DNA from: Flavobacteriales bacterium
GTDB taxonomy: Bacteria > Bacteroidota > Bacteroidia > Flavobacteriales_F > PHOS-HE28
Reading direction: 5' to 3'
DNA length: 64,000 nucleotides
Assembly (NCBI GenBank): GCA_016713865.1
Contig: JADJOG010000047.1
Location: 26,729 to 90,728, forward strand
Shown: positions 1-64,000 of the stretch, one piece after another
How positions within the stretch are numbered: the stretch's first letter is position 1
How the letters are laid out: each line of letters opens with the position of its first letter
Made by a program: the position numbers and the translations under genes
The notes under the pieces: model-generated
The model's database searches: none
Seen by the model: only the letters and a program-made list of their open reading frames with translations
Told to the model about the DNA's origin: nothing

Positions 1-218
1 GGATAATCGGGGGTAATTGCCAATGCTCTTTGAAGACAGTCCTTAGCTTCTTCAAGTCTTCCAAGTGTCCGAAGACTGTACGCCATGTTGAGGTAGACCT
101 CATCCCTGTTCCATCCAATTCCACCGCACCTGAAAGGACCGCAATGGCATCTTCGAATTTCTCTTGTTGTGCGAGAGAACCGGCCAAGTAGATCCATGGG
201 ACTGTTGACTCAGGGTTC

Positions 219-491
219 TTAGAAACGGCAGAACGAAAGAGCCTCAGCCTCTGAGAATCGTCCTGCATCGTGATAGAGCTGCGCGTGATTCAGATCCAGC
301 AACCACTCTTTCCCTTTCGGAGCCGTGGAACGATCGATTGAATCATAAATCCGGTGCGCATCTACGCGTCTGCCAACTCTGCGTAGTGCACTGGTGTAAT
401 CAAACAACATCCAAAATGTTGGCTCTTGACCGACTGTCCTCCTCTCGAATTCGGCGATGATCGTTACAGGACCTTTCTCTTGTTGTGACAT
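219..491 (-). CDS. hypothetical protein (90 aa) with TPR-like C-terminus. TPR-like motifs continue in two other frames across 1..218, so this is probably the N-terminal fragment of a disrupted TPR-repeat gene that runs off the window edge.
   Basis: ORF track. C-terminal residues have a TPR-like pattern. The minus-strand translation of 1..218 gives further TPR-like motifs in two frames. Local GC is about 45% against about 63% elsewhere. Confidence 0.35.
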   Translation of the reverse strand: MSQQEKGPVTIIAEFERRTVGQEPTFWMLFDYTSALRRVGRRVDAHRIYDSIDRSTAPKGKEWLLDLNHAQLYHDAGRFSEAEALSFCRF

Positions 492-697
492 TGGAATTCA
501 CAAAGTAACCGATATGCGTTTGCGTGAGGGATAGGAGCAAGTAGCCCGCAGCGAGCCCCGGCTCAAGGCCGGGGGAGCGAGGACTACTGCGCATAGCCCG
601 ACCCCGGCTGCATTGAGCGGGGCACGCCCACACCTCGACCCGCTCGGTGCGACACGTGCCCATCATCCGATCTTCCGATCCTCTAATTGTCGATCCG

Positions 698-1852
698 CTA
701 CTCCACCCAACTCTTCCAGTACTTCCCGTCGTCCAGCTTCAGCGCCTCCTCGGTCACCATCAGGGGCTTGAAGGTGTCCACCATCACGGCGAGTTCGTTC
801 GTCTCCTTCTTGCCGATGCTGCGCTCCATGGCGCCGGGGTGCGGGCCGTGGGGGATGCCGGCGGGGTGCAGGCTGATGTGGCCCGGGCCGATGTCGTTGC
901 GGCTCATGAAGTCGCCGTCCACGTAGTAGAGCACCTCGTCGCTATCGATGTTGCTGTGGTTGTAGGGAGCGGGGATGGCCTGCGGGTGGTAGTCGTAGAG
1001 ACGCGGGCAGAATGAGCAGACGACAAACGCATCTGTCTCAAACGTCTGATGCACGGGCGGCGGCTGATGCACGCGCCCAGTGATCGGCTCGAAGTCGTGG
1101 ATGCTGAAGGCGTAGGGGTAGTTGTAGCCATCCCAACCCACCACATCGAAGGGGTGCGTGGCGTACACCAGCTCGTGCAGCATGTTCTGCTTCTTCACCT
1201 TGATCGTGAAGCTGCCCTTCTCGTCGTGCGTCTCCAATTTCTTCGGGCGACGGATATCGCGCTCGCAGAACGGTGAATGCTCCAGCAGTTGGCCGAACCA
1301 GTTGCGGTAGCGCTTCGGCGTGTACATGGGGCGGTGGCTCTCCACGATGAACAGACGGTTGTCGCCGTCCTGAACTCCATCGTGCATCATCCCGCGCGGG
1401 ATCATCAGGTAGTCGCCGTACTTGAAGTCGATGTTGCCCAGGAAAGTGCGCAACGTGCCGCTGCCCTTGTGGACGAAGATCATCTCATCGCAGTCGGCGT
1501 TCTTGTAGAAGTAGTCCACGCTCTTGGCCTGCGGCGCGGCGAGCACGATGGCGCAATCGCTGTTCACGAGGATGGCCTTGCGCGCGGCGAGGTGGTCCTT
1601 CTCCGGCTTGGTCTTGAAGCCATGCAGCCGCAGCGAGCGCATGTTCTTCTCCACCGCGATCTTCGGCGTGAGGTCCTTGGGCTTGCCCAGCGCCTTCACC
1701 ATGGTGGGGCGGTGCGTGTGGTAGCTCAGCGTGCTCATGCCATCGAAGCCGATGGTGCCGAAGAGCTGCTCGTAGAAATAGCGGTCCTTGCCGTTCTTGA
1801 AGATGGTGTGCCGCTTGTGGGGGATCTTGCCGAGGCTGTGGTAGATGGGCAT
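698..1852 (-). CDS. hmgA: homogentisate 1,2-dioxygenase
   Basis: The C-terminal 384 aa of the 634-aa ORF begin MPIYHSLGKIPHKRHT and carry hallmark HmgA motifs throughout (for example GHISLHPAGIPHGPHPG). The ATG at 1850-1852 was confirmed by codon counting. Confidence 0.85.
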   Translation of the reverse strand: MPIYHSLGKIPHKRHTIFKNGKDRYFYEQLFGTIGFDGMSTLSYHTHRPTMVKALGKPKDLTPKIAVEKNMRSLRLHGFKTKPEKDHLAARKAILVNSDCAIVLAAPQAKSVDYFYKNADCDEMIFVHKGSGTLRTFLGNIDFKYGDYLMIPRGMMHDGVQDGDNRLFIVESHRPMYTPKRYRNWFGQLLEHSPFCERDIRRPKKLETHDEKGSFTIKVKKQNMLHELVYATHPFDVVGWDGYNYPYAFSIHDFEPITGRVHQPPPVHQTFETDAFVVCSFCPRLYDYHPQAIPAPYNHSNIDSDEVLYYVDGDFMSRNDIGPGHISLHPAGIPHGPHPGAMERSIGKKETNELAVMVDTFKPLMVTEEALKLDDGKYWKSWVE

Positions 1853-3081
1853 GGTGTCCGACAGGCATCCTGCCTGTCGCGCTAGTTGGTGAGGGCGCGA
1901 AATTTCGCGCCCGTACTGGTGCTTCGATATGAGCTTCGTCAATTCCGGATGCAGCGTGCCATTCAGCGCGAGCAGTTCCTCTTCCTCGCGGATGCGCTTC
2001 CGTAATCCTTCGGGATCATTGATGGCCTTGGTCTTGGTGCTGCGCGTGCTGCGGCCCTTGCGCCATGCGCGTTGCACTTCGACGGGAAGCTGGTGGATCT
2101 CGCGGCAGCTGGGCGAGCAGCAATCGGCGTAGGTGGTGGCGCACGCCTCGCATTGCACCAGCAGCATGTTGCAGGTGGCCTCGAGGCAGTTGGTGATGCG
2201 GTCGCTCTTGGTGCCGCATTGCATGCAGGTGCTCACCACATCGTCGGTGATGCGCTCGGCCAAGCGCTCATCGAACACGAAGTTCTGGCCGAGGTATTTG
2301 CTCTTCAGCCCCTCGGCTTTCAGTCGCCGCGCGTAGTCGATGATGCCGCCGTGCAATTGCGCCACGTTCGTGAAGCCTTCGTGCTTGAGGTATGCGCTGG
2401 CCTTTTCGCAGCGGATGCCGCCTGTGCAATACAGCAGGATCTCGGGTTGGTTGTCGGGTCGACCCGGAGGGTCGACGCTGCCGGTGCGTTCGACGTCGTC
2501 GTGCTGACCCTGCGACCGCAGCATGTCCACAACCTCCTCGACGCCCCGCGGAATGTATCGGCCTTCGGCAGGTAGGCGCCCTCGAAATGCCCGATCAGGC
2601 ATTCGTAGTTGTTGCGCATGTCGATCACCAGCGCCCCTTGTTCCATCTTCCGGTTGAAGGTCTTCGCGTCGAGATGCTCGCCCACGTTGGTCACGTCATA
2701 GGCGTCGTCGGCCAGGCCATCGGCCACGATCTTCTTCTTCGCTTTGATCGCCAGCTTCAGGAAGCTCTTGCCATCATCTTCCACTGCGATCTTCCATGGC
2801 ACATCGCGCAAGGCTTCGCGGCTGTTCAGGTTGCTGCGGAAAGCTTCGAGTTTCGCGGTGGGCACGCTCACCTGGGCGTTGACTCCCTCTTGCGAGATGT
2901 AGATGCGGCCCAGCACGCCGAGCGCTTCCCATTCCGTGTAGAGGGTGTTGCGCAGGGCTTCCACCTCGGTCAGTCGCACATAGCGGTAGAAGGAGAGGGT
3001 GGTGCGCGGCACGCCTTCGTGCTCTAGTCGAGCGCGCAGAATGTCGGGGCGGTGCAGGTTCCGGAGGCGGTGGGCGTCCAT
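1853..3081 (-). pseudogene. trhO: tRNA uridine(34) hydroxylase TrhO/YceA (rhodanese-domain protein), frameshifted near 2550. It reads through into hmgA with no stop codon.
   Basis: The N-terminal part (MDAHR...TLSFYRYV...PKADTFRG) is in the frame of ORF 2320..3975. The rhodanese [10 protein letters not shown] motif and the Cys-rich tail are in the frame of ORF 698..2602. The shift lies at a C4 run around 2545-2552. Confidence 0.7.
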
Positions 3082-3168
3082 GGCGAAAGTACAGCGGGGC
3101 CTGTGCCGATGCGGCTGCCGAATAGCTTCGCCGACCGCTGGCGTCTGAATGGTCCGCCGCACCAAGCA

Positions 3169-4110
3169 ATGAGCAAGAGAATCCTCGTCATCGGCAGCTC
3201 CGGCCAGATCGGTACCGAACTCGTTGAAGGCCTGCGCGCTCGTTTTGGGAATGAGAACGTGGTGGCCAGCGACATCAAGCAGCCCCAAGTGGAGCAGAGC
3301 GGCCCCTTTGCCATGGTGGATGCCATGGACCGTCGCGGCATCGAGCGCATCATCGACAAGCATGGAATCACAGAGGTCTATCTGCTCGCAGCCTTGCTGA
3401 GCGCCACCGCCGAAAAGGATCCGGCCTTCGCGTGGAAGCTGAACATGGAGAGCCTCTTCATCGTGCTGGAGCTGGCGCGCGAAGGGAAATTGAAGCGTGT
3501 GTATTGGCCCAGCAGCATCGCGGTGTTCGGCCCCACAACGCCGAAGGACAAGACGCCGCAGCAGACCGTGACCGAGCCAACCACGGTGTATGGCATCAGC
3601 AAGCTCGCTGGCGAAGGCTGGTGCCAGTACTACCACAAGCGTTACGGCGTGGATGTGCGCAGCATCCGCTACCCCGGCCTCATCGGCTGGAAGAGCGCGC
3701 CCGGTGGCGGCACCACGGATTACGCGGTACACATCTTCCATGAAGCGATAAAGCACGGCAAGTACACGAGCTTCCTCGGGCCAAAGAGCACGCTGCCCAT
3801 GATGTACATGCCCGACGCCATCCGCGCCACCATCGACCTGATGGAAGCGCCGGCCGAGCAGGTGAAGGTGCGTAACAGCTACAACCTTGCGGGCTTCAGC
3901 TTCGACCCCGAACGGATCGCAGCCGAAGTGCGCCGCCATATTCCCGGCTTCACCATCGACTACGCACCGGATCACCGCCAGGCCATCGCCGATAGTTGGC
4001 CGCGCAGCATCGACGATAGCGTCGCCCGCACCGATTGGGGCTGGAAGCCGCAGTACGACCTCGCGGGCATGGTGGATGAGATGATGGTTAATCTAAAGAG
4101 GTTGATATGA
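3169..4110 (+). CDS. NAD-dependent epimerase/dehydratase family protein, most likely short-chain-type L-threonine 3-dehydrogenase
   Basis: Internal start [19 protein letters not shown] (Rossmann GxxGxxG) within ORF 3052..4110, with YGISK and [10 protein letters not shown] motifs. Length 313 aa. Confidence 0.6.
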
Positions 4111-4206
4111 GGTTGAGGGTTGATGCGGGTTGAGGGTTGTTCCTTCGCTTCGCTCGGAATGACAGGGTTGATGCGTGTTGAGGGTTGAATGCGCCCAATC
4201 CTCAAC
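4101..4206. repeat. MITE-like intergenic repeat, copy A. Terminal inverted repeats GGTTGAGGGTTG / CAATCCTCAACC flank the core GTTCCTTCGCTTCGCTCGGAAT.
   Basis: Direct sequence comparison with copy B at about 61038..61168. Both share the 22-nt core and G-rich terminal inverted repeats. The element overlaps the stop codon of the upstream gene. Confidence 0.6.
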
Positions 4207-4270
4207 TTCGAGTCCGGTGCAACCTTCATTCGACCTGAGCCGTTTCGCGCCTCGCGAAGCACAACACGCC

Positions 4271-5143
4271 ATGATTCGTCAATTCACTCTTCTGTTTCTC
4301 CTGCTCGTAGCAGGTCGCGTTGCCGCATTGGCCCAGGACACCCTGAACGTGATGGACGAGATGGGCCGCAAGCAGGGCTACTGGAAGGTGCTGGCCCCGA
4401 AAGCGGAGAAGCCCGAGTACAACGATGGCCAACTGATCGAGGAAGGCCGCTACAGCAATAGCAAGCGCGTGGGCACATGGAAGCGCTATTGGCCCAACGG
4501 CAATGTGATGAGCGAGATCAACTACCAGATGGGTCGTCCGAAGGGCGACTACCGCACCTACTACCCCACAGGGAAAGTGGAGGAGCAGGGTACCTGGGAT
4601 CTGGATCGCAACACCGGCAAATTCCAGCGTTGGCACCCGAATGGGAAGCTCGCGCAGGATTTCATCTTCAACGCTTATGGCGTGCGCGATGGCGAGCAGA
4701 AGTACTACCACGAGAACGGACAGCTTGCCGTGGCGGTGAACGTTGAAGAAGGCAAGGAAGACGGAACATTGAAGCGATACGACCCCAATGGCCAGGTCAC
4801 GCAAGTGGCGCAGTTCAACGATGGCGTGATCAACGAAGCCAACAGCAAGTGGATCAAGCCCGTACCCAAGGCCGACGATGTGAAGGTGGACCCGAAGGCC
4901 GAGGCCGCGCCTGCCCCAGCACCTACCGAGCGCACCAACGCCATGGTATTCCGCGAGAACGGCTACAACACGCTCTACGACAAGCAGCTCCGCCTCTCGC
5001 AGCAGGGCGAATTCAAGGATGGCCGCCTGTGGGACGGCAAGCGCTACGAGTACGATAGCGATGGCCTCTTGAAACGGATCAAAATCTTCAAGCAGGGCCG
5101 CTACTTGGGCGATGCCGTCATCACCGAGGAGGACCTGAAGTAG
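4271..5143 (+). CDS. MORN-repeat / YwqK-family lipoprotein
   Basis: Signal peptide MIRQFTLLFLLLVAGRVAALAQ. Repeated Y(W)PNG...EG.W MORN-like units. Confidence 0.65.
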   Translation: MIRQFTLLFLLLVAGRVAALAQDTLNVMDEMGRKQGYWKVLAPKAEKPEYNDGQLIEEGRYSNSKRVGTWKRYWPNGNVMSEINYQMGRPKGDYRTYYPTGKVEEQGTWDLDRNTGKFQRWHPNGKLAQDFIFNAYGVRDGEQKYYHENGQLAVAVNVEEGKEDGTLKRYDPNGQVTQVAQFNDGVINEANSKWIKPVPKADDVKVDPKAEAAPAPAPTERTNAMVFRENGYNTLYDKQLRLSQQGEFKDGRLWDGKRYEYDSDGLLKRIKIFKQGRYLGDAVITEEDLK

Positions 5144-5440
5144 CGCGCGCCATCAAGCGGTCTGCTAGATGTTTTGCCTTGGCTTTCTTGTTTGTCATGT
5201 GAAGCATTCCGCCGGTTTGCATTGCGAATAACCGCATCACTGAGCGAGGACCAGCCATTCAGCTCGGCCAGCACGGAGGCGCAGCTTGACTGAAGCGCCG
5301 CGCATTCCAGCGGATGTCACATCTTCGGCGATGATTCGTGTCCGCTTCGGATAGGAGCATCATCGCAACACAGGCCCGTGCCAATCGAGTCCAGCGAAAG
5401 CCCGCGCATCCGCAGTACTGGCCATGTGGCTGTTCCTGCG

Positions 5441-7171
5441 ATGGAGCGCTTCCTCTACATCGCCATCGCGGCGCTGGTATTCGCCTACGTGATGGTGCGC
5501 GCGATCTCGATCCCGCTCGTGCACGACGAGTCGGTCTCCTTCCTCAACTACGCGCAAACAGGCGATTTCCTGCCCTTCGCTTCCATTTGGGACGCGAACA
5601 ACCACTTCCTCAGCAGCCTCTGCGGCCACATCGGCTATCGGCTCTTCGGCTTCCACCTGCTCGCGCTACGGTGGGCGAGCGTGCTGGCTTTCCCTGTGTA
5701 CGCGTGGGCCGCGTGGCGCATGGGCCTGCTCTTGCAGCATCGGCAGGCACGCTGGCCGCTCTGGCTCGGCCTTCTCCTGTGCCCATTCCTGCTCGATTTC
5801 TTCTCGGTGTTCCGAGGCTACGGCCCGGCGCTGGCGTGCATGCTCTGGTCGCTCTATTTCGCGCAGCGCTTCCTGAAGGATGGCTCGCATGCGGCATTGT
5901 CGAAGTCGCTCGTCTTCATGGCCACGGCCAATGGATTCATGCTCGCGCTGGTGCCGCTCTGGGGCCTCACGCTCTTCGCGCTGCTGCTGCGCTGCCGGCA
6001 ACGCGGCGCGCTCATGCGCTGGGTGGTGCTTGGTCTGCTGCCACTCATCGGTGCTGCGGGCCTCAGCATGCTCATGTCGCGTTTCGGGTTGTTGTACCAT
6101 GGCACCCTCGACGGTTTCCTGCACGTCACGGTGGGCTCGTTGGCTTGGCGTGTGTTCGGCATGGATACGGGGCTCATCCGTGCCGCGATGCTCTTCGCCA
6201 CGATAGCCGGCATGCTGATCCTTGCAATCACGGGCTCGCGACGCAACGCGCTCGCTGACCATGGCCTCTTCTTCGCCGCGCTGCTCCTGGCCGAATCGTT
6301 CGGACGTGTGTTCTTGGCGCACATCGTCGGTGTCAATTACGCGGAAGACCGGGCTGCTTTGCACGCGCTGGTGCTGGCGATCCTGGTTGTTGGTTTCGCG
6401 GCGGATCGGCTCGCCGGGATGATTCGTTTCGGCTGGGCTTTTGGTGTGCTGCTTCTGGCTCTTCCCATCCGAACGCTGCTGCACGCCAACCTGGACCGAA
6501 CGGTGCTGTGGCCTGAGCAATCGATACCGGATAGCTTCATCGTGAAGGTGATGGAAGCGGAGAAGCAATTGGGCCGGCCCCTGCTCATGGGCGTGCATCG
6601 CCACGCGGGATTGCCATACGCCTTGCAGTTGAGGCGACTTGGCGGCGATGGCGATGCCACGGCGGTCCAATGGCCGAATTCACCTACCGATGCGCGCCTC
6701 GAACTGCGTGGCCTTACCTACTTCCACGATCCGCATTTCGCGCTGGTCGATAGTGCTGCCAGTGGGCTGCTGCTTTACATGCGCAAGGAGCCATGGCGCG
6801 GACGCGAGTTCATGGATACCGCGTTCCACGTGCAGTCGGTCGGGCTGGAACGGTCGCAGGGTATTCTGATTACGGCGGATAGGGTGCGGGCTGGCAAAGT
6901 GGTCCTTGTGGCGAATGGCACCTTGAGCGGTCCGGGTCCGCTGGATCTGCGCGTGTCCATTGGCGTGTTCGATTCCACCGGTCAGGCGCTGCATGGCGAT
7001 CACACCGTGCTGGCCACGCGTCGGGCTATATGGAATGGCGAATCGTGGCGCTCGGCATTGATCATTCCGCGATTCCCGGATGCGGCGCGTGTGGAGTTCT
7101 TCCTTTGGGAGCCCCGGCGCCAGACATTCACTGTGGAGCATGCGCGACTTCGCGCCCTAGCGATGGATTGA
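5441..7171 (+). CDS. polytopic membrane protein, ArnT/PMT_2 (GT39)-like glycosyltransferase family, with a C-terminal soluble domain
   Basis: About 350 aa of hydrophobic helices followed by a soluble domain. Start MERFLYIAIAALVFAYV chosen. Confidence 0.4.
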   Translation: MERFLYIAIAALVFAYVMVRAISIPLVHDESVSFLNYAQTGDFLPFASIWDANNHFLSSLCGHIGYRLFGFHLLALRWASVLAFPVYAWAAWRMGLLLQHRQARWPLWLGLLLCPFLLDFFSVFRGYGPALACMLWSLYFAQRFLKDGSHAALSKSLVFMATANGFMLALVPLWGLTLFALLLRCRQRGALMRWVVLGLLPLIGAAGLSMLMSRFGLLYHGTLDGFLHVTVGSLAWRVFGMDTGLIRAAMLFATIAGMLILAITGSRRNALADHGLFFAALLLAESFGRVFLAHIVGVNYAEDRAALHALVLAILVVGFAADRLAGMIRFGWAFGVLLLALPIRTLLHANLDRTVLWPEQSIPDSFIVKVMEAEKQLGRPLLMGVHRHAGLPYALQLRRLGGDGDATAVQWPNSPTDARLELRGLTYFHDPHFALVDSAASGLLLYMRKEPWRGREFMDTAFHVQSVGLERSQGILITADRVRAGKVVLVANGTLSGPGPLDLRVSIGVFDSTGQALHGDHTVLATRRAIWNGESWRSALIIPRFPDAARVEFFLWEPRRQTFTVEHARLRALAMD

Positions 7172-7291
7172 CGCACGCCTGCCGGCGCGGCGATTCCCCC
7201 TTACTTGCTTCGCCTGTGATCGCAAGCGGGCCTGCGGTTCCAAGGCCGCCCTACTTTCGCGCGGCCGCGTAAGAAATGGACGCGGTTCAGC

Positions 7292-8776
7292 ATGACCGCG
7301 CTCGCCAAAGGACCGCTCTTCATCACCAACACACTCACGCGTCGCAAGGAGGAATTCAAACCGCTGCGCCCGCCGCATGTAGGCCTGTATGTGTGCGGCC
7401 CTACCGTTTACAGCGACGTGCATCTGGGCAACGTGCGCAGCTTCCTCACCTTCGATGTGCTCTACCGTTGGCTGCGGCAACTCGGCTATACCGTGCGTTA
7501 CGTGCGCAACATCACCGATGTGGGCCACTTGGTGGACGACATTGACGAGGGTGAGGACAAGATCGCGAAGCGCGCCCGGCTGGAGCAGCTGGAGCCCATG
7601 GAGATCGTGCAGAAGTACACCAATGGCTTCCATGATGTCATGCGGTTGTTCAACATCCTGCCGCCGAGCATCGAGCCCACGGCGACGGGCCACCTGATCG
7701 AGCAGATCGAGATGGTGAAGCGGATCATCGGCAGCGGCTACGGCTACGAGGCGAATGGCAGCGTTTATTTCGATGTGCCACGCTTCGCGGAGAAGCATGC
7801 CTACGGCGAGTTGAGCGGACGCAAGATCGACGAACTGCTGGCCAACACCCGCGACACCGAAGGCATGGACGAGAAGCGCAGTCCGCTCGATTTCGCGATC
7901 TGGAAGAAGGCCGAGCCGCAGCACCTGATGAAGTGGCCCAGCCCTTGGGGCGAAGGCTTCCCCGGCTGGCACCTGGAGTGCAGCGCCATGAGCACCAAGT
8001 ACCTGGGCCAGACCTTCGACATACACGGCGGCGGCATGGACCTGAAGTTCCCGCATCACGAGTGCGAGATCGCGCAGAGCGTGGCCGCCGATGGCCATGC
8101 GCCCGTGCGCTACTGGATGCACGGCAACATGCTCACCGTGAATGGCCGGAAGATGGCCAAGAGCGAGGGCAACGGATTCACGCCGGAAGAGCTGCTCACC
8201 GGCAACCACAAGTTGCTGGAGAAAGGCTACAGCGCCATGACGGTGCGCTTCTTCATGCTGCAATGCCATTACGCCAGCACGCTCGATTTCAGCAATGCGG
8301 CCATGCAAGCCTCGGAGAAAGGTCTGGAGCGCTTGATGAAAGCGATGGCGCTATTGCCGAAGCTGAAGCCTGCTGACGCCGATGAAGCTGACATCTCCGC
8401 CTTGGAGCAGCGCTGCCACGCCGCGATGAACGACGACCTGAACACGCCGGTGATGATCGCCGAGCTGTTCGAGGCCGTGCGCATCATCAACAGCGCCAAC
8501 GATGGCAAACTGAAGCTCACCGCGGCATCCATTGAGTTGCTGCAATCGCTCATGCACAGCATGGTGCGCGATGTGCTCGGCATCCGTGACGAGGCCGATG
8601 CTTCACAAGGCAACGACAACGCGCTCGATGCGCTCGTGGGCGAGTTCATCCGCTTGCGCGCTGAGGCCAAGGGCCGCAAGGACTTCGCCACCAGTGATGC
8701 GATACGCGATCGGTTAGCAGCCATCGGCATCGTACTGAAGGACACGAAAGAGGGAACCACATGGGAACGCGCGTGA
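7292..8776 (+). CDS. cysS: cysteine--tRNA ligase
   Basis: [13 protein letters not shown] (HIGH region), KMAKSEGN (KMSKS), C-terminal anticodon-binding domain. Length 494 aa. Confidence 0.9.
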
Positions 8777-9723
8777 TTGCAATTGACTGTCGGCCGTGGG
8801 CGGCAAGCAGTTGGCTGGCTGTCGCGAAGTCGTGCCTACTGCCAACTGCTTACTGCCTACTGCTCCTGCTCTCCGGCTGCAACACTGATGGCCCCGACGA
8901 ATCCTCATCGGCCAACACTCAGCATACCGCCTGCGCCGATTGGATGGTAGCCAAGCTGAAAAGCTACGGGGCCGATGTGATCGAGCAGCGCAGCACCGTG
9001 AAAGCATACAACGGCAAGGAGCTGCCATTGCGCAACATCATCGCATCCTTCAATCCCATGGCGAAGGCCCGCATCCTTCTGCTCGCGCATTATGACACGC
9101 GCCCCATGGCCGATAAGGATTCAGATCGCCCCCACGAGCCCATCCTTGGCGCCAACGATGGCGGCAGCGGCGTGGGCATCCTGCTCGAGTTGGCGCGGCA
9201 CCTCGGCGGCAAGCAGCACGGCCCCGGCGTTGACCTGCTCTTCACCGATGTGGAGGATTACGGCCAGCCCAGCGGCGCCATGACGGTGGATGAGAAGAGC
9301 ATCGACACATGGGCGTTGGGCTCGCAATACTTCGCCAAGAACCCGCATGTGCCGGGCTACACTGCGCGCTTCGGCATCCTGCTCGACATGTGCGGCGCCA
9401 AGGATGCGCGCTTCTACCGCGAAGCCATCAGCATGCAGTTCGCAGCGGGCATCGTCACCAAGGTGTGGCGCACCGCGGAATCGCTCGGCTATGGCGATCG
9501 CTTCGTGCAGGAGACCAAATACTTCGTGGGAACGGATGACCACCTGCCCATCAACCGAGCAGCTCCGGATCCCCACCATCGACATCATCGAGTTCAACGC
9601 GGGCACCAACGCCTTCCACCCGAGCTGGCACACCCACGGCGACGACATGAGACGTGATCGATGCCGCAACGCTTAACGCTGGTTGGCCGCACCGTGCTCG
9701 AGGTGATGTGGAAAGAACGTTGA
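8761..9723 (+). pseudogene. M28-family zinc peptidase (glutaminyl-cyclase-like) lipoprotein, with at least two frameshifts in the C-terminal region
   Basis: LLLLSGC lipobox, HYDTRP and GANDGGSGVGILLE M28 motifs. The C-terminus ...IPTIDIIEFNAGTNAFHPSWHTHGDDM lies in a second frame (ORF 9290..9676) and a further shift occurs near 9660. Confidence 0.55.
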
Positions 9724-9799
9724 AGCGAGCGCGACGATGACGCAAACGGAAGAGGCCCGAGCATCGCTCGGGCCGCTTCCGTACTGGATGACCTTTTGT

Positions 9800-11803
9800 T
9801 CAGAGCTTCGTGAAGGGCTGCTTCCAGACGCCGTTCTCGCCGGTGAGTTGCAGCACGTAAGCGCCTTGGGGCAAGGTGCTCACATTGATGCGACCATCGG
9901 AGATGGCCTCGCGCTTCACCATGCGGCCAGCACCATCGAGCACCACAGCGGTGAGGCGCTCGCCTTGGCCAGCACCGGTGATGGTGATCTGATCCGCAGC
10001 CGGGTTGGGGCTGATGGTGAATGCGTCGGCGGGCAAGGTGACCACGCTGGTGGGCAAGCTCTCGGTGATTTCGAGGAACTGATTGACCGCAACGCCCTTC
10101 ACGACATCCACCACGCCGCTGGGCCAGTAGACCGTGACCTCTTCCACCTGCTCATCCTGGGAGCCCGAAATGCGCGCCAAAGAAGCTCATGTACCGGAAG
10201 CCGTCGCCGCTCTTCACATCGCGGATCTGGTGCCAATGGGGCTGGTCACCTCCACGCGAGCGCCGATGCCATTCTTGTTGCTCAAGGTGCCATGCAGGTT
10301 CACCTGTAGGCAATTGATGTTGTTGCCGTTGTTCATGCGGATGGTGCCGCCATTGAGGACGTCTAAGAAGCCATCGTGGTTGAGGTCGGCCACGGCGCCA
10401 GTGCTCGCTCACCACGGTGGGCGTGAAGGTCCTGTCGCCGTTGTTGAAGTGGATGGTGTTGCTGGCGCCCAGCACATCCACCCAGCCATCGTTGTTGAAG
10501 TCGTGCGCAACCCATTCGATGCTCGTGCCCGGGAACACATCGAAGCCCGAGCCCTCAGTGACATTGGTGAACGTATTTCCGTCGTTGCGCATGAGCTTGT
10601 GGCCGCCCTGCGCGAAGGAGCTGGCGCCGATGAGGATGTCCATATCGCCATCCATGTCGTAATCGGCCCACGCGCTGCTCCAGGTCTGCTGGTAGTCGGA
10701 CAGGCCCATTTCAACGGTCACTTCGGTGAAAGTGCCATCGCCGTTGTTGCGGTGCAGCTGATCCACCGAGGCAGGCACCTGCTGCCCGCCTCGGCACTTG
10801 GCGATGAAGAGGTCGATCAGATGGTCGTTGTTGTAATCGATCCAGATGCTGCCGTAGTTGCCGCCATTCGGCGTATCGCCCAAGCCGCCTTGGTTGTAGG
10901 AGAGTGCGCCGTGCCGTCGTTCAGGTAATACACGTTGGGCTGCACATCGTGGCACACGAAGGCATCGAGGTGGCCATCGTTGTTGATGTCAACGAAGTTG
11001 CTGCGCTGCGAGAACACGTATTGCGGGCCACTGATCTCGGTGAAGCCCGTGCCGTCTTCGGTGGCCATCATGAAGGTGACGCCGCTGCCGCCGCCATAGA
11101 GCAAGTCGAGGTAGCCGTTGGCATCAATATCGCCAGCAGCCATGCTCCAGCTCGGTGTGTAGTCTGCGCTGGTGGTAGGGAAGTCGATGGTGTTGAAGGT
11201 GCCATCGGGCTGCTGGTAGCTGATGCGGACATTGGTGGCCGTGACGGTGACCACATCGTCGTAGCCATCGTTGTTCATGTCCACTGCCGCTTGGCCGCAA
11301 CCAGAGCAGCTGCTGGTCGAAACGGTCTGGTTTGTGAAGCTGATGTAGGTGGGGTTCCAGGGCTGCGTGGTCACCGTGAAGTCGAAGCCCAGGCTCGAAT
11401 AGCGGTTGTCCCAGCCGATGAGGTAGGTAACGCCGGGGTAAGCGTTGAAGACCGCTAGGGTGAGCAGTCCGGCGCCACTGTCGTCATCGCCACCAGCGCA
11501 GGTCAGATTGCCGCACTCGCCGGTATAAATCTGCACGCGCGTGTCAGTGTTGCCGTTCTGCGTGAGGTCGCTGCTCACGAATACGGTTTGGTAGCTGGAA
11601 GGGGTGTACTGGTACCACATGCCAGCGTTAGCGCCGGTGCCGCCGGAACTGCACACGGGCAGCGGAACATCGGTTCCATCCACGGTATCAACCGTGTAAA
11701 CCACACCCGGCGTGATGGTCAGCGCCGTTGCGCAGGAGCTTTGCGCCTGCAGGCGCGCGAATGGGGCCAAGGCCATTAAGGCCAGTGCGTAGGATTGCTT
11801 CAT
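9800..11803 (-). pseudogene. FG-GAP/integrin-alpha-like repeat protein with T9SS C-terminal sorting domain. Split into three ORFs by two frameshifts.
   Basis: Signal peptide MKQSYALALMALAPFARLQAQ. Repeated NNDG(H/Y/W)xD and DMDGDMD FG-GAP motifs. C-terminal ...VLQLTGENGVWKQPFTKL matches the T9SS CTD. Fragments are 10817..11860, 10152..10955 and 9800..10180. Confidence 0.65.
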
Positions 11804-11826
11804 GGTTCGTTTCGTCTGGGTCTGGT

Positions 11827-12927
11827 TCAGTTGCAGGGTCCGGGCAGCGAGTTTATCCATTCTGTGATGAGTGCCACGGCTTCTTGGTGCACAACAGTAC
11901 GGCCCATCAGTGGCATCCTGACGGATTCATCGGTGCTGGCGAGGCGGTGGAGCATCATGCTCCGGAAGGTGTTGCCCGAGGCCACGATGTAGGTGAGCTC
12001 AGGGTTCTCGGGCAGGGGGTCCTCCGGCTCCACGCAAACGCCCATGTTCATGGGGTCGCTGGTGTCTTGCCAGGCGAAGCGCATCGGGCGGTAAGCGCAG
12101 TGCTTGCCTTCGGAGTGGCAATGCGCGCAATTCATGTCCACGTATGCACGCACGCGGTCGTTGAGCGAAACATCGGGGTCGTTCCACTTGGCCACGGGCT
12201 GCGGAGCCGGGAAACCAGCCTCGAGGTAGCCTGCTTCCACCCACTTGCCAATCTGTTCGCGCGGGCCTTCGGGATAATCCACCGAGAGCGCCATGTTGCG
12301 CAATTTGGGGCCGATCGGCATGGGCACGTCGTTCAGCTTGTGGCAGGTGAAGCACTCGGCCCACGCGGGGATTCGGTAATTCTGTTCGTGGTCCACGCCA
12401 GCATCATCGCGCCAAGTGATGGGCACGAATCGGCCATTAAGGTCCAGATGCGCCTCGGTCTGCTCGTCGTTCCACACATAATCGGCGAATAGCCATTGGC
12501 CCGCCTTCTTGATCATGAGCCTCGTTTCCACGATGCGGCGCGTATTCGACGGCTGCACATTGTCGAAGTAGAAGGTCTTGATGAGCACCGTGCCATCGGG
12601 GAAGTCGAGCGGTACGTTGTCGTTCACATAGTTGGCCTTCGTGCCGGCGGGCATCCAAACGAAGCGGAACTTGTGGGCATAGTCGCTGAAGAGCGGCGTA
12701 ATCACATCGTAGGGCAGCACGCCCGAATTGGGCTCGTGCGCGGCCATGGCACCATTGAAGAAACGGTACTGCGAAAGCGTCGGGTAAGGCACCAGATCCA
12801 GATCAACGCTCACAGCTTCGCCTTGCGTGGGGGGAGGCGCGGGGGCGACCACTTCCGCAGGGTCGTGCCTGCAAGCGATGATTGCCGAACCGATGAGAGC
12901 GGTGATAACGATAGTCTTCCAGCGCAT
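11827..12927 (-). CDS. putative di-heme c-type cytochrome lipoprotein
   Basis: Signal peptide MRWKTIVITALIGSAIIAC. Two CXXCH motifs (CFTCH and CAHCH). Length 367 aa. Confidence 0.5.
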   Translation of the reverse strand: MRWKTIVITALIGSAIIACRHDPAEVVAPAPPPTQGEAVSVDLDLVPYPTLSQYRFFNGAMAAHEPNSGVLPYDVITPLFSDYAHKFRFVWMPAGTKANYVNDNVPLDFPDGTVLIKTFYFDNVQPSNTRRIVETRLMIKKAGQWLFADYVWNDEQTEAHLDLNGRFVPITWRDDAGVDHEQNYRIPAWAECFTCHKLNDVPMPIGPKLRNMALSVDYPEGPREQIGKWVEAGYLEAGFPAPQPVAKWNDPDVSLNDRVRAYVDMNCAHCHSEGKHCAYRPMRFAWQDTSDPMNMGVCVEPEDPLPENPELTYIVASGNTFRSMMLHRLASTDESVRMPLMGRTVVHQEAVALITEWINSLPGPCN

Positions 12928-13057
12928 GGTTCCGAACAGGTGCCGCAATCTAGGTGGTGACGAAGCGCGCGCCGATGCCGTTGCACAGCCAACCTGAACT
13001 TCCTGCGCTCCTACCTTGCCGCGCATCGCGGCCAGTTCAGCGGCCGCACCATAAGCA

Positions 13058-15923
13058 ATGCCGGACCAAACGCCGAATGGCGACGATAAGCGCCTCTTCC
13101 TCCTCGACGCCTTCGCGCTCATCTACCGCGCCTACTTCAGCTTCATCCGTGCGCCGCGGATCAACAGCAAGGGCTTCAACACCAGCGCGGCCTTCGGCTT
13201 CACCACCACCCTGCTGGATCTGATCAAGCGCGAGAAGCCTACACACATCGCCGTGGTGTTCGATACTGCTGCGCCCACCGAGCGCCATGAGACCCTGCTC
13301 GACTACAAGGCCAACCGCGAGGAGATGCCCGACGACATCCGCAGCAACCTCGCCTACATCCGCCGCATCATCGAAGCGCTGCGCATCCCCATCCTCGAGA
13401 GCGATGGCTACGAGGCCGATGATGTGATCGGCACTTTAGCAAAGAAGGCCGAGCTCGAAGGCTACACCACTTACATGGTCACGCCCGACAAGGACTTCGG
13501 GCAATTGGTCACCGACAAGATCATCATGTACAAGCCGGGGCGCGGCGGCGATCCGCCCGAGAAGCTCGGCCCCAAGGAGATCTGCGATCGCTGGGGCGGG
13601 CTCACCAGCACTGAACAAGTGAAGGACATCCTCGGCCTCATGGGCGATGCGGTGGACAACATCCCTGGCATCCCCGGCATCGGCGAGAAGACCGCAATCA
13701 AGCTCGTGCAGCAATTCGGATCGTTGGAAGGCGTGATCGAAGGCGTGGAGCAGCTCAAGGGCAAGCAGAAGGAGAACGTGATCGCCTTCGCGGAGCAAGG
13801 CCGCATGAGCAAAATGCTCGCGACCATCAACATCAATGCACCGGTGGAATTGAACCATGATGCATTGCACCTCGATCCGCCCGACAAGGACAAGGTGATG
13901 GAGGTGTTCAGTGAATTGGAGTTCAAGACGCTGGTGAACCGGGTGCTGGGTGCAACAGTTCTGATGAATGGTGGCGGACCGCTGCGAGGGCCAAGTCGTG
14001 AACGCGCACAGCCAAAAAGTCATCAGCTGCGACACCAGGTCAAGTGGATCTCTTCGGCACCACGGTGGATGAGGACGGCAACGTGCAGATGAAGGAGCTG
14101 TCCACCATCGACAGCGTGCCGCACCGCTACTTCCTCGCCGACACCAGCGAGAAGATGTACATGCTGGCCGCGCAGCTGAAGAAGCAGCCGCGCTTCTGCT
14201 TCGATACAGAGACCACCAGCACCGACGAGCGCACTGCCGAACTCGTGGGCCTCGCATTCAGTTGGAAAGCGCACGAAGGCTACTATGTGCCCGTGCCCGC
14301 GGATCGTCCGGAGGCCCAGCGCATCGTCGGCATCTTTCAACCGATCCTGGAGAACGAGGCCATCGGCAAGGTGGCGCAGAACGCGAAGTATGATATCCGC
14401 GTGCTGGCGCGCTACGGCGTGGAGGTGAGAGGCCCCCTCTTCGACACCATGGTGGCGCATTACCTGCTGAAGCCCGACCAGAACAAGCACGGCATGGACG
14501 ACATGTCCGAGGCCTATCTCGGCTATCGGCCCGTGAGCATCGAAGCGCTCATTGGCGAGAAGGGAAGAGGCAAAGTGCAGAAGAGCATGCGCGATGTGGA
14601 TATGCAGTCCGTGAAGGAGTATGCCGCAGAGGATGCTGACATCACCTGGCAACTCTCCGAGAAGTTCTCGCCGCTGTTGGAGCAGGATGAAGTGACAACG
14701 CTCTTCAACGAAGTGGAGATGCCGCTGGTACACGTCCTCGCGGACATGGAGACCGAAGGCATCCGCATCGACATCCCGGCGCTCAAGAACTTCAGCGAGG
14801 AATTGGGCACCGAGCTGATCCGCTTGCAGGAAGCCATACATGCCAGCAGCGGCGTGCCCTTCAACATCGATTCGCCCAAACAGCTCGGCGATGTGCTCTT
14901 CGAGACGCTCAAGCTCGGAGGGGATTGCATCAAGAAGACTGCGAAGACCGGCCAATACCAGACCAGCGAGGACATTCTGCAAGGGCTGAGCAATGCGCAC
15001 CCCGTGATCCCGCTGATCCTCGACTATCGCAGCCTGCGCAAGCTCAAGGGCACCTATGTGGACACGCTTCCCGTAGCCGCCGACCCCGTAACGCATCGCG
15101 TCCACACCAGCTACCTGCAGACCGTTGCCGCCACCGGCCGCCTTGCGAGCAACGACCCCAACCTGCAGAACATCCCCATCCGCACGAGAAGGGCCGCGAG
15201 ATCCGCAAGGCCTTCGTGCCGCGCGATGAGAACTACCAATTGCTCAGCGCCGACTACTCGCAGATCGAATTGCGCATCATCGCGCACATGAGCGGCGACC
15301 ACAACATGCAGGAGGCCTTCCGCCATGGGCTCGACATCCACGCGGCCACGGCGGCCAAGGTCTTCAGCGTCGACATCAACGAGGTGACGCGATCAGCGCA
15401 GCCGCGCCAAGGCCGTGAACTTCGGCATCGCATACGGGCAGGGCGCCTTCGGATTGGCGCAGAACCTGGGCATCCCGCGCGCCGAGGCCAAGCAGATCAT
15501 CGACGACTACTTCGCCCATTCCCCGGCGTGCGCAACTACATGGACGAGATGATCGGCTATTGCCGCACCAACGGCTTCATCAAGACGCTGATGGGCCGAC
15601 GCCGTTACCTGCCCGACATCATCAGCGCCAACAACACCGTGCGCGCGCAGGCCGAGCGCGTGGCCATCAACGCGCCCATGCAAGGCTCTGCCGCCGACAT
15701 CATCAAGGTGGCCATGGTGAGCATCCACCGCGAGCTGAAGCAGCGCCGCATGAAGAGCAAGTTGCTGCTGCAGGTGCATGACGAACTCGTCTTCGACGCG
15801 CACAACGATGAAGCGGAGGATCTGAAAACGCTGGTCCGCGACCGCATGGAGGGCGCGATGCAATTAGCCGTGCCGCTCGTTGTTGACATGGCGCTGGGGA
15901 AAAACTGGTTGGAGGCGCACTGA
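13058..15923 (+). pseudogene. polA: DNA polymerase I, disrupted by four frameshifts (near 14000, 15190, 15395 and 15520). Probably intact in vivo.
   Basis: The 5'-3' exonuclease (13058..14092), 3'-5' exonuclease (14044..15291) and polymerase (14925..15923) domains sit in three ORFs. The conserved [30 protein letters not shown] segment is visible in a third frame inside 15390-15530. Confidence 0.9.
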
Positions 15924-15975
15924 TCGCCACGGGGAGCAACGGGACATTTGAAGCGGTCCAAACCGGGCCTCAATC

Positions 15976-16869
15976 ATGTCCCACACGCCAACCATGCGCA
16001 TCGCTCTCCCGCTGGCCATCGCCTTGCTGCTCGCTTCGTGCGGCGGCGGCGGAACGCCGCAGGACACCCTTCAGACGGACAATGCCGACAGCCTTGAATT
16101 GGCTGAACGCATGAGCCGCACCAAGAAGATCTTCTACAACATCCCCTCGCCCATGGAGACGGCCGCGCTGCTGAAGAAGGCAGGCGCCAGCTACAACGGG
16201 AAGATCCTGAACGATGTGAAGAACGTGGATAAGTACACCGCTGCGAGCAAGCAGGCGCTGAACCTCGGCGTGTACGGCGCCGATCTCAGCTACGCCAGCG
16301 TGTTCAACCACACGCAGGAGAGCATGTTCTACACCAGCTGCGCTCGCCGATTGGCGGATAAGCTGAGTGTCACATCCGCCTTCAATGACAGCACCATGCA
16401 GCTGATGGAGCAGTATCAGAGCGATCGCGAGAAGCTGCTGGAGATCATCAGTGAGACGTACTGGGACATGGACCGCTACCTGAAAGTGAACGATCGCGAG
16501 AACATCAGCGCCCTCATGATCGTTGGCGGCTGGGTCGAAGGCCTCTACATCGCCACGCAGGTGGCTGGAACGAATGCGGCCCCGGAGCTGAGGCAGCGCA
16601 TTGCCGAGCAGAAGCTCTCCTTGGGCGACCTCGTCTCATTGCTCGGCACCTACGGCGACGATCCCACCTTGAATCCAGTGCGCGATGACCTGAAGGCCAT
16701 GCATGCGCTTTACATGGATGTTTCCGTCGGAGGTGGCGGGGCAACCACATCGCAGCAGGATGGCATAACGGTGATCGGATCGGAGAGCGGTGCCGCCACC
16801 CTCACCGATACGCAGCTCAAGGCCATCACCGAGAAAGCCGCCGCCATTCGCAACAACTACATCAACTGA
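15976..16869 (+). CDS. hypothetical lipoprotein
   Basis: LAIALLLASCGG lipobox. No recognisable domain. An alternative start is at 15994. Confidence 0.55.
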   Translation: MSHTPTMRIALPLAIALLLASCGGGGTPQDTLQTDNADSLELAERMSRTKKIFYNIPSPMETAALLKKAGASYNGKILNDVKNVDKYTAASKQALNLGVYGADLSYASVFNHTQESMFYTSCARRLADKLSVTSAFNDSTMQLMEQYQSDREKLLEIISETYWDMDRYLKVNDRENISALMIVGGWVEGLYIATQVAGTNAAPELRQRIAEQKLSLGDLVSLLGTYGDDPTLNPVRDDLKAMHALYMDVSVGGGGATTSQQDGITVIGSESGAATLTDTQLKAITEKAAAIRNNYIN

Positions 16870-16877
16870 CCGCAGCC

Positions 16878-17361
16878 ATGCTCCGCACCGTTATCGCTCC
16901 CGCACTGCTGGCCGCCGGTCTGATGCTCATCACCGGTACGGCCCAGGCCCAATGCAAATCGTTCGCGAAGAACAAATGCGTCCCCGGCCTGCTGCCATAT
17001 AAATTCAATGAGACCTTCAACGGCGCCACCTTGGCACCAGGCGATGAGGCTGAGGTGGCTCTCACCTTCTTCAGCGGTCAAGAGTATCGCGTGATGGTGT
17101 GCGTTCACCAGATCCTGGGCGAAGTGAATTGGAAACTGGTTGATCAGAACAACAAGACCGTTTTCGAGAGCTTGGCTGATGAGCCCAAGACCCCATTTCG
17201 ATTTCAAAGCCGCGAGCACGACGCAGTTGCACGCCGTGGTCTGGGTTCCGAGCAAGTCGAAGAGCGATATGGTGCACACCGGCTGCGTGGCCATCATGGT
17301 CGGCTTCAGGAATAATCGTATCAGCCGCCAACGCGGGCCTGTAAGCCGGCGTAGCGCATGA
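16878..17361 (+). pseudogene. small secreted hypothetical protein, frameshifted at a C4 run near 17195
   Basis: Signal peptide MLRTVIAPALLAAGLMLITGTAQA. The C-terminal continuation ...FDFKAASTTQLHAVVWVPSKSKSDMVHTGCVAIMVGFRNN is in the frame of ORF 17140..17361. Confidence 0.45.
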
Positions 17362-17389
17362 GGAGCCCGGGCCGTAACCCGGGCTCCTC
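17360..17389. terminator. bidirectional intrinsic terminator between convergent genes
   Basis: Perfect 12-bp inverted repeat GAGGAGCCCGGG-ccgtaa-CCCGGGCTCCTC followed by AGTTTCAG. Confidence 0.55.
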
Positions 17390-17393
17390 AGTT

Positions 17394-17837
17394 TCAGCGC
17401 AGTTCGATCCGGCTCTTGCGCTCGAGGTCCGTGAGCGGCTGGAAGCGGAGCAGATGGAAATCGGCTGTGCCGGCCAGCATGCGGATCTCGGATGATGCCC
17501 TGCCGAACTCGCGTCCATCCTGATCCTTGGCGATGGCCATAATCGCCCCTGTGAAATCCTGCTCGGCGATCAAGTACAGCATCAGTCGGTTGTCGCGTCC
17601 TGCGCTGTCTTCCTCGACAACGGTCTTTCCGAGCGAGAGCCCTCGTGCTTTCAGGTCATCAGAAAGCGCCACATCGATGCTCCAGCTCTTCTCGACGCCG
17701 GTGGTCACGCCCTCGATCACCTCTGTAGCAGCTGATCCGGCTATCTCGCCGCCTTTGTTCAGCGCGCTGCGCGTCCCATCGGCCACGCGGCCGCAACCGA
17801 TCAAGGCGGTCGCGGCAAGGAGCAGGACCGGCCTCAT
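17394..17837 (-). CDS. hypothetical lipoprotein
   Basis: LLAATALIGC lipobox. ATGA overlap with the upstream M43 gene (17834..17837). Confidence 0.5.
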   Translation of the reverse strand: MRPVLLLAATALIGCGRVADGTRSALNKGGEIAGSAATEVIEGVTTGVEKSWSIDVALSDDLKARGLSLGKTVVEEDSAGRDNRLMLYLIAEQDFTGAIMAIAKDQDGREFGRASSEIRMLAGTADFHLLRFQPLTDLERKSRIELR

Positions 17838-19888
17838 CGCACCACGAATCGTGCGGCGCGCATGCCGCTGTTCTGAGCAACGCGCACGAAATAGGCACCT
17901 GCTTGAAGCGCGCGCACAGGTAGGTCGAAACGATGCTCGCCTTGCGCGAGCCGGCCCTCGTGCAGCACGGCTGCCGTGCGACCCGTCATGTCGAGCACCT
18001 CGATGCTTGCTGGCCCGCTTAGCGCGATCAAGATGGTCGCTTGCGCTGCGCCTTCAACTGGGTTGGGAGCGATCGCGATGGTATTGGCATAGGGCATCAA
18101 TTCCTCGACTCCGACAGGTTGTCCGTTGAGGTTGATGTCGTCGAGGTAGATGTTGTTGCCGCCATCGCTCTCGAACTCGAACTTGAACCGGAAGTTGGCC
18201 ACGCTATTCGCAGGGACCGCGATGTTGGTCAATTCGGTGAAAGCCCATTGCGAAGCGCTGTTCGGGATGAAGCTCGTTGTGGTCACGGGCGCCGTGGGCA
18301 ACGTGGTGCTGCCGCGCATGATCTTGCGAAGCGACCAGCTGGTGCCGCAATTGGTGCTGGTGTACACGTACAGCACATCGTCGCTTGTTGTGGTACGACG
18401 TGCGTAGGCGTGCCTGAAGGAGAGCCTGATCTCCGTTGCATTGCTCAGGTCAACAGTACGGGAAACCAAGGCATCCGTTCGGCCATTCATCGTTGTCGTG
18501 TTCACGATGCGCGCGCTCTTGCTGCCGGTGAAGGCTGCCGCAGTTGTCACGGTCCACGTGTTATCGCTCTGTGGATTCTCTACCATCCAGTCCGGTGCCG
18601 AGAAGCCGCTTATGGCCTCGAAGCCTTCTTGGAGCGGGGCAGCGGTGCCCGGTACAGCAAGCACGGTGATGTAGTCGACCTGGGTGCTGGTCTGGTTGCT
18701 GGTGCCATCGCTGGCGGTAAGGCTCACAGCGTAGGTGCCTGGCGTGTTGTAGGCGATTGCAGGTGAGGCGGAAGTGGAGGTGGCGGGTGAGCCTCCGGTG
18801 AAACTCCAGATCCGCGAGGTCACAGAATTGTAGCTCTCATCGGTGAAGGTGACTGTGCTTCCCTGGCAGATAACGCGGCGATCTGAACTGAAGGCCGCAG
18901 CGCACAGGACATCGGGCTGGCCAACGCCTGTGGCGGTGAGGTTACTGCCCGCGATGAGTTGGTTGCGCTGTGCCGTGCTGGAGGTGAGTGCAGCGATCAT
19001 TCGGGTCTTCTGTCCGGCGGTGAACATCTTGGAGCAGTAGGAGTACTCCATGAAATTCTCCACGTTGTCCAACGAGTTGCACGTGGTGCCTGAAAGCGTG
19101 CAGGTGGTCCAGCCGATGGTATTGGGCGTATCGGCCACGCCATCGTCGGTGTTGCAGCTGCTGGCCACACCAGGGTTGTTGGTGCCGCCCCATGTATGCT
19201 CCAGATTGATCCAATGGCCCACTTCGTGGGTGAGGGCCCGGCTGCGCGATGCGCTTCCGGTTCCAATGGCCCCGACGTAGGTATGTTGCATCACGATGCC
19301 ATCGGCAGCGCTGAAAATGGCCACCGAGCCTGGCGTGAGTGTGTAGCCGGCAGCGCCATCGGCGTTCGCACATACCCATACATTCAGGTACTTATTGCGC
19401 GGCCACTGGATCAGGTTCTTCATGGTCTGCGTGCCATCGGTGGTCAAGGCGCTAACCGTGCGGGTGATGCCTTTGGTGCAGTTGCCGCTGGGGTCTTTCC
19501 GCGCCAGCTTGAACTCGATATCGACATTGGCCACGATGGGCAGGAACTCGGGCCGCACGTTCTGCCAATCGGGATTCTGCCGGTTGAAGTCCTCGTTGAG
19601 GATGCGCATGGCATCGATCACCTGAGCATCGCTGATGTTCTCCGCTCCGTAATTGTGAATGATGTGGAAGACCACCGGAATGGTATAGGTGCTGCGCGCG
19701 CCCTCAGTGAAGTTGGCAGTCCATTCCTCCAGCTCGGCATTGGCTTGCTGTATCGCATCGATCAACTCTGGCGCATTGCCATGGAGGGCTTCGAGGTGCG
19801 AAGGGTCGTTGTGCTTGCACGGAAGGTGCTGCGCGCTGGTTGCGAAGGCTAAGAGCGCGGCAAACGGTAGAAGAGCGACTCGGATCAT
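17834..19888 (-). CDS. M43 (ulilysin/pappalysin-like) zinc metallopeptidase with T9SS C-terminal sorting domain, paralog 1
   Basis: HEVGHWINLEHTWGG zinc site (HExxHxxxxxH). N-terminal TIPVVFHIIHN M43 region. C-terminal CTD ...YFVRVAQNSGMRAARFVVR. Length 684 aa. Confidence 0.8.
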   Translation of the reverse strand: MIRVALLPFAALLAFATSAQHLPCKHNDPSHLEALHGNAPELIDAIQQANAELEEWTANFTEGARSTYTIPVVFHIIHNYGAENISDAQVIDAMRILNEDFNRQNPDWQNVRPEFLPIVANVDIEFKLARKDPSGNCTKGITRTVSALTTDGTQTMKNLIQWPRNKYLNVWVCANADGAAGYTLTPGSVAIFSAADGIVMQHTYVGAIGTGSASRSRALTHEVGHWINLEHTWGGTNNPGVASSCNTDDGVADTPNTIGWTTCTLSGTTCNSLDNVENFMEYSYCSKMFTAGQKTRMIAALTSSTAQRNQLIAGSNLTATGVGQPDVLCAAAFSSDRRVICQGSTVTFTDESYNSVTSRIWSFTGGSPATSTSASPAIAYNTPGTYAVSLTASDGTSNQTSTQVDYITVLAVPGTAAPLQEGFEAISGFSAPDWMVENPQSDNTWTVTTAAAFTGSKSARIVNTTTMNGRTDALVSRTVDLSNATEIRLSFRHAYARRTTTSDDVLYVYTSTNCGTSWSLRKIMRGSTTLPTAPVTTTSFIPNSASQWAFTELTNIAVPANSVANFRFKFEFESDGGNNIYLDDINLNGQPVGVEELMPYANTIAIAPNPVEGAAQATILIALSGPASIEVLDMTGRTAAVLHEGRLAQGEHRFDLPVRALQAGAYFVRVAQNSGMRAARFVVR

Positions 19889-19945
19889 TTCAGATGGGCT
19901 GTTGGCCCGGCTAATCTATGACGCGTCGGAAGAGTCGCGAGGGAA

Positions 19946-22024
19946 TCACTCAAGCATCAGGCGCGCTGTCGTACTCGATGCATTGTGGTGGAAACGAACC
20001 AGGTACGCGCCGCGCTCCAAGTGGTTCAATGCAATCGGCAGCAGCACGTCACCCGCTGGCAAGGTGCCCAAGTCGCGGTTCATCACGATGCGGCCGGTGG
20101 CATCAAGCAAATCGATGCGGGCATTGCCGGGAGCGCTCAAGAAAGCCACGATGCGGGTTTCACTCTGGGCGGGGTTCGGCAATAAGCGCAGCCCGCTCAC
20201 CGCTGTGGCTTCGTTCTCGCCAACGCTAACCGGCATGGAGCTGATGTTGATGTCGTCGAGATAAAGGTTGTTGCCGCCATTGCTCTCGAACACGAACTTG
20301 AAGCGGAAGTTGCTGATGTGACTGGTCGCGCTGATGTTGCTGACTTCCGTGTAGCCCCATTGCGATGCATCGCCCGGGACGAAAGAGCCAGTGGTTAGCG
20401 GCCCTGTAGGAAGGGTGGTTGTGCCGCGCATGATCTTGCGCAGGCTCCAGTTGGTGCCGCAATCGTTGCTGATGTATAGGCTCAGCACATCGTCGCTGGA
20501 GGCCGTGCGTCGTGCATAAGCCCAACGGAAGGAGATGGTGATGTCGTCGGCAGCGGTCATGTCGTAGGTGCTCGAGAGTAGCTCGACGCTGATTCCATTC
20601 ATCGCAGTGGAGTTGAGCACGCGTGCGCTCCGGCTGCCGCTGAAGGCCGCTGTGCTCGCGATGCTGAATCCATTCGCTCCCGCTGGCGTGGTGGTGTACC
20701 ATTCAGGGCCGTTCAGCGCCGCAACGGTCTCGAAGCCCTCGACCACAGGAGGTAGTGTTCCCGGGTCGGCCATCACGGTGATCAGCGCGTTCTGTGTGGT
20801 ACTGAGCGTGCTAGCGCCATCGCTCACGGTAAGGCTGGCGCTGTAGATGCCAGGCTGGCTGTAGGTGATCAATGGATTCTCCTCGGTGCTGGTATCGGGC
20901 GTGCCGCCGGGGAAGCTCCAGGTGCGCGATGTCACGCTGTGGAAGCTCAAGTCCGTGAAGGAGATGGGCGACCCCGCGCACACGAGCTTCTTATCTACTG
21001 CGAATTGCGCTTGGCAGAGCGTGGGTTGCTCATTTGCCCCAGTGGCCGTGAGGTTGGCCGGGGTCCACAATTGATTGCGCTGTGATGTGGAGCTGTTCAG
21101 CGCGGCGATCATCCGTGTCTTCTGCCCCTCGGTGAACATCTTGCTGCAGTAGGAGTACTCCATGTAATTCTCCACGTTGTCCAGCGATCCGCAGCTTGTT
21201 CCAGCCAAGGTGCATACGCGCCAGCCTACCGTGTTGGGCGTGTCGCTCACGCTATCGTCGCCATTGCAATTCTCCGGAAGCTCCGGTTCGTTGCTATTGC
21301 CCCATGTGTGCGCCAGGTTGATCCAGTGCCCGACCTCGTGCGTGAGCGTGCGAGAGCGAGAGGGAGACGAAGTGCCGATTGCACCCGTGTAGGTGTGCAG
21401 CACGACGATGCCATCCCATGTTGGCTGGTTGTTCACCGAGCTAGGGCGGTAGGTGTAGCCGGCAGCACCATCGGCACTGGCGGCCACCCACACATTGAGG
21501 TATTTGTTGCGTGGCCACTGGATCAGGTTCTTCATGGTCTGCGTGCCGTCGTTCGTGAGCGTGCTCACCGTACGCGTGATGCCGTTGGTGCAGTTGCCCT
21601 GCGGGTCGCGTTGGGCCAGTTTGAATTCAATGCCCACATCGGCTACCAATGGCAGGAACTCGGATGGCACATTCGGCCAGTCGATATTCAGCTTATTGAA
21701 ATCGTTGTTGAGCACGCGTACCGCATCCTCGACCTGCGCGTTGCTGATGTTCTCCGGTCCATTGTTATGGATGATGTGGAAGACGACAGGGATGGTGTAC
21801 ACCACGCGCTCGGCTCCGGAGTTGTCCATTGCCCATTGGGCAGTGAAGGCCTCCAAGCGCGCGTCCTCCTCCATCACGGCTTGCAGGTAGGCTTCGGGTT
21901 CGCCGCTGAGCTGGGCGGCTTTCGCCAAGTCGTTCGCACCGCATGGATGCACATCGCTTTGGGCGATGAGCGTGAGAGGGAGGAGTGCACCAAGAAAGAG
22001 CGCGGAAAGGACGAGGAATCGCAT
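19946..22024 (-). CDS. M43 zinc metallopeptidase with T9SS C-terminal sorting domain, paralog 2
   Basis: HEVGHWINLAHTWGN. Signal peptide MRFLVLSALFLGALLPLTLIAQ. C-terminal ...YLVRFHHNASSTTARLMLE. High identity to paralog 1 (MEYSYCSKMFTxGQKTRMIAAL). Confidence 0.8.
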   Translation of the reverse strand: MRFLVLSALFLGALLPLTLIAQSDVHPCGANDLAKAAQLSGEPEAYLQAVMEEDARLEAFTAQWAMDNSGAERVVYTIPVVFHIIHNNGPENISNAQVEDAVRVLNNDFNKLNIDWPNVPSEFLPLVADVGIEFKLAQRDPQGNCTNGITRTVSTLTNDGTQTMKNLIQWPRNKYLNVWVAASADGAAGYTYRPSSVNNQPTWDGIVVLHTYTGAIGTSSPSRSRTLTHEVGHWINLAHTWGNSNEPELPENCNGDDSVSDTPNTVGWRVCTLAGTSCGSLDNVENYMEYSYCSKMFTEGQKTRMIAALNSSTSQRNQLWTPANLTATGANEQPTLCQAQFAVDKKLVCAGSPISFTDLSFHSVTSRTWSFPGGTPDTSTEENPLITYSQPGIYSASLTVSDGASTLSTTQNALITVMADPGTLPPVVEGFETVAALNGPEWYTTTPAGANGFSIASTAAFSGSRSARVLNSTAMNGISVELLSSTYDMTAADDITISFRWAYARRTASSDDVLSLYISNDCGTNWSLRKIMRGTTTLPTGPLTTGSFVPGDASQWGYTEVSNISATSHISNFRFKFVFESNGGNNLYLDDINISSMPVSVGENEATAVSGLRLLPNPAQSETRIVAFLSAPGNARIDLLDATGRIVMNRDLGTLPAGDVLLPIALNHLERGAYLVRFHHNASSTTARLMLE

Positions 22025-22209
22025 GGTGTGCTGAGGGGCTGGTTCAGCGCCAAAACTATTCGACTGCCCGAAAGACACGGGTCATGCTCAGGTAACAAGC
22101 CACGCAGGTCTTTGGCTCCTACGTGCGCTGGGAGAAGGAGTGGCACAAGCCCCCCGCCGACAAGCTGTTCACATGGCCCGATGGAGCATGGCTCGGCCCC
22201 GATGAGCGC

Positions 22210-24257
22210 CTAGTGCACCACGAACCGTGCGCTAGCCTCTTGGGTTGCCATCCGCAGGCGCAGAACGTAGGCTCCATTGGCCAAGCCTGCCAGGGGCAGG
22301 CGCCAGCCAGAAGAGGTGAGATCCGCTGCGCGCACCAGCCCCATCGAGATTTCTCGACCAGCGGGATCGATGATCGCCCACTGCGCGCCCGCCCACTCCT
22401 GTGGCAGATCGACCCACGCCTCTGTTCCTGCAGGATTGGGGAATATGTTAATGGCATTGGGCTCCCGCGCCGCTTCATCGATGCCTACCGCCAGCGGTGA
22501 AATGTTGATGTCGTCGAGGTAGAGGTTGTTGCCGCCCATGCTCTCGAACACGAAACGAACCCGGAAGCGCGAGGTGAGCAACGATGCGCCGATGTTGGTG
22601 ATCACGGCTTCTTGCCATTGCTCAGGGCCACTGGGCACGAAGCTTCCGCCTTGCATCGGTCCGGTTACCAGGGTGGTGATCGCGCGGAGCACTTTTCGCA
22701 GCACCCAGGTCTGGCCGCAATCGCCGCTCACATAGACATACAGGGCATCATCATTCGATGGGCTACGGCGGGCGTATGCGTATCGAAAGGAGAGCGCGAC
22801 GGGTCCCGAGCCATTCAGGTTCAAGGTGGAGCTGATCAACTCATCAAAACGGCCTGATGCCTCCGTGGTGTTTATCAGGCGCACCGACCGTGAACCGGTA
22901 AAGGCCGCGGCGCTAGTTGTTTCGAAGCTGTTATCGCCATCTGGATTCTCGGCGCGCCACCAGTCATCAAGATTCTCCGCGCCCTCGAATCCCTCGCTCC
23001 ATGGCAAGGGTGCTCCCGGGTTGGAAAGCACGCGGATGTGGTCGGTTCGTATTTCCGTTATCAACGCGCTTCCGTCTCCAACGCTCAGGCTCACGGGGTA
23101 GCTGCCGGTGCTGTTGTAGGTAATGGTCGGGCTCGTGTTGAATGAGGCTGAAGGTGTGCCGCCCTCGAACGACCAGAAGCGCTGGGTTACTCCGAAGAAG
23201 CTCTCGTCGGTGAACTGCACGGTTGATCCCTCGCACACCTCGCGCCTGTCGCTGCGGAATTGCGCGCGGCAGAGCTGCTCTGGCTCGAGCACGCCGGTGA
23301 GCACGAGATTGGCCGGCTGCCACAAGTTGTTGCGCTGCGCGATGGGCGATGTGAGCGCGGCGACCATGCGGTCGCCCTGACCTTGCGTGAACATCTTGCA
23401 GCAGTACGAATACTCCATATAGTTCTGGACATTGTCCAGCGCGCTGCCGCAACTGGCGCCGCTAAGCGCGCAAGAGGTCCAGCCGCGGGTGAGCGGGGTG
23501 TCGGCTACTTCATCATCCATGAAGCAGTTGTCGTCCGTCCCTGGCTCATTGCTATCGCCCCAGCAATGCTTGAGGTTGAGCCAATGTCCCACTTCATGTG
23601 TGAGCACACGGCTACGGTAGGAGCGCCTGTACCGATGCTGCCCGTGTAGGTGTGCAGGATCACGATACCATCCGCTTGTGGCCAGCCATCGAGCCACCCG
23701 GGTAATAGGTGTAGCCCGCGGCGCCATTGGCACTGGCGGCAACCCATACGTTCATGTACCGGTCTCGCGGCCATTGGATCAGCTGCGTCATCTCCGAAAT
23801 CACCATCGTTGGTCCGTGAGCTCTTCGTGCGGGTGATCCCGTTGGTGCAATTGCCTTGCGGGTCGCGTTTGGCCAAGCGGAATTCCATGCCTGCATCGCC
23901 CACGATGTCGATGAACTCGGGCCTTACGGTGGCCCAGTCGGGGTTCTGCCGGTTGAAGTCGTCGTTCAGGATCCGGATGGCGTCGTATAGCTGCGCGTCG
24001 CTGATGTTCTCCGGCCCATCGTTGTGGACGATGTGGAAGACCACCGGGATGATGTAGCCGCTACCACCACGCTCGAAGCCGTCGAGGCGAGCTTTCAATG
24101 CGGTGCGCGCAGCTTCGGCGCGCGCTAGGGCATCCGGGTTCTCGGCTAGCTGCCGTGCCAGTTGCTCAGGATTATTGGCAAGGCAGCGGAAGCCTTCGTC
24201 TTGCGCGCTGGCATGAACGAAGGGCAGAAGCAGCAGAAGAAGCGTGATCAGGCGCAT
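22210..24257 (-). pseudogene. M43 zinc metallopeptidase with T9SS C-terminal sorting domain, paralog 3, disrupted by at least three frameshifts between about 23600 and 23830
   Basis: The N-terminal part (MRLITLLLLLLPFVHASAQ...IPVVFHIVHNDG) is in ORF 23505..24257. The middle segment QWPRDRYMNVWVAASANGAAGYTYYPG is in ORF 23660..23896. The catalytic HEVGHWLNLKHCWGD site and the C-terminal sorting domain are in ORF 22210..23742. Confidence 0.75.
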
Positions 24258-24305
24258 GGCGGAATGGAACGTTCGCCAAGGTAGCCGGTTCGCGCTTGGC
24301 GCTAT

Positions 24306-25445
24306 TCAGCGCAAGGCCTGATGCAGATCGGCGATCAAGTCATCGGCATCCTCCAGACCCACGCTCAAACGGATCAGCGTATCGGCCAGGCCGTTGCGCA
24401 GCCTCTCTTCACGCGGAATGCTAGCGTGCGTCATGCTTGCTGGATGCCCCGATAGCGACTCAACTCCGCCGAGGCTCTCGGCCAAGGAGAAGAGCTTGGT
24501 GCTGCTGAGCAGGCGGGTGGCATCGGCCATGTTGTCGCCTTTCAGGGTGAAGCTGATCATGCCGCCGAAGCCACGCATCTGCTTCGCCGCTACCGCATGG
24601 TTCGCATGCGTCGCGAAGCCGGGCCAATACACCTTGTCCACCTTCGGGTGCGTCGCGAGCCATTCGGCCACGGCCTTGCCGTTCTCGCAGTGTCGCTGCA
24701 TGCGCAGGTGAAGCGTCTTCAGGCCGCGCAGAACCAAGAAGCAATCCTGCGGACCCGGCGTTGCGCCGCAACTATTCTGGATGAAGGCGAGGCGGTCGGC
24801 AAGTTGCGCATCCTTCACCACCAGCGCGCCCATCACTACATCGCTATGGCCGCCGAGGTATTTGGTCACGCTGTGCATCACGATGTCGGCGCCCAGGTCG
24901 ATGGGTGTCTGCAGGTAGGGGCTGGCGAAGGTGTTATCAATGCCGAGCAGGCAGCCGTGCTTCTTGGCGATCGCTGCAAGGCCGGCGATGTCGATGATGC
25001 GCAGTAGCGGGTTCGTCGGTGTCTCGGCCCAGATCAGCTTGGTGGCCGGGCTCATGGCGGCTTCCACGTTTCGGAGGTCGCCCATGTCGATGAACTTGAA
25101 CTTCACGCCGAAGCCTTCGAAGATCTTCGTGAAGAGGCGATAGGTGCCTCCATAGAGGTCGTTGGTGCTCACCACCTCATCGCCGGGCTTCAGCAATTTC
25201 ACGATGGCATCGATGCTGGCCATGCCGCTGCTGAAGCATAGGCCGTGGGTTCCATTCTCGAGCGCGGCCAGCGCGTTCTGCAGCGCGGTGCGCGTCGGGT
25301 TGTGCGTGCGGCTGTATTCATAGCCTTTGTGATCGCCCGGTGCTGCCTGCACATAGGTGCTGGTCTGGAAGATCGGGGTCATGATCGCGCCCGTTGACGG
25401 ATCGGGTTCAACACCCGCGTGTATGGCCTTGGTGGCGAATTTCAT
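24306..25445 (-). CDS. PLP-dependent transsulfuration enzyme (cystathionine gamma-synthase/beta-lyase family)
   Basis: MKFATKAIHAG start. SVTKYLGGHSD (PLP-lysine motif). Length 379 aa. Confidence 0.85.
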   Translation of the reverse strand: MKFATKAIHAGVEPDPSTGAIMTPIFQTSTYVQAAPGDHKGYEYSRTHNPTRTALQNALAALENGTHGLCFSSGMASIDAIVKLLKPGDEVVSTNDLYGGTYRLFTKIFEGFGVKFKFIDMGDLRNVEAAMSPATKLIWAETPTNPLLRIIDIAGLAAIAKKHGCLLGIDNTFASPYLQTPIDLGADIVMHSVTKYLGGHSDVVMGALVVKDAQLADRLAFIQNSCGATPGPQDCFLVLRGLKTLHLRMQRHCENGKAVAEWLATHPKVDKVYWPGFATHANHAVAAKQMRGFGGMISFTLKGDNMADATRLLSSTKLFSLAESLGGVESLSGHPASMTHASIPREERLRNGLADTLIRLSVGLEDADDLIADLHQALR

Positions 25446-25485
25446 CGGTTGAGGAAAAGGTCGGCGAATGTAGGATCGCGGCACG

Positions 25486-26691
25486 CTATGCCTTGGATGC
25501 CGTGCGCCTGAACCATCTTGGCAGGATCACCGCGCCTATGAACAGATAGATGTAGTAGCTGAGCAGCCGCCACAGGATAACGATGGCGCCGATGAAGCCA
25601 GCTGCAGGCAGCAGGTCACGGAAGAAGCCAGCGAAGGCGATCTCGGCAATTCCGCTGCTGCCGGGCGTTGGGCTGATGAGCAAGATCACCCACATGATGA
25701 GCTGGCGCGCATAGAGCAGCAGATGATCATTCACATTGAAGAAAGCTGCGGCGATGAGGTTGATCACCAGGAAACGACTGGCCCACGAGAAGCAGGTGGC
25801 GCCGAAAGCCCTCGCCCAGAAACGCTTGGGTTTGCCCTTCAATTCGATGCCCGTGGTCTCGATGTCCTCTCCAACCTTCACCACTTGCGGGCGCCAACGA
25901 CGCAGAAAGGGCAGCTTGAAGATCCGCAGCAGCAACCATTTGAACGCGCGCGGACGGAAGAAGACGCTGTAGAAGATGATGGCCACCAGCAAGAGGATGA
26001 AGCAGTAGCCGATCCAAAAGATGGTTTGAACGGGCAGGCCCCAGAAGGCATTGTCGAGTTCCTCGGGGAAGAGGTGCTGCATGCCCACGCCGAAGAAGAC
26101 GAGCGGCACCATCACCACATAGAAGAGCTCGTCCATGAGCGCGGTGACGAGCACGATGGCCGTGGCGCGGCCCAGCGCGATGCCCTCGCGGCCGATGATG
26201 AACATGGCCACACCGGAACCGCCAACGACAGATGGTGTTAGCGCCGAAGCGAATTCCCACAGGAATGTGACGTTGAAGCTCTGGCGCCAACTGAGGTGGC
26301 CATCGCTGAGCACGCGGATGCGGTAGATGTAGCCGAGGTCGCGGAAGGCGGTGGCCACCACGGCGAGCACGATCCACCAGGTGCTGTGCCAGGTCCAGTT
26401 GATGCTGCGCAGGGTTTCGCGCGCGGTCATGCGGCGGTAGTCACCAAGTCCTTCACCTACCGGCTTGAACTCCGTCGCATCGCCCACATCCACAATGCCG
26501 TTGCCGTTCGCATCGATCCACGTGTGGTCGCCAGTGCCCTGGCCCACGAGCTCGTAGCGCTCCTTGGCCAGATCGCGCCACAAGAGCCAGCCAGCCGCCA
26601 CCATGCCAATGAGGATGGGGATGAGCACGCGCCGCAGCCGGAAGGTGCTCCGGAACTGCTGCTCGCTGGAATTCGGTGCTGTGCTGTCCAT
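25486..26691 (-). CDS. flippase-like / lysylphosphatidylglycerol-synthase transmembrane-domain family membrane protein
   Basis: Multi-pass hydrophobic profile of the LPG_synthase_TM (UPF0104) type. Start chosen at MDSTAPN; the ORF itself begins at a GTG at 26760. Confidence 0.55.
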   Translation of the reverse strand: MDSTAPNSSEQQFRSTFRLRRVLIPILIGMVAAGWLLWRDLAKERYELVGQGTGDHTWIDANGNGIVDVGDATEFKPVGEGLGDYRRMTARETLRSINWTWHSTWWIVLAVVATAFRDLGYIYRIRVLSDGHLSWRQSFNVTFLWEFASALTPSVVGGSGVAMFIIGREGIALGRATAIVLVTALMDELFYVVMVPLVFFGVGMQHLFPEELDNAFWGLPVQTIFWIGYCFILLLVAIIFYSVFFRPRAFKWLLLRIFKLPFLRRWRPQVVKVGEDIETTGIELKGKPKRFWARAFGATCFSWASRFLVINLIAAAFFNVNDHLLLYARQLIMWVILLISPTPGSSGIAEIAFAGFFRDLLPAAGFIGAIVILWRLLSYYIYLFIGAVILPRWFRRTASKA

Positions 26692-26744
26692 CTCCTCGTA
26701 TCCGATGCGGGCTAAAGGTATCCGTGCGCACTTTCGCCGCTTCA

Positions 26745-27716
26745 ATGGATCGCCGCGCACGCGCCCACATCGCGCTCTTCGTTGTGAATGCCATCTACGG
26801 CATCAACTACGTGGTGGCCAAAGGACTCATGCCGCAGGTGATCGGCGCCAGCGGCTTCATCCTATTGCGCGTGCTCGGGGCCGTGGCGCTCTTCTGGCTG
26901 TTGCGCGCTTGGCGCCCGGAGCGTGTGGCGTGGTCCGATGCCGGACGACTCTTCCTCTGCGCCCTCTTCGGCGTGGCGCTCAATCAGCTCATGTTCTTCC
27001 ACGGACTCATGCGCACGGCGCCCATCAATGCGAGCATCATCATGGTGGCCACGCCCATCCTGGTGCTCGTGCTCTCGGGCGTGCTCATCGGCGAGCGCAT
27101 CACGCGGGTGAAACTCCTCGGCGTCTTGCTCGGCGCTGCTGGAGCGCTCTCACTCATCCTGCTCAAACCGAAGGGCGGCGCAACGGGCGCTACCATGCTC
27201 GGCGATGCCTTCATCCTGATCAACGCCATCAGCTACGGCCTCTACCTCGTGCTCGTGAAGCCGCTCATGCGCAAGTACACGGCGGTCACGGTGATGTCAT
27301 GGTGCTTCTTGATCGGCTTGGTGCTGGTGGCGCCCTTCGGCCTCGGCGAACTCGTGGCGGTGGAATGGCAAGCGCTCTCCACCACGGTGATCGCGGCCAT
27401 GGCCTTCGTGGTGGTCATGGTCACCTTCGTGGCCTACCTGCTGAACACGTGGGCGCTTGGCGTGGTGAGCCCGAGCGTGGTGGGCATCTACGTTTATATG
27501 CAACCCGTGCTCGCGGCGGGAATCACTTGGCTCTTCATGCGCATCGGCGCGGAACGGATCGGTTTGCCCGGCGAATACGATGCAACAATCGGCTGGCAGC
27601 AAGGCCTATGCGCGGCGTTGATCTTCACGGGCGTGCATCTGGTGAGCCGCGCTGATCGGGTGCGGCAGGCGCGGGTACATTTACCGGCTCAATCGCCCAC
27701 ATGCTTCTATCCATGA
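26745..27716 (+). CDS. EamA/DMT-family transporter
   Basis: Ten predicted transmembrane helices in two EamA halves. The C-terminal tail extends past the last helix and overlaps the yicC start, so a frameshift or alternative end is possible. Confidence 0.7.
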   Translation: MDRRARAHIALFVVNAIYGINYVVAKGLMPQVIGASGFILLRVLGAVALFWLLRAWRPERVAWSDAGRLFLCALFGVALNQLMFFHGLMRTAPINASIIMVATPILVLVLSGVLIGERITRVKLLGVLLGAAGALSLILLKPKGGATGATMLGDAFILINAISYGLYLVLVKPLMRKYTAVTVMSWCFLIGLVLVAPFGLGELVAVEWQALSTTVIAAMAFVVVMVTFVAYLLNTWALGVVSPSVVGIYVYMQPVLAAGITWLFMRIGAERIGLPGEYDATIGWQQGLCAALIFTGVHLVSRADRVRQARVHLPAQSPTCFYP

Positions 27717-28571
27717 CCGGCTTCGGCCGCGCCGAGGGCGTGGTGAAGGACCGCAAGGTCACCGTCGAGATCCGCGCGCTCAACAGCAAACAGCCTCGAT
27801 TCGCTGCTGAAGCTGCCCAGCATCTATCGCGACCGTGAACAGGAGTTGCGGCAAGCGTTGGGCGAAGAGCTGGTACGCGGCAAGGTGGACGTGTTCGTGA
27901 GCGCTGAATCGCTGCACGCCACCAAGCACACCAGCTTCGATCGCGAGTTGATCAAGGCCTACTACGCCGAACTGAAGGCCATCCGCGATGAGGCCGCGCC
28001 GGAGGTCAGCACCGATCTCTTCGCGCAAGTGCTGCGCCTGCCCGATGTGAGCACCACCACCAGCGACCGCGCCGACGATGCCGAATGGGCCGGTGCGCGC
28101 GCCTTGGTGACCGATGCCCTTCGCGCTTTCAAGGCTTTTCGCGCGAACGAAGGAGCCAAGCTCGAAGCCGAGTTGCAGCAACGTTCGCAAGGCATCGCAT
28201 CGCTGCTCGAAGAAGTGGCCAAGCTCGATGCTGGTCGTCAGGATCGCACACGCGAGCGGCTGCGCGCCAAACTCGCCGACCTGAAAGCCGAGGTGGATGA
28301 ATCGCGCTTCGAGCAGGAGCTGATCTACTACCTCGAGAAACTCGACATCACCGAGGAGAAGGTGCGGCTCAGCGCGCATTGCGGGCATTTCGCGGACACG
28401 ATCGCGCTCAAAGAGCCGCAAGGGCGCAAGCTCGGTTTCATCGCGCAGGAGATGGGCCGCGAGATCAACACCATCGGCTCCAAGAGCAACGATGCCGGCA
28501 TGCAGCATCTGGTGGTGCGCATGAAGGACGAATTGGAGAAGGTGAAGGAGCAGCTGCTCAACGTGCTGTGA
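27691..28571 (+). pseudogene. yicC: YicC-family stress-induced protein, frameshifted near 27790
   Basis: The N-terminus MLLSMTGFGRAEGVVKDRKVTVEIRALNSKQ is a 45-codon fragment in a different frame from the main ORF 27846..28571 (...LRQALGEELVRGKVDV...). Confidence 0.75.
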
Positions 28572-29137
28572 TGAAGGGCAAGGCCATCATCGTATCGGCT
28601 CCTTCGGGCGCTGGCAAGACCACCATCGTGCGGCACCTGATGGATCGCGGGCTGGATCTCGCCTTCAGCGTGAGCGCCACCACACGGCCCATGCGCGCCA
28701 GCGAGCGCGACGGCCACGACTACTGGTTCCTCTCCGAAGAGGAGTTCAAGCGCCGCATCGCTGCCAACGACTTCGTGGAATGGGAAGAGGTCTATCCCGG
28801 TCGCTTCTATGGCACCTTGCGCGAAGAGGTCTCGCGCATTCAGCAAGCAGGCAGGCACCCGATCTTCGATGTGGATGTGGAAGGCGGCCTCAACCTGAAG
28901 AGGGTGTTCGGGGAATCTGCTCTGGCGCTCTTCATCGCACCGCCATCGCTTAAAGCACTCGAGCAACGATTGAACGCGCGCGGCACTGAAACGCCAGAGA
29001 GTTTGGCGAAGCGCGTAGGCAAAGCCGAGCAGGAGCTTGCTTATGCGCCACGCTTCGACCGCACCGTGGTGAACGATGACCTGATCGGAGCCTGCGCAGA
29101 GGCCGAAGCGCTGGTGCGCGAATTCCTCGCGCGATGA
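28571..29137 (+). CDS. gmk: guanylate kinase
   Basis: MKGKAIIVSAPSGAGKTT P-loop. Length 188 aa. tgATGa overlap with the yicC stop. Confidence 0.9.
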   Translation: MKGKAIIVSAPSGAGKTTIVRHLMDRGLDLAFSVSATTRPMRASERDGHDYWFLSEEEFKRRIAANDFVEWEEVYPGRFYGTLREEVSRIQQAGRHPIFDVDVEGGLNLKRVFGESALALFIAPPSLKALEQRLNARGTETPESLAKRVGKAEQELAYAPRFDRTVVNDDLIGACAEAEALVREFLAR

Positions 29138-29724
29138 AAGTTGGCTTGCTCTTCGGCACCTTCGATCCGCCGCACGGGGCACACATCGCTGTTGCGGAAT
29201 ACATGCGCGAGAAGCAGGGCTTCGATGCCGTTTGGCTCGTGGTCACGCCCTTGAATCCGTTCAAGCAGCACCAGCCCATCAGCCCCGATGCGCATCGCCT
29301 CGCCATGGTGAAGCTGGCCACGCAAGCCCATGCCGGATTGGAGGCCTGCGATTTCGAGCTGGCCCTTCCGCAGCCCAGCTATACGGTCGATGCCCTCTGC
29401 GCCATGCGCGCGCACTGGCCCGGCAACACCTTCAGCCTCATCATCGGCAGCGACAACCTGCAATCGTTCCACCGCTGGAAAGAGCCGGACGAAATCCTCG
29501 CGCACCACGATGTGCTCGTGTACCCGCGACCCGGCGCCGACATGCACGAGGCGCTGAGCCCCTACACAAGCCACGCGCGCGTGCATCTTGTAACCGATGC
29601 GCCGGTGATGGACAACTCTTCCACCAAGTTGCGCGAGTTGGTCGGCAGCGGTGCGCTCATCGGCAACCTCGTGGACCCAGCTGTAGCGGCTTACATCCGC
29701 GAGCACGGTCTTTACCGAAGCTGA
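29134..29724 (+). CDS. nadD: nicotinate-nucleotide adenylyltransferase
   Basis: GLLFGTFDPPHGAH (HxGH nucleotidyltransferase motif). Length 196 aa. ATGA overlap with gmk. Confidence 0.85.
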   Translation: MKVGLLFGTFDPPHGAHIAVAEYMREKQGFDAVWLVVTPLNPFKQHQPISPDAHRLAMVKLATQAHAGLEACDFELALPQPSYTVDALCAMRAHWPGNTFSLIIGSDNLQSFHRWKEPDEILAHHDVLVYPRPGADMHEALSPYTSHARVHLVTDAPVMDNSSTKLRELVGSGALIGNLVDPAVAAYIREHGLYRS

Positions 29725-30359
29725 GGCATCGGCTCGGTCTGCCGCGCAGCATTCACTAAGTGATCGCGCAGCACACGCGCGGCACGCTCGAAGCCCAGCT
29801 CGTTCACCACGTGCAAATCGCACAGGTGCCGATAGGGCAGCAGGAACTCGCGATACGCAGGCAGCACATGGTGCTCCCATTGGTAGCGCACATCCTCCTC
29901 CCCGTAGCCGCGCTCGCGGGCATCGCGCTTTAGGCGGCGCTCCAGCTGGCTGGCCTCGCTGGCATCGATGAACACACGCAGGTCGAAGAGGTCGCGCACG
30001 GGCTGGTGGTGCAGCACGAAGAGACCCTCGACCAGGATGATGGGCGCGGGCTTCAGCTCGATCATCGTTGGCTCCTTGCCTTCGGTGTTGAAGGTGTATT
30101 CTTTCCGCAGGATCGGAACACCGGAAACCAGTGCCTGTAAATCTCTCGCGAGGCCATCGAGGTCAATGGCACTTGGCAGGTCGAAGTTGATGCGGCCATT
30201 GGGGTCGATGGCCTGCTGTTCCTTCGGGTGGTAATAATCGTCCTGCGAAACGGTGCAGCTCATGCCGGGCGGCAGGGCCTCGCGCAGTGCGCGCACCAAG
30301 CTGGTCTTGCCCGACCCGCTGCCTCCTGCTATACCTACCAAGTAGGCGGCCCGTTGCAT
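29712..30359 (-). CDS. udk: uridine kinase
   Basis: VGIAGGSGSGKTS P-loop and the uridine kinase fold. Length 215 aa. Confidence 0.85.
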   Translation of the reverse strand: MQRAAYLVGIAGGSGSGKTSLVRALREALPPGMSCTVSQDDYYHPKEQQAIDPNGRINFDLPSAIDLDGLARDLQALVSGVPILRKEYTFNTEGKEPTMIELKPAPIILVEGLFVLHHQPVRDLFDLRVFIDASEASQLERRLKRDARERGYGEEDVRYQWEHHVLPAYREFLLPYRHLCDLHVVNELGFERAARVLRDHLVNAARQTEPMPQLR

Positions 30360-30467
30360 CTGATGGTCCCGTTCTCAGGGACGCCGAAAGTAGGAGTCGC
30401 GATTCGGCCCGCACACTTTGGCACGACGGTTGGCAGTTATCCATCAGGAACCAACACCTCCGAGAAC

Positions 30468-30593
30468 ATGAACCGCTACATGAAGTTGAAGAACGCCGCG
30501 AAAGCCCTTCTGCTCGCTGGCGATGTTGACCGCTACCTGCAAGCTCTCCGCCTGATGCATGGGCTGAAGGCCCGGCACCTCGGGATGGCTTGA
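30468..30593 (+). CDS. possible small basic protein (41 aa), speculative
   Basis: ATG-initiated in-frame segment MNRYMKLKNAAKALLLAGDVDRYLQALRLMHGLKARHLGMA inside a 368-nt gene-free region. A GC-rich hairpin (about 30640-30680) follows. Confidence 0.2.
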   Translation: MNRYMKLKNAAKALLLAGDVDRYLQALRLMHGLKARHLGMA

Positions 30594-30727
30594 TCGAACG
30601 ATACGCGCTTGGGGCCGCGCCGCCATGGTCCCCGGTTTTGGTGAAGGAGCGGCGGTGCCCGGGAGGTGCCGCCGCCTCCGTTTCTGGGGTCTCCGATCCT
30701 TTTTCCGGAATCGCCGTAGAAGGCCCC

Positions 30728-30904
30728 ATGACGAAGAAGGACAAGATCGCCTTCATCAAGAGCAGCAAGCGGAAGACGCATGTGTACAATGACCTGAATC
30801 GCTACTCGGACCAACAGCTTGACGACGTGATCCGTGAAATAGTGCAAGGCCTGATCCGCGAGAGCGAGATCATCGCCAACGCCTACATCAACGGGTATCG
30901 TTAG
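30728..30904 (+). CDS. small hypothetical protein (58 aa)
   Basis: MTKKDKIAFIKSSKRKTHVYNDL... within ORF 30590..30904. A strong hairpin GGCCCCTCCACCgaatGGTGGcAGGGGCC follows at about 30954-30982. Confidence 0.45.
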   Translation: MTKKDKIAFIKSSKRKTHVYNDLNRYSDQQLDDVIREIVQGLIRESEIIANAYINGYR

Positions 30905-31017
30905 AGAGCAGCGTCGAACGCCTGCTGCTGAAGGCGGAATGCCTTAGGCTACGGGGCCCCTCCACCGAATGGTGGCAGGGGCCTCGCAGCTTTGAACCGT
31001 GCGCCTATCTTCGGCAC

Positions 31018-32781
31018 ATGCCCGCCCACCTCGCCAAGCGCTGGCGCCTGAAGCCCGCACCGGAACCCGACGCCGTGGCCGAACTCACCTACGAGCGCTG
31101 CCCGGAATCTGCGGCCACCATCCTGGCCCAACGCGGAATCCGCGACAAGCGCATGGCCGCGCACTTCTTCCGCCCGGCGCTCGACGACCTGCACGACCCT
31201 TTCCTGATGGCCGGCATGCAAGAGGCGGTTGAACGCATCGAGCGCGCCTTGGGCGACAACGAGCGCATGATGGTGTATGGCGACTACGACGTGGATGGCA
31301 CCACCGCCGTATCGCTCGTGTATGGTTCCCTCGCGCGCTTCACCGGCAACCTGCTGTTCTACATCCCGGATCGATATGCCGAAGGCTACGGCATCTCGTT
31401 CCAAGGCATCGATAAGGCCAAGGAAGAAGGCATCACGCTCATCATCGCGCTGGATTGCGGCATCAAGTCCATCGACAAGGTGGCCTATGCCAAGGAGCGC
31501 GGCATCGACTTCATCATTTGCGACCACCACTTGCCGGGCGAGCAACTGCCCGATGCCGTGGCCGTGCTCGACCCCAAGCGCCCCGATTGCCCCTATCCGT
31601 TCAAGGAGCTCAGTGGCTGCGGCATCGGCTTCAAGCTGATGCAAGGCTTCGCGCAGCGCAACAACATCGCCTTCGATGATCTGCTATCGTCGCTGGATCT
31701 GGTGGCCATCAGCACGGCATGCGACATCGTGCCGGTGACCGGTGAGAACCGCATCCTCAGCCATTTCGGCTTGAAGGAGCTGAACGATACCCCACGGCCA
31801 GGTGTGCGCGCCATCCTCGGCATGGCCAACGTGAAGAAGCGCCTCGGCGTGGGCGACCTCGTGTTCAGCATCGGTCCGCGCATCAATGCCGCCGGGCGCA
31901 TCGAGCATGGGCGCAAAGCGGTGGAACTGCTGCTGGCGCACGAGGATCAGCAAGCAGCAGCGGTAGCCACCTTGATCGACGGCAACAACAGCCATCGGCA
32001 GGAGCTCGACCGCAACATGACGGAGGAAGCACTCGCGCACATCGCCGATGATGCTTGGCAGCAAGGCTCTTGGAGCACGGTGGTGTTCAAGCCCGAATGG
32101 CACAAGGGCGTGGTGGGCATCGTGGCCTCGCGCCTGGTAGAGCGGCATTACAAGCCCACCGTGGTGCTCACCGCCAGCAATGGCAAGGCCGTGGGCAGCG
32201 CGCGCAGCGTGAAGGGCTTCGATGTGCATGAGGCCATCAGCGCGTGCAGCGATCTGCTGGATCAGTACGGCGGCCACATGTATGCGGCGGGGCTCACCAT
32301 GCCAGTGGAGAATGTGGAAGCCTTCCGCCAGCGATTCGATGAAGCTGTTCGCGCCACCATCACCGCTGAGCAGCGCGTGCCGGAGGAAGAGGTGGACATC
32401 GAGCTCCGCCTTGATCGGATCGACGAGGGCCTGTTGCGCGTGATCAAGCACATGGCGCCGTATGGTCCAGGAAACATGAGGCCCGTCTTCCTCGCACGCG
32501 GTGTTGTTGATACGGGCAGCGCGCGCCTCGTGGGCGAGCACCATCTGAAGATGCGGCTCGCTCACCCCGACGACCTGCGCCGATCCTTCGATGCCATTGC
32601 CTTTAAGCAAGCCGCTTGGCTCGATCGCGTGAAGAGCGGCCAGCCCTTCAGCGTGCTTTACGCGATCGAAGAGCATGAATGGCAGGGCCGCGTGAGCACG
32701 CAGCTCAATATCAAGGACATCAAATCGGAAGTGGATGGCGTGCTCTTCGGGGAAGAACGCATGGCCGCTGTGAACCAATGA
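31018..32781 (+). CDS. recJ: single-stranded-DNA-specific exonuclease RecJ
   Basis: DHH motifs (VYGDYDVDGTTA, IICDHH) and a DHHA1 domain. Length 587 aa. Confidence 0.9.
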   Translation: MPAHLAKRWRLKPAPEPDAVAELTYERCPESAATILAQRGIRDKRMAAHFFRPALDDLHDPFLMAGMQEAVERIERALGDNERMMVYGDYDVDGTTAVSLVYGSLARFTGNLLFYIPDRYAEGYGISFQGIDKAKEEGITLIIALDCGIKSIDKVAYAKERGIDFIICDHHLPGEQLPDAVAVLDPKRPDCPYPFKELSGCGIGFKLMQGFAQRNNIAFDDLLSSLDLVAISTACDIVPVTGENRILSHFGLKELNDTPRPGVRAILGMANVKKRLGVGDLVFSIGPRINAAGRIEHGRKAVELLLAHEDQQAAAVATLIDGNNSHRQELDRNMTEEALAHIADDAWQQGSWSTVVFKPEWHKGVVGIVASRLVERHYKPTVVLTASNGKAVGSARSVKGFDVHEAISACSDLLDQYGGHMYAAGLTMPVENVEAFRQRFDEAVRATITAEQRVPEEEVDIELRLDRIDEGLLRVIKHMAPYGPGNMRPVFLARGVVDTGSARLVGEHHLKMRLAHPDDLRRSFDAIAFKQAAWLDRVKSGQPFSVLYAIEEHEWQGRVSTQLNIKDIKSEVDGVLFGEERMAAVNQ

Positions 32782-34349
32782 AACCTGATCGCATGAAGAA
32801 GCATCTCATCGCTTTTGCGGCTTTGCTGCCCTTTGCCGCCTCAGCCCAGTCGCCAACTTGGAGCGACGATGTGGCGTGCATCGTGTACTCGCACTGCACC
32901 GCATGCCACCACGATGGAGGTCCTGCGCACTTCAGCCTGACCACGTATGTGGATGCCTATTGGTGGCGCAATGAGATGCGTGCCGCGACGCAGGCCAAGC
33001 TGATGCCACCCTGGCCAGCAGATGAAGCCTATCGCCCGCTGGCGCACGAGCGGCTCCTTTCGCAGGATGAGATCGACATCATTGCCGCATGGGTGGACGG
33101 TGGCGCCCCCGAGGGCAATGCGCAGAATGCCCCAGCGGCACCGGAGTACTCGAGCGAGGCCGTGATCACGAATCCCGATATCACCGCCATCATGGATGAT
33201 TACGTCATCCCTTCTTCAACCTCCGACAACTACCGGTGCTTCGTGCTGCCCATCAACAACCCCGCGAACTCCTGGATCACGGGCCTTGAAGTGGTGCCCG
33301 GCAACCGCGAGATGGTGCATCACGTGCTCGTGTTCCAGGACGCCACCGGACAGGCGCAGCAATTGGATGCGCAGGATCCGGCGCCCGGCTATTCCGGTTT
33401 CGGTGGCATCGGCGTACCCAGCGCCAAGCTGATTGGGATGTGGGTGCCGGGGTCGGAGCCGTACTTCACCCCGCAAGGAATGGGAATCAAGTTGCTCGCG
33501 AACGCGGACATCGTGATTCAGGTGCATTACCCGGCCACGAGTTCGGTGCAACTCGATAGCACTCGGGTGAACATCCGTTTGGGCACAGCGCCCTTCATGC
33601 GCGAGTTGGCCATCGATGCCATCCTTCAGCATAGCAATATGACCAACGGCCCGCTCGTGATCCCGGCCAATCAGGTGCGCACCTTCAATCAGCAGTACAC
33701 AGTTCCGATCAATGCCACCATCACCGCCATCGGCCCGCATGGCCATCTGATCTGCCGAAGCTTGAAGAGCTGGGCGGTGAAGCCCAGCGGCGAAGTGGTC
33801 CCGTTGATCGACATCCCGCAATGGGATTTCCGTTGGCAGGACCTGTACTCCTTCCGCAATCCCATCTTCTTGCCCAGCGGAACCGTGATCCACAGCGAAG
33901 GCGTTTACGACAATACCAGCGCGAACCCCAACAACCCGAGCAGTCCGCCGCAGCTGGTCACTGCCGGCGAGGCCACCACCGATGAGATGTTCCTCTTCTT
34001 CTTCGCATGGACGCCCGGCCTCGCCAGCGATGAAGCGATCGTGATCGATGACGGTGCGCACCCTGAGCATCACCTCGGCTGCGAGACCAGCTTCTCGGTC
34101 GGAGTGATTGATGTGGTCGCAGCGCCGTTGCGGATCGTACCGAATCCGGCTGCTGAGCGCATCACCATTTCCGGCGCGACTGGATCGATTATCCGCATGC
34201 TCGACGCAACAGGTCGCGTGGTGCACACGGCATCACTCACGATGCAAGAAGAGGTCATCGATGTGGCCGCATTGCGACGCGGGCCCTACATCGTGGAGCT
34301 GCTGCATCGCGATGGAACGAATCAGCGCGCCACTGTGGTGCTTGAATGA
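32778..34349 (+). CDS. secreted cytochrome c domain fused to a copper type II monooxygenase-like (PHM/DBH fold) domain, with T9SS C-terminal sorting domain
   Basis: Signal peptide (MKPDRMKKHLIAFAALLPFAASAQ; alternative start 32793). CTACH heme motif plus MPPWPAD. PHM-like ligand pattern: HHVLVF, QVHYP, PHGHLI, DEMFLFF. C-terminal ...GPYIVELLHRDGTNQRATVVLE. Confidence 0.55.
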   Translation: MKPDRMKKHLIAFAALLPFAASAQSPTWSDDVACIVYSHCTACHHDGGPAHFSLTTYVDAYWWRNEMRAATQAKLMPPWPADEAYRPLAHERLLSQDEIDIIAAWVDGGAPEGNAQNAPAAPEYSSEAVITNPDITAIMDDYVIPSSTSDNYRCFVLPINNPANSWITGLEVVPGNREMVHHVLVFQDATGQAQQLDAQDPAPGYSGFGGIGVPSAKLIGMWVPGSEPYFTPQGMGIKLLANADIVIQVHYPATSSVQLDSTRVNIRLGTAPFMRELAIDAILQHSNMTNGPLVIPANQVRTFNQQYTVPINATITAIGPHGHLICRSLKSWAVKPSGEVVPLIDIPQWDFRWQDLYSFRNPIFLPSGTVIHSEGVYDNTSANPNNPSSPPQLVTAGEATTDEMFLFFFAWTPGLASDEAIVIDDGAHPEHHLGCETSFSVGVIDVVAAPLRIVPNPAAERITISGATGSIIRMLDATGRVVHTASLTMQEEVIDVAALRRGPYIVELLHRDGTNQRATVVLE

Positions 34350-34795
34350 TGCTCGACCTCGGCGATGAGCATTTCATGCGGCAGGCCCTGAAGGAGGCTG
34401 AGCAGGCCTTCAAGCAGGACGAGGTGCCCATCGGTGCGGTAGTGGTAGGCGGCGGACGCATCATCGCTCGCGCGCACAACCTCACCGAGAAGCTGAACGA
34501 TGTCACGGCGCATGCCGAGATGCAGGCGATTACCGCTGCTGCAGAGGCCATTGGTGGAAAGTACTTGAGGGAATGCACGCTGTATGTGACCGTGGAGCCT
34601 TGCCCCATGTGCGCCGGTGCGCTGCATTGGGCGCAAGTGGGGCGCATCGTGTTCGGCGCCTTCGACGAGAAGAGCGGCTACCGGCGCATCGGCGGCGTGC
34701 TGCTGCACCCCAAGACCCAGGGGACCGGCGGAGTGCTGGAGCCGGAGTGCGCTGATCTGATGAAGGCCTTCTTCAAGCGGAAGCGCGCGTTGTAA
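34346..34795 (+). CDS. tadA: tRNA adenosine(34) deaminase
   Basis: HAEMQAI...TLYVTVEPCPMCAGAL zinc-binding motifs. Length 149 aa. Confidence 0.85.
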   Translation: MMLDLGDEHFMRQALKEAEQAFKQDEVPIGAVVVGGGRIIARAHNLTEKLNDVTAHAEMQAITAAAEAIGGKYLRECTLYVTVEPCPMCAGALHWAQVGRIVFGAFDEKSGYRRIGGVLLHPKTQGTGGVLEPECADLMKAFFKRKRAL

Positions 34796-34842
34796 GCAGC
34801 GCCATCCCGCTTTATGACGTCAATCGCACGAAACGCACCCCT

Positions 34843-35733
34843 ATGAAACGAATCGCGACACTTCCGCTCATGTGTGCATTGATTCATCCGGGTTCGGCGC
34901 AAGTGGTGGGTGAGTTCCTCGAGATGAATTTCGAGTCGGGCGCCACCCTGGTCCTGGACAGTGTTTATCCAGCAGGTTGCTGGCAAGTGGGGAGACCTGC
35001 GAAAACTCTGTTCACCACCGCGCTCAGCCTTCCAAACGCGCTTGTCACGGACACACTGCTTCCTTATCCGTCTTTCACCACGTGCTATGCTGAGTTCACA
35101 CTCTTAGCTGATGAGTCCTCAAATGATTATGGTCGCTGGTTCGAGTTCGATCATTGGTTGGACCTCGCTCCGGGCAGTAGGGCCTACATAGAGGCCCGCG
35201 ACACCTGGTCTTCCGATTGGTCAAGGTTGAACGACGGCTGGTATGCGGAGGGAAGCGTGATCAATGGACCCCAGGGTTATGAATTCGCGGGCAGCACAGG
35301 CGCATGGGAGCATGTAGCCTTCGACTCGCCTTGCGGCGGTGTGATGCAAGCGACAGCCGATCGATGGTATGACCCGTTGATGCGGCTTAGGTTCGTGCTT
35401 GAAGCAGGCGATAACGGTAGCGGCCGCGATGGCTGGATGATCGATGACTTTCGTGCCACGGCTACCATTTGCGCGGGCGGCCTTACGGAACACAGGGTCA
35501 GCGGCTTGAAGATCTACCCGAACCCAGCGAATGACAGGGTGCTCATTCAGTTTCATGGCAATCCCGGTCCGTCGACAGTGCAAGTGATCCGTAGCGATGG
35601 CGCTATAGTCGCGGTGACTACCGTGCAAGGCGATCGAATCGGCTTGAGCGTTGATGAATTGCCATCAGGGCCCTATCTGATACGTTCCATCGGTAGCATG
35701 CCAAAGCAGGCCATGCTCCTCATTCAGCGTTGA
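34843..35733 (+). CDS. hypothetical secreted protein with T9SS C-terminal sorting domain
   Basis: Signal peptide MKRIATLPLMCALIHPGSAQ. C-terminal KIYPNPANDRVLIQF...GPYLIRSIGSMPKQAMLLIQR. Confidence 0.6.
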   Translation: MKRIATLPLMCALIHPGSAQVVGEFLEMNFESGATLVLDSVYPAGCWQVGRPAKTLFTTALSLPNALVTDTLLPYPSFTTCYAEFTLLADESSNDYGRWFEFDHWLDLAPGSRAYIEARDTWSSDWSRLNDGWYAEGSVINGPQGYEFAGSTGAWEHVAFDSPCGGVMQATADRWYDPLMRLRFVLEAGDNGSGRDGWMIDDFRATATICAGGLTEHRVSGLKIYPNPANDRVLIQFHGNPGPSTVQVIRSDGAIVAVTTVQGDRIGLSVDELPSGPYLIRSIGSMPKQAMLLIQR

Positions 35734-35746
35734 GGCCAAAGCCGCT

Positions 35747-38700
35747 TCACGGCAATTGCTGCGTCCTTGTATTCGTCGGAACGCTTCCGCCAACATTCAC
35801 GAGAATTGGATCGCGGTCGTTGTTCTCCCCGGTGTAGCGGAAGATGCCATCCATGTTCACGTCGGCTTGGTGATAGCCCGGCGCGCTCAAAGCCGTTGGC
35901 ACGTTGCCGCCAATGCTCAACAGGATGGGATCGCGGTCATTGTCCTCACCGGTGTAGCGCAGGATGCCATCGCGAGAAACATCACCGCTCCAGAGCAGCG
36001 CCTTGCCATCGCGCAGCCGACGGGCATCGGTCCCGTGCATGCTGAGCGCAGGGTTCGAGAAGTCGATGCTCGCTGGGGTCGTGCTCAATGCTTGCGGGGC
36101 CGCAGTCATTGCTCCCAGATGATTCCGGTGCTTCACGGCGATTCGGTAATTACCATTTCCGGCGCGGAAGCTTACAGGCGAATCTCCGTCGATGTCAACC
36201 ACATCGCCATCGCGCTGCAGCAGTGCTGAGCGAGTGGCAAGCACGGTTGACGGCGAGGTGGCATCGCGCAATTCGAGCATCACCCAATCGACAATGGCAT
36301 TATTGCCCGATTGGACGAGCACGGCAGGCGCCACGGTCTCGCCGCCGCCGAAGTACTGCTGGAAGCCAAGTCCGGTGTAGGGCTCGGTCGAAGGGATGTG
36401 GGAGCCGCTGCGCAAGGCATCGCTCATGATGTCCGTGACCTCATCATAAGGACCATCGAGCAAGAGCTTCAGGGCCACGCGCACGCCATTGCGCTCGATC
36501 ACCACATCGTCGAGGTGCAGCCAGTTGCCATAGCCATTGATATTCACGAAGCGCACGATCACTTGCTGGCCGTCGAAAGCGCTTAGGTCATCATCGTGCT
36601 GCTGCCATTGACTGCAGGCGGTTGGTGTCCAGGCTGAGGTGACATATCCTGTGGTTTGCAGGGCCGCACCCGTGGCCTGGAATGTGGTGGTCCAAGTGAG
36701 CCCGCAATCGCCGCTGACCTCCACGCGCATGCCATCGGGGTAAGCAGAGCTATAGCCGCTGTAGGCGTGCTTGTATTTGAGGCGCGTGCCAGCCGATCCA
36801 CTCAGGTCTATTCGCGGGGTAACCAAGCGATCTTCTTGGCCCGGGGCGCTTACGGAGTAGTTATCGATGCCCCAGACGCGCGCGCCTACGCAAGACTCTT
36901 GGGCGGAAACAGCACGGGTCACCCATGTGGTGCCGTTGTCGGGATTCTCGAGTAACCAGCCCGCAGGGATCGGCGGGGTGCTTTCAACATTCGTGGTATA
37001 GGTCGATGCAGCACTGGATGGAGTAGTGAGGGTGATGCTCGATGCAGCTGCGTCATTCGGGACGTACTGATCCCCCGCAAGATTCGTCCGTGCCGTCACG
37101 GTATGTGGCCCATCGCCTGTGATGGTGAGTGTTTGCGCGAAGGTGTAATCGGCAGAGGCGCCTGCAGCGAGTGTCCCGGCGTAGGCGGCCAGCACCTCGG
37201 AGCCTCCATCGAGCTGATAACGCAGCTCGAAATTCGATTGTGGCTGCTGACCGAAGTTTCCGCACGCGAACAACGACTGGGAGATTGCTTGCCGCGCAGT
37301 TGAAGAGGTTTCCGCTGGGCGATAGCACTTGAGCGATGCCCACGTTGTTGGCCACGGGCATGTCGAAGGCCTCGCTCTGATCCGAGCGGCTGGTGGAGAG
37401 CCCTTGACTGGCGCTTGCTCCCAAGCCGCGGCGCGCGAAGGCTGCCCAGATCGCGGTCTGGTTAGCACCGCCGTAAAGTGCTTGATCGGCGGCGAGTATC
37501 GCGTCACGACCATCAACGAATCCTGGATTGCAGGGTGTGAGCTTCAGGCCTTCAATCACCAGTCGCATGGCGATGTTGTTGCCGCCGGTGCCATTGTAAA
37601 TGTCCGGGTCCCAGCCGTAGATGCCGATCAGCTCCCAGGTCATCTCCCAGAGCATGGTACACCACACGAAACCGATGCCATGCGGCTGGCTCAATCCACT
37701 ATTGGTGCTTGCATAGGTGTAGTTGTTAACGCCGAAGCTGGTGCTGTAACGAGCCGGGCGGATGCCCGCACCCGTGGTAGGCTGGCCGAGCACATAGGTG
37801 CCTACGCCACGACCGGTTGAACCGGTATCACCTGCGCGTATCGTCATAACGATGCCGAAATAGTCGCTCCAGCCCTCACCCATTTGCTCAGCGTTGCCCA
37901 AGCAGCTCGTGTTCGCCGGACCGCCAACGAGGCGGTTGCTGATGCCGTGGCCGTACTCATGCGCGATGATCCCATTATCCAGGTCACTGTCGCGGTTGGG
38001 CGTGGTATAGGTCCACCGATACATCTGCATCCGTGGATTGCTGCCATCGGGTGGAGTGCCGAAATTGGCGTTGTTGGTGCCGCTGCCATCCTGCGCATCT
38101 GCATCAACGGGGTCGCTGCCGACGCCGCCGCGGCCGTAGTTGTTCTCTTGGAAGTTGCCGGCCGGGTCATTGAAGCCATACTGGTACCACACGTCGTGCA
38201 TCAAGTTGTTCCAGTAGAAGAGGTTGGTGGTGGCGGCGGGCAGGTAGGTCGAAGGCGCCTGTGCGAAATCAATCGGGAAGTCGAAGTCGAGCGTTGCGCC
38301 GCCATCTGGTCGCGTGCCACCGGTGTTGTTGGCATCGGCATCTTCTTGCGCGAAGCAGTTGTTGCCGCGCGTATCCGAGAACTCTGCACCTGCTACACCA
38401 TTGGTGTCGTGCCAGCCATAGGGCGAAGCGGTGCCGCCATCGAGCCAAGGGGCGTTGCTCAGTGTGCGCGGGCCGTGGCTCGGACTCTCCAAAGGCCAAT
38501 CGAACACGTTGTATTCGTTGGGTGCGGCGGGAGCAAGTTCCTCTTCAGGCGAATGATCGGTGCAGCCATGATGTGTGTGGTCATCCCAGTTGCATTGCGC
38601 TACCCAGTCGTTGCGGTCCAGCTCTTCACCGGTGATGGCATCGACGCGCACGTTCCACCAATGCGAGCCATCGGGCGTGTAATGGTTCACGTTCCAGGCC

Positions 38701-39212
38701 AAGCGCAAGGCATCGCCTTTGGGCTGGAACACGAGCTGGGCTATTATGGGCTCGTTTCCGAAAGCGCTGCCATCGAAGATCGCTTTGCGCCCTTCATCCT
38801 CTGCGCTCATCAGCTGCGGTGCGCTCTTATCGGGCAGGTTGCGTGCAATCACCAAGGCCACGGCGGCTTCGGCTGTAAGCACGGGTTCGGTAGCGTTCGC
38901 GCGTTTCCCGATGCCGGTGAAAGCGCCCACGTTCAACTTGAGCAATTCGCCATCTGGACGGAGATGCATAGCGATGTCGCCATTCCACACCTCGATGCCT
39001 TGCCAGCGCTGACGCAGGTACAAGTGACGGATCCCGCTTCCTTCCGAACGGTAATCGTCCTCGATCAGTAGATCCTTCAGGTCGCTTGCATGAAAGCCGT
39101 CAAGCAACAGAAGCTGCTCGGTTTTCGCTGGCAAGGGAGTTGAGCTCTGGGCAGAAACGCAGTTCGCTGAAAATACGAGGGCAATGAGGGCGAGGGTCGG
39201 CTTGTGTATCAT
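35747..39212 (-). pseudogene. M36 (fungalysin-like) zinc metalloprotease, copy 1: FTP propeptide, M36 catalytic domain, shared middle domain and a dockerin-like C-terminal module. One frameshift near 37300.
   Basis: Signal peptide MIHKPTLALIALVFSANCVSAQ. HEYGHGISNRL (HEXXH) in ORF 37053..39212. The continuation in ORF 35747..37516 includes D-x-N-x-D-G loops (DVNMDGIFRYTGENNDRDPIL). There is no classic T9SS CTD. Confidence 0.75.
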
Positions 39213-39282
39213 GGGGATGGGCGCAAAATAGAAGGAACGCCTATGCCCGTTTTTTCACGAAACCTGCAGAATGAGGATTCCT

Positions 39283-42200
39283 TCACTCGGAAACCACGAG
39301 GCGCTCCACGCCGAAGGCGCCATCGGGCCCAATGCGCAGGAAATACACGCCGGGTACTGGACGGCGCAGCGCGAGTCGCACAAGGCCCTCTGCCCCGGTA
39401 TCGACGCTCATCGGGACAATCTGCCCTAAGGCATCACGCAGTTCGATCGGCGTGCCGGGCTCCGGTAGCAGAAGTGTGAACTGGCCATTGCCCGGGTTCG
39501 GGAATGCCCGTTGGCCTTGATGGCCACGCTTCATGCTAACCATATCCGAGATCTCCTCGGATCCATCGATGTCGATCATGCGCAAGCGATAGAAGCTGGT
39601 GCCCGCTAGCGGCGCGGGATCGAGCAGTGCGTAATTCGAGAGCATCAGCGATTGGCCGCGCGCTTCCATGCGGCCAATGGCGGTCCAAGCGCTTGCATCA
39701 CGCGAGCGCTGCACCTCGAAATGGCTGCTGCCGCTCTCACTGGCCGTGCTCCATTCCAACAGCACGCCGTCAGCCACCTCGCGGCCTTTGAAAGAGAGCA
39801 GCTCCACTGGAAGTGAAGAGGATCCCGTGAACTGCACATTGTCTAGATACAAGGTGTTGCCGTAGCCATTGATGCCTACGAAGCGCACGAGCACGGTCTG
39901 CCCGTCATAGGCGCTGATGTCGAGATTGTTGGCCCTCCACTGCGCGCAAGCACCCGGGGTATACACTCCAGTGTTATCCGGTGCGGTGGCAAGCGCGGCT
40001 CCGCTCTGGTTCAGCAAGGTCACCCAGTTGCCGCCGCAGCTGCCGCTGATTTCAACGCGGAAACCATCGAAAAGCGAGGCATTGTACCTGGCATAGGCGT
40101 TGTCGAATCGGAGACGGGTGCTGCTGAGGCTCACGAGGTTCACGAGCGGTGTAATCAAGCGGTCTTCCTGTCCTATGCCGTTATAGTTGAAGTTGTCGAT
40201 GTACCAAGCGCGCGATGAGGTGCACGAAGGCCCGGGGCCGATTGCCGGAACGATTGTGCTCCAGGTGTAAGCATTGTCAGGGTTCTGAAGCGACCATCCG
40301 GCAGGCGTTGGCGAAGCGGCAGAAAGGCCCTCGCTGTATGGCGCCATCACGGTTGTGCCAGCCGTAACGGTGATTGATTGTGATTGGGCATTGTCCACGG
40401 CGTACATGTCGCCGGTGAGGTTGGTCTCCACCTCCAAAGTGTGCGTGCCCGCCGAAGGTGGAGTGAAGGGTGTGGCGAACGTGACGGTGACGGACGCACC
40501 AGAAGCCAGAGGGCCCGGTACATTCTGCGTTACCCATGCGCCGCCGTTCAAACGGTAACGAACCGGGAAATTGCTCTGTGAATTGGTTCCGAAGTTGCGC
40601 ACCACTGCACGCACGGTTACAGGAGAGGACGGGCAGAGGTAGAAGGCGGTTCCGGGCTCCGTGATGCTGGATACGCCAACATTGGTGGGTACTGGCGAGC
40701 TGTACGATTCCACCTGATCAGTACGGCTGCCCGCAGTGCCCTGGCTGGCACCGCTGCCCAAGCCGCGCCGGGCGAAAGCGGCCCAAAGCGCCGTGTTGTT
40801 GGCGCCGCCATACAGGTTCTGATCAGCGAGCAGGATGGCATCGCGGCCCTGCACGAAACCGGGATTGCATGGCGTGAGCTTCATGGCTTCAATCACTAAG
40901 CGCAATGCCCGATTGTTGCCGCCGTTGCCGTTGTAGATGTCGGGGTCGAAGCCGTGGATGCCAATCAGCTCCCAAGTCATTTCCCACAGGATGGTGCACC
41001 ACACGAAGCCCATTCCGTGCGGCACGGTGAGGGCTGTATTGTTCGTGCTTGCATAGGTGTAATTATTCACCCCGAAGTTGGTGCTGTATGGAGCGGGCCT
41101 GATGCCGCCGCCCGTTGCTGGCTGCCCCACCACGTAGGTGCCGATGCCGCGTGGCATAGGACCCGTATCACCGGTCTTCATCGTGAGCATGAGCGCTAAG
41201 TAGTCGCTCCAGCCTTCGCCCATCTGCTCAGCATTGGTCAGGCAGTTCACATTCGCTGGACCGCCTACGAGTCGATTGCTCACGCCATGACCATATTCAT
41301 GTGCGATCACGCCATTGTCCAGATCGCTCGTGCGATTGGGCGTGGTGTAGGTCCACACGTACATCTGCATGCGTGGACGTGTGCCTTCGGCGGGCGTGGC
41401 GAAGTTGGCGTTGTTGGTGCCGCTGCCATCGAGCGCATCGGCCAGCACATAATCGTTGCCGGTGCCGCCACGGCCGTAATTGTTCTGCTGGAAGTTGCCC
41501 GACGGATCATTGAATCCGTAGCCGTAGAGCACATCATGCACGGTGTTGTTCCAGTAGTAGAGATTGGTGATGAGGGCGCTTTGATAGGTGTTAGGCGCAT
41601 TGGCCAGATTGATCGGGAAGTCGAAGTCGAGCGTAGCGCCGCCATCGGGAGCGGCCGATCGTGGTCTCATTGTCGTTGGCGATATCCTCCTTCGCCCAAA
41701 CGTTGTTGCCTCGGGTTGTCGTGTACTCCGCGCCCGCAGCGCCATTCGTGTCCTGCCATCCGAAAGGCGATGCGATCCCGCCCAGAGTCCAAGGCGCATT
41801 GCGCAGGGAGCGCGCTCCGTGCGAAGGGCTCTCGACAGGCAAGCCGTACACATTGAAATCGTTCGGAGCCGCCGGCATCATCGATGCGTCCTCCGGGTGC
41901 GCGCAGTCGTGGTCGTTATGCGGGTGATCCCACGTGCAGGAACTCACCCAATCGTTGCGGTCGAGCTCCTCGCCGGTCATGGCGTCGATCCGTACGTTCC
42001 ACCAATGGCTGCCATCAGGCGTGTAATGGTTCACGTTCCAAGCAAGCCGCAAGCGGTCATCAACGGGTTGATAAACGAGCTGTGCGAAGGGCGATTCATC
42101 GCTGAAGCCTGTTGCATCGAAACGGATCAAACGCCCGCCATCCAATGATTCGATGATCGCAGGGGTCGCGACCCCTGGAAGATTCTCTGCAAGCACGCTG

Positions 42201-42556
42201 GACAAAGCGGAGGTCGCGCTGATCGCAGGTGTTGTCGCGTTCACGCGTTCGGGCAACCGATTGAACGCTCCGATGTGCGCTTCAACGACGCTGCCATCCG
42301 CACGTTGATGTATCGCGATGTCGCCATTCCACACCTCGATGCCTTGCCAACGCTGCCGGATGTAGTTGTGAGTGAGGCCAAGTGTTTCCGAATCGTAACG
42401 ATCCTTAATGATCACATCCTGCAGGTCGGCGTCAATCAGATCGGCTTTCGCCAACCGGGATTGAATTGAGCCGAGCAATGAGGCAGCATCGTCCTGCGCA
42501 TGCCCGAAGGAAACGCTGGTGACCAGAACGAGTGCGACTAAGAATCTCAGGATCAT
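39283..42556 (-). pseudogene. M36 (fungalysin-like) zinc metalloprotease, copy 2, with T9SS C-terminal sorting domain. One frameshift near 41650.
   Basis: Signal peptide MILRFLVALVLVTSVSFGHAQ (ORF 41591..42613). HEYGHGVSNRL in ORF 39283..41853. C-terminal ...VYFLRIGPDGAFGVERLVVSE. Confidence 0.75.
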
Positions 42557-42719
42557 GGCATTTGCGGGATCGAAAATAGGGGCACGCCGCACATTCAACA
42601 ATAGCCCCTGCAATCGGTTCGATTGGGTCCTTGGCCCCTCTGCGAGGCTACATTTGGACCGCCGTTAAGAACGCCGTGCTTCGCAAACGCCTCTCAACGA
42701 GGACCAAATAGACAGATTC

Positions 42720-43130
42720 ATGTACCCCCCCGAACTCACCGCCCCTATGGCCATGGACCTGGTGTCCGCTGGCTTCGAAGAACTGAAAACACCCGAACAG
42801 GTTGATAAGGCCCTGAGCCAGCCCGGCACCGTGCTCTGCGTGGTTAATAGCGTTTGCGGTTGCGCCGCAGGAGCAGCTCGCCCCGGTGCCAAGCATAGCC
42901 TGCGCGGAGCTAAACGCCCAGATAAGATGGTCACGGTTTTCGCTGGCGTGGATACTGACGCCGTGATCCGTGCGCGCCAGCATTTCCTGCCTTACCCGCC
43001 GAGCAGCCCGAGCATGGCGCTTTTCAAGGATGGCAAGCTGGTCCACTTCCTGGAGCGCCACCACATTGAGGGCCGTACGGCCGAGATGATCGCCGATAAT
43101 TTAGCGATGGCTTACGAGGAGTTCTGCTAG
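42720..43130 (+). CDS. bacilliredoxin (BrxA/BrxB, YphP/YqiW family, DUF1094)
   Basis: VVNSVCGCAAG active-site motif and SSPSMAL, collinear with Bacillus YphP. Confidence 0.8.
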   Translation: MYPPELTAPMAMDLVSAGFEELKTPEQVDKALSQPGTVLCVVNSVCGCAAGAARPGAKHSLRGAKRPDKMVTVFAGVDTDAVIRARQHFLPYPPSSPSMALFKDGKLVHFLERHHIEGRTAEMIADNLAMAYEEFC

Positions 43131-43146
43131 TCGCGAAACAATTCTT

Positions 43147-43190
43147 GCACGAGCGCCCCGGCACAATGCCGGGGCGCTCGTGTTTCGGTT
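43147..43190. terminator. bidirectional intrinsic terminator between convergent genes
   Basis: GCACGAGCGCCCCGGC-acaat-GCCGGGGCGCTCGTG followed by TTTCGGTT. Confidence 0.6.
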
Positions 43191-43215
43191 CCCGCTCACG
43201 GCAATTGTTCGGTCC

Positions 43216-46200
43216 TCACATTCGTCGGCACATTGCCGCCGATGTTCCTAGGATCGGGTCGCGGTCGTTGCTGTTGCCGGTGTACTTCACACTCCCGTCA
43301 AGGTTCACATCCTCGATCCGGTAGCCGGTGATGCTAGCTGTTGGCACGCTGCCGCCGATCGCGGTGAGGATCGGGTCGCGGTCATTGAATTCGCCCGTGT
43401 ACTTGAGCAGCGCATCGCGCAGCACATTCCCGCTCCAAAGCGTGCGAATGGACCCAACGATGCGTGTAGGCTCGGTGCCGTGCAGCGCGAGCGCAGTACT
43501 GGTGAAGTCGATTGCGGTTGAAGCGGTGGTGAGCGCGTAACCCGTGCTCGTCATGGCGCCCAAGTGGTTGCGGTGGCGCACAGCGATGCGGTATGTCCCG
43601 CCCGGAGCGAGCAGCGCAATGGGTGATACGCCATCCTCCGCCACAACATCGCCATCGCGCTGCACAAGCGCCGGGCGCGTGGCCATGATGGTGCTAGGCG
43701 TTGCATTGCTGCGAAGCTCAACCAGCACCCAATCAACGATCGCGTCGCCGCCTGTTCGTGGCAACACACCAGCTTGTATGATCTCGCCGCCGCCATCACT
43801 CGCCTGCGTGAAGCCGAGTGATGTGTATGGTTCCGCATTCGGGATTAATGATGTCGAACGCAGGTTGTCGCGCATGAGTCCAGTGTTGTCGTCATAGGCG
43901 CCATCGAGCATCAGTTTCAGCGCGAGTCGCATGCCTTGGTTCACCACCTCGATGTTGTCGAGATAAAGGCGGTCGCCGTCGCCATTCACACCGGTGAATC
44001 GGATCACCGCGCTCTGTCCGTCATATGCACTGATGTCGAGGTCGTGCAGCATCCATTGGTTGGCTGCCGTGGGCGCCCAAGGGTTCGAGCCTGTGGTCGA
44101 AGTGCCCAACGCGGCCGCTTGCGCGTAGTAAAGCTGCGTCCAGCTTTGCCCGCAATTGGTGCTGATCTCCACGCGCAGGCCATCAGGATAGCTGGCGCCA
44201 TAGGGCTTGTAGGCATGATGGAAGCGCAAACGGGTTCCTGCGCTGCCGCCGAGGGTGATAACTGGTGTTATCAGCCGGTCCTGCTGACCTGGGGCGTTGT
44301 AGTAGTAATAGTCCATGCGCCATGCGCGTGTGGCAGCGCCGGTTGGGCCAGTCACGCTCACGTTGGTCCATGTGTCGAGGCCATCGGCATTCTCCAAGCG
44401 CCAGCCCGTGGGCGTGACTGCCTGGTTCTCTGCATCGGCAAGCAGCGGTGCGTTCGCTGTGAAGTTGGCGTAGGTAATGAAGGAGTTTAGTGTCTTCGTA
44501 CTGGTTCCGTTCGCATCGGTGACGGTGAGTGTGACATCGTACACGCCCGGCGCGCTGTAGGTGACGAGCGGACTGCGATTGTTGCTGGTCGATGGCGATC
44601 CGCCGGGGAAGCTCCAGATCCACGAGTAGCCGTTACCGCTGAGCACGCTGTTATCATAGAACTGCACGCTGGGCGCGAGGCAGGTGATCGTGGTCTTGTC
44701 AGAGCAGAAGTTGGCGACAGGTTGACTGGCGGTTTCCAGCGCACTCTCCCAAACGCTGCGGTCTGTGCCGTTGCGGATCTTCTGGTCGCGGTAATTGATC
44801 AAGAGCTTCGTGCTGAAGATCTTCGCGGGAAGACCCGTGTTCCATAGCGCCCATGCAGGTGCTGCATCGCTGCGGTAGAACACGGCTCGTCGCGTGCCGA
44901 TGTAGAGCCCGCCGTTCGTTCCAAGTTGGTGCGCGATGTTGGTGGGCCACTCGTTGTTCAGGTTGGCGTCGGTGATGTTGGTCCAGTTCGCTCCGCCATT
45001 GGTGCTGCGGAAAACCACGTATCCGTTGATGTTGGGATAATCCCCGTACTGGCTGGTGCGCACGAGCCAGATGGTCTGTGGATCGGTGGCGCTGACGGCG
45101 ATGTCGTAAGGCACCCACGTGTTGCCATTGATGGTTCCGCTGCTCGGGGTGATGTTCGTCCAATTCGCACCGCCATTGGTGCTGCGCCAAACCTTCTTTT
45201 CGCCCCACCAGTCGATATAGGTGCATGCGTACAACGTGTTCGGGTCGCTGAAGCTCACTTCGATGCTGGTCACGTACTCGCCGAAATCGTACACCTGCGT
45301 GAAGCCCGCGCCATTGTCGTCTGTCCGCCAGATGGCCGTTCCATTGCCCACGAAGGCAGTGTTCACCAAGTTGGGGTGCCACACGATTTCGCTGCTGTGG
45401 CCAGTGATGTAGTCGGCGTTCGGCTGGCGGCTCCAGTTCGCGTTGCCGTTGCTCACGTTGCGATCGCCGCTCAAGGTCTTGTAGCCGTAATCGCTCAGCG
45501 CGCGGCGGTCGTATTGAGGATGCACGAAGCCGCGTAGGCCATCGCCGCCGTCGGTGCTTACCCATCCGTTGGTGTACACGTTGTTGTCCTTGAGCAAGGT
45601 GCCGTTGTGGTAGGTGCCGCCCAGCATCACGTTGCTGCCGGTCCATCCGCCAGCGCCGAAGCCCCAGAAGTCGGTGCCCGCAATGCCGAACATGCGCCGC
45701 TGGAAGTTGGCGCCGCCATCGCTGCTGTAGAAGATGCCGCCGTCGTTGGCCACCCATACCTCGTTGCCGTAGTAGCGGATGTCGTGGATGTCGGCATGCA
45801 CGTAATCCACCTTGTTGCTATGGCTCCACTTCGCCGGACACGTGAAGGTGACGCCGCCGTCGGTGCTCACCCACCGGTTCACTGCGCCCACTTGAAGTTT
45901 GTTCGCGTTGGTGGGGTCAACATCGAAGGCGAGATCGTAGTAGTACTGCCCACCATCGTCAAGCCCTTGGTCATCCCAGCCCATCAGGTTGCGGTTGCTG
46001 GCCGATGGCGCGCCGCCGGGCTGAGGGCCGCAGCATGTGAAGGACCAAGTACTTCCGCTATCGGTGCTCTTGTAGATGCCGTACAGTCCCGTGCCGCCAT
46101 TCACTTCGCCAGTGCACAGCGCGTACACGTTGTTGGGCGCTGCGGCGCTCACGGCGATCTCGGTGCGCTTTTGCTCTTCCGGGCTAACGGGCAGTGGCCA

Positions 46201-47139
46201 GCCGGTTCCAACTTGCGTGAAGCTCACACCGTTATTGGTGCTGCGCCAGAACTCGGTTCGATTGCTCACCTGCTTGATGGCGTACACCGTGTTCATGTCG
46301 CCGGGCTTGAACTCCAGTTCTTGCCAGATTCCGGGTTGCACCTGCGTGAAGGACGCGCCTGCATTCGTGCTTCGGTACAAACCCTGATTGCTGATCACGA
46401 AGAGGATCTGATTGTTGGTGGGGTGCAGCACGATATCGCGGATGGTGTGGCTCACGCTGGTGAATGGCGATCCGCCGATCACGGCCCAGTTGGCGCCGCC
46501 ATCGGTGGTCTTGTACAAGCTGCCCGCTCCGCCGAACCAGGCCGTGTTCTGCACCGTGTTATCCAGTTCAACGCTCAGCACTTCGCCCACCATCATGGCC
46601 TTGGTCACGTTCGTCCAGTTGAGGCCCTTGTCGGTGCTCATCCACACGCCAGCGTTGGCGGTGCCTGCGTAGAGCAGATTCGCGTTCACCATGCTCTGCT
46701 CAACGGTGTACACGTGCGCCGCGCCGCAGGCGTAGCTCTTGTCCACCGCACCATGATCCCAGTCGAAGGGGCCGATGCAGGTCCAGTTGGCCGTGCGATC
46801 GCCGCTTGCCGATGCCGCGAGGTATTGCCCGAGACTCTCTTCATAGTCTTCGCGTTGCGCCACGTCGCGCGGAATAATGTTGTGACCGACCTCGCGCTTC
46901 CAACGCTTGAAGTATTGCGTGTGCGCGTTCTTCACGAAGGGATGCGTGGCGTAGTAGGCATCGTAGGCCGCTTGCACCGCGCCGGCATCGGCATCTGGGG
47001 CATACATCAGCTGCGCCCATTGGGGCAGATCGGTTCCATGAGCGGGAACGAGCTGCTCGCTGCGCTGGGCATACAGGAGGCCGTGCAGAACAAGGCTAAG
47101 TGAAGGAAGAAGGAACGCATGCGTGCAGGTTTGGCGCAA
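43216..47139 (-). CDS. large secreted BNR/Asp-box repeat protein (sortilin/VPS10-like beta-propellers) with shared middle domain and dockerin-like C-terminal module
   Basis: Signal peptide. At least nine S-x-D-x-G-x-x-W/F Asp-box motifs (STDGGANW, KSTDSGSTW, ...). C-terminal 230 aa about 60% identical to the tail of M36 copy 1. Length 1307 aa, uninterrupted. Confidence 0.75.
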   Translation of the reverse strand: MRQTCTHAFLLPSLSLVLHGLLYAQRSEQLVPAHGTDLPQWAQLMYAPDADAGAVQAAYDAYYATHPFVKNAHTQYFKRWKREVGHNIIPRDVAQREDYEESLGQYLAASASGDRTANWTCIGPFDWDHGAVDKSYACGAAHVYTVEQSMVNANLLYAGTANAGVWMSTDKGLNWTNVTKAMMVGEVLSVELDNTVQNTAWFGGAGSLYKTTDGGANWAVIGGSPFTSVSHTIRDIVLHPTNNQILFVISNQGLYRSTNAGASFTQVQPGIWQELEFKPGDMNTVYAIKQVSNRTEFWRSTNNGVSFTQVGTGWPLPVSPEEQKRTEIAVSAAAPNNVYALCTGEVNGGTGLYGIYKSTDSGSTWSFTCCGPQPGGAPSASNRNLMGWDDQGLDDGGQYYYDLAFDVDPTNANKLQVGAVNRWVSTDGGVTFTCPAKWSHSNKVDYVHADIHDIRYYGNEVWVANDGGIFYSSDGGANFQRRMFGIAGTDFWGFGAGGWTGSNVMLGGTYHNGTLLKDNNVYTNGWVSTDGGDGLRGFVHPQYDRRALSDYGYKTLSGDRNVSNGNANWSRQPNADYITGHSSEIVWHPNLVNTAFVGNGTAIWRTDDNGAGFTQVYDFGEYVTSIEVSFSDPNTLYACTYIDWWGEKKVWRSTNGGANWTNITPSSGTINGNTWVPYDIAVSATDPQTIWLVRTSQYGDYPNINGYVVFRSTNGGANWTNITDANLNNEWPTNIAHQLGTNGGLYIGTRRAVFYRSDAAPAWALWNTGLPAKIFSTKLLINYRDQKIRNGTDRSVWESALETASQPVANFCSDKTTITCLAPSVQFYDNSVLSGNGYSWIWSFPGGSPSTSNNRSPLVTYSAPGVYDVTLTVTDANGTSTKTLNSFITYANFTANAPLLADAENQAVTPTGWRLENADGLDTWTNVSVTGPTGAATRAWRMDYYYYNAPGQQDRLITPVITLGGSAGTRLRFHHAYKPYGASYPDGLRVEISTNCGQSWTQLYYAQAAALGTSTTGSNPWAPTAANQWMLHDLDISAYDGQSAVIRFTGVNGDGDRLYLDNIEVVNQGMRLALKLMLDGAYDDNTGLMRDNLRSTSLIPNAEPYTSLGFTQASDGGGEIIQAGVLPRTGGDAIVDWVLVELRSNATPSTIMATRPALVQRDGDVVAEDGVSPIALLAPGGTYRIAVRHRNHLGAMTSTGYALTTASTAIDFTSTALALHGTEPTRIVGSIRTLWSGNVLRDALLKYTGEFNDRDPILTAIGGSVPTASITGYRIEDVNLDGSVKYTGNSNDRDPILGTSAAMCRRM

Positions 47140-47292
47140 GATGCTTCCCAGCGGTGAATGCGCGCCATGCGATTCGACAGGCGGGTTGGGATCTTGAACA
47201 TCAGCCCGCCGGATGCGTGCGAGCCAATATGCCGAATGCCGTGCAACGCCGCAATTCTTTGGTCATTACAAACAATCAACTAAAAGGTTGAA

Positions 47293-47300
47293 TATATTTG
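47293..47300 (+). promoter_or_regulatory. candidate Bacteroidota sigma-A -7 box (TATATTTG), 5 nt upstream of the ATG. Implies a leaderless or near-leaderless mRNA.
   Basis: Exact match to TAnnTTTG. Confidence 0.25.
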
Positions 47301-47305
47301 CCCCC

Positions 47306-47798
47306 ATGGAAACACGACACTACCACTATCAGTTCACCGTGCCGGCCAGCCCAGAGCGGGTGCTGGACGCCATCACACGCATACCGGATTGGTGGACCAT
47401 CAACATGGAAGGCCAATGCCGAAAGCTCGGCGATGAGTTCACCGTTCAATTCGCCGATGTGCATCGCACCACGCAGCGCGTCACCGAATTCGAGCCCGGC
47501 AAACGCATGGAGTGGCTGGTGACGGAGAGCCATTTGCCATGGCTGAAGGATGTGGAAGAGTGGAAGGGGCACCGAGATCGTCTTCGCCGTAGAGAAGCTG
47601 GACAGCGGATCACGCTTGTTCTTCACGCACAAGGGCCTCACCCCGACGGTGGAATGCTACGAGCAATGCGAGAAGGGCTGGGCCTTCTTCCTCGGCACCA
47701 GCTTGTACAAGTTGATCACAGAGGGCGTAGTCGAGCCGGATTCATCGGAGCGCACGCATATGGACACCATCGGCCATGTCAGTCCCAAGAACGCTTGA
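47306..47798 (+). pseudogene. SRPBCC (AHSA1/polyketide-cyclase-like) domain protein, frameshifted near 47570
   Basis: N-terminus METRHYHYQFTVPASPERVLDAITRIPDWW in ORF 47213..47917. Continuation ...EIVFAVEKLDSGSRLFFTHKGL... in ORF 47550..47798. Confidence 0.6.
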
Positions 47799-48111
47799 CC
47801 GCACCTTGCAGGCGCTGGCGGATCCCACGCGGCGCGCGATCCTGCAACGGCTATCCTCCGGGGAAGCTCGCGTCACTGAAGTGGCGGAGCCCTTCCGCAT
47901 GTCGCTCAATGCGGTAAGCAAGCACATCATGGTGTTGGAGCGTGCCAAATTGGTGAAGCGGCGCAAGGAGGGGCGCGACCACTACCTCAGCTACCTGCCT
48001 GGCCCCATGGACGAAGCCGCCGAGTGGATTGAACATACACGGAATTTCTGGTCCTCACGGCTTGATGCCTTGGAGCGCCTGCTCCGCGATGAGGACGCCA
48101 AACGAACCTGA
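47776..48111 (+). CDS. ArsR/SmtB-family transcriptional regulator
   Basis: LADPTRRAILQRL...ARVTEVAEPFRMSLNAVSKHIMVLERAKLV winged HTH. Length 111 aa. Confidence 0.8.
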   Translation: MSVPRTLDRTLQALADPTRRAILQRLSSGEARVTEVAEPFRMSLNAVSKHIMVLERAKLVKRRKEGRDHYLSYLPGPMDEAAEWIEHTRNFWSSRLDALERLLRDEDAKRT

Positions 48112-48128
48112 ACAACAACACCGATCAC

Positions 48129-48662
48129 ATGGACAAATACGGAACACTCATCGCGCCGAACACGATCCGATTCGAGCGCCTTTTGCCCGGCCCTATCGAG
48201 CGCGTCTGGGCTTACCTCACCGATTCGGAGAAACGCGCCAAGTGGCTGGCCAGCGGTCCGATGGAGCTGCGCGTGGGCGGCGATGCACGGCTTACTTGGC
48301 TGCACACATCTCTCGATGCCGCCGCTGAGGAAGCGCCAGAGCGCTACCGCAATGGACATTCGATGGAGGCGCGCATCACGCAATGCGATCCGCCCTTCAA
48401 GCTGGGCTTCACGTGGGGGGCTGATCCTGCGCGTTTGTCGGAAGTGGTCTTCGAGCTGACCGAGGTAGGCAACGAGGTGCGCATGGTGCTCACGCATCAT
48501 CGTTTGCCCGATCGCAAGGACCTGCTTGGCGTTTCAGGTGGCTGGCATACGCATCTGGATGTACTGGTCGAGCACCTCAACGGACGCACAGCGCCGGGCT
48601 TCTGGAGCACGCATGCTGAGAATCGGAAGGTGTACGAAGCGCGCATAGAAGCGAGTGAGTGA
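48129..48662 (+). CDS. SRPBCC (AHSA1-like) domain protein
   Basis: 177 aa. Typical ArsR-associated SRPBCC partner. Confidence 0.7.
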   Translation: MDKYGTLIAPNTIRFERLLPGPIERVWAYLTDSEKRAKWLASGPMELRVGGDARLTWLHTSLDAAAEEAPERYRNGHSMEARITQCDPPFKLGFTWGADPARLSEVVFELTEVGNEVRMVLTHHRLPDRKDLLGVSGGWHTHLDVLVEHLNGRTAPGFWSTHAENRKVYEARIEASE

Positions 48663-48688
48663 GTGCTTGCCGAACTGCTTGAAAAGCT

Positions 48689-48722
48689 GAAGCCCCGACC
48701 ATGTGGCCGGGGCTTCTTTATT
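48689..48722. terminator. bidirectional intrinsic terminator between convergent genes
   Basis: GAAGCCCCG-accatgtggc-CGGGGCTTC followed by TTTATT. Confidence 0.55.
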
Positions 48723-48736
48723 CGAGTCGAGGATGC

Positions 48737-50119
<1,383 letters not shown>

Positions 50120-50130
50120 TTAAGCGGGCG

Positions 50131-50138
50131 CAAATGTA
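50131..50138 (-). promoter_or_regulatory. candidate -7 box TACATTTG for gdhA (minus strand), about 38 nt upstream of the start codon
   Basis: The reverse complement of CAAATGTA matches TAnnTTTG. Confidence 0.3.
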
Positions 50139-50176
50139 GGCGGGGGCAACAATCAGCCAATTGATCGGAACCAAGG

Positions 50177-51283
50177 TCAATTCAATTCATACACCTTCCC
50201 CGGTAGCGCCCGCACCACGCCGCTGAACTCCATGTTCAGCAGCAGCCCGGCCACTTTGCCCTGCGGCCATTTGCTCTGCGCGCACAGCTCGTCGATGTGG
50301 AGCTTGCCCTTTGCCTTGATGAGGTCAACCAGCTTTTGCTCATCGGGCATCAGTTCGGCGAACAGCGCGGCCTGAACGTGGACTTTCTTCTTCTTCGGCA
50401 GCCATTCCATCAGGGTGATCACATCCTTCGCGTTGTTGATCAGCGCCGCTTTGTTCTGCTGGATGAGCTTGTTGCAGCCTTCACTCTTCGGGTCGGTGGG
50501 GCGCCCGGGGAAGGCGAATACCTCGCGGTCGTAGCTGCTGGCGATGTCGGCCGAGATGAGCGAGCCTCCTTTGTTGGCGCTCTCGACAACGATGGTGCAA
50601 TCGCTCAGGCCCGCGATCACACGGTTGCGCGCTGGGAAATTGCCGGGCGCGAATGGCGAACCGCTGGGCAATTCACTCACCAACGCGCCATGCTTCACCA
50701 TCTCCTTCGCCGTGGCGGCGTGATCACTTGGATAAAGCTTGTCCAATCCATGCGCTACGCAGCCAATCGTGGGCAGGTCGTTCTTCAGCGCGTAACGATG
50801 CGCAACGATGTCGATGCCATAGGCGAGTCCGCTCACGATGGTGGCATTCACTTCCTTCAGGCCTTCGACCAACTCGATGCAAAGGCGTTTGCCCTGCTCC
50901 GTTGGCGTGCGTGTTCCCACGATGCTCACCATGCGCTCTGCATCCAGTTCCGCATCGCCCTTCGCGAAGAGGATCACCGGAGCATCCTCGCATTGCTTCA
51001 AGCGCTTGGGGTATTCGGCATCGAGGTAGAAGAGCATGCGCAACTTGTTCTTGCGCACATAGGCCAGCTCCTTCTCGGCCGCAGGAAGCACCTTCTTATC
51101 GGTGATGCTGGCGATGAGCTTGGGGCCTATGCCGGGCACCTTCTCCAGCGTGTTCTTGAGCTTCTTATCGGAGAATATCGGATCCACTCCGCCGCAATAG
51201 GCAACCAGATTGCGTGCATTCATGGGGCCGATGCCCTTGAGCATGCTAAGGGCGATGCGATGGATGAGTTCTTGGTCGGTCAT
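50177..51283 (-). CDS. dprA: DNA-processing protein DprA (SMF)
   Basis: Rossmann-like DprA core (GIDIVAHRYAL, GGSLISADIA). ATG at 51283 chosen; an alternative GTG is at 51301. Confidence 0.85.
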   Translation of the reverse strand: MTDQELIHRIALSMLKGIGPMNARNLVAYCGGVDPIFSDKKLKNTLEKVPGIGPKLIASITDKKVLPAAEKELAYVRKNKLRMLFYLDAEYPKRLKQCEDAPVILFAKGDAELDAERMVSIVGTRTPTEQGKRLCIELVEGLKEVNATIVSGLAYGIDIVAHRYALKNDLPTIGCVAHGLDKLYPSDHAATAKEMVKHGALVSELPSGSPFAPGNFPARNRVIAGLSDCTIVVESANKGGSLISADIASSYDREVFAFPGRPTDPKSEGCNKLIQQNKAALINNAKDVITLMEWLPKKKKVHVQAALFAELMPDEQKLVDLIKAKGKLHIDELCAQSKWPQGKVAGLLLNMEFSGVVRALPGKVYELN

Positions 51284-51409
51284 GGATTCAATTGGTGACA
51301 CGGATAGCGCGGTTCATCTGCTATGGGGTTGCGCGTTCAAGCCTTCTTCTACATTCGCCCGACCGCCATGGATCCTGTCGATCTGGGCGGCCCCAAGATC
51401 GCCCAACGC

Positions 51410-53830
51410 ATGATGCGAATCACGATAGCCGCGCTATTCGCTGCGGCCATGGCCACGGTGCATGCCCAGGATGCCACCCTCACAGGCAAAGTCACCGACG
51501 CTAAATCGGGCGAGGTGCTCATAGGAGTGAATGTGATCTATGCAGCGGGCAAGGGCGTGGCTACGGACATCGATGGGAACTATGCATTGAAGCTGCCGCC
51601 AGGGGAGTATAAGCTCGGTTTCAGCTTCATCGGTTACACCACACGCTCTGAAACGATCGTGCTTGCGGCAGATGAGCAGCGCGTGCTGGACATGAAGCTC
51701 GCGGTCGCCGCCAACCAGCTTGATGCCGTGGTGGTCTCGGCGGGTCGATTCGAGCAACGGGTGGGCGAGGTGACGCAGAGCTTGAGCGTGCTGCGACCGG
51801 AGATCGTGCTGAACAAGAACATCATCAGCATGAGCGAGGCGCTGGATCAGGTGCCTGGGGTGGTGATCATTGATGAGGAGCCGCAGATCCGCGCGGGCAG
51901 CGGCTTCAGCTATGGCGCGGGCAGCCGCGTGCAGGTTTGCGTGGATGATGTTCCCATCCTGAGCGGTGATATCGGCCGCCCCAATTGGACCTTCTTACCC
52001 ATGGAGAACCTGGAACAGGTTGAGGTGATCAAGGGAGCGAGCAGCGTGCTTTATGGAAGCGCAGCCCTGAGCGGCGTGATCAACGTGCGCACGGCGTATC
52101 CGCGGGCTGAGCCGCAAACAAGGGTGACCACGTTCACCGGCATTTACGATACACCCGGCCATGCGCCAGCGAAATGGTGGGACCAGAACCAACCCGGTTT
52201 CGGTGGCGCCAACTTCTTCCATTCCCGTCGCTTCGGGCAGTTGGACCTGGTGCTTGGTGGCAATGCATTCTCGGATAACGGTTTTGTGGGGCCCGAGCCG
52301 CAACCGGCCGATTCCGTAGCCCGCGACCCGTATCGCCTCGGGCCCGGCGGCTACGAGCATCGCGTCCGCTTCAACACCGGATTGCGCTGGCGGAGCAAGA
52401 GCGTGAAAGGCCTCAGCTTCGGGCTCAATGGCAACGTGATGAAGAGCCGAAGCACCAGCGTGTTCATCTGGAACGATACCGACCGTGGCCTCTTCAGGCC
52501 ATTCCCCGGCACCGTCACGCGCACCAAGGGCACGCAATTCTATGTGGACCCCTTCGTGATCTATCACAGCCCGGGCGGCACCCGCCACAGCCTACGCACG
52601 CGCTGGCACCGGCAGATCTTCGACAACGACAACGGCCAGGGCAACAGCAATAGCACCACCCATGCCGAGTACCAGGCCCAGCAGAAGGTGGAGATCTTCG
52701 GGGAGACGGTGCTCACCGGCGGAGCGCTCGTGCGCAATGTGAACTCGACAGCGGAGCTGTATAGCGGAGATGGCGACGGCGATGGACTGAATACTGCACT
52801 GAACACCGCAGTTTACCTGCAGGTGGACAAGAAGCTGCTGGAAGAGCGGCTCTCGCTGAGCGCAGGGGTGCGTTACGAGCAGTTCAAGGTGAACGACGAT
52901 GTCGCTGGACAACCTGTGTTCCGCGCCGGCGCCACTTATCGCGTATTGCAAGCAACATACGTGCGCGCCAGCTATGGCCAAGGCTTCAGGTACCCTAACA
53001 TAGGGGAACGTTTCATCAGCACCAATGTGGGACAATTGCGCATCTTCCCCAATGCGAACTTGAATCCGGAGCAGAGCTGGAACACCGAAGCGGGCATCAA
53101 GCAAGGCTTCAAGCTCGGTGGCTTCACCGGCTACTTGGACGCCGTCGTCTTCCAGCAGGAATTCCAGGACTACGTGGAGTTCACTTTCGGGCAATGGAAG
53201 CCTTTCACCATCGCGACAGCGATACAGGATTTCTACGGCCTCGGCTTCAAGAGCGTGAACACCGGCAATGCGCGCGTCACGGGCCTCGAATTGGAACTCG
53301 CTGGCAAGGGCAAGATCGGCGGGGTGGAGATCCAGGCGCTCATCGGCTACACCACCACCAAACCCGTGAGCACCACACCGGACTTCGTTTACGCCGAGCG
53401 CGTGGATGTGCCGATCCCGATCATCCCTTCGCCTTCCTTCACCAACAGCAGCTATAACCCCCAGGATAACATCCTGAAGTTCCGTATCCGCAACACCTTC
53501 CGCAGCGACGTGCAGTTCGAGTACCGCAAGGTGTTCACCGGATTCAGCACGCGATACAACAGCCATGTCCAGAACATCGACAAGGCGTTCGTTGACCTTG
53601 ACGCGGGCCCACCTCAACCGGATGTGCTGCCCACGAACATCACCGGATGGCTGGCCGATCGGCAGAGTGGCGGCGTTTGGATCGTGGATGCGCGCGCGGG
53701 CCTGCACTTGACCAAGCAATTGCGCGTGGCGCTGATCGTGAACAACCTCACCAACGAGGTGTATGCCCTGCGCCCTCTCAGCATCGAGGCACCTCGAAGC
53801 TTCCAAGTGCAGTTGAGCGCGGGCTTGTGA
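51410..53830 (+). CDS. TonB-dependent receptor with N-terminal carboxypeptidase-regulatory-like domain
   Basis: Signal peptide MMRITIAALFAAAMATVHAQ. CarbopepD_reg-like LTGKVTD...GVNV. Plug and beta-barrel with a terminal aromatic residue. Confidence 0.8.
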   Translation: MMRITIAALFAAAMATVHAQDATLTGKVTDAKSGEVLIGVNVIYAAGKGVATDIDGNYALKLPPGEYKLGFSFIGYTTRSETIVLAADEQRVLDMKLAVAANQLDAVVVSAGRFEQRVGEVTQSLSVLRPEIVLNKNIISMSEALDQVPGVVIIDEEPQIRAGSGFSYGAGSRVQVCVDDVPILSGDIGRPNWTFLPMENLEQVEVIKGASSVLYGSAALSGVINVRTAYPRAEPQTRVTTFTGIYDTPGHAPAKWWDQNQPGFGGANFFHSRRFGQLDLVLGGNAFSDNGFVGPEPQPADSVARDPYRLGPGGYEHRVRFNTGLRWRSKSVKGLSFGLNGNVMKSRSTSVFIWNDTDRGLFRPFPGTVTRTKGTQFYVDPFVIYHSPGGTRHSLRTRWHRQIFDNDNGQGNSNSTTHAEYQAQQKVEIFGETVLTGGALVRNVNSTAELYSGDGDGDGLNTALNTAVYLQVDKKLLEERLSLSAGVRYEQFKVNDDVAGQPVFRAGATYRVLQATYVRASYGQGFRYPNIGERFISTNVGQLRIFPNANLNPEQSWNTEAGIKQGFKLGGFTGYLDAVVFQQEFQDYVEFTFGQWKPFTIATAIQDFYGLGFKSVNTGNARVTGLELELAGKGKIGGVEIQALIGYTTTKPVSTTPDFVYAERVDVPIPIIPSPSFTNSSYNPQDNILKFRIRNTFRSDVQFEYRKVFTGFSTRYNSHVQNIDKAFVDLDAGPPQPDVLPTNITGWLADRQSGGVWIVDARAGLHLTKQLRVALIVNNLTNEVYALRPLSIEAPRSFQVQLSAGL

Positions 53831-53841
53831 TCCTGCGAGCC

Positions 53842-55635
53842 ATGCCCAAGCAGCGCGCTTCGCTGATAACGGCGATCGGCCTTTGGGCCGTGATCGCCAC
53901 GGTTGTGCTGCGGCACCCGCATGGCAACATCATCAGCTGGGACACCTTCGGTTATCATCTCTACCTGCCGGCGACACTCATTCACGGCGATCCGGGCATC
54001 AGTGATCCAGCGTGGGTGCACGAGGCGAGCGAGACCTACAAGAGCACCGGTACGCTCTACCAGATCAGCGAGCTGCCCAATGGCCGTTGGGTGAACAAGT
54101 ACCCGCTCGGCCTGGCCATGCTCTGGTCGCCCTTCTTCGCGGTCGGTCATTTCGTGGCGGGGATCATCGGGGCGCCGCAGGATGGTTTCTCGAAGCCCTA
54201 CCAATGGGCACCGATCGTCGCGGCGCTCGTGCATGTGCTCATTGGCCTGCTCATGCTCCGCAAGGTGCTGCTCTGGTTCTTCGGTGAACGCATCGCTATC
54301 GGCGCGCTCGTGCTCATCGTTGCGGGCACGAACTATTATCACCAAGCCACGCAGGGCCTGGGCATGGCGCACATCTTCCTCTTCGCCCTTGGCGCGGCGG
54401 TGCTGTGGCGCACGATCCAATGGCACGTCCATGGCCAACTGCGCGATGCCCTGCTTCTGGGCTTCCTGCTGGGATTGATGGTGGTCTCGCGACCGACCGA
54501 GGTCGTGTGGGTGATGTTCCCCTTGCTCATCGGGCTGGTCGATGCGCGGGATTGGCGGGGGTTCTTCAGCGAGCAATGGGCCAAGCGAGGCCACTTCGCC
54601 GCTATGGCATTTACTGCGCTGCTCGTTTGCTTGCCGCAACTGGCCTATTGGAATTGGATGACCGGCCATTGGCTGTATATGAGTTACAACAATGCTGGCG
54701 AGGGTTTCGAGTTCCTGCATCCGTACACTTGGGAGGCGCTCTTCAGCTTCCGGAAGGGCTGGCTCATTTACACGCCGCTCATGGCGGTCGCGGCCCTCGG
54801 GCTTATCCCCTTGTGGCGATCCGGCAGCGCATGGCGATGGGCTATCATCATGTTCTTCGTGCTGAACCTCTGGATCACCACGAGCTGGAGCTGCTGGTGG
54901 TACGCCGACAGTTTCGGCCAGCGCGCGTTGGTGCAGAGTTATCCCGTGATGGCACTCGGTCTTGGAGCGGGGTTGATATGGATTTCCGAACGCAGGACGC
55001 GAATGCTGTGGGCGTTGCCTATGCTCAGCATCATGGTTCTCTTCAACCTGTTCCAGACCTGGCAGATGAATGAAGGCATCCTGCACTCTTCGCGGATGAC
55101 ATGGCCCGCTTACCGGAGCGCGTTCCTCGCGACCTCCAAACCCGAAGGCTTCGAGGAATTGCTGTTGCTTGGCCGGAGCTACACCGGCGAACAGGACCTT
55201 CCGGACCCAATGCGCTACCAGCGGCATGCGCTTGCAACCGTGGATTGGAAAGAAGCTGACAGTGGAGAGGGTCTCTTTCTTAGAAAGGATCGGAACTTCT
55301 CACCGGCGTGGCGCGAGGAGTGGAGGCGACTCACGGATCGCGATCACATCTGGCTCGAGGTCTCGTGCCGCTTCCAGCGACCCATTGATGGCAGCATGCC
55401 ACAAGCCTCGCTCGTTGCCAGTTTCGAGCACAACGGACACAGCTACGCCTACCATGCGCAGGATGTGGATCTCACCAACGTGGAGCCTGGCGCATGGACC
55501 AGCACCCGACTCTGGCTGCTCAGTCCCGAAGTGCGAAGGCCAAACGACCTCTTCATCACCTACTGCTGGCTGCGCGATACCTTGCCCGTGCGCATCGCTG
55601 ATCACACGGTGCATGTGCATGAACGGAAACATTGA
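53842..55635 (+). CDS. polytopic membrane protein, ArnT/PMT_2 (GT39)-like glycosyltransferase family
   Basis: About 400 aa of transmembrane helices plus a C-terminal soluble domain. Similar architecture to 5441..7171. Confidence 0.4.
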   Translation: MPKQRASLITAIGLWAVIATVVLRHPHGNIISWDTFGYHLYLPATLIHGDPGISDPAWVHEASETYKSTGTLYQISELPNGRWVNKYPLGLAMLWSPFFAVGHFVAGIIGAPQDGFSKPYQWAPIVAALVHVLIGLLMLRKVLLWFFGERIAIGALVLIVAGTNYYHQATQGLGMAHIFLFALGAAVLWRTIQWHVHGQLRDALLLGFLLGLMVVSRPTEVVWVMFPLLIGLVDARDWRGFFSEQWAKRGHFAAMAFTALLVCLPQLAYWNWMTGHWLYMSYNNAGEGFEFLHPYTWEALFSFRKGWLIYTPLMAVAALGLIPLWRSGSAWRWAIIMFFVLNLWITTSWSCWWYADSFGQRALVQSYPVMALGLGAGLIWISERRTRMLWALPMLSIMVLFNLFQTWQMNEGILHSSRMTWPAYRSAFLATSKPEGFEELLLLGRSYTGEQDLPDPMRYQRHALATVDWKEADSGEGLFLRKDRNFSPAWREEWRRLTDRDHIWLEVSCRFQRPIDGSMPQASLVASFEHNGHSYAYHAQDVDLTNVEPGAWTSTRLWLLSPEVRRPNDLFITYCWLRDTLPVRIADHTVHVHERKH

Positions 55636-55638
55636 TCG

Positions 55639-56388
55639 ATGAGGATCCTCGGAATCATCCCCGCGCGATTCGCGAGCACGCGCCTGCCAGGCAAGCCTTT
55701 GGTTGATATCGGCGGCGTCAGCATGGTAATGCGCGTGGTGCGGCAAGCGCGGATGTCAAACGCGATCGCCGAAGTGATCGTCGCCACCGACGACCAGCGC
55801 GTGATGGATCATGTGATCGCGCGTGGTGGGAAGTGCGTGATGACATCGGCCGATCATCCCAGCGGGACCGATCGCTGCTTCGAGGCGCTCATGCTTGCTG
55901 GCCGTGATGGATTCGATGCCGTCGTGAACATCCAAGGCGACGAGCCATTCATCGTGCCCGGGCAGATCGATGAGCTCTGCGCTGCATTGCAGCAGGCAAG
56001 AAGTGGGATAGCCACCTTGGCGCAAGTGGTCACCGACGATCGTGACCTCGATGATCCCGGCGAAGCGCTGATCGCCACCGACGTGAACATGGATGCGCTT
56101 TATTTCAGCAGAGCGGCCATTCCATTTCTCCGGGATAGTGCGGCCGGTCCCAGGCATGAGCGGTTTCGCTACCTGAAGCACGTGGGCCTCTACGGTTATC
56201 GGAATGAGGTGCTGGAGCAATTGGTGAAACTCGCGCCCTCTTCGCTCGAACAGGCCGAGTCGCTGGAGCAATTGCGCTGGCTGGAGAATGGGTTCAAGGT
56301 GCGCATCGGGCTCACGGAGCACCCCTCATTCTGCGTGGATACCCCCGCCGATCTTGAAGAAGCGCGCCGAAGGGTGGCCGCTCTCTAG
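55639..56388 (+). CDS. kdsB: 3-deoxy-manno-octulosonate cytidylyltransferase (CMP-Kdo synthetase)
   Basis: MRILGIIPARFASTRLPGKPL N-terminal motif. Length 249 aa. Confidence 0.85.
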   Translation: MRILGIIPARFASTRLPGKPLVDIGGVSMVMRVVRQARMSNAIAEVIVATDDQRVMDHVIARGGKCVMTSADHPSGTDRCFEALMLAGRDGFDAVVNIQGDEPFIVPGQIDELCAALQQARSGIATLAQVVTDDRDLDDPGEALIATDVNMDALYFSRAAIPFLRDSAAGPRHERFRYLKHVGLYGYRNEVLEQLVKLAPSSLEQAESLEQLRWLENGFKVRIGLTEHPSFCVDTPADLEEARRRVAAL

Positions 56389-56404
56389 ATTTGGCCTCCT
56401 TCCG

Positions 56405-57529
56405 ATGGGCATCGAACGCGACCTGCACGACCTTCTCTTCTGCCACGATTGCGTGATCGTGCCGCAGTGGGGCGGGTTCCTCACGCACTACCGGCCGGCC
56501 CGCCTCGATGAAGCGCGCAAGGTGATACACCCGCCTGGGAAGGATCTGAGCTTCAATCGGCACTTGGTGCGCAACGATGGCCTGCTGGCCGATCATCTGG
56601 CCAAGCGCGAGGGCATCGACTTCGATCAAGCCACGGCGCGTATCGATGCCGAGGTGAATGGCTGGCGCCAAGCCTTGGACCGCAGCGGTCGCTTGGAACT
56701 TGATCGTGTCGGGATCTTCTACCGAGATGCGGAGCATAACCTTCAGTTCGATCCGGATCGCCGGGCCAACTACCTGAAGGACGCCTTCGGCTTGAGGCCC
56801 TTGACCGCGCTTCCGGTTGAGGTCGTGAAGCGGGCCGTTGAAGCGAAGGAGGTTCCTGTGCGCGAGCTGACCAAGCCTGAACAGGTTGCCCAGGAGAAGC
56901 GGCGCTTCCCTTGGGCGGTTGCCGCTGGCATAGCTGCCGTGCTGATCGGAGGAGCAGCAGTGATGGCATACCGGGCCAGTATGGGCCATCAATCCTCGTG
57001 GCAAGGCCTAGCGGGTTGGCAGCCGCGGCCAACTGCGGCATATGCGGCTCCCGCTGAGGCCGGCTTCGCGCCAGTCGCAGTGCCCGATGCGTTCCGTATG
57101 CCAGAAGCGGATAGTGGCTTGCATGAAGTGGTGCTCGATGCCGAGAAGGATGTGCGTGTCCGCATCGATTTCAACAAGCCCGAGATCGCTGCAGCCGATA
57201 CCACACGCGTTGTCGTGGCCGTGAAACCTGTCGTTGAAGCGTCCCTGCGTTTCCATGTGGTTGGCGGCTGCTTCGCGCAGCCCGAGAATGCGGATCGCAT
57301 GCTGAGCGAGTTGCTAGGCCAGGGTTTTCCAGCGCGGCGCCTCCGCCAGCGCGGCGATCTGCACCCCGTGGCGTATGGAAGCTACGCCACCCGCTCTGAA
57401 GCCCTTGCCGCGCTTCGATCAAGTGCGCGCCTCCAGTGGTCGCTCGGCCTGGTTGCTCGTGCGCTGACGAACCCGCTCTTCACCGGCCTATTTTCGCCCC
57501 CCTTTCACGAGCAACATGCACGTTCTTGA
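56405..57529 (+). CDS. HU-like domain plus SPOR-domain protein
   Basis: N-terminal HU/CCDC81-like region, a predicted TM helix (WAVAAGIAAVLIGGAAV) and a C-terminal SPOR domain (VVGGCFAQPENADRMLSELLGQGF...YGSYATRSEALAAL). Confidence 0.6.
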   Translation: MGIERDLHDLLFCHDCVIVPQWGGFLTHYRPARLDEARKVIHPPGKDLSFNRHLVRNDGLLADHLAKREGIDFDQATARIDAEVNGWRQALDRSGRLELDRVGIFYRDAEHNLQFDPDRRANYLKDAFGLRPLTALPVEVVKRAVEAKEVPVRELTKPEQVAQEKRRFPWAVAAGIAAVLIGGAAVMAYRASMGHQSSWQGLAGWQPRPTAAYAAPAEAGFAPVAVPDAFRMPEADSGLHEVVLDAEKDVRVRIDFNKPEIAAADTTRVVVAVKPVVEASLRFHVVGGCFAQPENADRMLSELLGQGFPARRLRQRGDLHPVAYGSYATRSEALAALRSSARLQWSLGLVARALTNPLFTGLFSPPFHEQHARS

Positions 57530-57911
57530 GCTGCTAGCGAGCACCGTCACCTTCATGGCTGACGACATCGTGCACACGCATTTCAAGGATGATCATTTGG
57601 TGAGCATGGAGGACGTGCAGGCCATGTTCGATGCGATAGCCGCTGAACGCAAGGGCCGCAAAGCGCTGTTGATGGTGAGCGTGGGACTGAACACCACCAT
57701 GAGCAACGAGGCGCGCGCCTTCGCTGCGCAATCGCCTGAATCCTCGAGGCACATCGCTGCAGACGCGATCATCGTGCGCGACTTCGGACACCAGCTCGCA
57801 GCGAACGTGTTCGTGCGCCACCATAAGCCCGGCCGACCCATCCAGATGTTCGGCGATCAGCAGAGCGCGCTCGATTGGCTACGCTCGCAGCACCACCTCT
57901 TGGAGAACTGA
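57516..57911 (+). CDS. hypothetical protein
   Basis: ORF only. 131 aa. No recognisable domain. Confidence 0.4.
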   Translation: MHVLELLASTVTFMADDIVHTHFKDDHLVSMEDVQAMFDAIAAERKGRKALLMVSVGLNTTMSNEARAFAAQSPESSRHIAADAIIVRDFGHQLAANVFVRHHKPGRPIQMFGDQQSALDWLRSQHHLLEN

Positions 57912-57920
57912 TCCCGCAAC

Positions 57921-58559
57921 ATGGTCCGCACACTCGTCTTTTCCGTTTCGCTCCTTCTTCTTCATGCTGCAAATGCTCAAGCATTCGGCGCCGCTGAGCG
58001 CACCTTGCGCACGAGCAAGGCCGAAGTGACCTGCTTAGCCGTTGCGCCCAAGGGCGATCGCATCCTCGTTGGCCTGAACAAGGGCGCCGAGCTGATCGAC
58101 CTCGAGAGCGGCAAGAAACTGATGACGCTTCCTTACAACGAGGATGGCAGCATGGCCGCGTACTACTGCGCCTTCAACGACAATGGCGAATACGCCGTGC
58201 TCATCGGCCACAGCGGCAAGCGCGTGGTGTACAGCATGAAGGACGGCAAGCCGCAGCCCTCGCTGCAGCAGCATCGCTGGGTGCCCGACCCGCGCGCTGT
58301 GAAGGCCATGGGACTCGACATGAGCAACAGCACCTTCGATCGTTTCTGCCAGCAGAAGGAAGTGCGGCATGGCAGCCACACGCTGCGTGCCGTGAAGCAT
58401 GGCGTGATCGAAGTGGTGAATGATGAGGGCAAGACCATTCAGCGCATCGAAGTGCCAGAGAACAAGGACCAGCACCACTTGGCGCCGATGCTCATCTGGC
58501 AGGAATGGCTGATCACCGGCACGGACGACGGCCGCGTGCTCTTCTACAAGTTGCCTTAG
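57921..58559 (+). CDS. secreted hypothetical protein
   Basis: Signal peptide MVRTLVFSVSLLLLHAANAQA. Length 212 aa. Confidence 0.5.
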   Translation: MVRTLVFSVSLLLLHAANAQAFGAAERTLRTSKAEVTCLAVAPKGDRILVGLNKGAELIDLESGKKLMTLPYNEDGSMAAYYCAFNDNGEYAVLIGHSGKRVVYSMKDGKPQPSLQQHRWVPDPRAVKAMGLDMSNSTFDRFCQQKEVRHGSHTLRAVKHGVIEVVNDEGKTIQRIEVPENKDQHHLAPMLIWQEWLITGTDDGRVLFYKLP

Positions 58560-59134
58560 GCTTTCGCTTCCGGCTTCTTCTCTTCCGCCGGTGCTGCGCC
58601 ACGCGCCTTCACTACTGCATAGCCGATAACAGCGCCGAGCACGAGCAAGCCCAACGCGCCCCAGGTCCAGCCGAGGCGATCGCGGAACACCACCGTGGCC
58701 AAGAGCGCCACCAGCAACGCCCATGCGCCTTGACCGAAGAGCCAGAGCGCAGGACTGCTCCACGTGAGCGACGCCGATTGCAGGCGCGCCTGCACGCGAT
58801 GAAGCAGCATCTGATACACGACGAGCACCGCCACCAAGCCGAGCTTCAGGTGCATGAAGGGCGATGCGAGCAAACCTGGCATGCGCACCAATTGCCAGAG
58901 GCCGAAGACCACGAGCAGGATCAGCGCGGGCCACGCCAATCCGAAGAGCACGCGGCGCTCCATGGGAATGAAACGCTCGTGCAACAAGCCTCGCTCGGGT
59001 TCCCAAAGGCGCAACGCGGCACGGTGCGCATTAAAGAGCCGTGCGAGGTGGAATGCCGCCGCGAACCAGGCCACCAGCGCGAGCAGGTGCATGAGCTTCA
59101 GCAGCGGGAGCAGGTCGGTGCTTGGGGTTTCCAT
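58556..59134 (-). CDS. hemJ: protoporphyrinogen IX oxidase HemJ (UPF0093/CopD-like membrane protein)
   Basis: LKLMHLLALVAWFAAAFHLARLF N-terminal motif. Four TM helices. About 190 aa. Confidence 0.55.
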   Translation of the reverse strand: METPSTDLLPLLKLMHLLALVAWFAAAFHLARLFNAHRAALRLWEPERGLLHERFIPMERRVLFGLAWPALILLVVFGLWQLVRMPGLLASPFMHLKLGLVAVLVVYQMLLHRVQARLQSASLTWSSPALWLFGQGAWALLVALLATVVFRDRLGWTWGALGLLVLGAVIGYAVVKARGAAPAEEKKPEAKA

Positions 59135-59177
59135 GCCACCAAGGTAGGCTCATAGGCGCGGCTACCTTCGGCCCCGC

Positions 59178-59693
59178 ATGAACCGCGCATCACGCCCCAT
59201 CAGCGACAGCTATTCGGAGACCACGCACGTGGTGCTCCCCAACGACACCAACACGCTCGGCAACCTCTTCGGCGGGCGGCTGCTGCAATGGCTAGACATC
59301 AGCTGCGCCATCAGCGCGCACCGCCACTGCAAGCGCACGGTGGTCACGGTGGCGGTGAATCATGTGGGCTTCGATCGGCCCATCAAGCTCGGCGACTTCG
59401 TCACCATCCGCAGCCATGTGAGCCGCGCGTTCGGCAGCAGCATGGAAGTGTGGAGCGATGTTTCTGTGGAAGACCAGATGACCGGCGAGAAGATCCCGTG
59501 CAATAGCGCCATCTACACCTTCGTGGCGGTTGACAATGCGGGCCGCCCGATGCAAGTGCCCGATGCCGAGCCAACGAACGATGAGGAGCGCCGCCGCTAC
59601 GATGGCGCGCTGCGTCGCCGGCAATTACGGCTCATCCTCAGCAATAAGATGAAGCCGGAAGAGGCAACGGAGCTGAAGAAGCTCTTCGCTTGA
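59178..59693 (+). CDS. acyl-CoA thioesterase (hotdog fold, YciA-like)
   Basis: HVVLPNDTNTLGNLFGGRLLQWLD hotdog thioesterase motif. Confidence 0.7.
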   Translation: MNRASRPISDSYSETTHVVLPNDTNTLGNLFGGRLLQWLDISCAISAHRHCKRTVVTVAVNHVGFDRPIKLGDFVTIRSHVSRAFGSSMEVWSDVSVEDQMTGEKIPCNSAIYTFVAVDNAGRPMQVPDAEPTNDEERRRYDGALRRRQLRLILSNKMKPEEATELKKLFA

Positions 59694-60056
59694 TCAGAGG
59701 CCCTCGTCGAGGCTGAACCCATCGAAGAGCTCGCCCGTCGCGGTGTCGTGCGCGCGCAACCCAAGGTGCCGCAGCAGTGCACCGATGCACGCCGCGCTCT
59801 GCTCACCGCCATGCACATGCGCCACCATGTAGCGCACCTGCACAGCATCTTCCATGTGCAGCTGGATGCTGATATCGATTTCATCGCCTTTCGCGAAGAG
59901 CCAATCGTTGTCCACGCGATCGATGAAGGGAATAGCCTCGCGGATGCGGGTGATCAGCTCCTCGCGCGCACCGATGGATCGTGGTGCGAAATCGAGCGGC
60001 ACGTCGTTGATCGACGGCACATCGGGAAGGTCTTGGATGAAGATGTCCCAGCTCAT
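59694..60056 (-). CDS. small acidic hypothetical protein (121 aa)
   Basis: Internal start MSWDIF within ORF 59694..60278. ATGA overlap with the upstream glycosyltransferase gene. Confidence 0.45.
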   Translation of the reverse strand: MSWDIFIQDLPDVPSINDVPLDFAPRSIGAREELITRIREAIPFIDRVDNDWLFAKGDEIDISIQLHMEDAVQVRYMVAHVHGGEQSAACIGALLRHLGLRAHDTATGELFDGFSLDEGL

Positions 60057-61030
60057 GGCTTTGCGAGTTCGGCGATCCTGCGCAGATCCTGCTTCTCCAT
60101 GCACCGGAAGTGGCCCTTCGGACAGCGGTCGTGGCCGATCTTGCTGCACGGCCTGCACGACAATCCTTCCACTTCGCTTATGATTGCGCGATCGGTATGC
60201 AGCGGTTGATATGGACCCATGCCGAAGAGCGGCACCGTGTTGCCCCATACGCTCACCTCGGGCTTGCCGAACGCGCACGCGATGTGCATGGCGCCGCTGT
60301 CGTGCGCGATCACGCTGCGCGATTGCTTGATCAGCGAAGCGCTTCCGAGGATGTCGTGCTTGCCCGTGGCATCGAAGACGCGCCCGCCTACCGCATCGCC
60401 GATGGCGCGCGCAACAGGCTGATCCTCCTTTCCTCCTATAAGAACGATGGGGCCTTCGATCAAGCGTGCGAGTTCGATGAACCTGTGCTGCGGCAATCGC
60501 TTCGTGGCATGCGCAGCGCCGATGGCAAGCGCCGTGTAGCCCGCTTGATGCGATGCGGGCAATGAAGAGATAGGCACTTCGCGCTCGGCCGGCAGGTAGA
60601 GCTCCAAGCCTTTGTTGTCATTCTTCACGCTGAAGTGCGCTACCGTGCTCATGTAGCGATCAACGATGTGCATTCTCGGCATGCGGTCGATGCGCAGGTT
60701 CACCAGCAGCCACTTCTCGATGTTGAGCTTGGGGAAGCTGTGCGCAGGCATGCCGAGTGCCCGCTTGATCCGTGCCGTGCGCAGGTTGTGGTGCAGGTCG
60801 ATCACGGCATCGAAGCGCTCTTGCTTCAAGCGGCTGATGAGTTCGCCGATGTCATTGCCCAGCTCATGCACCTTGCTCACATGGGGATTGTAGCGCACGA
60901 GGTCGGCGAAGGCGCTCTTGGTGGCGAAGTGGATCTCGGCATCCTTCAGTTGCTCCTTCGCGCAGCGCAGCACCGGGCTGGTGAGCACGATGTCGCCGAT
61001 GGAGGAGAAGCGCAGGACGAGGAGTTTCAT
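60053..61030 (-). CDS. glycosyltransferase family 9 (LPS heptosyltransferase-like)
   Basis: MKLLVLRFSSIGDIVLTSPVLR N-terminus and the GT9 fold. The N-terminal 15 codons of the ORF (MIPSEAKEQPPTSPP) derive from the repeat element. Confidence 0.7.
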   Translation of the reverse strand: MKLLVLRFSSIGDIVLTSPVLRCAKEQLKDAEIHFATKSAFADLVRYNPHVSKVHELGNDIGELISRLKQERFDAVIDLHHNLRTARIKRALGMPAHSFPKLNIEKWLLVNLRIDRMPRMHIVDRYMSTVAHFSVKNDNKGLELYLPAEREVPISSLPASHQAGYTALAIGAAHATKRLPQHRFIELARLIEGPIVLIGGKEDQPVARAIGDAVGGRVFDATGKHDILGSASLIKQSRSVIAHDSGAMHIACAFGKPEVSVWGNTVPLFGMGPYQPLHTDRAIISEVEGLSCRPCSKIGHDRCPKGHFRCMEKQDLRRIAELAKP

Positions 61031-61037
61031 CGGGGGC

Positions 61038-61168
61038 GAAGTTGGGGGTTGTTCCTTCGCTTCGCTCGGAATCACCAGGTCGACAGAGGTTGGGGGTTGA
61101 ACTCATGCTCCGACATTTGCGGCAATCAACCCTCAACCGTCTTTCGAATCAACCTGCAACCCCCAACC
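61038..61168. repeat. MITE-like intergenic repeat, copy B. Terminal inverted repeats GGTTGGGGGTTG / CAACCCCCAACC and the same 22-nt core as copy A.
   Basis: Direct comparison with 4101..4206. Lies in the divergent promoter region between the GT9 gene and tatD. Confidence 0.6.
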
Positions 61169-61962
61169 CGCCGTTGGAACTGATCGACACCCACGCCCAC
61201 CTCTACCACAAGCAGTTCGATGCCGACCGCGAGGCCATGCTATCGCGCGCGGCGGAAGCAGGCGTCACCAAGCTCTTCCTCCCGAACGTGGACCACGACA
61301 GCATCGCGGCGATGGATGCGTTGGCCACAGCGCACCCCGATCGCTGCTTCGCCATGATGGGCTTGCACCCCTGCTCCGTGGGCGCCGATAATGCAACCGC
61401 CCTGGAAGAAGTGGAGCGCTTGCTGCGCACGGGCCGCTATTGCGCCGTGGGCGAGATCGGCATCGACCTCTATTGGGACAAGACCTTCCTCGCGCAGCAG
61501 CAAGAAGTATTTCGTCAGCAAGTGCGTTGGGCGAAGGCGCTGAAGCTGCCCATCGCGATCCATTGCCGTGAGAGCTTCGCTGAAGTGATCGCCATTGTGG
61601 AAGAGGAGAATGACGAATCGCTCACCGGTGTGTTCCACTGCTTCACCGGAAGTGGAGAGCAGGCACAGCGCGTGATCGCGTTGAAAGGCTTCTATCTCGG
61701 CATCGGCGGCGTGATCACCTATCCGAAAGGCGGCCTCTTCGAGACCATGCGCGATGTGGGCGCCGAGCATTGCGTGCTGGAGACCGATGCGCCGTACCTG
61801 GCCCCGGTGCCCTATCGCGGCAAGCGCAACGAGAGCAGCTACATCCCGCACATCGCCGCCAAGCTGGCCGATGCAACGGGCAAGAGCATCGAGGAAGTCG
61901 CGCGCATCACCACGGCCAACGCAGAGGCCTTGTTCAATTCAACCACGGATGCACACCGATGA
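61105..61962 (+). CDS. tatD: TatD-family metal-dependent hydrolase
   Basis: LIDTHAHL...GEIGIDLYWDK...CFTG motifs. The annotated ATG lies inside the repeat element; the true start may be the TTG at 61174 (MELIDTHAHL). Confidence 0.8.
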   Translation: MLRHLRQSTLNRLSNQPATPNPPLELIDTHAHLYHKQFDADREAMLSRAAEAGVTKLFLPNVDHDSIAAMDALATAHPDRCFAMMGLHPCSVGADNATALEEVERLLRTGRYCAVGEIGIDLYWDKTFLAQQQEVFRQQVRWAKALKLPIAIHCRESFAEVIAIVEEENDESLTGVFHCFTGSGEQAQRVIALKGFYLGIGGVITYPKGGLFETMRDVGAEHCVLETDAPYLAPVPYRGKRNESSYIPHIAAKLADATGKSIEEVARITTANAEALFNSTTDAHR

Positions 61963-62072
61963 ACACGGATAGGACATTCATTTGGTGCGAAATGGGTTTC
62001 GCACAGGGACCACTGGCACCACACCATCAGCGAGCCGGAAATCCGACCAGCATCCGTGGTTAACTTGAACCG

Positions 62073-63104
62073 ATGAGCCAGCCCTCCGTACTCCTGATCT
62101 ACACCGGCGGCACCATTGGCATGTGGGCCGATCCACGCACCGGCGCGTTGCGCCCCATGGACCTGGAGCACCTTGAGGAGCAGGTGCCGGAGTTGGAGCG
62201 TGTCGGCGTGAAGCTGTCGAGCGTGGCCTTCGATACGCCCATCGACAGCAGCGACATGCGACCCGCCGATTGGGTCCGCATCGCGCGCATCATCGGCAAC
62301 AACTACCACAAGCACGATGGCTTCGTTGTGCTGCATGGCAGCGATACCATGGCCTATACCGCCAGCGCGCTCAGCTTCCTGCTGGAGAACCTCGCGAAGC
62401 CCGTGATCCTCACCGGATCGCAATTGCCTATTGGCACCATCCGGACCGATGCCAAGGAGAACCTGATCACCGCTATCGAGATCGCTGCCGCCAAGGATGA
62501 AGCGGGCCGCGCCATGGTTCCTGAAGTGGCCGTGTATTTCGAGTACCGGCTCCTGCGCGGCAATCGCACCGTGAAAGTGCATGCCGAACGCTTCGAGGCC
62601 TTCCGCTCGCCCAATTGGCCAGCACTGGCCGAAGCGGGCGTACACCTGCGCTACGACCATGGTGCGATCCTGCAGCACCCAACCAAGCCGCTCGTGGTGC
62701 ATGAACAGCTCGAAGCACAAGTGGGCGTGGTGCGGCTCTTCCCCGGCATCTCCGGCGAATGGGTGCGACATGCGCTCTCTACTCCTGGGCTGCGCGCGGC
62801 CATCCTCACCAGCTTCGGCAGCGGCAACGGCCCAACGGATAATGGCTTCGTCGCAGCGCTGCGTGAGGCCCGCGAGCGCGGCATCCACCTCTTGAATGTG
62901 ACCCAATGTGTGGGCGGCCGTGTGGAGCAGGGGCGTTATGTGACCAGCCGTGCGTTCGTGGAGATGGGCGTGATCCCCTGCGCCGACATGACGGTAGAGG
63001 CCACTCTGGCCAAGGCCATGTTCCTATTGGCGGCTGATCAGCCAGCGGGGGCCTTCGCCCAACGAATGGCAGCACCGATCGCCGGTGAGATGACGTTGGG
63101 TTAA
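62073..63104 (+). CDS. ansA: L-asparaginase, type I
   Basis: LIYTGGTIGM and HGSDTMAYTASALSF motifs. Length 343 aa. Confidence 0.85.
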   Translation: MSQPSVLLIYTGGTIGMWADPRTGALRPMDLEHLEEQVPELERVGVKLSSVAFDTPIDSSDMRPADWVRIARIIGNNYHKHDGFVVLHGSDTMAYTASALSFLLENLAKPVILTGSQLPIGTIRTDAKENLITAIEIAAAKDEAGRAMVPEVAVYFEYRLLRGNRTVKVHAERFEAFRSPNWPALAEAGVHLRYDHGAILQHPTKPLVVHEQLEAQVGVVRLFPGISGEWVRHALSTPGLRAAILTSFGSGNGPTDNGFVAALREARERGIHLLNVTQCVGGRVEQGRYVTSRAFVEMGVIPCADMTVEATLAKAMFLLAADQPAGAFAQRMAAPIAGEMTLG

Positions 63105-63216
63105 CGTGCTAGTTGATTCACTTCTCCCGCTGCTCGCCGCGCCTCTTGCCGGAAAGACCTTTTGCTACCTTGGCCGCCCTTCGGAAGGCACTGGAACCGC
63201 CTTTCGATGCATAAAC

Positions 63217-63306
63217 GGAGAGATGGCCGAGTGGTTGAAGGCGCGCGCCTGGAAAGTGCGTTTACCTGAAAGGGTAACGGGGGTTCGAATCCCTCTCTCT
63301 CCGCCA
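63217..63306 (+). tRNA. tRNA-Ser (anticodon GGA), with encoded CCA
   Basis: Manual fold. Acceptor stem GGAGAGA/TCTCTCC (7 of 7 pairs). Anticodon stem CGCGC/GTGCG with loop CTGGAAA. Long variable arm. T-loop GTTCGAATC. Discriminator G followed by CCA. Confidence 0.85.
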
Positions 63307-63387
63307 TTGCAGATCGGCGGCGGAGCCGCCGCATCATCTGCGACGGCGGCGAGCGAAGCTTGTTTCGGCGAGCCGACGATGCAGATG

Positions 63388-63745
63388 ATGCAAGGCCCGA
63401 AGGGCCGTCGATCTGCAATGAAGCCCTCCCTAACGGGAAAGGCCGACGAAGAAGGCCAATCCCTTTCCCTTCATAGCAGCGAGCCGTCCCGGCGCAGGCC
63501 GGGATTGCTCGTGCGAGCGGAAAGCGCGTTCAGCCGGAGGTCCGAAGGACCGACGCCATGGAATGAAGCCCTCCCCCAACGGGAAAGGCCGACGAAGGAG
63601 GCCAATCCCGTTGATTCAAGATCCTTTGGCCGAGCTTGCTCGAGCGAGCAGACAGCGCAGATGAACCAAGGCCCGAAGGGCCGTCGATCTGCAATGAAGC
63701 CCTCCCCAACGGGAAAGGCTGACGAAGGAGGCCAAAACCCTAGGA
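63388..63745. repeat. three degenerate copies of a 60-90 nt structured repeat (core AATGAAGCCCTCCCyAACGGGAAAGGCyGACGAAGrAGGCCAA, two copies preceded by CAGATGAwsCAAGGCCCGAAGGGCCGTCGATCTGC)
   Basis: Direct sequence comparison of 63388-63475, 63557-63615 and 63655-63745. Each unit has an internal hairpin GGCCCgaaGGGCC. CGATCTGCAATG is the inverted complement of CATTGCAGATCG at the tRNA 3' end. Confidence 0.5.
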
Positions 63746-63913
63746 ATAAGGCCGGTCATTCCTTAATCAGGAACGCACCAAATGGTGGCCAACTGCCTCC
63801 GTTGCCTAAAGCTCTCGTGACCGATGCGGCGAACGTCCGCTGCTAACTACCATCTTTGACCGCTCATTCCGGAACCAACACCGACAACAACCCCCACACG
63901 CAACCTTTCAAAC

Positions 63914-64000
63914 ATGGTACGCAAGCTCTTGACAATCTGCTTCGCCGGCCTCTTGGGCGTTAGCATGCTCAGCACGCCCGTGATGGCGCAGGAAGCCCCG
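63914..64000 (+). CDS. start of a secreted protein gene (partial, runs off the window)
   Basis: ATG followed by MVRKLLTICFAGLLGVSMLSTPVMAQEAP, a signal-peptide-like sequence. Confidence 0.4.
   Translation, partial: MVRKLLTICFAGLLGVSMLSTPVMAQEAP

Follow-up and report, generated by a model that had tools for sequence, protein, structure and literature searches.

REPs typically have the flanking tetranucleotide GTAG and are lineage-specific, and the SDRs of Nostocaceae, the subject of a 2008 account by Elhai et al., are said to be very small, mobile-looking modules inserted into other short repeats. Doublets of REPs that are mobilised by RAYT transposases are called REPINs (Bertels and Rainey, 2011, PMC3116915). 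SDRs measure 21-27 nt and are reported only in Nostocaceae (PMC5861425). G-rich heptameric repeats of the form GGGNATC have been described in Xanthomonas and Nostoc (Rehm et al., 2015, PMC4692102); these 7-nt G-tract units of intergenic regions occupy either the sense strand just past a stop codon or the antisense strand at most 50 bp upstream of an ORF, are variable, and can form stem-loops in inverted arrangements (PMC4692102). G-quadruplex formation, preferably from four units, is a further hallmark of the class. Here, we describe a repeat that occurs twice in a 64-kb stretch of Flavobacteriales DNA (the window, meaning the whole stretch that was analysed), once at the end of an epimerase gene (copy A) and once between the divergent genes for GT9 and TatD (copy B). 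Both loci are confirmed to be genuine copies of a small, non-coding dispersed repeat. A sequence-only reading had taken them for MITE-like elements; the conserved, mobile-looking part is a 24-nt hairpin core, which that reading had treated as the interior of the element.

Anatomy of the two loci

The 22-nt core GTTCCTTCGCTTCGCTCGGAAT, reported earlier from both loci, is present exactly at 4139-4160 and at 61051-61072, on the plus strand in each case, with no third match in the window at up to 3 mismatches and 0 expected from 100 shuffles. These 2 copies in 64 kb are both intergenic and both single units, and the core is absent from about 150 kb of DNA from relatives. The features mapped around it are as follows.

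Copy A:
4100..4139, plus strand, G-rich heptamer array of GGTTGAG units with a 17-nt super-period (TRF, motif matches)
4111, 4128 and 4176, plus strand, GGTTGRGGGTTG-type units
4140..4163, plus strand, mini-hairpin core TTCCTTCGCTTCGCTCGGAATGAC of 24 nt (exact 20-mer and 22-mer matches), with the reverse complement GTCATTCC-GAGCGAAGCGAA-GGAA
4164..4187, plus strand, second G-rich block, a 24-nt direct repeat of 4116-4139 with 96% identity, the starts lying 48 nt apart (repeat search)
4177..4206, plus strand, terminal hairpin of GTTGAGGGTTG, an 8-nt loop and CAATCCTCAAC (repeat search, folding, orthologue comparison)
4196-4207, complement of GGTTGRGGGTTG with 2 mismatches

Copy B:
61038..61051, plus strand, left G-rich unit GAAGTTGGGGGTTG, 8 nt upstream of where GT9 starts
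61040 and 61088 on the plus strand, 61127 and 61157 on the minus strand, GGTTGRGGGTTG-type units
61052..61075, plus strand, mini-hairpin core TTCCTTCGCTTCGCTCGGAATCAC (exact core matches)
61086..61100, plus strand, second G-rich unit GAGGTTGGGGGTTGA, a direct repeat of 61038-61051 at 48-nt spacing and the 5' arm of an inner hairpin (repeat search)
61101..61125, plus strand, central loop, containing GACATTTG at 61112-61119
61126..61168, plus strand, C-rich heptamer units TCAACCCTCAACC (61126-61138) and AATCAACCTGCAACCCCCAACC (61147-61168), complementary to the G-rich units and ending 5 nt before the probable TatD start

What the copies have in common is limited to an ungapped unit of 61 nt (4129-4189 against 61041-61101, 78% identity). 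Over 4128-4191, 50 of 64 positions are identical, the flanks agree at 8 of 28 and at 4 of 24-28 positions, and outside the unit the identity of copies A and B is at the random level. The ends of the unit are direct repeats of GTTGRGGGTTG, not inverted ones, and in both copies the core is flanked by direct repeats with a spacing of 48 nt. What had been read as terminal inverted repeats are units of degenerate arrays, (GGTTGRG)n on one side and the complement on the other, and the homologous unit does not include the C-rich partner arms, which stand at unequal distances and have unrelated loops in the two copies. This anatomy does not support a 95-130-bp element bounded by terminal inverted repeats of about 12 bp, since homology is limited to the 61-nt unit with its direct-repeat ends and stops at 4189/61101, before the C-rich arms. 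Nor is there one inverted-repeat pair per locus, with several G-rich units at each and several C-rich units in copy B. The motif GGTTG(A/G)GGGTTG, which had been placed upstream of the core, is present there, with one mismatch in the copy B unit AGTTGGGGGTTG. Its inverse complement, placed about 50-90 nt downstream, also exists, except that the copy A version (CAATCCTCAACT) is imperfect and begins just 36 nt past the core.

Target-site duplications, searched for at both loci, flank neither 4101-4206 nor 61038-61168, and the sole direct repeats flanking the core are the internal heptamer blocks. As stated earlier for the window, no transposase was noticed near the repeat in a non-exhaustive look, and neither the window nor the fetched loci of relatives showed a related autonomous IS with matching termini.

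In the window, matches to GGTTGRGGGTTG with at most 1 mismatch are confined to the two repeat loci, and at up to 2 mismatches there are 16 matches versus 7.5 expected. TRF detected tandem 7-nt G-tract units in copy A (periods 7 and 17, period-7 consensus GGTTGAG) and, in related composites, periods of 7, 17 and 40 nt (L093) or 7 and 16 nt (L023), with CAACCCC and CAACCCT as the period-7 consensus; the arrays are degenerate (72-76% matches). Each locus has 3 to 5 GGG tracts, which the core interrupts. The arrays resemble the Xanthomonas and Nostoc heptamers in unit length, intergenic location, variability and inverted arrangement, and also in their placement, being G-rich after the stop codons of the epimerase gene and at L023, and C-rich on the sense strand upstream of GT9, tatD and hgmA. 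They differ in the unit (GGGTTGA or GGGTTGG), the Flavobacteriales host and their short, degenerate form, and copy B is flanked by divergent genes, an under-represented location among the published repeats (PMC4692102).

Composites of array and core were found at both window loci, at L006, L023, L093 (three times) and L134, and, with other G/T-rich repeats, at L117 and L072. In every composite site found, the G/T-rich strand carries the core in its TTCC-to-TGAC orientation, with the junction ...GTTG/TTCC. Because a metagenome scan for the GTTG+core junction yielded one further locus, the heptamer/core composite may be rare.

Orthologous loci and gene boundaries

Loci orthologous to copy A carry arrays without the core in three relatives (L120, L121 and L122) and neither array nor core in four others (L124, L125, L129 and L130); the loop of the copy A terminal hairpin, AATGCGC, is common to L121. 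For copy B, L131, whose GT9 gene is 98% identical, carries the identical element. L133 has arrays without the core and a left junction, CATCGGGKGCGAAGTTGGGGGTTG, that is also conserved in the window, followed there by the core. L132 has a short spacer with a diverged proto-arm only. Sequence orthologous to the left G-rich unit of copy B is present in L133 and, diverged, in L132, and diverged sequence aligns with the outermost copy B arms even in L132, an "empty" site. Relatives have core-less arrays at further intergenic sites, too. The comparison thus yielded empty (L124, L125, L129, L130 and L132), array-only and full-element sites, a presence/absence polymorphism at orthologous positions. 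The same sequence in the corresponding loci of relatives, together with a total of only two copies in the genome, had been named as the finding that would indicate a conserved regulatory sequence; at these loci the element is absent or reduced to the array, except in L131, where it is identical. The arrays are lineage-specific and already stand between the same genes in relatives.

Both loci affect the ends of neighbouring reading frames, as had been proposed. The epimerase gene (called "threonine-dehydrogenase-like" before) ends in ...KRLI-TGA, with its stop at 4108-4110 within the first heptamers, so that the array carries its final codons and TGA; the tail reads ...KRELGx in array-less relatives and ...KRLIGG in array-bearing ones. 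Copy B fills the divergent promoter region of GT9 and tatD and adds spurious N-terminal extensions to both ORFs. The ORF at 60053-61075 (minus strand) begins VIPSEAKEQPPTSPP, ahead of the true GT9 start MKLLVL at 61030, and the ORF at 61042-61962 (plus strand) reads through copy B ahead of the TatD start, for which the TTG at 61174 is the probable codon. A gene caller lengthened TatD by 24 codons in the 98%-identical strain.

The mini-hairpin in other phyla, viruses and plasmids

Judged by its sequence, the core is a member of a very widespread family of mini-hairpins, GTCAT-NNN-GAGCGAAGCGA(A)-N'N'N'-ATC, in which the stem covaries and the loop is invariant. At least 119 genome loci from many phyla contain an exact copy of the 20-mer, with several core copies per MAG in rumen Bacteroidales, and related stems were found on at least 120 viral contigs and also on plasmids, often as REPIN-like inverted doublets. 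A search that left the 3' stem unspecified found 5/5 stem pairs in 38 of the 71 unique viral 28-mers, versus 10.3 expected. The short imperfect palindrome thus keeps its stem and invariant loop through at least 7 stem variants (ATTGC/GCAAT, ATTCT/AGAAT, ATCCT/AGGAT, ATGTT/AACAT, ATACT/AGTAT, ATGCT/AGCAT and ATCGC/GCGAT), and the Flavobacteriales copies have an ATTCC-stem variant of 4 bp plus an A-C mismatch. In the viral loci, 47 of 109 units form inverted doublets of one fixed geometry. A perfect doublet on the Novosphingobium plasmid pSA1 folds with z = -14, and a Calothrix plasmid carries a stem variant of the hairpin. A single 27-nt unit has about -2 kcal/mol and a z near 0 in nearest-neighbour energy models, and the case for a hairpin in the single unit comes solely from the covariation, because these folding energies are uninformative. 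The loop of the mini-hairpin contains GCGAAGC, which we take to be an unusually stable DNA mini-hairpin, and the G and A residues flanking GCGAAGC could form G.A pairs. Relative to genes, the orientation of the core has a weak bias of about 2:1, a figure from crude ORF calling that is not relied on here.

Two candidate assignments were rejected. Archaeal 20-mer matches (Methanothermococcus, Nanoarchaeota) are not counted as members; they have no GTCAT/ATC frame and may be due to chance or convergence. A hammerhead-like reading of the long-form loop (GAGGAG-stem-CGACGAA) was dropped, as the loop has C at the second position of the CUGAUGA core, where U is presumably essential, and there is no Rfam hammerhead match. 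Rfam scans by gathering threshold across the window, by E-value at both of its repeat loci, by gathering threshold at 18 other loci and by E-value at L040 gave no family match, with only chance-level matches at the repeat. Searching the literature for 12- to 22-mers from the core and from stem variants of it returned only chance primer matches, and we could not find a description of the hairpin family in Rfam or the searchable literature.

It is possible, and we put it forward tentatively, that the core is the Flavobacteriales variant of an undescribed cross-phylum family of mini-hairpins carried on viruses and plasmids, whose spread would be driven by one machinery acting on single-stranded DNA hairpins or by convergence on an optimal fold. 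If true, no smaller class of mobile repeats would be known from bacteria.

Origin of the composite loci

On balance we lean towards a REP/SDR-like hairpin module that was copied between G-rich heptamer arrays, so that each locus is a composite of two kinds of repeat. The first layer consists of degenerate GGTTGAG/GGTTGGG heptamers with complementary C-rich units shortly downstream; because the C-rich units complement the heptamers, folding of the spacer into one long, imperfect hairpin is possible. Such arrays would be resident intergenic features of this Flavobacteriales lineage that expand, contract and diverge where they lie, with slippage and conversion as the most likely cause. In the second layer, the 24-nt module would behave like REP/REPIN or cyanobacterial SDR elements and, in the window species, would have joined the G-rich arm of two arrays that were already there, within the unit of about 61 nt. 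From the two copies we infer copying from array to array, in which the core unit would use the short homology of the heptamers (gene conversion or template switching); alternatively, a trans-acting enzyme that recognises single-stranded DNA hairpins may have moved it. Going by their description, SDRs are alike in being mobile-looking modules (here of 24-25 nt) that lie inside other short repeats, with absence at the orthologous sites of relatives, and unlike in having been reported only in Nostocaceae. Any effects on expression, such as a hairpin at the 3' end of the epimerase RNA or structure in the divergent promoter, would be secondary.

Those effects would come first if the arrays were a selected cis-acting G-rich/C-rich hairpin, possibly competing with a G-quadruplex, that served as a 3'-end, stability or termination element of the epimerase transcript and as a regulator of the GT9/tatD divergent promoter, with the core as an added stabilising mini-hairpin. 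We consider this unlikely, with some evidence in its favour. In several relatives the same genes are again separated by arrays, even though the sequence turns over, and the arrays are placed as regularly with respect to stop and start codons as the published G-rich heptamers. The whole 143-nt spacer of copy B folds at -64 kcal/mol (z = -4.4), and copy B, L006 and L134 all fold strongly (z -4.4 to -6.8), but the hairpins of the copy A locus are barely more stable than shuffles (z -0.4 to -2.5). The sequence GACATTTG resembles TAnnTTTG, which we take to be the Bacteroidetes -7 promoter motif, and L133 has GACCTTTG at the matching position; the promoter-like GACNTTTG is retained in the loops of both, and a promoter role for GACATTTG in the copy B loop may be inferred. 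Against a selected structure, five close relatives (L124, L125, L129, L130 and L132) have empty sites, and no intrinsic terminator was detected, there being 0 terminator-like sites in 4000-4300 and, after the copy A hairpin, TTCGAG in place of a T-run. Rfam gives no family, and no regulatory role could be identified by Rehm et al. for their own repeats (PMC4692102).

A more improbable reading takes the core as a REP proper, the substrate of a RAYT or other HUH enzyme encoded elsewhere, with the heptamers merely its preferred target. Like REPs and REPINs, the core is an imperfect palindrome of 20-30 nt, apparently mostly extragenic and dispersed, with a covarying stem and a conserved tetranucleotide (GTCA, invariant at the 5' side) on one side of it, and the inverted doublets of fixed geometry that it forms outside the window, with a short spacer that gives a long hairpin, resemble REPINs (Bertels and Rainey, 2011, PMC3116915). 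However, in 215 loci neither a RAYT nor an HUH gene could be linked to the core, and comparing 5,911 ORFs near cores all against all by BLAST revealed no recurrent neighbouring protein family in these loci, only related phage-gene clusters. The window copies are singletons inside heptamer arrays, GTCA differs from the GTAG typical of REPs, and a near-identical sequence with a loop invariant across phyla and viral contigs would be unusual for lineage-specific REPs. A possible IS200/IS605 link was also rejected: an IS608 TnpA query matched one ORF, at L204, the only IS200-like TnpA nearby, and that IS lies 80 nt from the doublet and has different end hairpins.

Least probable of all, and already disfavoured by the anatomy given above, is a 95-130-bp MITE with G-rich/C-rich terminal inverted repeats of about 12 bp moved in trans by a transposase encoded elsewhere, which would account for the inverted 11-13-nt matches (61041-61051 with 61157-61167 at 100%, 4129-4139 with 4196-4206 at 91%), for the whole block missing in some relatives (L124, L132) and for the folding of copy B as one long hairpin (z = -4.4), but not for homology that ends well within the proposed termini, for unlike loops and arm distances, for arms that are multi-unit heptamer arrays found without the core at the same and other loci, for copy B outer arms that align with resident sequence in L132 and L133, or for the lack of target-site duplications and, in the window and the fetched loci, of a matching autonomous element. 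The repeat shares with MITEs its small size, non-coding nature, presence polymorphism and hairpin capacity, and is unlike them in having no element-defining terminal inverted repeats, no target-site duplication and, in the window and the fetched loci, no parent IS. Of the small mobile or REP-like family proposed by the sequence-only reading, what stands is that the repeat is dispersed, non-coding and polymorphic in relatives; the MITE anatomy is not supported.

For annotation, a hairpin module within heptamer arrays matters in that such repeats shift gene ends and create false N-terminal extensions, and at GT9/tatD the whole divergent promoter region has been turned into a hairpin. The window would record a two-layer history of intergenic DNA, with heptamer expansion in place followed by the addition of the 24-nt module. 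If the hairpin module is truly undescribed, it would offer a tractable entry to the movement of very small repeats.

Two repeat copies and their anatomy

The repeat is present twice in the window, as copy A (4101-4206) and copy B (61038-61168). Exact matches to the 22-nt core GTTCCTTCGCTTCGCTCGGAAT occur at both loci, and GGTTGRGGGTTG-like 12-mers (≤1 mismatch) are confined to them within the 64-kb window, so this observation of the sequence-only reading is real. A third core match is absent from the window at ≤3 mismatches (0 in 100 shuffles).

Features of the two loci (window coordinates)
3169-4110, NAD-dependent epimerase gene ("threonine-dehydrogenase-like" in the sequence-only reading), ending ...NLKRLI-TGA
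4111, 4128 and 4176, + strand, GGTTGRGGGTTG-like 12-mers of copy A (≤1 mismatch)
4139-4160, + strand, core of copy A
4196-4207, weaker complement of the GGTTGRGGGTTG-like 12-mer, copy A
4271, ATG start of the MORN_2-like gene, next after the epimerase gene
61030, - strand, start of the GT9 gene
61040 and 61088, + strand, G-rich GGTTGRGGGTTG-like 12-mers of copy B (≤1 mismatch)
61051-61072, + strand, core of copy B
61127 and 61157, - strand, GGTTGRGGGTTG-like 12-mers of copy B (≤1 mismatch)
61174, most likely start (TTG) of the TatD gene, reading LELIDTHAH

By these gene boundaries, copy A lies in a 160-nt co-directional spacer and copy B nearly fills a 143-nt divergent spacer. MAFFT alignment and ungapped comparison limit the homology between the copies to 4129-4189 and 61041-61101, with identity at 50/64 positions over 4128-4191; the flanks match at 8/28 and 4/24 positions, which is random. 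The common unit consists, in order, of GTTGRGGGTTG, the core, about 15 nt and GTTGRGGGTTGAA, and its ends are direct repeats, not inverted ones (copy A, 4116-4139/4164-4187, 24 nt, 96% identity; copy B, 61038-61051/61086-61099, 14 nt, 93% identity), starting exactly 48 nt apart in both copies. The C-rich partner arms are outside the common unit in both copies and close unrelated loops of 8 nt (copy A) and 25 nt (copy B). No target-site duplication was found at either copy. The proposed MITE with G-rich terminal inverted repeats is not supported, since element-defining inverted repeats and target-site duplication are missing; the broader proposal, a small dispersed repeat with effects on gene ends, is supported.

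The supposed terminal repeats are arrays of degenerate (GGTTGRG)n heptamers or their complement. At 4100-4139, Tandem Repeats Finder (TRF) detects both a 7-nt (GGTTGAG) and a 17-nt period. Composites (core joined to array) outside the window have periods of 7 and 16 nt (L023) or 7, 17 and 40 nt (L093), the 40-nt unit being a heptamer pair plus a core-like hairpin, repeated 3.5 times. Core-free arrays of the same heptamers occur at further intergenic sites of relatives, for example upstream of hgmA (L120, L122) and at 5482/5528 (L006). Arrays take two placements: the G-rich strand is sense directly after a stop codon, which GGTTGA often itself provides, or antisense a few nt before a start codon, which places CAACCCYCAACC in the mRNA leader. 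At divergent genes this placement rule by itself yields an inverted repeat. For GGGNATC heptamers of Xanthomonas and Nostoc, Rehm et al. (2015, PMC4692102) describe the same placement relative to stop and start codons, and likewise arrays that differ strongly between relatives at the same genes; such repeats agree with the arms in every feature tested, but their unit sequence differs.

The window also holds an unrelated repeat family at 63306-63750, directly downstream of tRNA-Ser(GGA) (63217-63306), with three units of ~120-130 nt (82% mean identity) that contain GAA-triloop hairpins (GGCCC-GAA-GGGCC; in unit 2 the compensatory GGTCC-GAA-GGACC) and match no Rfam family. A 246-aa ORF (63106-63846) that spans this repeat and overlaps the tRNA is probably spurious. 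Tandem paralogous gene arrays (72-81% DNA identity) lie on the minus strand at 17800-24100 and 35700-44100, one with periods of 2112 and 2257 nt (three copies), the other with a period of ~3340 nt (two to three copies).

Orthologous loci in relatives

The best epimerase matches are 84-94% identical, with "MAG: Flavobacteriales bacterium" as every named source, and the window lineage is uncultured Flavobacteriales. Loci orthologous to copy A were defined by synteny (epimerase, then MORN). For copy B, a 100%-identical GT9 protein is present in an NCBI MAG.

Spacers at orthologous loci (protein identity to the window)
Copy A, L120 and L121 (epimerase 92%) and L122 (88%): G-rich then C-rich heptamer units, core absent
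Copy A, L124, L125 and L129 (epimerase 92%): 58 nt, neither array nor core
Copy A, L130 (epimerase 94%): 110 nt, neither array nor core
Copy B, L131 (GT9 98%, different sample): identical 143-nt spacer, core included
Copy B, L132 (GT9 92%): 67 nt
Copy B, L133 (GT9 86%, same genome as L121): larger heptamer hairpin, core absent

The epimerase C-terminus follows the state of the array: it reads ...KRELG[A/K/S/V] in relatives without one and ...KRLIGG, coded by AGGTTGATAGGTGGTTGA, in array-bearing genomes. The window has ...KRLI* through a GGT-to-TGA change (4105-4110), which makes its protein two residues shorter than the ...KRLIGG* form, and the ancestral stop (TGA of GGTTGA) is still downstream in frame. 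The array therefore provides the last codons, as the sequence-only reading had held.

At copy B, the left junction CATCGGGKGCGAAGTTGGGGGTTG is conserved between L133 and the window, and is followed by the core in the window versus AGGGTTG in L133. The ends of the L132 spacer, AGGTGCGCGTTG and GCACCCTCTACT, are still alignable to the outermost copy B arms. Taken over both copies, the pattern in these alignments indicates that arrays (or a proto-hairpin) preceded the core, which only the window's species gained afterwards. The ~150 kb searched from close relatives contained no core.

Several further features were observed at these loci. The gene caller's TatD start in L131 (1084-1926, equal to window 61105 onward) is an ATG inside the repeat; the called protein has 280 aa versus 256 aa in L133, and the extension is an annotation artefact due to the element. 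A palindrome, TTTCGCG-N3/4-CGCGAA (window 4243-4258, 13-28 nt upstream of the MORN_2-like start), is kept in L120, L121 and L122 at the same relative position; its conservation whatever the array state makes an operator or a leader hairpin a possible role. Neighbors of the epimerase locus in relatives include FG-GAP, ASPIC and Por_Secre_tail proteins.

A widespread hairpin family

The hairpin family to which the core belongs is very widespread. In the species-representative genome collection, at least 119 stretches contain an exact copy of the 20-mer TTCCTTCGCTTCGCTCGGAA; for a 20-mer in 596 Gb, chance alone would give ~1 match. Rumen Bacteroidales MAGs carry many exact copies per genome, and the matches listed include Flavobacteriales (with Christiangramia and Aequorivita), Melioribacter, Caldithrix, a Chlorobi-like MAG, Verrucomicrobia, Omnitrophota, Elusimicrobia, Nitrospirae, Hyphomicrobiales and Gammaproteobacteria; Methanothermococcus and Nanoarchaeota matches were left uncounted because the family frame is missing. 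A crAss-like phage has the exact 20-mer, and a Calothrix plasmid has an ATTAC/GTAAT variant. The consensus outside Flavobacteriales is aGA-TTCC TTCGCTTCGCTC GGAA-TGACA (opposite strand, GTC-ATTCC-GAGCGAAGCGAA-GGAAT-CT). Units with other stems and longer loops (GAGGAG-stem-GAA-stem-CGACGAA) occur near cores.

IMG/VR was scanned with GTCANNNNGAGCGAAGCGAA, leaving the 3' stem unspecified, and at least 120 contigs matched. A perfect 5-bp stem is formed in 38/71 unique 28-mers, compared to 10.3 with partners shuffled; stems are ATTGC/GCAAT (dominant), ATTCT/AGAAT, ATCCT/AGGAT, ATGTT/AACAT, ATACT/AGTAT, ATGCT/AGCAT and ATCGC/GCGAT. The three inner pairs covary, and the GTCAT...ATC frame and loop are invariant. 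Energy models give a single unit a near-zero score, so the hairpin rests on covariation; such models are not known to capture the extra stability of d(GCGAAGC) or of tandem G.A pairs.

Arrangement varies: 47/109 units at viral loci are in doublets of one geometry (GTC> <GAC, 24-26-nt spacer), and rumen ATTCC units are mostly single. Flavobacteriales composites have a heptamer in place of the ATC end (GGAA|CAACC) and a stem of just 4 bp plus an A-C mismatch. Plasmid pSA1 of Novosphingobium resinovorum has 4 matching places and carries a perfect REPIN-like inverted doublet with an ATTGC stem (record 667075-667150; -41.9 kcal/mol, z = -14). Ten IMG/VR contigs (L139, L145, L149, L158, L168, L189, L193, L232, L234, L248) are related and share many genes; in L139, L145, L193 and L232 a common conserved flank, GCAATC[C/T]CCTCTCCCTTGA, comes after the ATTGC hairpin, suggesting that it is a fixed structural element of that phage group. 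In rumen Bacteroidales MAGs (L014, L022, L080, L094, L109 and others) the core 3' half is tandemly amplified as ~24-nt units, CTTCGCTCGGAATGACAGAGGAAG, 2-4 times beside the full core.

Spread, function and known families

Composites were found at both window copies, L006, L023, L093 (three times) and L134, and also, with other G/T-rich short repeats, at L117 and L072; one match to the composite junction was found in the JGI metagenome collection, where it is rare. Every composite seen has the TTCC-to-TGAC orientation on the G/T-rich strand, and the GGTTG-type share the junction ...GTTG|TTCC; core and array are therefore joined in a fixed arrangement, not by two independent events per site, which fits a heptamer-core-heptamer unit being copied from one array to another.

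Beside the established two-layer anatomy, insertion polymorphism, covariation, breadth of distribution and effects on ORFs, a mechanism can be proposed in which heptamer arrays grow and shrink by slippage and the core-bearing ~61-nt unit would pass from array to array, by conversion over short homology, by template switching, or with the help of a putative enzyme that recognizes the single-stranded DNA hairpin. For the enzyme-driven route, the REP/RAYT system (PMC3116915) is the obvious analogue. No hairpin-recognizing enzyme was found, nor any recurrent gene family adjoining the cores in 215 loci. L204 (1-860) holds an IS200-like element (TnpA 145-593, end hairpins CCACCCGC...GCGGGTGG) and, ~80 nt away, a short-form/long-form hairpin doublet (781-856). 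This TnpA, the single one nearby, was rejected as mobilizer, having its own, different hairpins, with the doublet a neighbor and not a part.

A regulatory by-function of the repeat structures is possible: copy B folds strongly (-64 kcal/mol, z = -4.4), and its hairpin loop keeps GACATTTG (window 61112-61119, ~55 nt ahead of the tatD start), which with GACCTTTG in the central loop of L133 resembles the Bacteroidetes -7 promoter box, TAnnTTTG. However, the structure is altogether absent from close relatives, and the hairpin of copy A has no T-run after it and exceeds shuffles in stability by a marginal amount only.

REP/REPIN elements come closest to the core, but neither window copy is a doublet, and the core's tetranucleotide differs from the typical REP GTAG; cyanobacterial SDRs are a functional analogue. 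No Rfam family matches the repeat, and the core sequence is in no paper of the searchable literature. The finding belongs to known repeat kinds; its main value is in well-resolved composite intergenic repeats, with one potentially notable thread, and the conservation of the hairpin across phyla might be the new part.

Follow-up and report, generated by a model that had tools for sequence, protein, structure and literature searches.

A probably ancient array of three lower-pappalysin M43 protease genes in a Flavobacteriales bacterium

Three genes for M43 metalloproteases stand head to tail in a 64-kb stretch of DNA (the window) that would belong to an uncultured activated-sludge Flavobacteriales bacterium, and the gene that comes first in the direction of transcription is broken into several reading frames. 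Does such an arrangement reflect recent duplication, with one copy already lost, or is it an old array in which each member has been kept? The first-pass annotation, made from the sequence alone, favored an expanding or diversifying protease family. The analysis reported here makes a different answer highly likely: the locus holds an array of three secreted lower-pappalysin M43 endopeptidases of the mirolysin/ulilysin/cytophagalysin family that is ancient and has been inherited stably, and its third copy is no pseudogene.

Layout, domain content and family of the array

The annotation had placed three consecutive M43 genes on the minus strand and considered copies 1 and 2 (c1 and c2) intact; both points were confirmed, as were spacers of 57 bp (c2-c1) and 185 bp (c3-c2). 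For c2 there is an alternative start, an upstream GTG at 22078. Two M36 genes nearby bring the number of zinc-protease genes between 17.8 and 42.6 kb to five: the measured span, 24.8 kb, agrees with the earlier figure of five within 25 kb. The hairpin beyond the lipoprotein gene, which has a 14-bp stem and folds at -48.2 kcal/mol over its 78 nt, is likely to be the end of the transcription unit.

Table 1. Features of the M43 array and its surroundings (window positions).
Feature	Position	Strand	Description
GC-rich perfect hairpin	17316-17393	n/a	RNA fold; between convergent genes
Lipoprotein gene	17394-17837	minus	147 aa; lipobox LIGC; ATG overlaps c1 stop codon
M43 copy 1 (c1)	17834-19888	minus	684 aa, intact
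M43 copy 2 (c2)	19946-22024	minus	692 aa from ATG, intact
c3-c2 spacer	22025-22209	minus	185 bp; -7-like element and G-run
M43 copy 3 (c3)	22210-24257	minus	2048 nt; first gene in transcription direction
c3 indel 1	23794	minus	extra G/C: GATTTCGGAGATG in window vs GATTTC-GAGATG in relatives; frame 1 to 2
c3 indel 2	23698	minus	base missing in CCCGGG run; frame 2 to 1
c3 indel 3	23620	minus	C missing: GCTCC-TAC in window vs GCTCCCTAC in L075; frame 1 to 3
Tandem M36 genes	35747-39212 and 39283-42613		both split by frame

The c3-c2 spacer contains TAGTTTTG, a Bacteroidota-type -7-like element that starts at position 22058, 26 nt 5' of the c2 ATG. On the minus strand of the segment from 17.3 to 27 kb this is the sole occurrence of TAnnTTTG, and orthologous loci carry the same element, or near-variants of it, 26-48 nt 5' of the c2 ATG; the likeness is one at the level of the motif. 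The G-run in the spacer (22150) differs in length from that of L075, a related genome described below.

[quoted passage not shown] Pfam Peptidase_M43 was matched with E-values of 7e-20 (c1), 2e-19 (c2) and 8e-17 (c3), and PKD was matched in all three. The motifs that had been picked out by eye are present in every copy, as IPVVFHIIHN (c1 and c2) or IPVVFHIVHN (c3) and as the zinc sites HEVGHWINLEH (c1), HEVGHWINLAH (c2) and HEVGHWLNLKH (c3). The C-terminal Por sorting domains of the annotation correspond to Pfam Por_Secre_tail and to NCBIfam TIGR04183, which scores above its cut-off of 23 in c1 (35.9 bits) and c2 (25.3 bits) and just below it in c3 (19.4 bits, E 7.6e-4). Matches to NCBIfam choice_anchor_J (24.1 bits in c2, 29.1 bits in c3) both fall under the curated cut-off of 30; paralogue alignment and fold search suggest the same domain in c1. 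Genes for the T9SS machinery are absent within the window. The M43 array is already annotated: identical NCBI proteins carry the locus tag prefix IPJ85_, and the entry identical to c1 is named 'PKD domain-containing protein'.

In c1 the key residues are Cys24 (pro-segment), H221, E222, H225, N228 and H231, Met280, Tyr282, and Cys245, Cys263, Cys270 and Cys285. C24, H221, E222, H225, H231, M280, Y282, C245, C263, C270 and C285 are kept in 55 of 55 homologues, and these invariant residues are the features given for lower pappalysins (PMC6949598, PMC11674741).

A phmmer search of PDB returned mirolysin (E 4e-49) and ulilysin (E ~1e-38) over residues 65-312. The AF2 model of c1 (mean pLDDT 80.6, with weak stretches at the pro-segment, pLDDT ~55-74, and at residues 240-290, pLDDT 38-58) gave mirolysin (TM 0.78-0.79, 36% identity) and ulilysin (TM 0.76) as top Foldseek matches, while its later domains matched MAM-Ig and Kgp cleaved-adhesin domains. 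The original assignment – M43, ulilysin-like, with T9SS sorting domains – is thus borne out, mirolysin and ulilysin being the best solved relatives by both sequence and fold.

Mirolysin (Tannerella forsythia; MEROPS M43; PDB 6R7W/6R7U/6R7V), the best match to the catalytic domain, has like the window proteins a C-terminal domain for T9SS secretion (PMC6949598). Neither keeps the canonical Gly of HEXXHXXGXXH: mirolysin has Asp231 in its place and the window proteins an invariant Asn. The latter differ in an extra invariant Cys137 (Thr in mirolysin), in the PKD and choice-of-anchor-J domains between protease and sorting domains, and in lacking mirolysin's KLIKK-type C-terminal domain; moreover, mirolysin comes from a pathogen, where its single gene neighbors that of a potempin, whereas the window holds a triplet from an environmental bacterium. 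Ulilysin (Methanosarcina acetivorans; PDB 2CKI), the structural prototype of lower pappalysins, is 35% identical to the catalytic domain and shares with it the zinc motif, the Met-turn and the arrangement of disulfides (PMC11674741), but it is archaeal and lacks T9SS sorting, PKD and choice-of-anchor-J domains alike. Cytophagalysin CPL1 (Cytophaga sp. L43-1) is, like the window proteins, a multidomain Bacteroidota M43 protease; its pro-segment is predicted to work as a cysteine switch through C24, and its C-terminal domain is similar to T9SS CTDs (PMC11674741). With eight Ig-like domains it reaches 137 kDa, whereas the window proteins, at ~73 kDa, have a single PKD and a single choice-of-anchor-J domain. 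The fpp2-fpp1 locus of Flavobacterium psychrophilum, which a reference title in PMC4496569 gives as tandem extracellular protease genes, resembles the array by literature description: multidomain Bacteroidota proteases in tandem.

Frameshifts in copy 3

Copy 3 had been described as split into at least three frames. With c2 as query, tblastn indeed divides it into three frame segments, and three 1-nt indels within ~190 nt lead the frame from 1 to 2, back to 1 and on to 3, the third lying shortly before the HEVGHW zinc site. The indels are seen in comparison with the orthologue L001 and also with L075 and L076, two independent short-read scaffold/NODE assemblies in which c3 is an intact 682-aa ORF (98.8% DNA identity). 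Corrected for the indels, the window's c3 likewise encodes a 682-aa protein with all six elements, from signal peptide to C-terminal sorting domain.

If c3 is a true pseudogene, recently inactivated in this strain, then the array is on its way from three functional genes to two. Three frameshifts in so short a segment are consistent with this, as is the fact that L075 and L076, which share ~94% identity with the window across 19 kb, are close relatives but other genomes. However, the 2048 nt of c3 contain no stop codons or lesions other than the three indels, the catalytic residues are all kept, and dN/dS (0.19-0.29 against orthologues) is 0.19 against L075, the same as for c1. Nor is damage of this kind confined to c3: polA is broken by a 1-nt indel inside its conserved NLQNIPIRT motif, single-base indels are found in the 145-aa gene, the FG-GAP gene and the YicC-like gene – at least three genes besides polA within 20 kb – and each M36 gene is divided among overlapping ORFs of different frames; all are unbroken in L075 and L076. 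Between c2 and its counterpart in L075 (97.6% DNA identity) there are zero indels. The c3 indels lie in or beside short G/C runs, and the other inspected indels are single G/C bases in G/C-rich sequence. The closest relatives of the window are 'tig...' MAGs from a CANU/Nanopore activated-sludge project (pipeline in PMC8012365), and the source of the window itself would seem to be a Nanopore-based activated-sludge MAG. Taken together, these comparisons render inactivation very unlikely. The split c3 is almost certainly, as judged from aligned sequences, a sequencing-error artefact and not a decaying gene, its frameshifts presumably being one-base errors in the consensus of a Nanopore-derived assembly; the decay implied by the annotation is at odds with the intact gene in near-identical independent assemblies.

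Divergence and conservation of the triplet

Tandem head-to-tail genes with short spacers, and a range of 1 to 4 copies among related species, are what might be pointed to in support of a recently expanding, recombination-prone family or of a copy-number artefact of assembly. Against both stands the divergence of the copies. Identity among whole proteins is 51-55% and among the DNA sequences 57-62%; the best 100-nt segment between copies reaches 83% identity and exact common runs extend to 32 nt at most, so that the long near-identical stretches proposed as recombination substrate are absent. An identity of 60-70% over long stretches, as first estimated, holds for the catalytic domain only (74% for c1-c2, 65-66% for c3 against the others) and not for the proteins or genes as a whole; accessory and sorting domains are 26-55% identical.

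Related loci (n = 74) were fetched for comparison. The order c3-c2-c1 recurs, each gene having a one-to-one best match, in 11 other species-level Flavobacteriales genomes (L001-L008, L018, L022 and L064), and a neighbor-joining tree resolves three deep orthology clades, one per copy, the deepest split setting off the c3 type; each copy has orthologues of its own across at least 11 species. Among 51 well-flanked loci copy number is one in 24, two in 15, three in 11 and four in one. Values of dN/dS are 0.17-0.31 across all three copies (about 0.2), purifying selection thus being of similar strength in the three lineages. Collapse or expansion of the triplet during assembly was excluded, the copies being too divergent and the identical triplet recurring in independent assemblies.

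Recent expansion, or an artefact of copy number, is accordingly extremely improbable, and with DNA identity of ~60%, deep clades, shared order and dN/dS of ~0.2 the notion of an expanding or diversifying family finds no support. From the same-order, one-to-one orthologues in 11 other genomes we infer that the triplication is ancient and was retained: on comparative grounds, the triplet is an old and stable array.

The lipoprotein gene and the proposed role of the array

The array and the lipoprotein gene next to c1 could also be seen as a module of proteases and a cognate partner (inhibitor, anchor or maturation factor), comparable to the potempin-KLIKK pairs of T. forsythia. Potempins are outer-membrane lipoproteins of 98-132 residues, co-transcribed with their protease, and one of them, PotD, is an inhibitor of mirolysin, an M43 enzyme (PMC9890683). 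As in those pairs, a small lipoprotein gene – with a lipobox, and of a size comparable to potempins – lies beside a T9SS protease gene, here translationally coupled through an ATGA overlap with c1. A homologue directly follows the last M43 gene in 26 of the 59 loci with downstream sequence, and the family (~128 members) is confined to this lineage. Yet the gene order is the reverse of that in potempin loci, the lipoprotein gene being downstream of the protease, and the linkage is not universal: 33 of the 59 loci have no homologue in the downstream sequence covered. In more distant relatives two genes on the opposite strand lie between the lipoprotein gene and the M43 gene, and the former retains its 145-aa, 297-aa and polA gene neighbors; the linkage may therefore be plain synteny. 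The AF2 model of the lipoprotein is a beta-sandwich whose PDB matches are weak (Wzt carbohydrate-binding domains; Cj0090, E 1.8e-3) and include no potempin among the 50 best listed, and the sequence matches no PDB chain, Pfam family or NCBIfam family. A partner module is thus unlikely, and the parallel with potempins serves as a lead only.

An ancient array of three secreted endopeptidases is, then, the reading we prefer. Each protein would enter the Sec pathway by its signal peptide, and the invariant Cys of the ~40-residue pro-segment may work on the catalytic zinc as a cysteine switch, by analogy with promirolysin. Behind the metzincin catalytic domain (HEVGHWxNLxH, Met-turn, Tyr and two disulfides) come PKD and then the MAM/'cleaved-adhesin'-like choice-of-anchor-J beta-sandwich, and the type A C-terminal domain would direct export via the T9SS. 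Outside the cell the enzymes would most likely digest protein for nutrition, and the retention and divergence of c1, c2 and c3 suggest that they have probably become subfunctionalised, differing in substrate or binding preference.

Organization and family of the M43 genes

The array comprises three tandem minus-strand genes, c1, c2 and c3 (copies 1 to 3, c3 being first in the direction of transcription). The first-pass annotation had described three M43 metalloprotease genes separated by 57 and 185 bp, the third split across frames, and sharing the motifs IPVVFHI(I/V)HN and HEVGHW(I/L)NL(E/A/K)H. The ORF list and sequence comparison confirm this observation as a whole, including the family assignment. 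Peptidase_M43 and PKD domains were detected in all three copies with Pfam and NCBIfam profiles: scores for PF05572 (curated cut-off 23 bits) are 71.9 bits for c1, 70.5 for c2 and 62.0 for the C-terminal ORF of c3. Matches to the choice-of-anchor-J domain fall slightly under the NCBIfam cut-off in c2 and c3; in c1 the domain is backed by paralogue alignment and fold search.

The PDB sequences closest to residues 65-312 of c1 (phmmer, all PDB) are mirolysin from Tannerella forsythia (E 4e-49) and ulilysin (E ~1e-38). An AlphaFold2 model of c1, built on 55 homologues (mean pLDDT 80.6), gave the same two proteins in Foldseek: mirolysin at E 4.7e-20 (TM 0.78-0.79, 36% identity) and ulilysin at E 3.6e-17 (TM 0.76). 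The domains following the protease match MAM-Ig modules, gingipain "cleaved adhesin" domains and carbohydrate-binding-module-type sandwiches.

Lower pappalysins are characterized by a cysteine-switch Cys, three zinc ligands, a catalytic Glu, a Met-turn, a Tyr switch and two disulfides (PMC6949598; PMC11674741), and residues invariant among the 55 homologues appear to correspond to each of these. The zinc motifs of the three copies read HEVGHWINLEH, HEVGHWINLAH and HEVGHWLNLKH, with H221, E222, H225, N228 and H231 invariant, as are M280 and Y282 (NFMEYSY), which align with NYMDYTY of mirolysin. C245, C263, C270 and C285, likewise invariant, align with the four cysteines of mirolysin and are predicted to form the two disulfides of the C-terminal subdomain, a region in which the model's pLDDT is low. 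C24, also invariant, lies 3-5 residues past the predicted end of the signal peptide, in a pro-segment modelled at low confidence, and corresponds in position to C23 of mirolysin (PMC6949598) and C24 of cytophagalysin, CPL1 (PMC11674741); among the three copies only c2 has a CG dipeptide at this cysteine.

Two positions are specific to this M43 subfamily. Position 228 is Asn, whereas mirolysin has Asp (PMC6949598) and the canonical HEXXHXXGXXH motif has Gly; Cys137, a further invariant cysteine, is replaced by Thr in mirolysin. In c1, Asn228 is encoded at ~19205-19207 and Cys137 (of GNCT), which has no known partner, at ~19478-19480.

Near the array are two tandem genes predicted to encode T9SS-dependent M36 (fungalysin) metalloproteases, and thus the earlier count of five zinc proteases within 25 kb is correct. 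This neighborhood also encodes a probably secreted copper type II monooxygenase-like protein and a probably secreted protein of 1307 aa with Sortilin/VPS10 repeats and PKD.

Features of the window discussed in the text (length differences are relative to L075 and L076 for c3, to L075 or other orthologues for the 145-aa, FG-GAP/ASPIC and YicC-like genes, and to relatives for polA)
Feature	Position	Strand	Remarks
FG-GAP/ASPIC T9SS protein gene	near 10911	-	single-base indel
polA (DNA polymerase I)	13058-15923	+	at least three ORFs, broken by small indels
polA indel sites	near 14001-14029; 15185; 15391; 15516	+	15185, C absent inside conserved NLQNIPIRT motif; 15391, 2 nt
145-aa hypothetical gene	16878-17315	+	single-base indels at 17191 and 17308
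Hairpin GAGGAGCCCGGG...CCCGGGCTCCTC	17316-17393		GC-rich, perfect, 14 bp; after the 147-aa gene, between convergent genes
147-aa lipoprotein gene	17394-17837	-	lipobox LIGC; ATG overlaps c1 stop by 4 nt (ATGA)
c1 (M43 copy 1)	17834-19888	-	684 aa
c2 (M43 copy 2)	19946-22024	-	692 aa counted from ATG
TAnnTTTG element TAGTTTTG	22051-22058	-	26 nt upstream of c2 ATG
c2 alternative start	22078	-	in-frame GTG
c3 (M43 copy 3)	22210-24257	-	frames 1, 2, 1 and 3
c3 length difference	23794	-	extra G/C
c3 length difference	23698	-	base absent in CCCGG run
c3 length difference	23620	-	C absent
YicC-like gene	near 27797	+	single-base indel
Copper type II monooxygenase-like gene	32679-34349	+	T9SS sorting domain
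M36 gene 1	35747-39212	-	two overlapping ORFs in different frames; choice-of-anchor-J
M36 gene 2	39283-42613	-	two overlapping ORFs in different frames; choice-of-anchor-J
Sortilin/VPS10-repeat + PKD gene	43216-47139	-	1307 aa

Age and conservation of the triplet

The first-pass annotation saw in the array an expanding or diversifying family whose long, near-identical DNA stretches would be substrates for recombination. Pairwise comparison of the DNA found no such stretches: overall identity is 62% for c1-c2, 59% for c1-c3 and 57% for c2-c3, no 100-nt segment exceeds 83%, and exact matches extend to 32 nt at most. The argument from recombination therefore falls, and with it the worry that the assembly had collapsed. 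Whole proteins are 55% (c1-c2), 52% (c1-c3) and 51% (c2-c3) identical, with similarity unevenly spread: the catalytic domains are 65-74% identical, the PKD and choice-of-anchor-J domains 46-55%, and the signal peptide plus pro-segment, as well as the sorting domain, 26-38%. An identity of 60-70% over long stretches, as originally described, thus holds at the protein level for the catalytic domain and nowhere else.

A c2-based scan restricted to one genome per species returned 74 loci, all from metagenome-assembled genomes (MAGs) of uncultured Flavobacteriales/Bacteroidota, many of them from wastewater. A tblastn search with the three proteins showed that the order c3, c2, c1 is kept in 11 other species (loci L001-L008, L018, L022 and L064), where the best match to each gene is the window copy from the equivalent position, at 57-82% identity – greater than the 51-55% found between the window's own copies. 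In a neighbor-joining tree of 125 genes the three positions form three orthology clades, of which the c3 type branches deepest, while genes from single-copy loci fall mostly in a separate clade. Among the 51 loci with sufficient flanking sequence, 24 carry one copy, 15 two, 11 three and one four. Ratios of dN/dS against orthologues are 0.19-0.29 for c3, 0.18-0.22 for c2 and 0.24-0.31 for c1, so that purifying selection acts with similar strength on all three lineages.

Recent duplication was rejected on the low DNA identity, the short exact runs and the orthologue clades, and collapse or expansion of the assembly on recurrence of the triplet in independent assemblies and in the other species. 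The triplet is a retained ancient triplication and not an ongoing expansion. Its genes are of an ordinary, already-annotated kind: a database search with c1 gives ~5,500 proteins at E < 1e-20, already listed under names such as "M43 family zinc metalloprotease", "T9SS type A sorting domain-containing protein" and "PKD domain-containing protein".

Interrupted reading frames

Aligned with its orthologue at L001, c3 has single-base indels at exactly three points and is otherwise well conserved. L075 (ENA ERZ28614577, scaffold_660, 48 kb) and L076 (ERZ15185901, NODE_763, 32 kb) are independent assemblies of very close relatives, found by look-up with the 147-aa protein encoded downstream of c1. 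The window is identical to them at 99.2% of the DNA of c1, 97.6% of c2 and 98.8% of c3, and in both c3 is an unbroken ORF of 682 aa, the three indels (see table) being its only length differences.

Lesions of this type occur elsewhere in the window. Small indels break polA, which is intact (952 aa) at L075, L076 and a further relative, L077; single-base indels break the 145-aa, FG-GAP/ASPIC and YicC-like genes, and the remaining shared genes are likewise intact in L075 and L076. For these positions the list from DNA alignment was preferred to a tblastn count of frame changes against the L075 proteins, which is too low because short shifted segments are bridged. In both M36 genes the family profile continues across the break; in M36 gene 2, positions 2-303 of NF038113 lie in one ORF and positions 557-786, together with the C-terminal sorting domain (CTD), in the next. 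These two splits are probably errors of the same type as those in c3.

The exact proteins of the window are present in NCBI under the locus tag IPJ85_, and the nearest relatives are "tig..." MAGs, a series generated from Nanopore reads by CANU assembly, Racon/medaka polishing and one further Racon round with Illumina data (PMC8012365). From locus tags and names we infer that the window belongs to the same project; homopolymer indels are the known residual error in such data (PMC9262707). The copy-3 orthologue at L007, also a "tig" MAG (JADJDP010000002, 7775-9811), is likewise recovered in several tblastn pieces, which is consistent with the same type of assembly error.

The four-part reading of c3 admits two accounts. 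One is decay, by which copy 3 would be a true pseudogene specific to this strain; this is very improbable given an intact c3 in near-identical relatives, its low dN/dS, and similar indels in other genes of the same window. The other is consensus error, and on comparison with these relatives the frameshifts are almost certainly of this kind, copy 3 being intact in the organism.

Expression, export and the adjoining lipoprotein

A scan for sigma-70 promoters found no site, the sigma-70 model not being applicable to Bacteroidota. From 17.3 to 27 kb the minus strand has a single TAnnTTTG, TAGTTTTG, which starts at 22058 in the c3-c2 spacer; this element or a close variant lies 26-48 nt ahead of the c2 start codon in L001, L003, L004, L022 and L075. 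It suggests that c2, and c1 with it, probably has its own promoter inside the array, in which case the three genes would not form one operon. The start of c3 lies 48 bp past a gene for a Cys/Met-metabolism PLP enzyme. At the other end the hairpin between the convergent 147-aa and 145-aa genes is likely a bidirectional terminator, though it lacks a T-run.

Hydrophobic N-termini ending in A-x-A/AQ (MIRVALLPFAALLAFATSAQ, MRFLVLSALFLGALLPLTLIAQ and MRLITLLLLLLPFVHASAQ for c1, c2 and c3) were read off the sequence as predicted Sec signal peptides. The T9SS type A sorting domain TIGR04183 (cut-off 23 bits) scores 35.9 bits in c1 and 25.3 in c2; c3 falls below the cut-off (19.4 bits, E 7.6e-4), and its whole domain aligns with those of its paralogues. 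Other sorting-domain proteins are encoded at 32679-34349, at 39283-41853 and by the FG-GAP gene; no T9SS machinery genes lie within the 64-kb window. Judging from the family, the proteases would be exported by Sec, the C-terminal domain would be recognized by the T9SS and then removed, and the pro-segment cysteine would hold the enzyme latent as long as the pro-segment is in place. Zinc-dependent endoproteolysis would then be extracellular, and the PKD and choice-of-anchor-J domains might aid binding to substrate or surface. Protein scavenging would be the obvious role in a sludge heterotroph.

The 147-aa lipoprotein is one of a family confined to this lineage, in which only ~128 proteins can be detected and none is named; its lipobox Cys15 is invariant across 53 homologues. 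It has no Pfam or NCBIfam match, and nothing among PDB sequences at E < 0.68. A homologue directly follows the last M43 gene at 26 of the 59 loci with downstream sequence; most M43 loci are without the gene. At L081 and L083, found by reverse look-up from distant homologues, two opposite-strand genes separate it from the M43 gene while other neighbors are retained. Its model is a confident beta-sandwich (residues 55-146), for which the best 50 Foldseek matches in PDB, none better than E 1.8e-3, are beta-sandwiches such as Cj0090 and Wzt carbohydrate-binding domains, with no potempin among them; the most conserved part, ALNKGGELAGSAATEVIEGVTTGVE, just after the lipobox Cys, is a low-confidence linker in the model.

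Potempins, small inhibitor lipoproteins of T. forsythia, are encoded immediately upstream of, and co-transcribed with, their KLIKK proteases (PMC9890683). The 147-aa protein resembles them in its lipoprotein signal and lipobox Cys, but its gene lies downstream of c1. This reversed order, absence of the gene from most M43 loci and its detachment in distant relatives weaken an otherwise attractive analogy, and a potempin-like inhibitor was rejected on the lack of sequence matches, the generic folds and the breakable linkage to M43. That the protein, whose gene overlaps c1 in a way expected to couple their translation, is a new, lineage-restricted M43 partner of a fold unrelated to potempins, acting as a surface-anchored inhibitor, immunity factor or docking protein, seems unlikely; the linker might be its interacting segment.

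The evolutionary reading first drawn from the array is not supported, and neither is a pseudogene reading of copy 3. The most useful outcome is attribution of the window's split genes to sequencing artefacts: the apparent pseudogenes, among them polA and three out of five protease genes, are long-read MAG consensus errors, almost certainly for c3 and probably for the M36 genes, and should thus not be taken as gene decay. The biological weight is small – a further example of multidomain T9SS-exported M43 proteases, already named in public annotation. That three diverged copies have been retained over a long time suggests that they may differ in specificity or binding partners, and an array kept for so long in one activated-sludge Flavobacteriales lineage hints at a division of labor in extracellular protein degradation.

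Follow-up and report, generated by a model that had tools for sequence, protein, structure and literature searches.

An open reading frame in the 64-kb window (i.e., the whole stretch of DNA that was analyzed) encodes a protein (hereafter, the target) in which a predicted c-type cytochrome is followed by a PHM-like copper core and a T9SS C-terminal sorting domain (CTD). The target is probably an exported enzyme built from these three modules, and the mechanism that we infer for it is delivery of electrons from heme c to CuH and on to CuM for the O2-dependent hydroxylation of an extracellular substrate. We see about an even chance that it belongs to a very large branch of the PHM/DBH enzymes in prokaryotes, proposed to do without ascorbate because CuH receives its electrons from a covalently tethered c-type cytochrome, and that in aerobic Bacteroidota it is displayed on the surface by T9SS and oxidizes an extracellular polymer, peptide, or small molecule.

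Gene structure, neighbors, and export signals

The frame runs from an ATG at 32778 to a TGA at 34347–34349 (Table 1), close to the single ORF of about 520 aa given in the original prediction, and all of the motifs named there were recovered (CTACH, residues 40–44; MPPWPAD, 76–82; HHVLVF, 181–186; QVHYP, 248–252; PHGHLI, 320–325; DEMFLFF, 402–408). Its start overlaps the stop of recJ (caATGAaa) and its stop overlaps the start of a tadA-like gene (gaATGAtg), a gene order that is repeated in loci L001 and L003. Across the 83 loci of our gene neighborhood survey, recJ and tadA were found as neighbors only in a close Flavobacteriales clade (7–9 loci), a LytS/LytTR pair lies near orthologs in 5–6 Saprospiraceae loci, and there is no universal neighbor gene. 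The recJ/tadA context is silent on any pathway. A polysaccharide-utilization context was also considered and rejected, given that a PUL or SusC/D pattern was absent over the 83 loci. The window contains no paralogs of the target, and similarity to other cargo genes exists at the CTD level only. Neither sigma-70 sites nor a terminator were found between recJ, the target, and tadA, a scan that is uninformative because Bacteroidota promoters fall outside its coverage.

Table 1 Features of the target gene and its neighbors (positions in the window)
Feature	Coordinates	Strand	Support or remark
recJ, upstream	31018..32781	+	Pfam DHH/DHHA1/RecJ_OB; context, no functional partner
Whole ORF	32778..34349	+	523 aa + stop; homologs match full length
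Predicted Sec signal peptide, residues 1–23, MKPDRMKKHLIAFAALLPFAASA	32778..32846	+	Read directly from sequence
Predicted monoheme c-type cytochrome domain, residues 24–115	32847..33122	+	Cytochrome_CBB3 matches in relatives; PDB profile hits
Heme attachment motif C40-T-A-C43-H44	32895..32909	+	Invariant in 34 homologs; CxxCH in 137–138/138 non-gap rows (150 representatives)
M76-P-P-W-P, presumed distal Met ligand	33003..33017	+	Invariant in 34 homologs; M76 in 147/147 (150 representatives)
Pro/Ala-rich linker, residues 116–134	33123..33179	+	AF2: without regular secondary structure
PHM-like N-terminal beta-sandwich, CuH domain, residues 135–270	33180..33587	+	
H181-H182, aligned to PHM H107/H108 (CuH)	33318..33323	+	hhalign, conservation
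H250 in IQVHY, aligned to PHM H172 (CuH)	33525..33527	+	hhalign, conservation
PHM-like C-terminal beta-sandwich, CuM domain, residues 275–415	33600..34022	+	
H321-G-H323, aligned to PHM H242/H244 (CuM)	33738..33746	+	hhalign, conservation
M404 in TDEM, aligned to PHM M314 (CuM)	33987..33989	+	hhalign, conservation
Spacer, residues 416–450, with HxxHH motif and C435; low-confidence linker 441–446	34023..34127	+	Alignment, AF2 model
T9SS type A C-terminal sorting domain, residues 451–523	34128..34346	+	
tadA-like deaminase, downstream	34346..34795	+	Pfam; context only

The signal peptide that had been proposed is supported by sequence features read by eye (the n-region is basic, the core hydrophobic, and Q follows A-S-A) and by Q24, which is nearly invariant in an alignment of 34 homologs; the AF2 model places a helix at residues 8–22, within this peptide. 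The predicted SPase I site immediately precedes Q24, in agreement with the Q-rule of Bacteroidetes (PMC5837995, PMC10653852). At the other end of the protein, Por_Secre_tail (PF18962) matched residues 454–516 above its cut-off (30.1 vs. 27 bits), and the region adopts a beta-sandwich fold with structural matches to solved T9SS CTDs, bearing out the sorting domain that had been called from the sequence. Further CTD-bearing ORFs are present in the window. The target is therefore a predicted Sec-exported and T9SS-sorted protein. A protein that acts in the periplasm, with a C-terminal beta-sandwich that does not function as a T9SS signal and a heme fed by the periplasmic cytochrome c pool, is in our judgment very unlikely. 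This idea draws on the TIGR04183 score of the target CTD (19.5, below the cut-off of 23), on the 65 of 150 family representatives (mutual identity <50%) and 25 of 81 GTDB orthologs in which a narrow HMM detected no CTD, and on the CTD-less periplasmic redoxin partners that adjoin some CTD-bearing orthologs. In the CTD-less relatives themselves, the heme must be fed from the periplasmic cytochrome c pool.

Predicted cytochrome c module and copper core and their conservation

The N-terminal module is a predicted monoheme class-I-type c cytochrome. Its CTACH heme-binding motif and the MPPWPAD methionine region, both pointed out in the original prediction, are present and conserved, and M76 would serve as the distal heme ligand. 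The suggested HMM check gave a divided answer: relatives match Cytochrome_CBB3, but the target itself (residues 36–81, E 0.62) scores 10.9–15.1 bits, below the Pfam cut-off of 27. The model was matched by all 20 close relatives at a permissive threshold (E<=10; best 4.9e-5) and by 16 of 27 distant relatives at E<=1e-3 (best 3.1e-6), and some relatives score above the cut-off. No competing non-cytochrome Pfam family was found for the N-terminal domain in these 20 close and 27 distant domain sequences, hits of a PDB profile search with the domain were almost all c-type cytochromes, and the helix order in AF2 models (N-terminal helix, CxxCH, C-terminal helix) fits cytochrome c. The AF2 model of the isolated domain was poor (pLDDT 62), with cytochrome c554 as the best, non-significant Foldseek match (E 2.7). 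A resemblance of MPP...SxDE...W to Pseudomonas c551 is tentative at most: when the domain profile was compared with c551 in hhalign, the last helix alone was aligned (4.5% probability).

Residues ~135–415 are predicted to be a bona fide PHM/DBH-fold core with non-coupled binuclear copper. The central domain, which had been expected to fit the PHM/DBH fold, aligned to rat PHM by hhalign with 93.8% probability (E 1.7e-7; rat sequence and numbering checked against PDB 4e4z and 5wm0), and the six copper ligands match column for column, so that the anticipated CuH (H181/H182/H250) and CuM (H321/H323/M404) pattern holds. Two consecutive beta-sandwich domains with the fold of the PHM catalytic core are present. 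Both Pfam models that had been suggested for this region match the target, although below their cut-offs: Cu2_monooxygen at residues 138–252 (E 7.7e-7; 29.8 vs. 30 bits) and Cu2_monoox_C at residues 314–411 (E 0.0038; 17.1 vs. 23 bits). Several relatives pass the cut-off for one or both domains. The relationship to PHM was detected only by hhalign and fold search; in PDB sequence searches, a single sequence did not retrieve PHM and the full-length profile returned T9SS CTDs only. Second-sphere residues of PHM have conserved counterparts in the alignment, namely Y152 for Y79, Q248 for Q170, and Q354 for Q272.

The peptide anchors of PHM are, as a set, not retained. R240 aligns to G319, a variable position (A/F/S/T), and N316 to L406 (L/I/V), whereas Y318 of the same set aligns to F408 (Y/F). 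Because R240 and N316 are unconserved, the target is predicted not to be a PHM in substrate terms, nor a PHM ortholog, and its substrate is presumably not a glycine-extended peptide held in the manner of PHM. PAL and DOMON domains are absent from the target based on Pfam.

Proteins with the cytochrome–PHM-like core form a very large family whose accessory domains depend on the phylum; the architecture occurs outside this genome and is not tied to T9SS. We identified >1,620 full-length homologs and 21,022 representative clusters (E<1e-3). Cultured carriers of an ortholog include Fluviicola chungangensis MAH-3, Flavilitoribacter nigricans DSM 23189, and Hymenobacter frigidus. Invariant residues in 34 homologs with 54–82% identity comprise H39, C40, C43, H44, M76-P-P-W-P, H181, H182, H250, H321, H323, and M404, and among the 150 representatives the copper ligands are kept nearly as strictly (the three CuH histidines, 143–146/150; H321, 143/150; H323, 148/150; M404, 135/141). 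The fusion of both modules in one gene, as originally proposed, was found in 147 of these 150 representatives, the remaining three being N-terminally truncated fragments, and a homolog search showed it to be conserved well beyond related Bacteroidota. Given that heme and copper ligands are kept at ~95–100% in the representatives, the fusion is no assembly artifact. It is correspondingly far-fetched to read the PHM-like region as a PNGase F-related beta-sandwich with a binding function but no catalysis, or to attribute the fusion to assembly or annotation error: strong purifying selection acts on the six copper ligands and on the heme ligands in >100 divergent lineages, and the single-chain form occurs on hundreds of independent contigs and in complete genomes, which together effectively refute this explanation.

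Accessory domains differ among phyla. Bacteroidota members end in a T9SS CTD, and relatives in other phyla carry an AhpC/TSA-Redoxin (thioredoxin-fold) domain fused to the same core, with Armatimonadota and Planctomycetota members having an N-terminal ResA/TlpA-like redoxin and no T9SS CTD. The fused or adjoining redoxin has a CPxS...GC motif. In databases, redoxin-fused relatives are named ‘redoxin domain-containing protein’ or ‘peroxiredoxin/mono/diheme cytochrome c family protein’.

Proposed electron path and alternatives

We propose that heme attachment to C40 and C43 would take place in the periplasm, with H44 and probably M76 as axial ligands, and that the T9SS CTD would carry the folded, cofactor-loaded protein over the outer membrane and onto the surface of the cell or into the medium. 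There, single electrons from an outside reductant would enter the heme, which would pass them to CuH. Reduction of CuH is the role of ascorbate in PHM and has been proposed for the DOMON domain in DBH; that the heme takes this part in the target is our inference. Electrons would then be transferred from CuH to CuM, where O2 would be bound and a C–H bond of the extracellular substrate hydroxylated. The term ‘self-sufficient’ used in the original prediction overstates the case because the heme would still depend on an outside reductant. No physiological reductant is evident for the heme beyond the outer membrane, and no donor was identifiable in the gene neighborhoods.

This last point would suit a reversed flow, in which the copper core, working as an oxidase or dehydrogenase, oxidizes the substrate and an external acceptor takes up the electrons from the heme, or in which the protein is an extracellular metal reductase; surface cytochromes are also more commonly an exit than an entry for electrons. 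We nevertheless hold this to be quite unlikely, since the CuM methionine and the Q170 and Q272 equivalents, which are linked to O2 chemistry, are conserved, and, to our knowledge, all characterized enzymes with this fold and ligand set (PHM, DBH, TBM) are O2-activating monooxygenases.

A steady extracellular electron supply is likewise hard to picture, which brings in H2O2 as a possible co-substrate. Peroxygenase-type use of H2O2 has been proposed for LPMOs, and the heme could act only occasionally, priming Cu(II) to Cu(I) or handling peroxide, instead of delivering two electrons per turnover. Redoxins, which are fused to the core in other phyla and encoded by a separate, adjoining gene in 9 of the 83 loci, could indicate peroxide or thiol chemistry. 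However, the closest models of the fused redoxin are the maturation factors ResA, StoA, DsbE, and MauD rather than peroxiredoxins, the target has no redoxin, either fused or nearby (tblastn over the 64-kb window), and the copper sites have PHM-type His3 and His2Met ligands with a conserved PHM second sphere, not the histidine brace of LPMOs. An H2O2-driven enzyme thus seems unlikely to us, and heme-to-copper electron delivery remains the reading that we prefer.

Significance and comparison with known systems

The full-text literature (coverage outside subscription journals) yielded no description of bacterial cytochrome c–PHM-like proteins and none of T9SS cargo that is a c-type cytochrome, in line with the original remark that this architecture was not recognized as described T9SS cargo. 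PHM and DBH are textbook animal enzymes that are hard to produce, and both the long-range electron transfer from CuH to CuM and the supply of reductant are still debated. Intramolecular electron transfer would become tractable for optical tracking in a bacterial family that combines these copper sites with a built-in heme as reporter and donor. With >21,000 sequence clusters, the family would widen the PHM/DBH class to prokaryotes at scale and would extend the T9SS cargo repertoire by a copper monooxygenase and a c-type cytochrome. If the tethered-cytochrome surface enzyme is real, it would open a new class among the oxidative enzymes that bacteria secrete, and if its substrate is an extracellular polymer or peptide, it would have a bearing on carbon turnover by aerobic Bacteroidota.

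In animals, noradrenaline and amidated hormones are products of two-copper oxygenases of the PHM/DBH type. PHM, the catalytic core of PAM (PDB 1PHM, 1SDW), has the same ligands as those predicted in the target (CuH, His-His...His; CuM, His-x-His...Met), the local motifs VHH, QVHY, HxH, and DEM, and the equivalents of Y79, Q170, and Q272, even though identity is only ~15–17%. The two differ in the anchors R240 and N316 (G319 and L406 in the target), in the PAL domain that PAM has and the target lacks, and in the electron donor, which is free ascorbate in PHM and likely the heme c domain in the target; moreover, the target is bacterial and predicted to be T9SS-exported. DBH, tyramine beta-hydroxylase, and MOXD1 (PDB 4ZEL) carry an N-terminal DOMON beta-sandwich in place of the c-type cytochrome with predicted covalent heme, and DBH-type enzymes have a dimerization domain that is missing from the target. 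The DOMON domain of DBH lies directly N-terminal to the CuH domain, the same position that the cytochrome occupies in the target.

A tethered c-type cytochrome also occurs in other copper enzymes, among them the cytochrome c-fused NirK from Ralstonia pickettii, NosZ forms that carry the cytochrome c domain at their C-terminus, and subunit II of caa3 oxidase. These fusions share the design proposed for the target, a monoheme class I cytochrome c as built-in one-electron entry, whereas their copper domains (cupredoxin, CuA, CuZ) are unrelated in fold, and they are periplasmic or membrane reductases or oxidases, neither monooxygenases nor T9SS cargo. The redoxin–cytochrome c–PHM-like proteins of Armatimonadota, Planctomycetota, and others have an N-terminal redoxin and no CTD, whereas the target has a CTD and no redoxin; their core is homologous to that of the target, with the same heme and copper ligands.

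Module order, export signals and copper core

The target gene is one ORF of 523 codons plus stop, in which all motifs quoted in the original prediction of a T9SS-exported heme–copper fusion were found in place, with modules in the order signal peptide, cytochrome c, CuH domain, CuM domain and T9SS C-terminal sorting domain (CTD). The N-terminus, MKPDRMKKHLIAFAALLPFAASA followed by Gln, has the features of a Sec/SPase I signal peptide. Nearly all aligned homologues share the +1 Gln, in agreement with the Bacteroidetes Q-rule (PMC5837995, PMC10653852). The CTD scored 30.1 bits (Por_Secre_tail, cut-off 27), and a periplasmic rather than surface location is an alternative reading of the destination. 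Three more ORFs in the window have CTD-like ends (one with a Por_Secre_tail score of 28.6 bits, and two matched by tblastn with the target CTD at E 2e-4 and 2.5e-6), so the source organism is rich in T9SS cargo.

Coordinates of features in the target (residues) and the window (nucleotides); motifs were read from the sequence and rat PHM counterparts come from hhalign
Feature	Position	Strand	Detail
Target gene	32778-34349	+	
recJ stop/target start overlap	32778-32781		caATGAaa
Target stop/tadA-like start overlap	34346-34349		gaATGAtg
Heme motif	C40-T-A-C-H44		
Met motif	M76-PPWPAD		
Cytochrome_CBB3	36-81		
Cu2_monooxygen	138-252		
Cu2_monoox_C	314-411		
Por_Secre_tail	454-516		
Copper motif	H181-H-VLVF		H181, H182: H107, H108 (CuH ligands in PHM)
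Copper motif	Q248-V-H250-YP		H250: H172 (CuH ligand in PHM)
Copper motif	P-H321-G-H323-LI		H321, H323: H242, H244 (CuM ligands in PHM)
Copper motif	D-E-M404-FLFF		M404: M314 (CuM ligand in PHM)
Second sphere in PHM	Y152, Q248, Q354		Y79, Q170, Q272
PHM substrate anchor (salt bridge to peptide carboxylate)	G319		R240
Substrate anchor in PHM	L406		N316
M36 first ORF	37053-39212	-	719 aa, FTP and Peptidase_M36 domains
M36 second ORF	35747-37516	-	589 aa, no Pfam match
Second M36 paralogue	39283-41853	-	CARDB domain
CTD-like ORF	34843-35733	+	
CTD-like ORF	19946-22078	-	
CTD-like ORF	~9830-10081	-	

Both halves of the copper core were detected by Pfam (Cu2_monooxygen: E 7.7e-7, 29.8 bits, cut-off 30; Cu2_monoox_C: E 0.0038). 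The AlphaFold2 model, built from 34 homologues, has a mean pLDDT of 81, and its top 31 Foldseek PDB matches are all PHM or dopamine beta-hydroxylase (DBH; E 2e-12 to 1e-9). The family profile aligned to the rat PHM catalytic core (identical to PDB 4e4z_A; PAM numbering is position + 44) with 93.8% probability and E 1.7e-7. With the copper ligands matched and the R240/N316 anchors replaced, the target falls within the PHM/DBH copper monooxygenase superfamily, but as regards substrate it is no orthologue of PHM. Where PHM has its peptide anchors, the CuM domain contains the conserved aromatic motifs WDFxWQ and YDNT, and neither DOMON nor PAL domains were found in the target. An inert binding module is a very unlikely alternative for the PHM-like part; the heme and copper ligand sets are complete in the target and strongly conserved.

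The cytochrome module and associated redoxins

In the whole target, Cytochrome_CBB3 was matched at E 0.62. As an isolated domain, the module matched this family in 20/20 close relatives (permissive E<=10; best 4.9e-5), 15 of which also matched Cytochrom_C. Among 27 distant relatives (34–52% identical), 16 matched Cytochrome_CBB3 (E<=1e-3; best 3.1e-6), six matched Haem_bd and none matched a non-cytochrome family. The distant-set profile gave 47 PDB sequence matches at E<=1; c-type cytochromes make up almost all of these and include a c555 trimer (6.5e-6), CcoP (0.006) and many c6. The fold itself was not confirmed: modelled alone, the domain came out poorly, and a fold search with this model gave no significant match. 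In family alignments, CxxCH and the MPPW Met do not vary. On the basis of sequence we regard the module as a c-type cytochrome, presumably with His/Met heme ligation. The distant-set profile also matched anammox hydrazine synthase alpha in its C-terminal heme c domain (5c2v_A residues 641-765, E 2.3e-4), from the helix-CxxCH start to the LTQDE...W(I/V)xxGA end, which points to a possible shared subfamily of cytochrome modules.

In the one informative neighborhood association, a small thioredoxin-fold gene directly adjoins the cytochrome–PHM gene in 9/83 homologue-bearing loci (L054, L059, L064, L066, L073, L077, L080, L081, L083); the window contains no gene of this kind. The adjoining genes are homologues of the redoxin domain found at the N-terminus of fused family proteins (P0249, P0260-P0262, P0265, P0267), with FLxxxCP(I/M)(S/C), TPE and a C-terminal GC in common. 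A link of this Rosetta-stone type points to a partner dedicated to maturation or redox chemistry of the cytochrome–PHM-like core. Since the adjoining ORFs have no CTD, even beside a CTD-bearing enzyme, and come closest to ResA, StoA, DsbE and MauD among NCBIfam models, the redoxin may act in periplasmic maturation (apocytochrome reduction or metal insertion) rather than catalysis.

Family extent and gene neighborhood

The cytochrome–PHM fusion is real and ancient. A word-indexed search returned >1,620 homologues (best 97% identical), nearly all of ~520 aa and from Flavobacteriales MAGs, and an exhaustive profile search returned 21,022 clusters (50% identity) at E<1e-3 and 3,634 at E<1e-30. The 150 best representatives comprised cytochrome-PHM-CTD (74), cytochrome-PHM (65, some of which have a CTD overlooked by the narrow HMM, along with Ig or PKD repeats), redoxin-cytochrome-PHM (6), tandem duplications (2) and N-terminally truncated fragments (3). 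In these, CxxCH was kept in 137–138 of 138 non-gap rows, M76 in 147/147, H181 in 146/150, H182 in 144/150, H250 and H321 each in 143/150, H323 in 148/150 and M404 in 135/141.

With each GTDB species represented by a single genome, family members were found in at least 594 species. Carriers among the matches listed include Flavobacteriales, Saprospiraceae, Chitinophagaceae, Hymenobacter, Fluviicola, Cytophagales and Kapaibacterium, with Fluviicola chungangensis MAH-3, Flavilitoribacter nigricans DSM 23189 and Hymenobacter frigidus in culture. Redoxin-fused forms, which carry only generic database names, come from Armatimonadota (Chthonomonadaceae, Fimbriimonadaceae), Planctomycetota and others. 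Two complete cytochrome-PHM-like units per chain are present in P0130 (1064 aa, with EF-hand motifs) and P0214 (1251 aa, with two redoxin domains), and three tandem cytochrome-PHM-like-CTD paralogues in one Flavobacteriales MAG (L018, 5001-9898) suggest local diversification. Close homologues in Proteobacteria-labelled bins (L083, a Luminiphilus MAG; L061, L069 and L073, 'Hyphomicrobiales' MAGs), one with a T9SS-type CTD, could reflect contamination, mislabelling or lateral transfer.

The target start codon overlaps the recJ stop codon and its stop codon overlaps the start of a tadA-like deaminase gene; two related genomes (L001, L003) show this order too, again with overlapping codons. The arrangement implies probable co-transcription with housekeeping genes, not with a catabolic locus. 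It is limited to a close clade (7–9/83 loci), and no family-wide conserved neighbor was found among the 83 loci. Elsewhere in the window, an M36 fungalysin-type metalloprotease gene (35747-39212) is apparently split into two overlapping ORFs and directly adjoined by a second paralogue. In L003, one ORF of 1159 aa is the syntenic orthologue of the split gene, suggesting a frameshift at ~37053-37516, whether through pseudogenization or sequencing/assembly error.

Proposed mechanism and known systems

The target would acquire its heme in the periplasm and, once folded as holoprotein, be exported by T9SS. The heme would then accept electrons singly from an external reductant and reduce CuH, which would reduce CuM, where O2 would be activated and a C-H bond hydroxylated. 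Less likely alternatives to this route are a peroxygenase mode and reverse electron flow.

Annotation pipelines already recognize the separate domains, as in the JGI names 'Copper type II ascorbate-dependent monooxygenase, N-terminal domain/Secretion system C-terminal sorting domain' and 'peroxiredoxin/mono/diheme cytochrome c family protein'. In full-text searches of non-subscription literature, neither a bacterial cytochrome c-PHM-like enzyme nor any c-type cytochrome that is T9SS cargo was found described. We regard the target as combining a known catalytic core with a format that is new: conserved, prokaryotic, heme-tethered and secreted. This architecture is not specific to the window, and its value lies in the family. 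The target's domain order parallels that of DBH, in which a DOMON domain precedes the CuH domain, and its design parallels that of cytochrome-tethered NirK, NosZ and caa3 subunit II.

Follow-up and report, generated by a model that had tools for sequence, protein, structure and literature searches.

The locus raises the question of what is done by a C-terminal module, the tail, shared by a metalloprotease and a BNR/sortilin-Vps10-like protein, when a paralogous protease has in its place a C-terminal sorting domain (CTD) of T9SS type A. The three genes lie on the minus strand of the 64-kb stretch of DNA that was analysed (the window), which comes from an uncultured Flavobacteriales bacterium. 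The fungalysin-type metalloprotease M36 copy 1 (M36-1; 35747..39212, -; reconstructed 1154 aa) consists of a signal peptide, an FTP propeptide, Peptidase_M36 (E 1.4e-144), a CARDB-like region, a choice-of-anchor J domain and the tail. M36 copy 2 (M36-2; 39283..42556, -; reconstructed 1091 aa), also a metalloprotease, has the same layout through the body and the choice-of-anchor J domain, followed by an Ig-like spacer and the type A CTD. The BNR/sortilin-Vps10-like protein (BNR protein; 43196..47139, -; reconstructed 1314 aa) consists of a signal peptide, a sortilin/BNR propeller, a PKD domain, a choice-of-anchor J domain and the tail.

The original prediction overlooked a single-base frameshift in each of these genes, and none of the three is a single open frame in the window. 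M36-1 consists of two overlapping ORFs (37053..39212 and 35747..37516) with an additional A within cgg-aaa-ctt at ~37258, and M36-2 of the ORFs 41591..42613 and 39283..41853 with a frameshift at ~41650 in a C run. The raw BNR ORF stops too early, at '...DPILGTSAAMCRRM*'; a frameshift at ~43247 conceals its last 17 codons, and a one-base shift there gives '...DPILxNIGGNVPTNVRTEQLP*' and places the true stop at 43196..43198. The frameshifts in all three genes, together with the absence of a recognisable outer-membrane export signal in the tail proteins, would fit a tail with no sorting or anchoring role, in which the tail is a pro-domain acting like a chaperone, in the periplasm or intramolecularly, and its carriers are periplasmic proteins or inactive pseudogenes. 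However, unrelated genes of the window are frameshifted too, which indicates assembly error, and intact orthologues are present in three related loci (L001, L002 and L009). Given a fourth frameshifted gene (22210..24257) and the intact 1152-aa M36-1 orthologue of L001, assembly indel errors are more likely than pseudogenes. The tail family is also very large and strongly conserved, its cargo is usual for extracellular proteins, and one copy is found within a T9SS substrate (L037). A tail devoid of any sorting or anchoring role is thus very improbable.

Sequence comparisons showed that the last 244 residues of M36-1 (35750..36481, -) align with residues 1071-1297 of the BNR protein at 59% identity over 228 aa (E 9e-84), a likeness far above chance that bears out the predicted collinear tails of ~60% identity; the tail motifs quoted with that prediction were all found, and the tail length is 244 aa rather than ~230 aa. 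In the frameshift-corrected proteins, residues 741-1154 of M36-1 align with residues 902-1314 of the BNR protein at 53.7% identity, covering a middle domain and the tail. The BNR tail (residues 1071-1314, frame-corrected; 43199..43929, -) ends in ...NIGGNVPTNVRTEQLP. Part 1 of the M36-1 tail (tail residues 1-163; 35993..36481, -) is a predicted beta-sandwich, similar in the model to an X-module or a transthyretin-like domain, and contains the motifs LKLLLDGPY, IVDWVxxELR, QRDGD and HRNHLG. Part 2 (tail residues 164-244; 35750..35992, -) comprises two dockerin-like loop-helix repeats with the pattern (G/E)D-V-x-x-D-G-x-h-K-Y-T-G-x-x-N-D-R-D-P-I-L, after which a terminal strand, ...VPTNTRTQQLP, closes the tail. 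The two repeats, which make the dockerin-like part an internal duplication, share a mean identity of 66%. The sandwich displays a (nearly) invariant polar/aromatic cluster of D65, W66, R72, Q89, R90, D91, G92, D93, H118, R119, N120 and H121; the polar cluster (DW, QRDGD, HRNH) has no X-module counterpart.

Comparison of the frameshift-corrected proteases showed that residues 1-903 of M36-1 are collinear with residues 1-908 of M36-2 at 57.7% identity and that the likeness ends with the shared middle domain, which alone aligns between M36-2 and the BNR protein (44% identity). This middle domain is itself a choice-of-anchor J domain, matched by NF038128 (cut-off 30 bits) at 36497..36994 (-) in M36-1 (38-40 bits, with one score of 38.1 bits), in M36-2 (36.6 bits) and at 43945..44439 (-) in the BNR protein (50.4 bits scanned alone). 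It is the last region that M36-1 has in common with M36-2. The tail therefore occupies the anchor slot and not, as had been proposed, the place where choice-of-anchor domains occur. Beyond this domain M36-2 continues, as anticipated, to a type A CTD (39286..39504, -; TIGR04183 26-27 bits, with 26.3 bits against the cut-off of 23 bits; PF18962 weakly). The switch between tail and type A CTD falls directly after the choice-of-anchor J domain, which supports the proposed interchangeability of the tail as a C-terminal module. The best-scoring model for both protease bodies is NF038113 ('T9SS-dependent M36'), at 775.6 bits for M36-1 and 757 bits for M36-2, both beneath its cut-off of 885 bits. The combination of M36 body, choice-of-anchor J domain and lineage-specific C-terminal module is that of the sorting-signal-dependent M36 proteins of NCBIfam (NF038113 T9SS, NF038111 rhombosortase, NF038112 myxosortase), but the C-terminal module of M36-1 is none of these three known signals.

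A replacement of this kind between paralogues that both score best on NF038113, at the anchor slot behind choice-of-anchor J, is consistent with the tail being or containing a T9SS export or sorting signal of a fourth class. A translocon or shuttle protein would then recognise the tail, and the cargo would cross the outer membrane without a CTD of type A (TIGR04183/PF18962), B (TIGR04131) or C (ChiA type), all of which the tail resembles in position, kinds of cargo and, nearly, phylum. Family-wide analysis bears on this possibility. The 244-residue tail defines a very large family that is not in Pfam or NCBIfam, with 13,238 representatives (counted at 50% identity) at E<=1e-3 and 4,626 at E<=1e-30. 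Thousands of secreted proteins, unrelated to one another, end in the module: the protein end is reached in 147 of the 150 best members, in line with the expected C-terminal preference, and the model end is the exact protein end in 262/279 members aligned to it. Nearly all C-termini read (E/Q)Q(L/I)P, or more loosely Q-(L/I/V)-P. The carriers have Sec signal peptides and cargo domains of T9SS-substrate types (DUF5122, S8, reprolysin, GEVED, LTD, PKD and GBD_T9SS_assoc), ~98% are enzymes or adhesin-like proteins, and tandem clusters of tail genes occur. Cultured carriers include Spirosoma, Fibrella and Runella. The terminal position with its conserved end, the Sec signal peptides, the cargo types, the assignment of 80/80 genome loci to Bacteroidota and the lack of another recognisable outer-membrane route in the tail proteins would suit a T9SS signal.

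However, tail members are also present in the gammaproteobacterium Thiothrix fructosivorans, a bacterium without T9SS, on a 1.94-Mb chromosomal contig, whereas T9SS CTD proteins are confined to Bacteroidota (PMC10202324). Internal copies were also found; the L037 protein contains the module mid-protein and its own type A CTD (Por_Secre_tail, 38.5 bits) at the end, indicating that the module functions outside the cell. At E<=10 the tail matched neither Pfam Dockerin_1 nor any other Pfam or NCBIfam model, including those of T9SS types A and B, nor any PDB sequence. In addition, the tail is ~3x longer than the T9SS CTDs and has another predicted fold. A PorP/SprF-like partner gene adjoining the tail genes was not found, and no neighbour gene is conserved across the window and 85 related loci. 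Apart from position and cargo type, nothing speaks positively for an unrecognised T9SS signal, and the Thiothrix members and internal copies weigh against it; we consider this reading unlikely.

The AlphaFold2 model of the tail (pLDDT 93.9, pTM 0.91) suggests a different relationship. In a Foldseek search, six of the top seven matches are chains of type II XDoc, the dyad of X-module and type II dockerin (4u3s_B, 4wi0_B, 2b59_B, 3kcp_A, 4fl4_C and 5g5d_B), with target-normalised TM values of 0.31-0.58 and a probability of up to 0.96. Such dyads rank top in two independent fold searches, and the predicted tail fold is nearest to type II XDoc. The best structural match, for both sub-domains, is the XDoc of the cellulosomal scaffoldins (C. 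thermocellum CipA 2b59, 3kcp and 5g5d; A. cellulolyticus ScaA 4u3s and 4wi0), which likewise forms the very C-terminus and has a beta-sandwich directly before the duplicated loop-helix module and a W-x-G-D junction motif. Among 96 tail sequences, W164 (92/96), G166 (96/96) and P244 (96/96), the final residue, match the Trp(-2)/G0/C-terminal Pro of the dockerin 'clasp' (PMC3821032), which gives the conserved terminal proline a structural explanation in place of a T9SS one. Repeat 2 is similarly conserved (D1 96/96, N3 83/96, D/N5 93/96, G6 86/96), with an invariant N-D-R-D after the loop positions, entering the helix.

At the sequence level, no dockerin match was found with Pfam Dockerin_1 or PDB sequences, and hhalign of the tail against the CipA XDoc gave a sole match, LLWSGDVSRDGILRYT versus MMWVGDIVKDNSINLL, with a probability of 8.8%, located where the X module meets the first calcium loop. 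Unlike the XDoc, of ~160 aa, the tail has 244 aa, a conserved polar cluster in its sandwich and putative calcium loops of 18 residues instead of 12, with an inserted Y-x-G hairpin and the invariant NDRD. Because of the 18-residue loops, the variable third loop position of repeat 1 and one invariant Arg within each loop, calcium binding by the tail is uncertain.

Cohesin modules connect this predicted fold with docking. The protein P0154 (L085) and its orthologue in L086 consist of 3x Cohesin (PF00963, 60 bits versus a cut-off of 24), Big_2 and the tail, which is the architecture of a scaffoldin, and as in CipA the module follows several cohesins. The gene immediately upstream of both encodes Beta_helix, Dockerin_1, Cohesin and Por_Secre_tail. 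Two further loci, L063 and L068, have a 3x Cohesin gene (88 bits) immediately upstream of a tail gene. The tail family is recurrently fused to or adjoining Pfam cohesin modules in three lineages. We assign a probability of roughly one half to the reading that the tail is a divergent X-module and dockerin-like dyad ('XDoc-like') for non-covalent docking instead of CTD anchoring, with surface scaffolds that bear cohesins as the probable docking site. The size, terminal position, cargo domains and tandem clustering of the family, the swap point behind choice-of-anchor J and the internal L037 copy also count in favour of this reading. From the original prediction, the interchangeable module and the dockerin-like character, by predicted fold and cohesin linkage, were retained; the T9SS variant signal and the choice-of-anchor placement were not.

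In the proposed docking mechanism, the two duplicated loop-helix repeats would pack against the sandwich of residues 1-163 and be closed by the C-terminal strand ending in the invariant proline, forming a protein-protein docking plug that is probably calcium-stabilised. The secreted cargo, here the M36 protease and the BNR/sortilin-PKD protein, would attach non-covalently to cohesin modules on surface-located scaffolds or anchors, and some of these scaffold and anchor proteins may themselves be T9SS type A substrates. In the source genome the tail would be an alternative to the type A CTD: the CTD pathway would attach or release one M36 paralogue, and the other would plug into a scaffold. The crossing of the outer membrane is left without explanation by the docking model, which counts against it, as do the lack of a dockerin match in sequence, the unusual loops, the polar cluster, the scarcity of cohesins near tail genes and the carriers, ~98% of them enzymes or adhesin-like proteins where cellulosomes have the XDoc on scaffoldins; docking and a T9SS signal are compatible and not mutually exclusive.

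Cohesin was not found in the 64-kb window or in most of the 85 related loci. This distribution would also suit a ligand-binding or adhesion module that has no protein partner and binds surface glycan, LPS, exopolysaccharide or floc matrix through a site on the sandwich, with the repeats as a calcium-stabilised cap. Judged from its conservation, the polar cluster (D65...H121), which X modules lack, could be such a ligand site, but it could equally be an X-module/dockerin interface. Secreted enzymes commonly bear C-terminal binding modules, and in giant adhesin-like proteins the module is found mid-protein beside CBM96 and TSP3 repeats. However, the whole-tail fold searches picked XDoc and not any carbohydrate-binding module, and the repeated cohesin fusion or adjacency in three lineages also argues against ligand binding, which we regard as somewhat less likely even than a T9SS signal.

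The docking reading places the tail among modules with both shared and different features. The XDoc fixes the scaffoldin to the cell surface (PMC6487960) and is found on scaffoldins of Firmicutes, whereas the tail, without detectable sequence homology to it, is mostly on enzymes and adhesin-like proteins of diderm Bacteroidota and Thiothrix. Like the type I dockerin (PF00404) of cellulosomal and non-cellulosomal enzymes, the tail is a duplicated C-terminal module, putatively for calcium-dependent docking, with clasp-type terminal residues, added to many different secreted enzymes per genome; unlike it, the tail always begins with a beta-sandwich and has no match to the PF00404 model. Canonical Dockerin_1 modules share loci with the tail, in the genes upstream in L085 and L086, and the presence of both in these loci indicates that tail and Dockerin_1 are distinct module types in these bacteria.

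The three tandem genes on the minus strand at 35747..47139 encode proteins that share some domains and differ in others. M36-1 is a fungalysin-type metalloprotease composed of an FTP propeptide, a Peptidase_M36 domain (E 1.4e-144), a CARDB-like stretch, a choice-of-anchor J domain (CoA-J) and a C-terminal tail of 244 aa at residues 911-1154. M36-2 has an M36-1-type body and CoA-J, followed by an Ig-like spacer and a T9SS type A C-terminal sorting domain (CTD), and the BNR protein consists of a sortilin/BNR propeller, PKD, CoA-J and the tail. The top-scoring family for M36-1 and M36-2 is NF038113, an equivalog for T9SS-dependent M36 metallopeptidases, with 775.6 and 757 bits, respectively, both below the cut-off of 885. 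None of the three genes is a single raw open frame. One-base frameshifts occur near 37258 (M36-1), 41650 (M36-2) and 43247 (BNR), the last of which masks the true BNR C-terminus ...NIGGNVPTNVRTEQLP. A fourth window gene (22210..24257) also has a single-base frameshift; at least four genes are interrupted, and two of the window frameshifts fall in homopolymer runs. In the syntenic locus L001 of the Flavobacteriales MAG HK-STAS-BACT-57, the M36-1 orthologue is unbroken (1152 aa). Given the fourth frameshifted gene and this intact orthologue, the window frameshifts were read as assembly errors, suggesting an indel-prone (long-read) assembly; gene calls on the source contig will be fragmented. A pseudogene reading was rejected because of the intact orthologues and the same single-base shifts in other window genes. 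A perfect GC-rich hairpin, cgagcgccccgg...ccggggcgctcg (43150..43180, minus strand), lies just past the corrected BNR stop codon and is likely a transcription terminator.

Comparison of the corrected gene models confirmed that M36-1 and the BNR protein share the tail, as the original prediction had claimed, with 59% identity over 228 aa (E 9e-84). Residues 1-903 of M36-1 are collinear with residues 1-908 of M36-2 (57.7% identity) and the likeness ends at the end of CoA-J, whereas residues 741-1154 of M36-1 align with residues 902-1314 of the BNR protein (53.7%). CoA-J is the sole part common to M36-2 and the BNR protein. The CoA-J model NF038128 (cut-off 30 bits) scores 38.1 bits in M36-1, 36.6 in M36-2 and 50.4 in the BNR segment. 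The collinearity of the corrected proteins thus locates an exact swap point, at which CoA-J is followed by the tail in M36-1 and BNR and by the spacer and type A CTD in M36-2. The further claim that M36-2 has the common middle domain and then turns to a type A CTD also held, since collinearity stops after CoA-J and TIGR04183 scores 26.3 bits at the M36-2 C-terminus against a cut-off of 23. A second window protease family with a CoA-J-like slot ahead of the anchor comprises three tandem paralogues on the minus strand (17834..24257), each laid out as metzincin (BF0631-like), PKD, CoA-J-like region and T9SS type A CTD. Two copies were scanned against NCBIfam, which bore out their type A CTD; CoA-J reaches a sub-threshold 24 bits (cut-off 30) in one and was not reported in the other, while the third paralogue is frameshifted and its like layout was read by eye only. 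Immediately upstream of M36-1, two more genes on the plus strand (32679..34349 and 34843..35733) end in a type A CTD; the protein of the former has a CxxCH-like motif (CTACHH) close to its N-terminus. The metzincin-PKD genes and these upstream genes show that CoA-J followed by a CTD recurs in the source genome, and T9SS substrates are clearly present in the source organism.

The tail itself belongs to no family in the libraries searched. Both tails had no match in Pfam (2025) at E<=10 or in NCBIfam 20.0 at E<=1, the tail family profile matched no PDB sequence at E<=10, and the Dockerin_1 (PF00404) HMM matched neither tail. The tail does not match the type A CTD (TIGR04183 / PF18962), which is an Ig-like sandwich of ~70-100 aa at the extreme C-terminus. 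The silence of NCBIfam 20.0 at E<=1 also covers type B (TIGR04131) and type C (ChiA type, cl41395) CTDs; a type C model (ChiA type, cl41395) is presumably included in NCBIfam. No description of the module was found in literature on dockerin or X-dockerin in Bacteroidota/Flavobacteria, new CTD classes or choice-of-anchor domains. T9SS biology distinguishes three CTD classes, and the review literature describes types A, B and C only.

The family is large. The 1,244 relatives returned by a word-indexed search (52-69% identity) came without exception from uncultured Flavobacteriales or metagenomes, with 'hypothetical protein' as their most informative name. Against 1.84 billion representatives (50% identity), the tail profile matched 4,626 at E<=1e-30 and 13,238 at E<=1e-3, a permissive count that may be inflated because the profile takes in some upstream columns. 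As expected from the original prediction, the tail is mainly C-terminal. In 147 of the 150 top-scoring proteins the match runs to the final residue, and 262 of 279 members aligned to the model end stop exactly there, usually with EQLP, QQLP or AQLP; in distant members a ...Q-(L/I)-P terminus persists, with 0-3 residues added. Scanning GTDB species genomes yielded at least 80 loci. Those listed are all from Bacteroidota (Flavobacteriales, Saprospiraceae, Chitinophagaceae/Ferruginibacter and Spirosomataceae) and include the cultured carriers Spirosoma panaciterrae, S. oryzae and Fibrella aquatilis; overall, cultured carriers occur in Spirosoma, Fibrella and Runella. Tail genes often form tandem clusters, with up to four in 12.7 kb. 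The carriers have ordinary Sec signal peptides, and their passenger domains (DUF5122 propellers, S8/reprolysin/M36/M64 peptidases, GEVED, LTD, PKD, GBD_T9SS_assoc, Kelch and MAM) are typical T9SS cargo. This cargo, the C-terminal position, a distribution almost confined to Bacteroidota and the absence of another visible outer-membrane route for tail proteins would fit a new T9SS signal, a reading that is compatible with docking and that we consider unlikely in view of the Thiothrix members and internal copies described below. The proposed co-occurrence with PorP/SprF-like genes, an adjacent one being a mark of type B CTDs, did not emerge, as all-against-all clustering of flank ORFs from 80 loci gave neither a PorP/SprF-like gene nor any other recurrent non-tail neighbour. 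Apparent conserved neighbours in these loci turned out to be either shadow ORFs on the antisense strand or further surface proteins rich in repeats. Many small tail proteins of 300-430 aa (P0021, P0068, P0101, P0139 and L062 5479-6780) consist of a signal peptide, several short repeats of the form 'SNIFSGGNGRGD(V/A)A' or 'LYQGGSGDGFA', for which no Pfam family match was found, and the tail.

An AlphaFold2 model of the tail built from 96 sequences (pLDDT 93.9, pTM 0.91) shows a beta-sandwich (residues 1-163), two loop-helix repeats and a final strand. In a Foldseek search, six of the top seven chains were XDoc, the dyad of X-module and type II dockerin, with weak E values of 0.01-0.1 and target-normalised TM scores of 0.31-0.58. 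The predicted likeness to XDoc is moderate but specific and spans both sub-domains; in the model, as in XDoc, an Ig-like module lies immediately N-terminal to and packs on the dockerin-like part, and the overall folds are similar. Repeat 1 (166-196) and repeat 2 (206-236) have a mean identity of 66% over the 96 members, and the model places a helix after each (184-189 and 223-229; 10-residue helices in the Thiothrix protein P0382), which gives the tandem duplicated loop-helix (F-hand) arrangement of a dockerin. Repeat 2 reads D-V-N-(M/L)-D-G-x-V-K-Y-T-G-x-x-N-D-R-D-P-I-L, in which D1 is present in 96, N3 in 83, D/N5 in 93 and G6 in 86 of the 96 members, and Y, G and N-D-R-D are invariant. In comparison with the canonical 12-residue loop D-x-[ND]-x-[DN]-G-x-x-x-x-x-D, the acidic end (N-D-R-D) comes six residues later; judged from the alignment, repeat 2 may be a canonical D-x-N-x-D-G...N-x-x-D loop split by a six-residue Y-x-G hairpin. 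In dockerins, an intramolecular clasp joins a C-terminal Pro or Tyr to an aromatic residue located at -1/-2 relative to the conserved G0 (PMC3821032). W164 (-2; 92/96), G166 (G0; 96/96) and the terminal P244 (96/96) appear to take the matching positions in the tail, and this putative clasp would explain structurally why the QLP end is conserved. However, position 3 of the repeat 1 loop is variable, an invariant Arg lies inside each repeat loop and no dockerin HMM matches, features that count against a dockerin. Alignment by hhalign of the family profile with the CipA XDoc (sequence identical to 2b59_B) was not significant (probability 8.8%), and its sole match, a 20-mer at the equivalent junction (LLWSGDVSRDGILRYT vs. 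MMWVGDIVKDNSINLL), is unusable as homology evidence.

The beta-sandwich carries an invariant polar/aromatic cluster at residues 65-66, 72, 89-93 and 118-121 (DW, R, QRDGD and HRNH; ~36119..36289), which could be a ligand site or an interface with the dockerin-like part. The tail as a ligand- or matrix-binding module acting through the DW/QRDGD/HRNH cluster seems rather improbable, and a tail without any sorting role is highly improbable. We instead favour, with a probability of roughly one half and by analogy with XDoc, a docking role in which the tail would plug into cohesin modules carried by scaffold or anchor proteins.

The docking reading draws on the genomic context of several tail genes. 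In P0154 (locus L085), a signal peptide precedes three Cohesin domains (PF00963, ~60 bits, cut-off 24.1), and these are followed by Big_2, a Cys-rich linker and, last, the tail, which is the layout of a CipA-type scaffoldin. Its orthologue in L086 is 61-75% identical with the same architecture, and P0138 is a fragment of a P0154-type protein. The linker between the last cohesin and the tail (P0154 ~566-600, P0138 ~115-150) reads GNTCGxxGCMNxxACNYxxxALCDDGTCAF. The gene just upstream in L085 and L086 encodes Beta_helix, Dockerin_1 (32.6 and 25.6 bits, cut-off 22.9), Cohesin and Por_Secre_tail, and its product is a cohesin-bearing T9SS type A substrate. This conserved gene pair, in which the Dockerin_1/Cohesin/type A CTD gene precedes the 3x Cohesin/Big_2/tail gene, is found on Flavobacteriales-type metagenome contigs (L085 2-4686, L086 3-5943, and L087) and amounts to a cellulosome-like arrangement within Bacteroidota. 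When metagenomes were scanned with the cohesin pair, only two loci came up, both orthologues of L085. A DUF5723 protein is encoded two genes downstream in L086 and L087. Directly upstream of the tail gene in the Chitinophagaceae loci L063 and L068 lies a gene for 3x Cohesin (88 bits), and a type A CTD protein comes after the tail gene. XDoc sits at the C-terminus of a cohesin-bearing scaffoldin, and so does the tail in P0154 and its counterpart in L086, in P0138 and in the P0382 group of Thiothrix; in the two window proteins and in about 98% of carriers, which are enzymes or adhesin-like proteins, it does not. Most tail loci have no cohesin nearby, and a jackhmmer search of the window found no cohesin module.

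Protein P0382 of the gammaproteobacterium Thiothrix fructosivorans (GCA_017349355.1, L081 8001-11044) combines a cohesin-like fold with the tail. Its gene lies on a 1.94-Mb contig among proteobacterial-looking neighbours, and the protein is present on 21 contigs of the collection. The N-domain and the tail occur together in six further related cluster representatives. A homologue search with the N-domain gave three hits, and its alignment was deepened with proteins already collected. The cohesin fold matches stem from the N-domain (pLDDT 60-90), since cohesins were absent from the tail-only search. The next gene encodes a Lysyl_endopep_N/trypsin-like protease with a C-terminal canonical F-hand, DVDNDGKAAAPKDAALLMRYLLGL (Dockerin_1 E 0.22). 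The Thiothrix copy looks as if the module had been acquired horizontally from Bacteroidota. T9SS CTD proteins are confined to Bacteroidota (PMC10202324), so the Thiothrix members argue against a T9SS signal as the sole function of the tail, which is not limited to T9SS-bearing Bacteroidota.

We read the module as an unannotated, very large variant of the dockerin/XDoc kind. In clostridia, SLH proteins serve as anchors for scaffoldins, and under the docking reading T9SS type A substrates would take this role. XDoc anchors scaffoldins to the cell surface (PMC6487960), and T9SS type A substrates are covalently linked to A-LPS (PMC9143113). On this view the M36 paralogues would be retained in different ways, one through the CTD pathway and the other by non-covalent docking. 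For this model we infer calcium binding, cohesin binding, a partner in the source genome and an export route. Cohesin-dockerin assembly is regarded mainly as a Firmicutes/cellulosome theme, and to our knowledge two modes of T9SS attachment are recognised, covalent linkage to A-LPS and PorP-like partners. The tail family, which counts ~13,000 representatives (50% identity), lacks a model in Pfam and NCBIfam, and has a confidently predicted fold and carriers in culture, may point to a third, non-covalent mode of arranging secreted enzymes on the Bacteroidota surface. We tentatively extend this to a large unrecognised cohesin-dockerin-type surface assembly in environmental Bacteroidota (Flavobacteriales, Chitinophagales and Cytophagales). 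Secreted proteases, propeller proteins and adhesins, thousands in all, would possess an XDoc-like tail in place of a T9SS CTD and plug into T9SS-anchored cohesin scaffolds, with export by piggy-backing on the scaffolds or through the tail as a new class of T9SS signal. How T9SS-cargo-like proteins without any CTD exit the cell is thereby made a testable question. A tail profile would provide C-terminal annotation for thousands of 'hypothetical' proteins from wastewater, soil and marine metagenomes and would improve secretome prediction.

Internal copies of the module are rare and bear further on the sorting question. Those in the Saprospiraceae giant proteins L072, L078 and L079 also speak against a T9SS signal as the sole function, and the most telling copy is that in a fourth such protein, L037 (6001-8280), where SprB repeats and a bona fide Por_Secre_tail (38.5 bits) come after the module. 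The module is here a passenger of a type A substrate and therefore presumably works outside the cell. The original prediction had offered a dockerin-like domain or a T9SS variant signal; fold and context support the former, and the latter is not supported. L031 was rejected as a true internal copy; it probably joins two tandem tail genes into one. In the other internal copies, TSP3, Disaggr_repeat and CBM96 domains come after the module.
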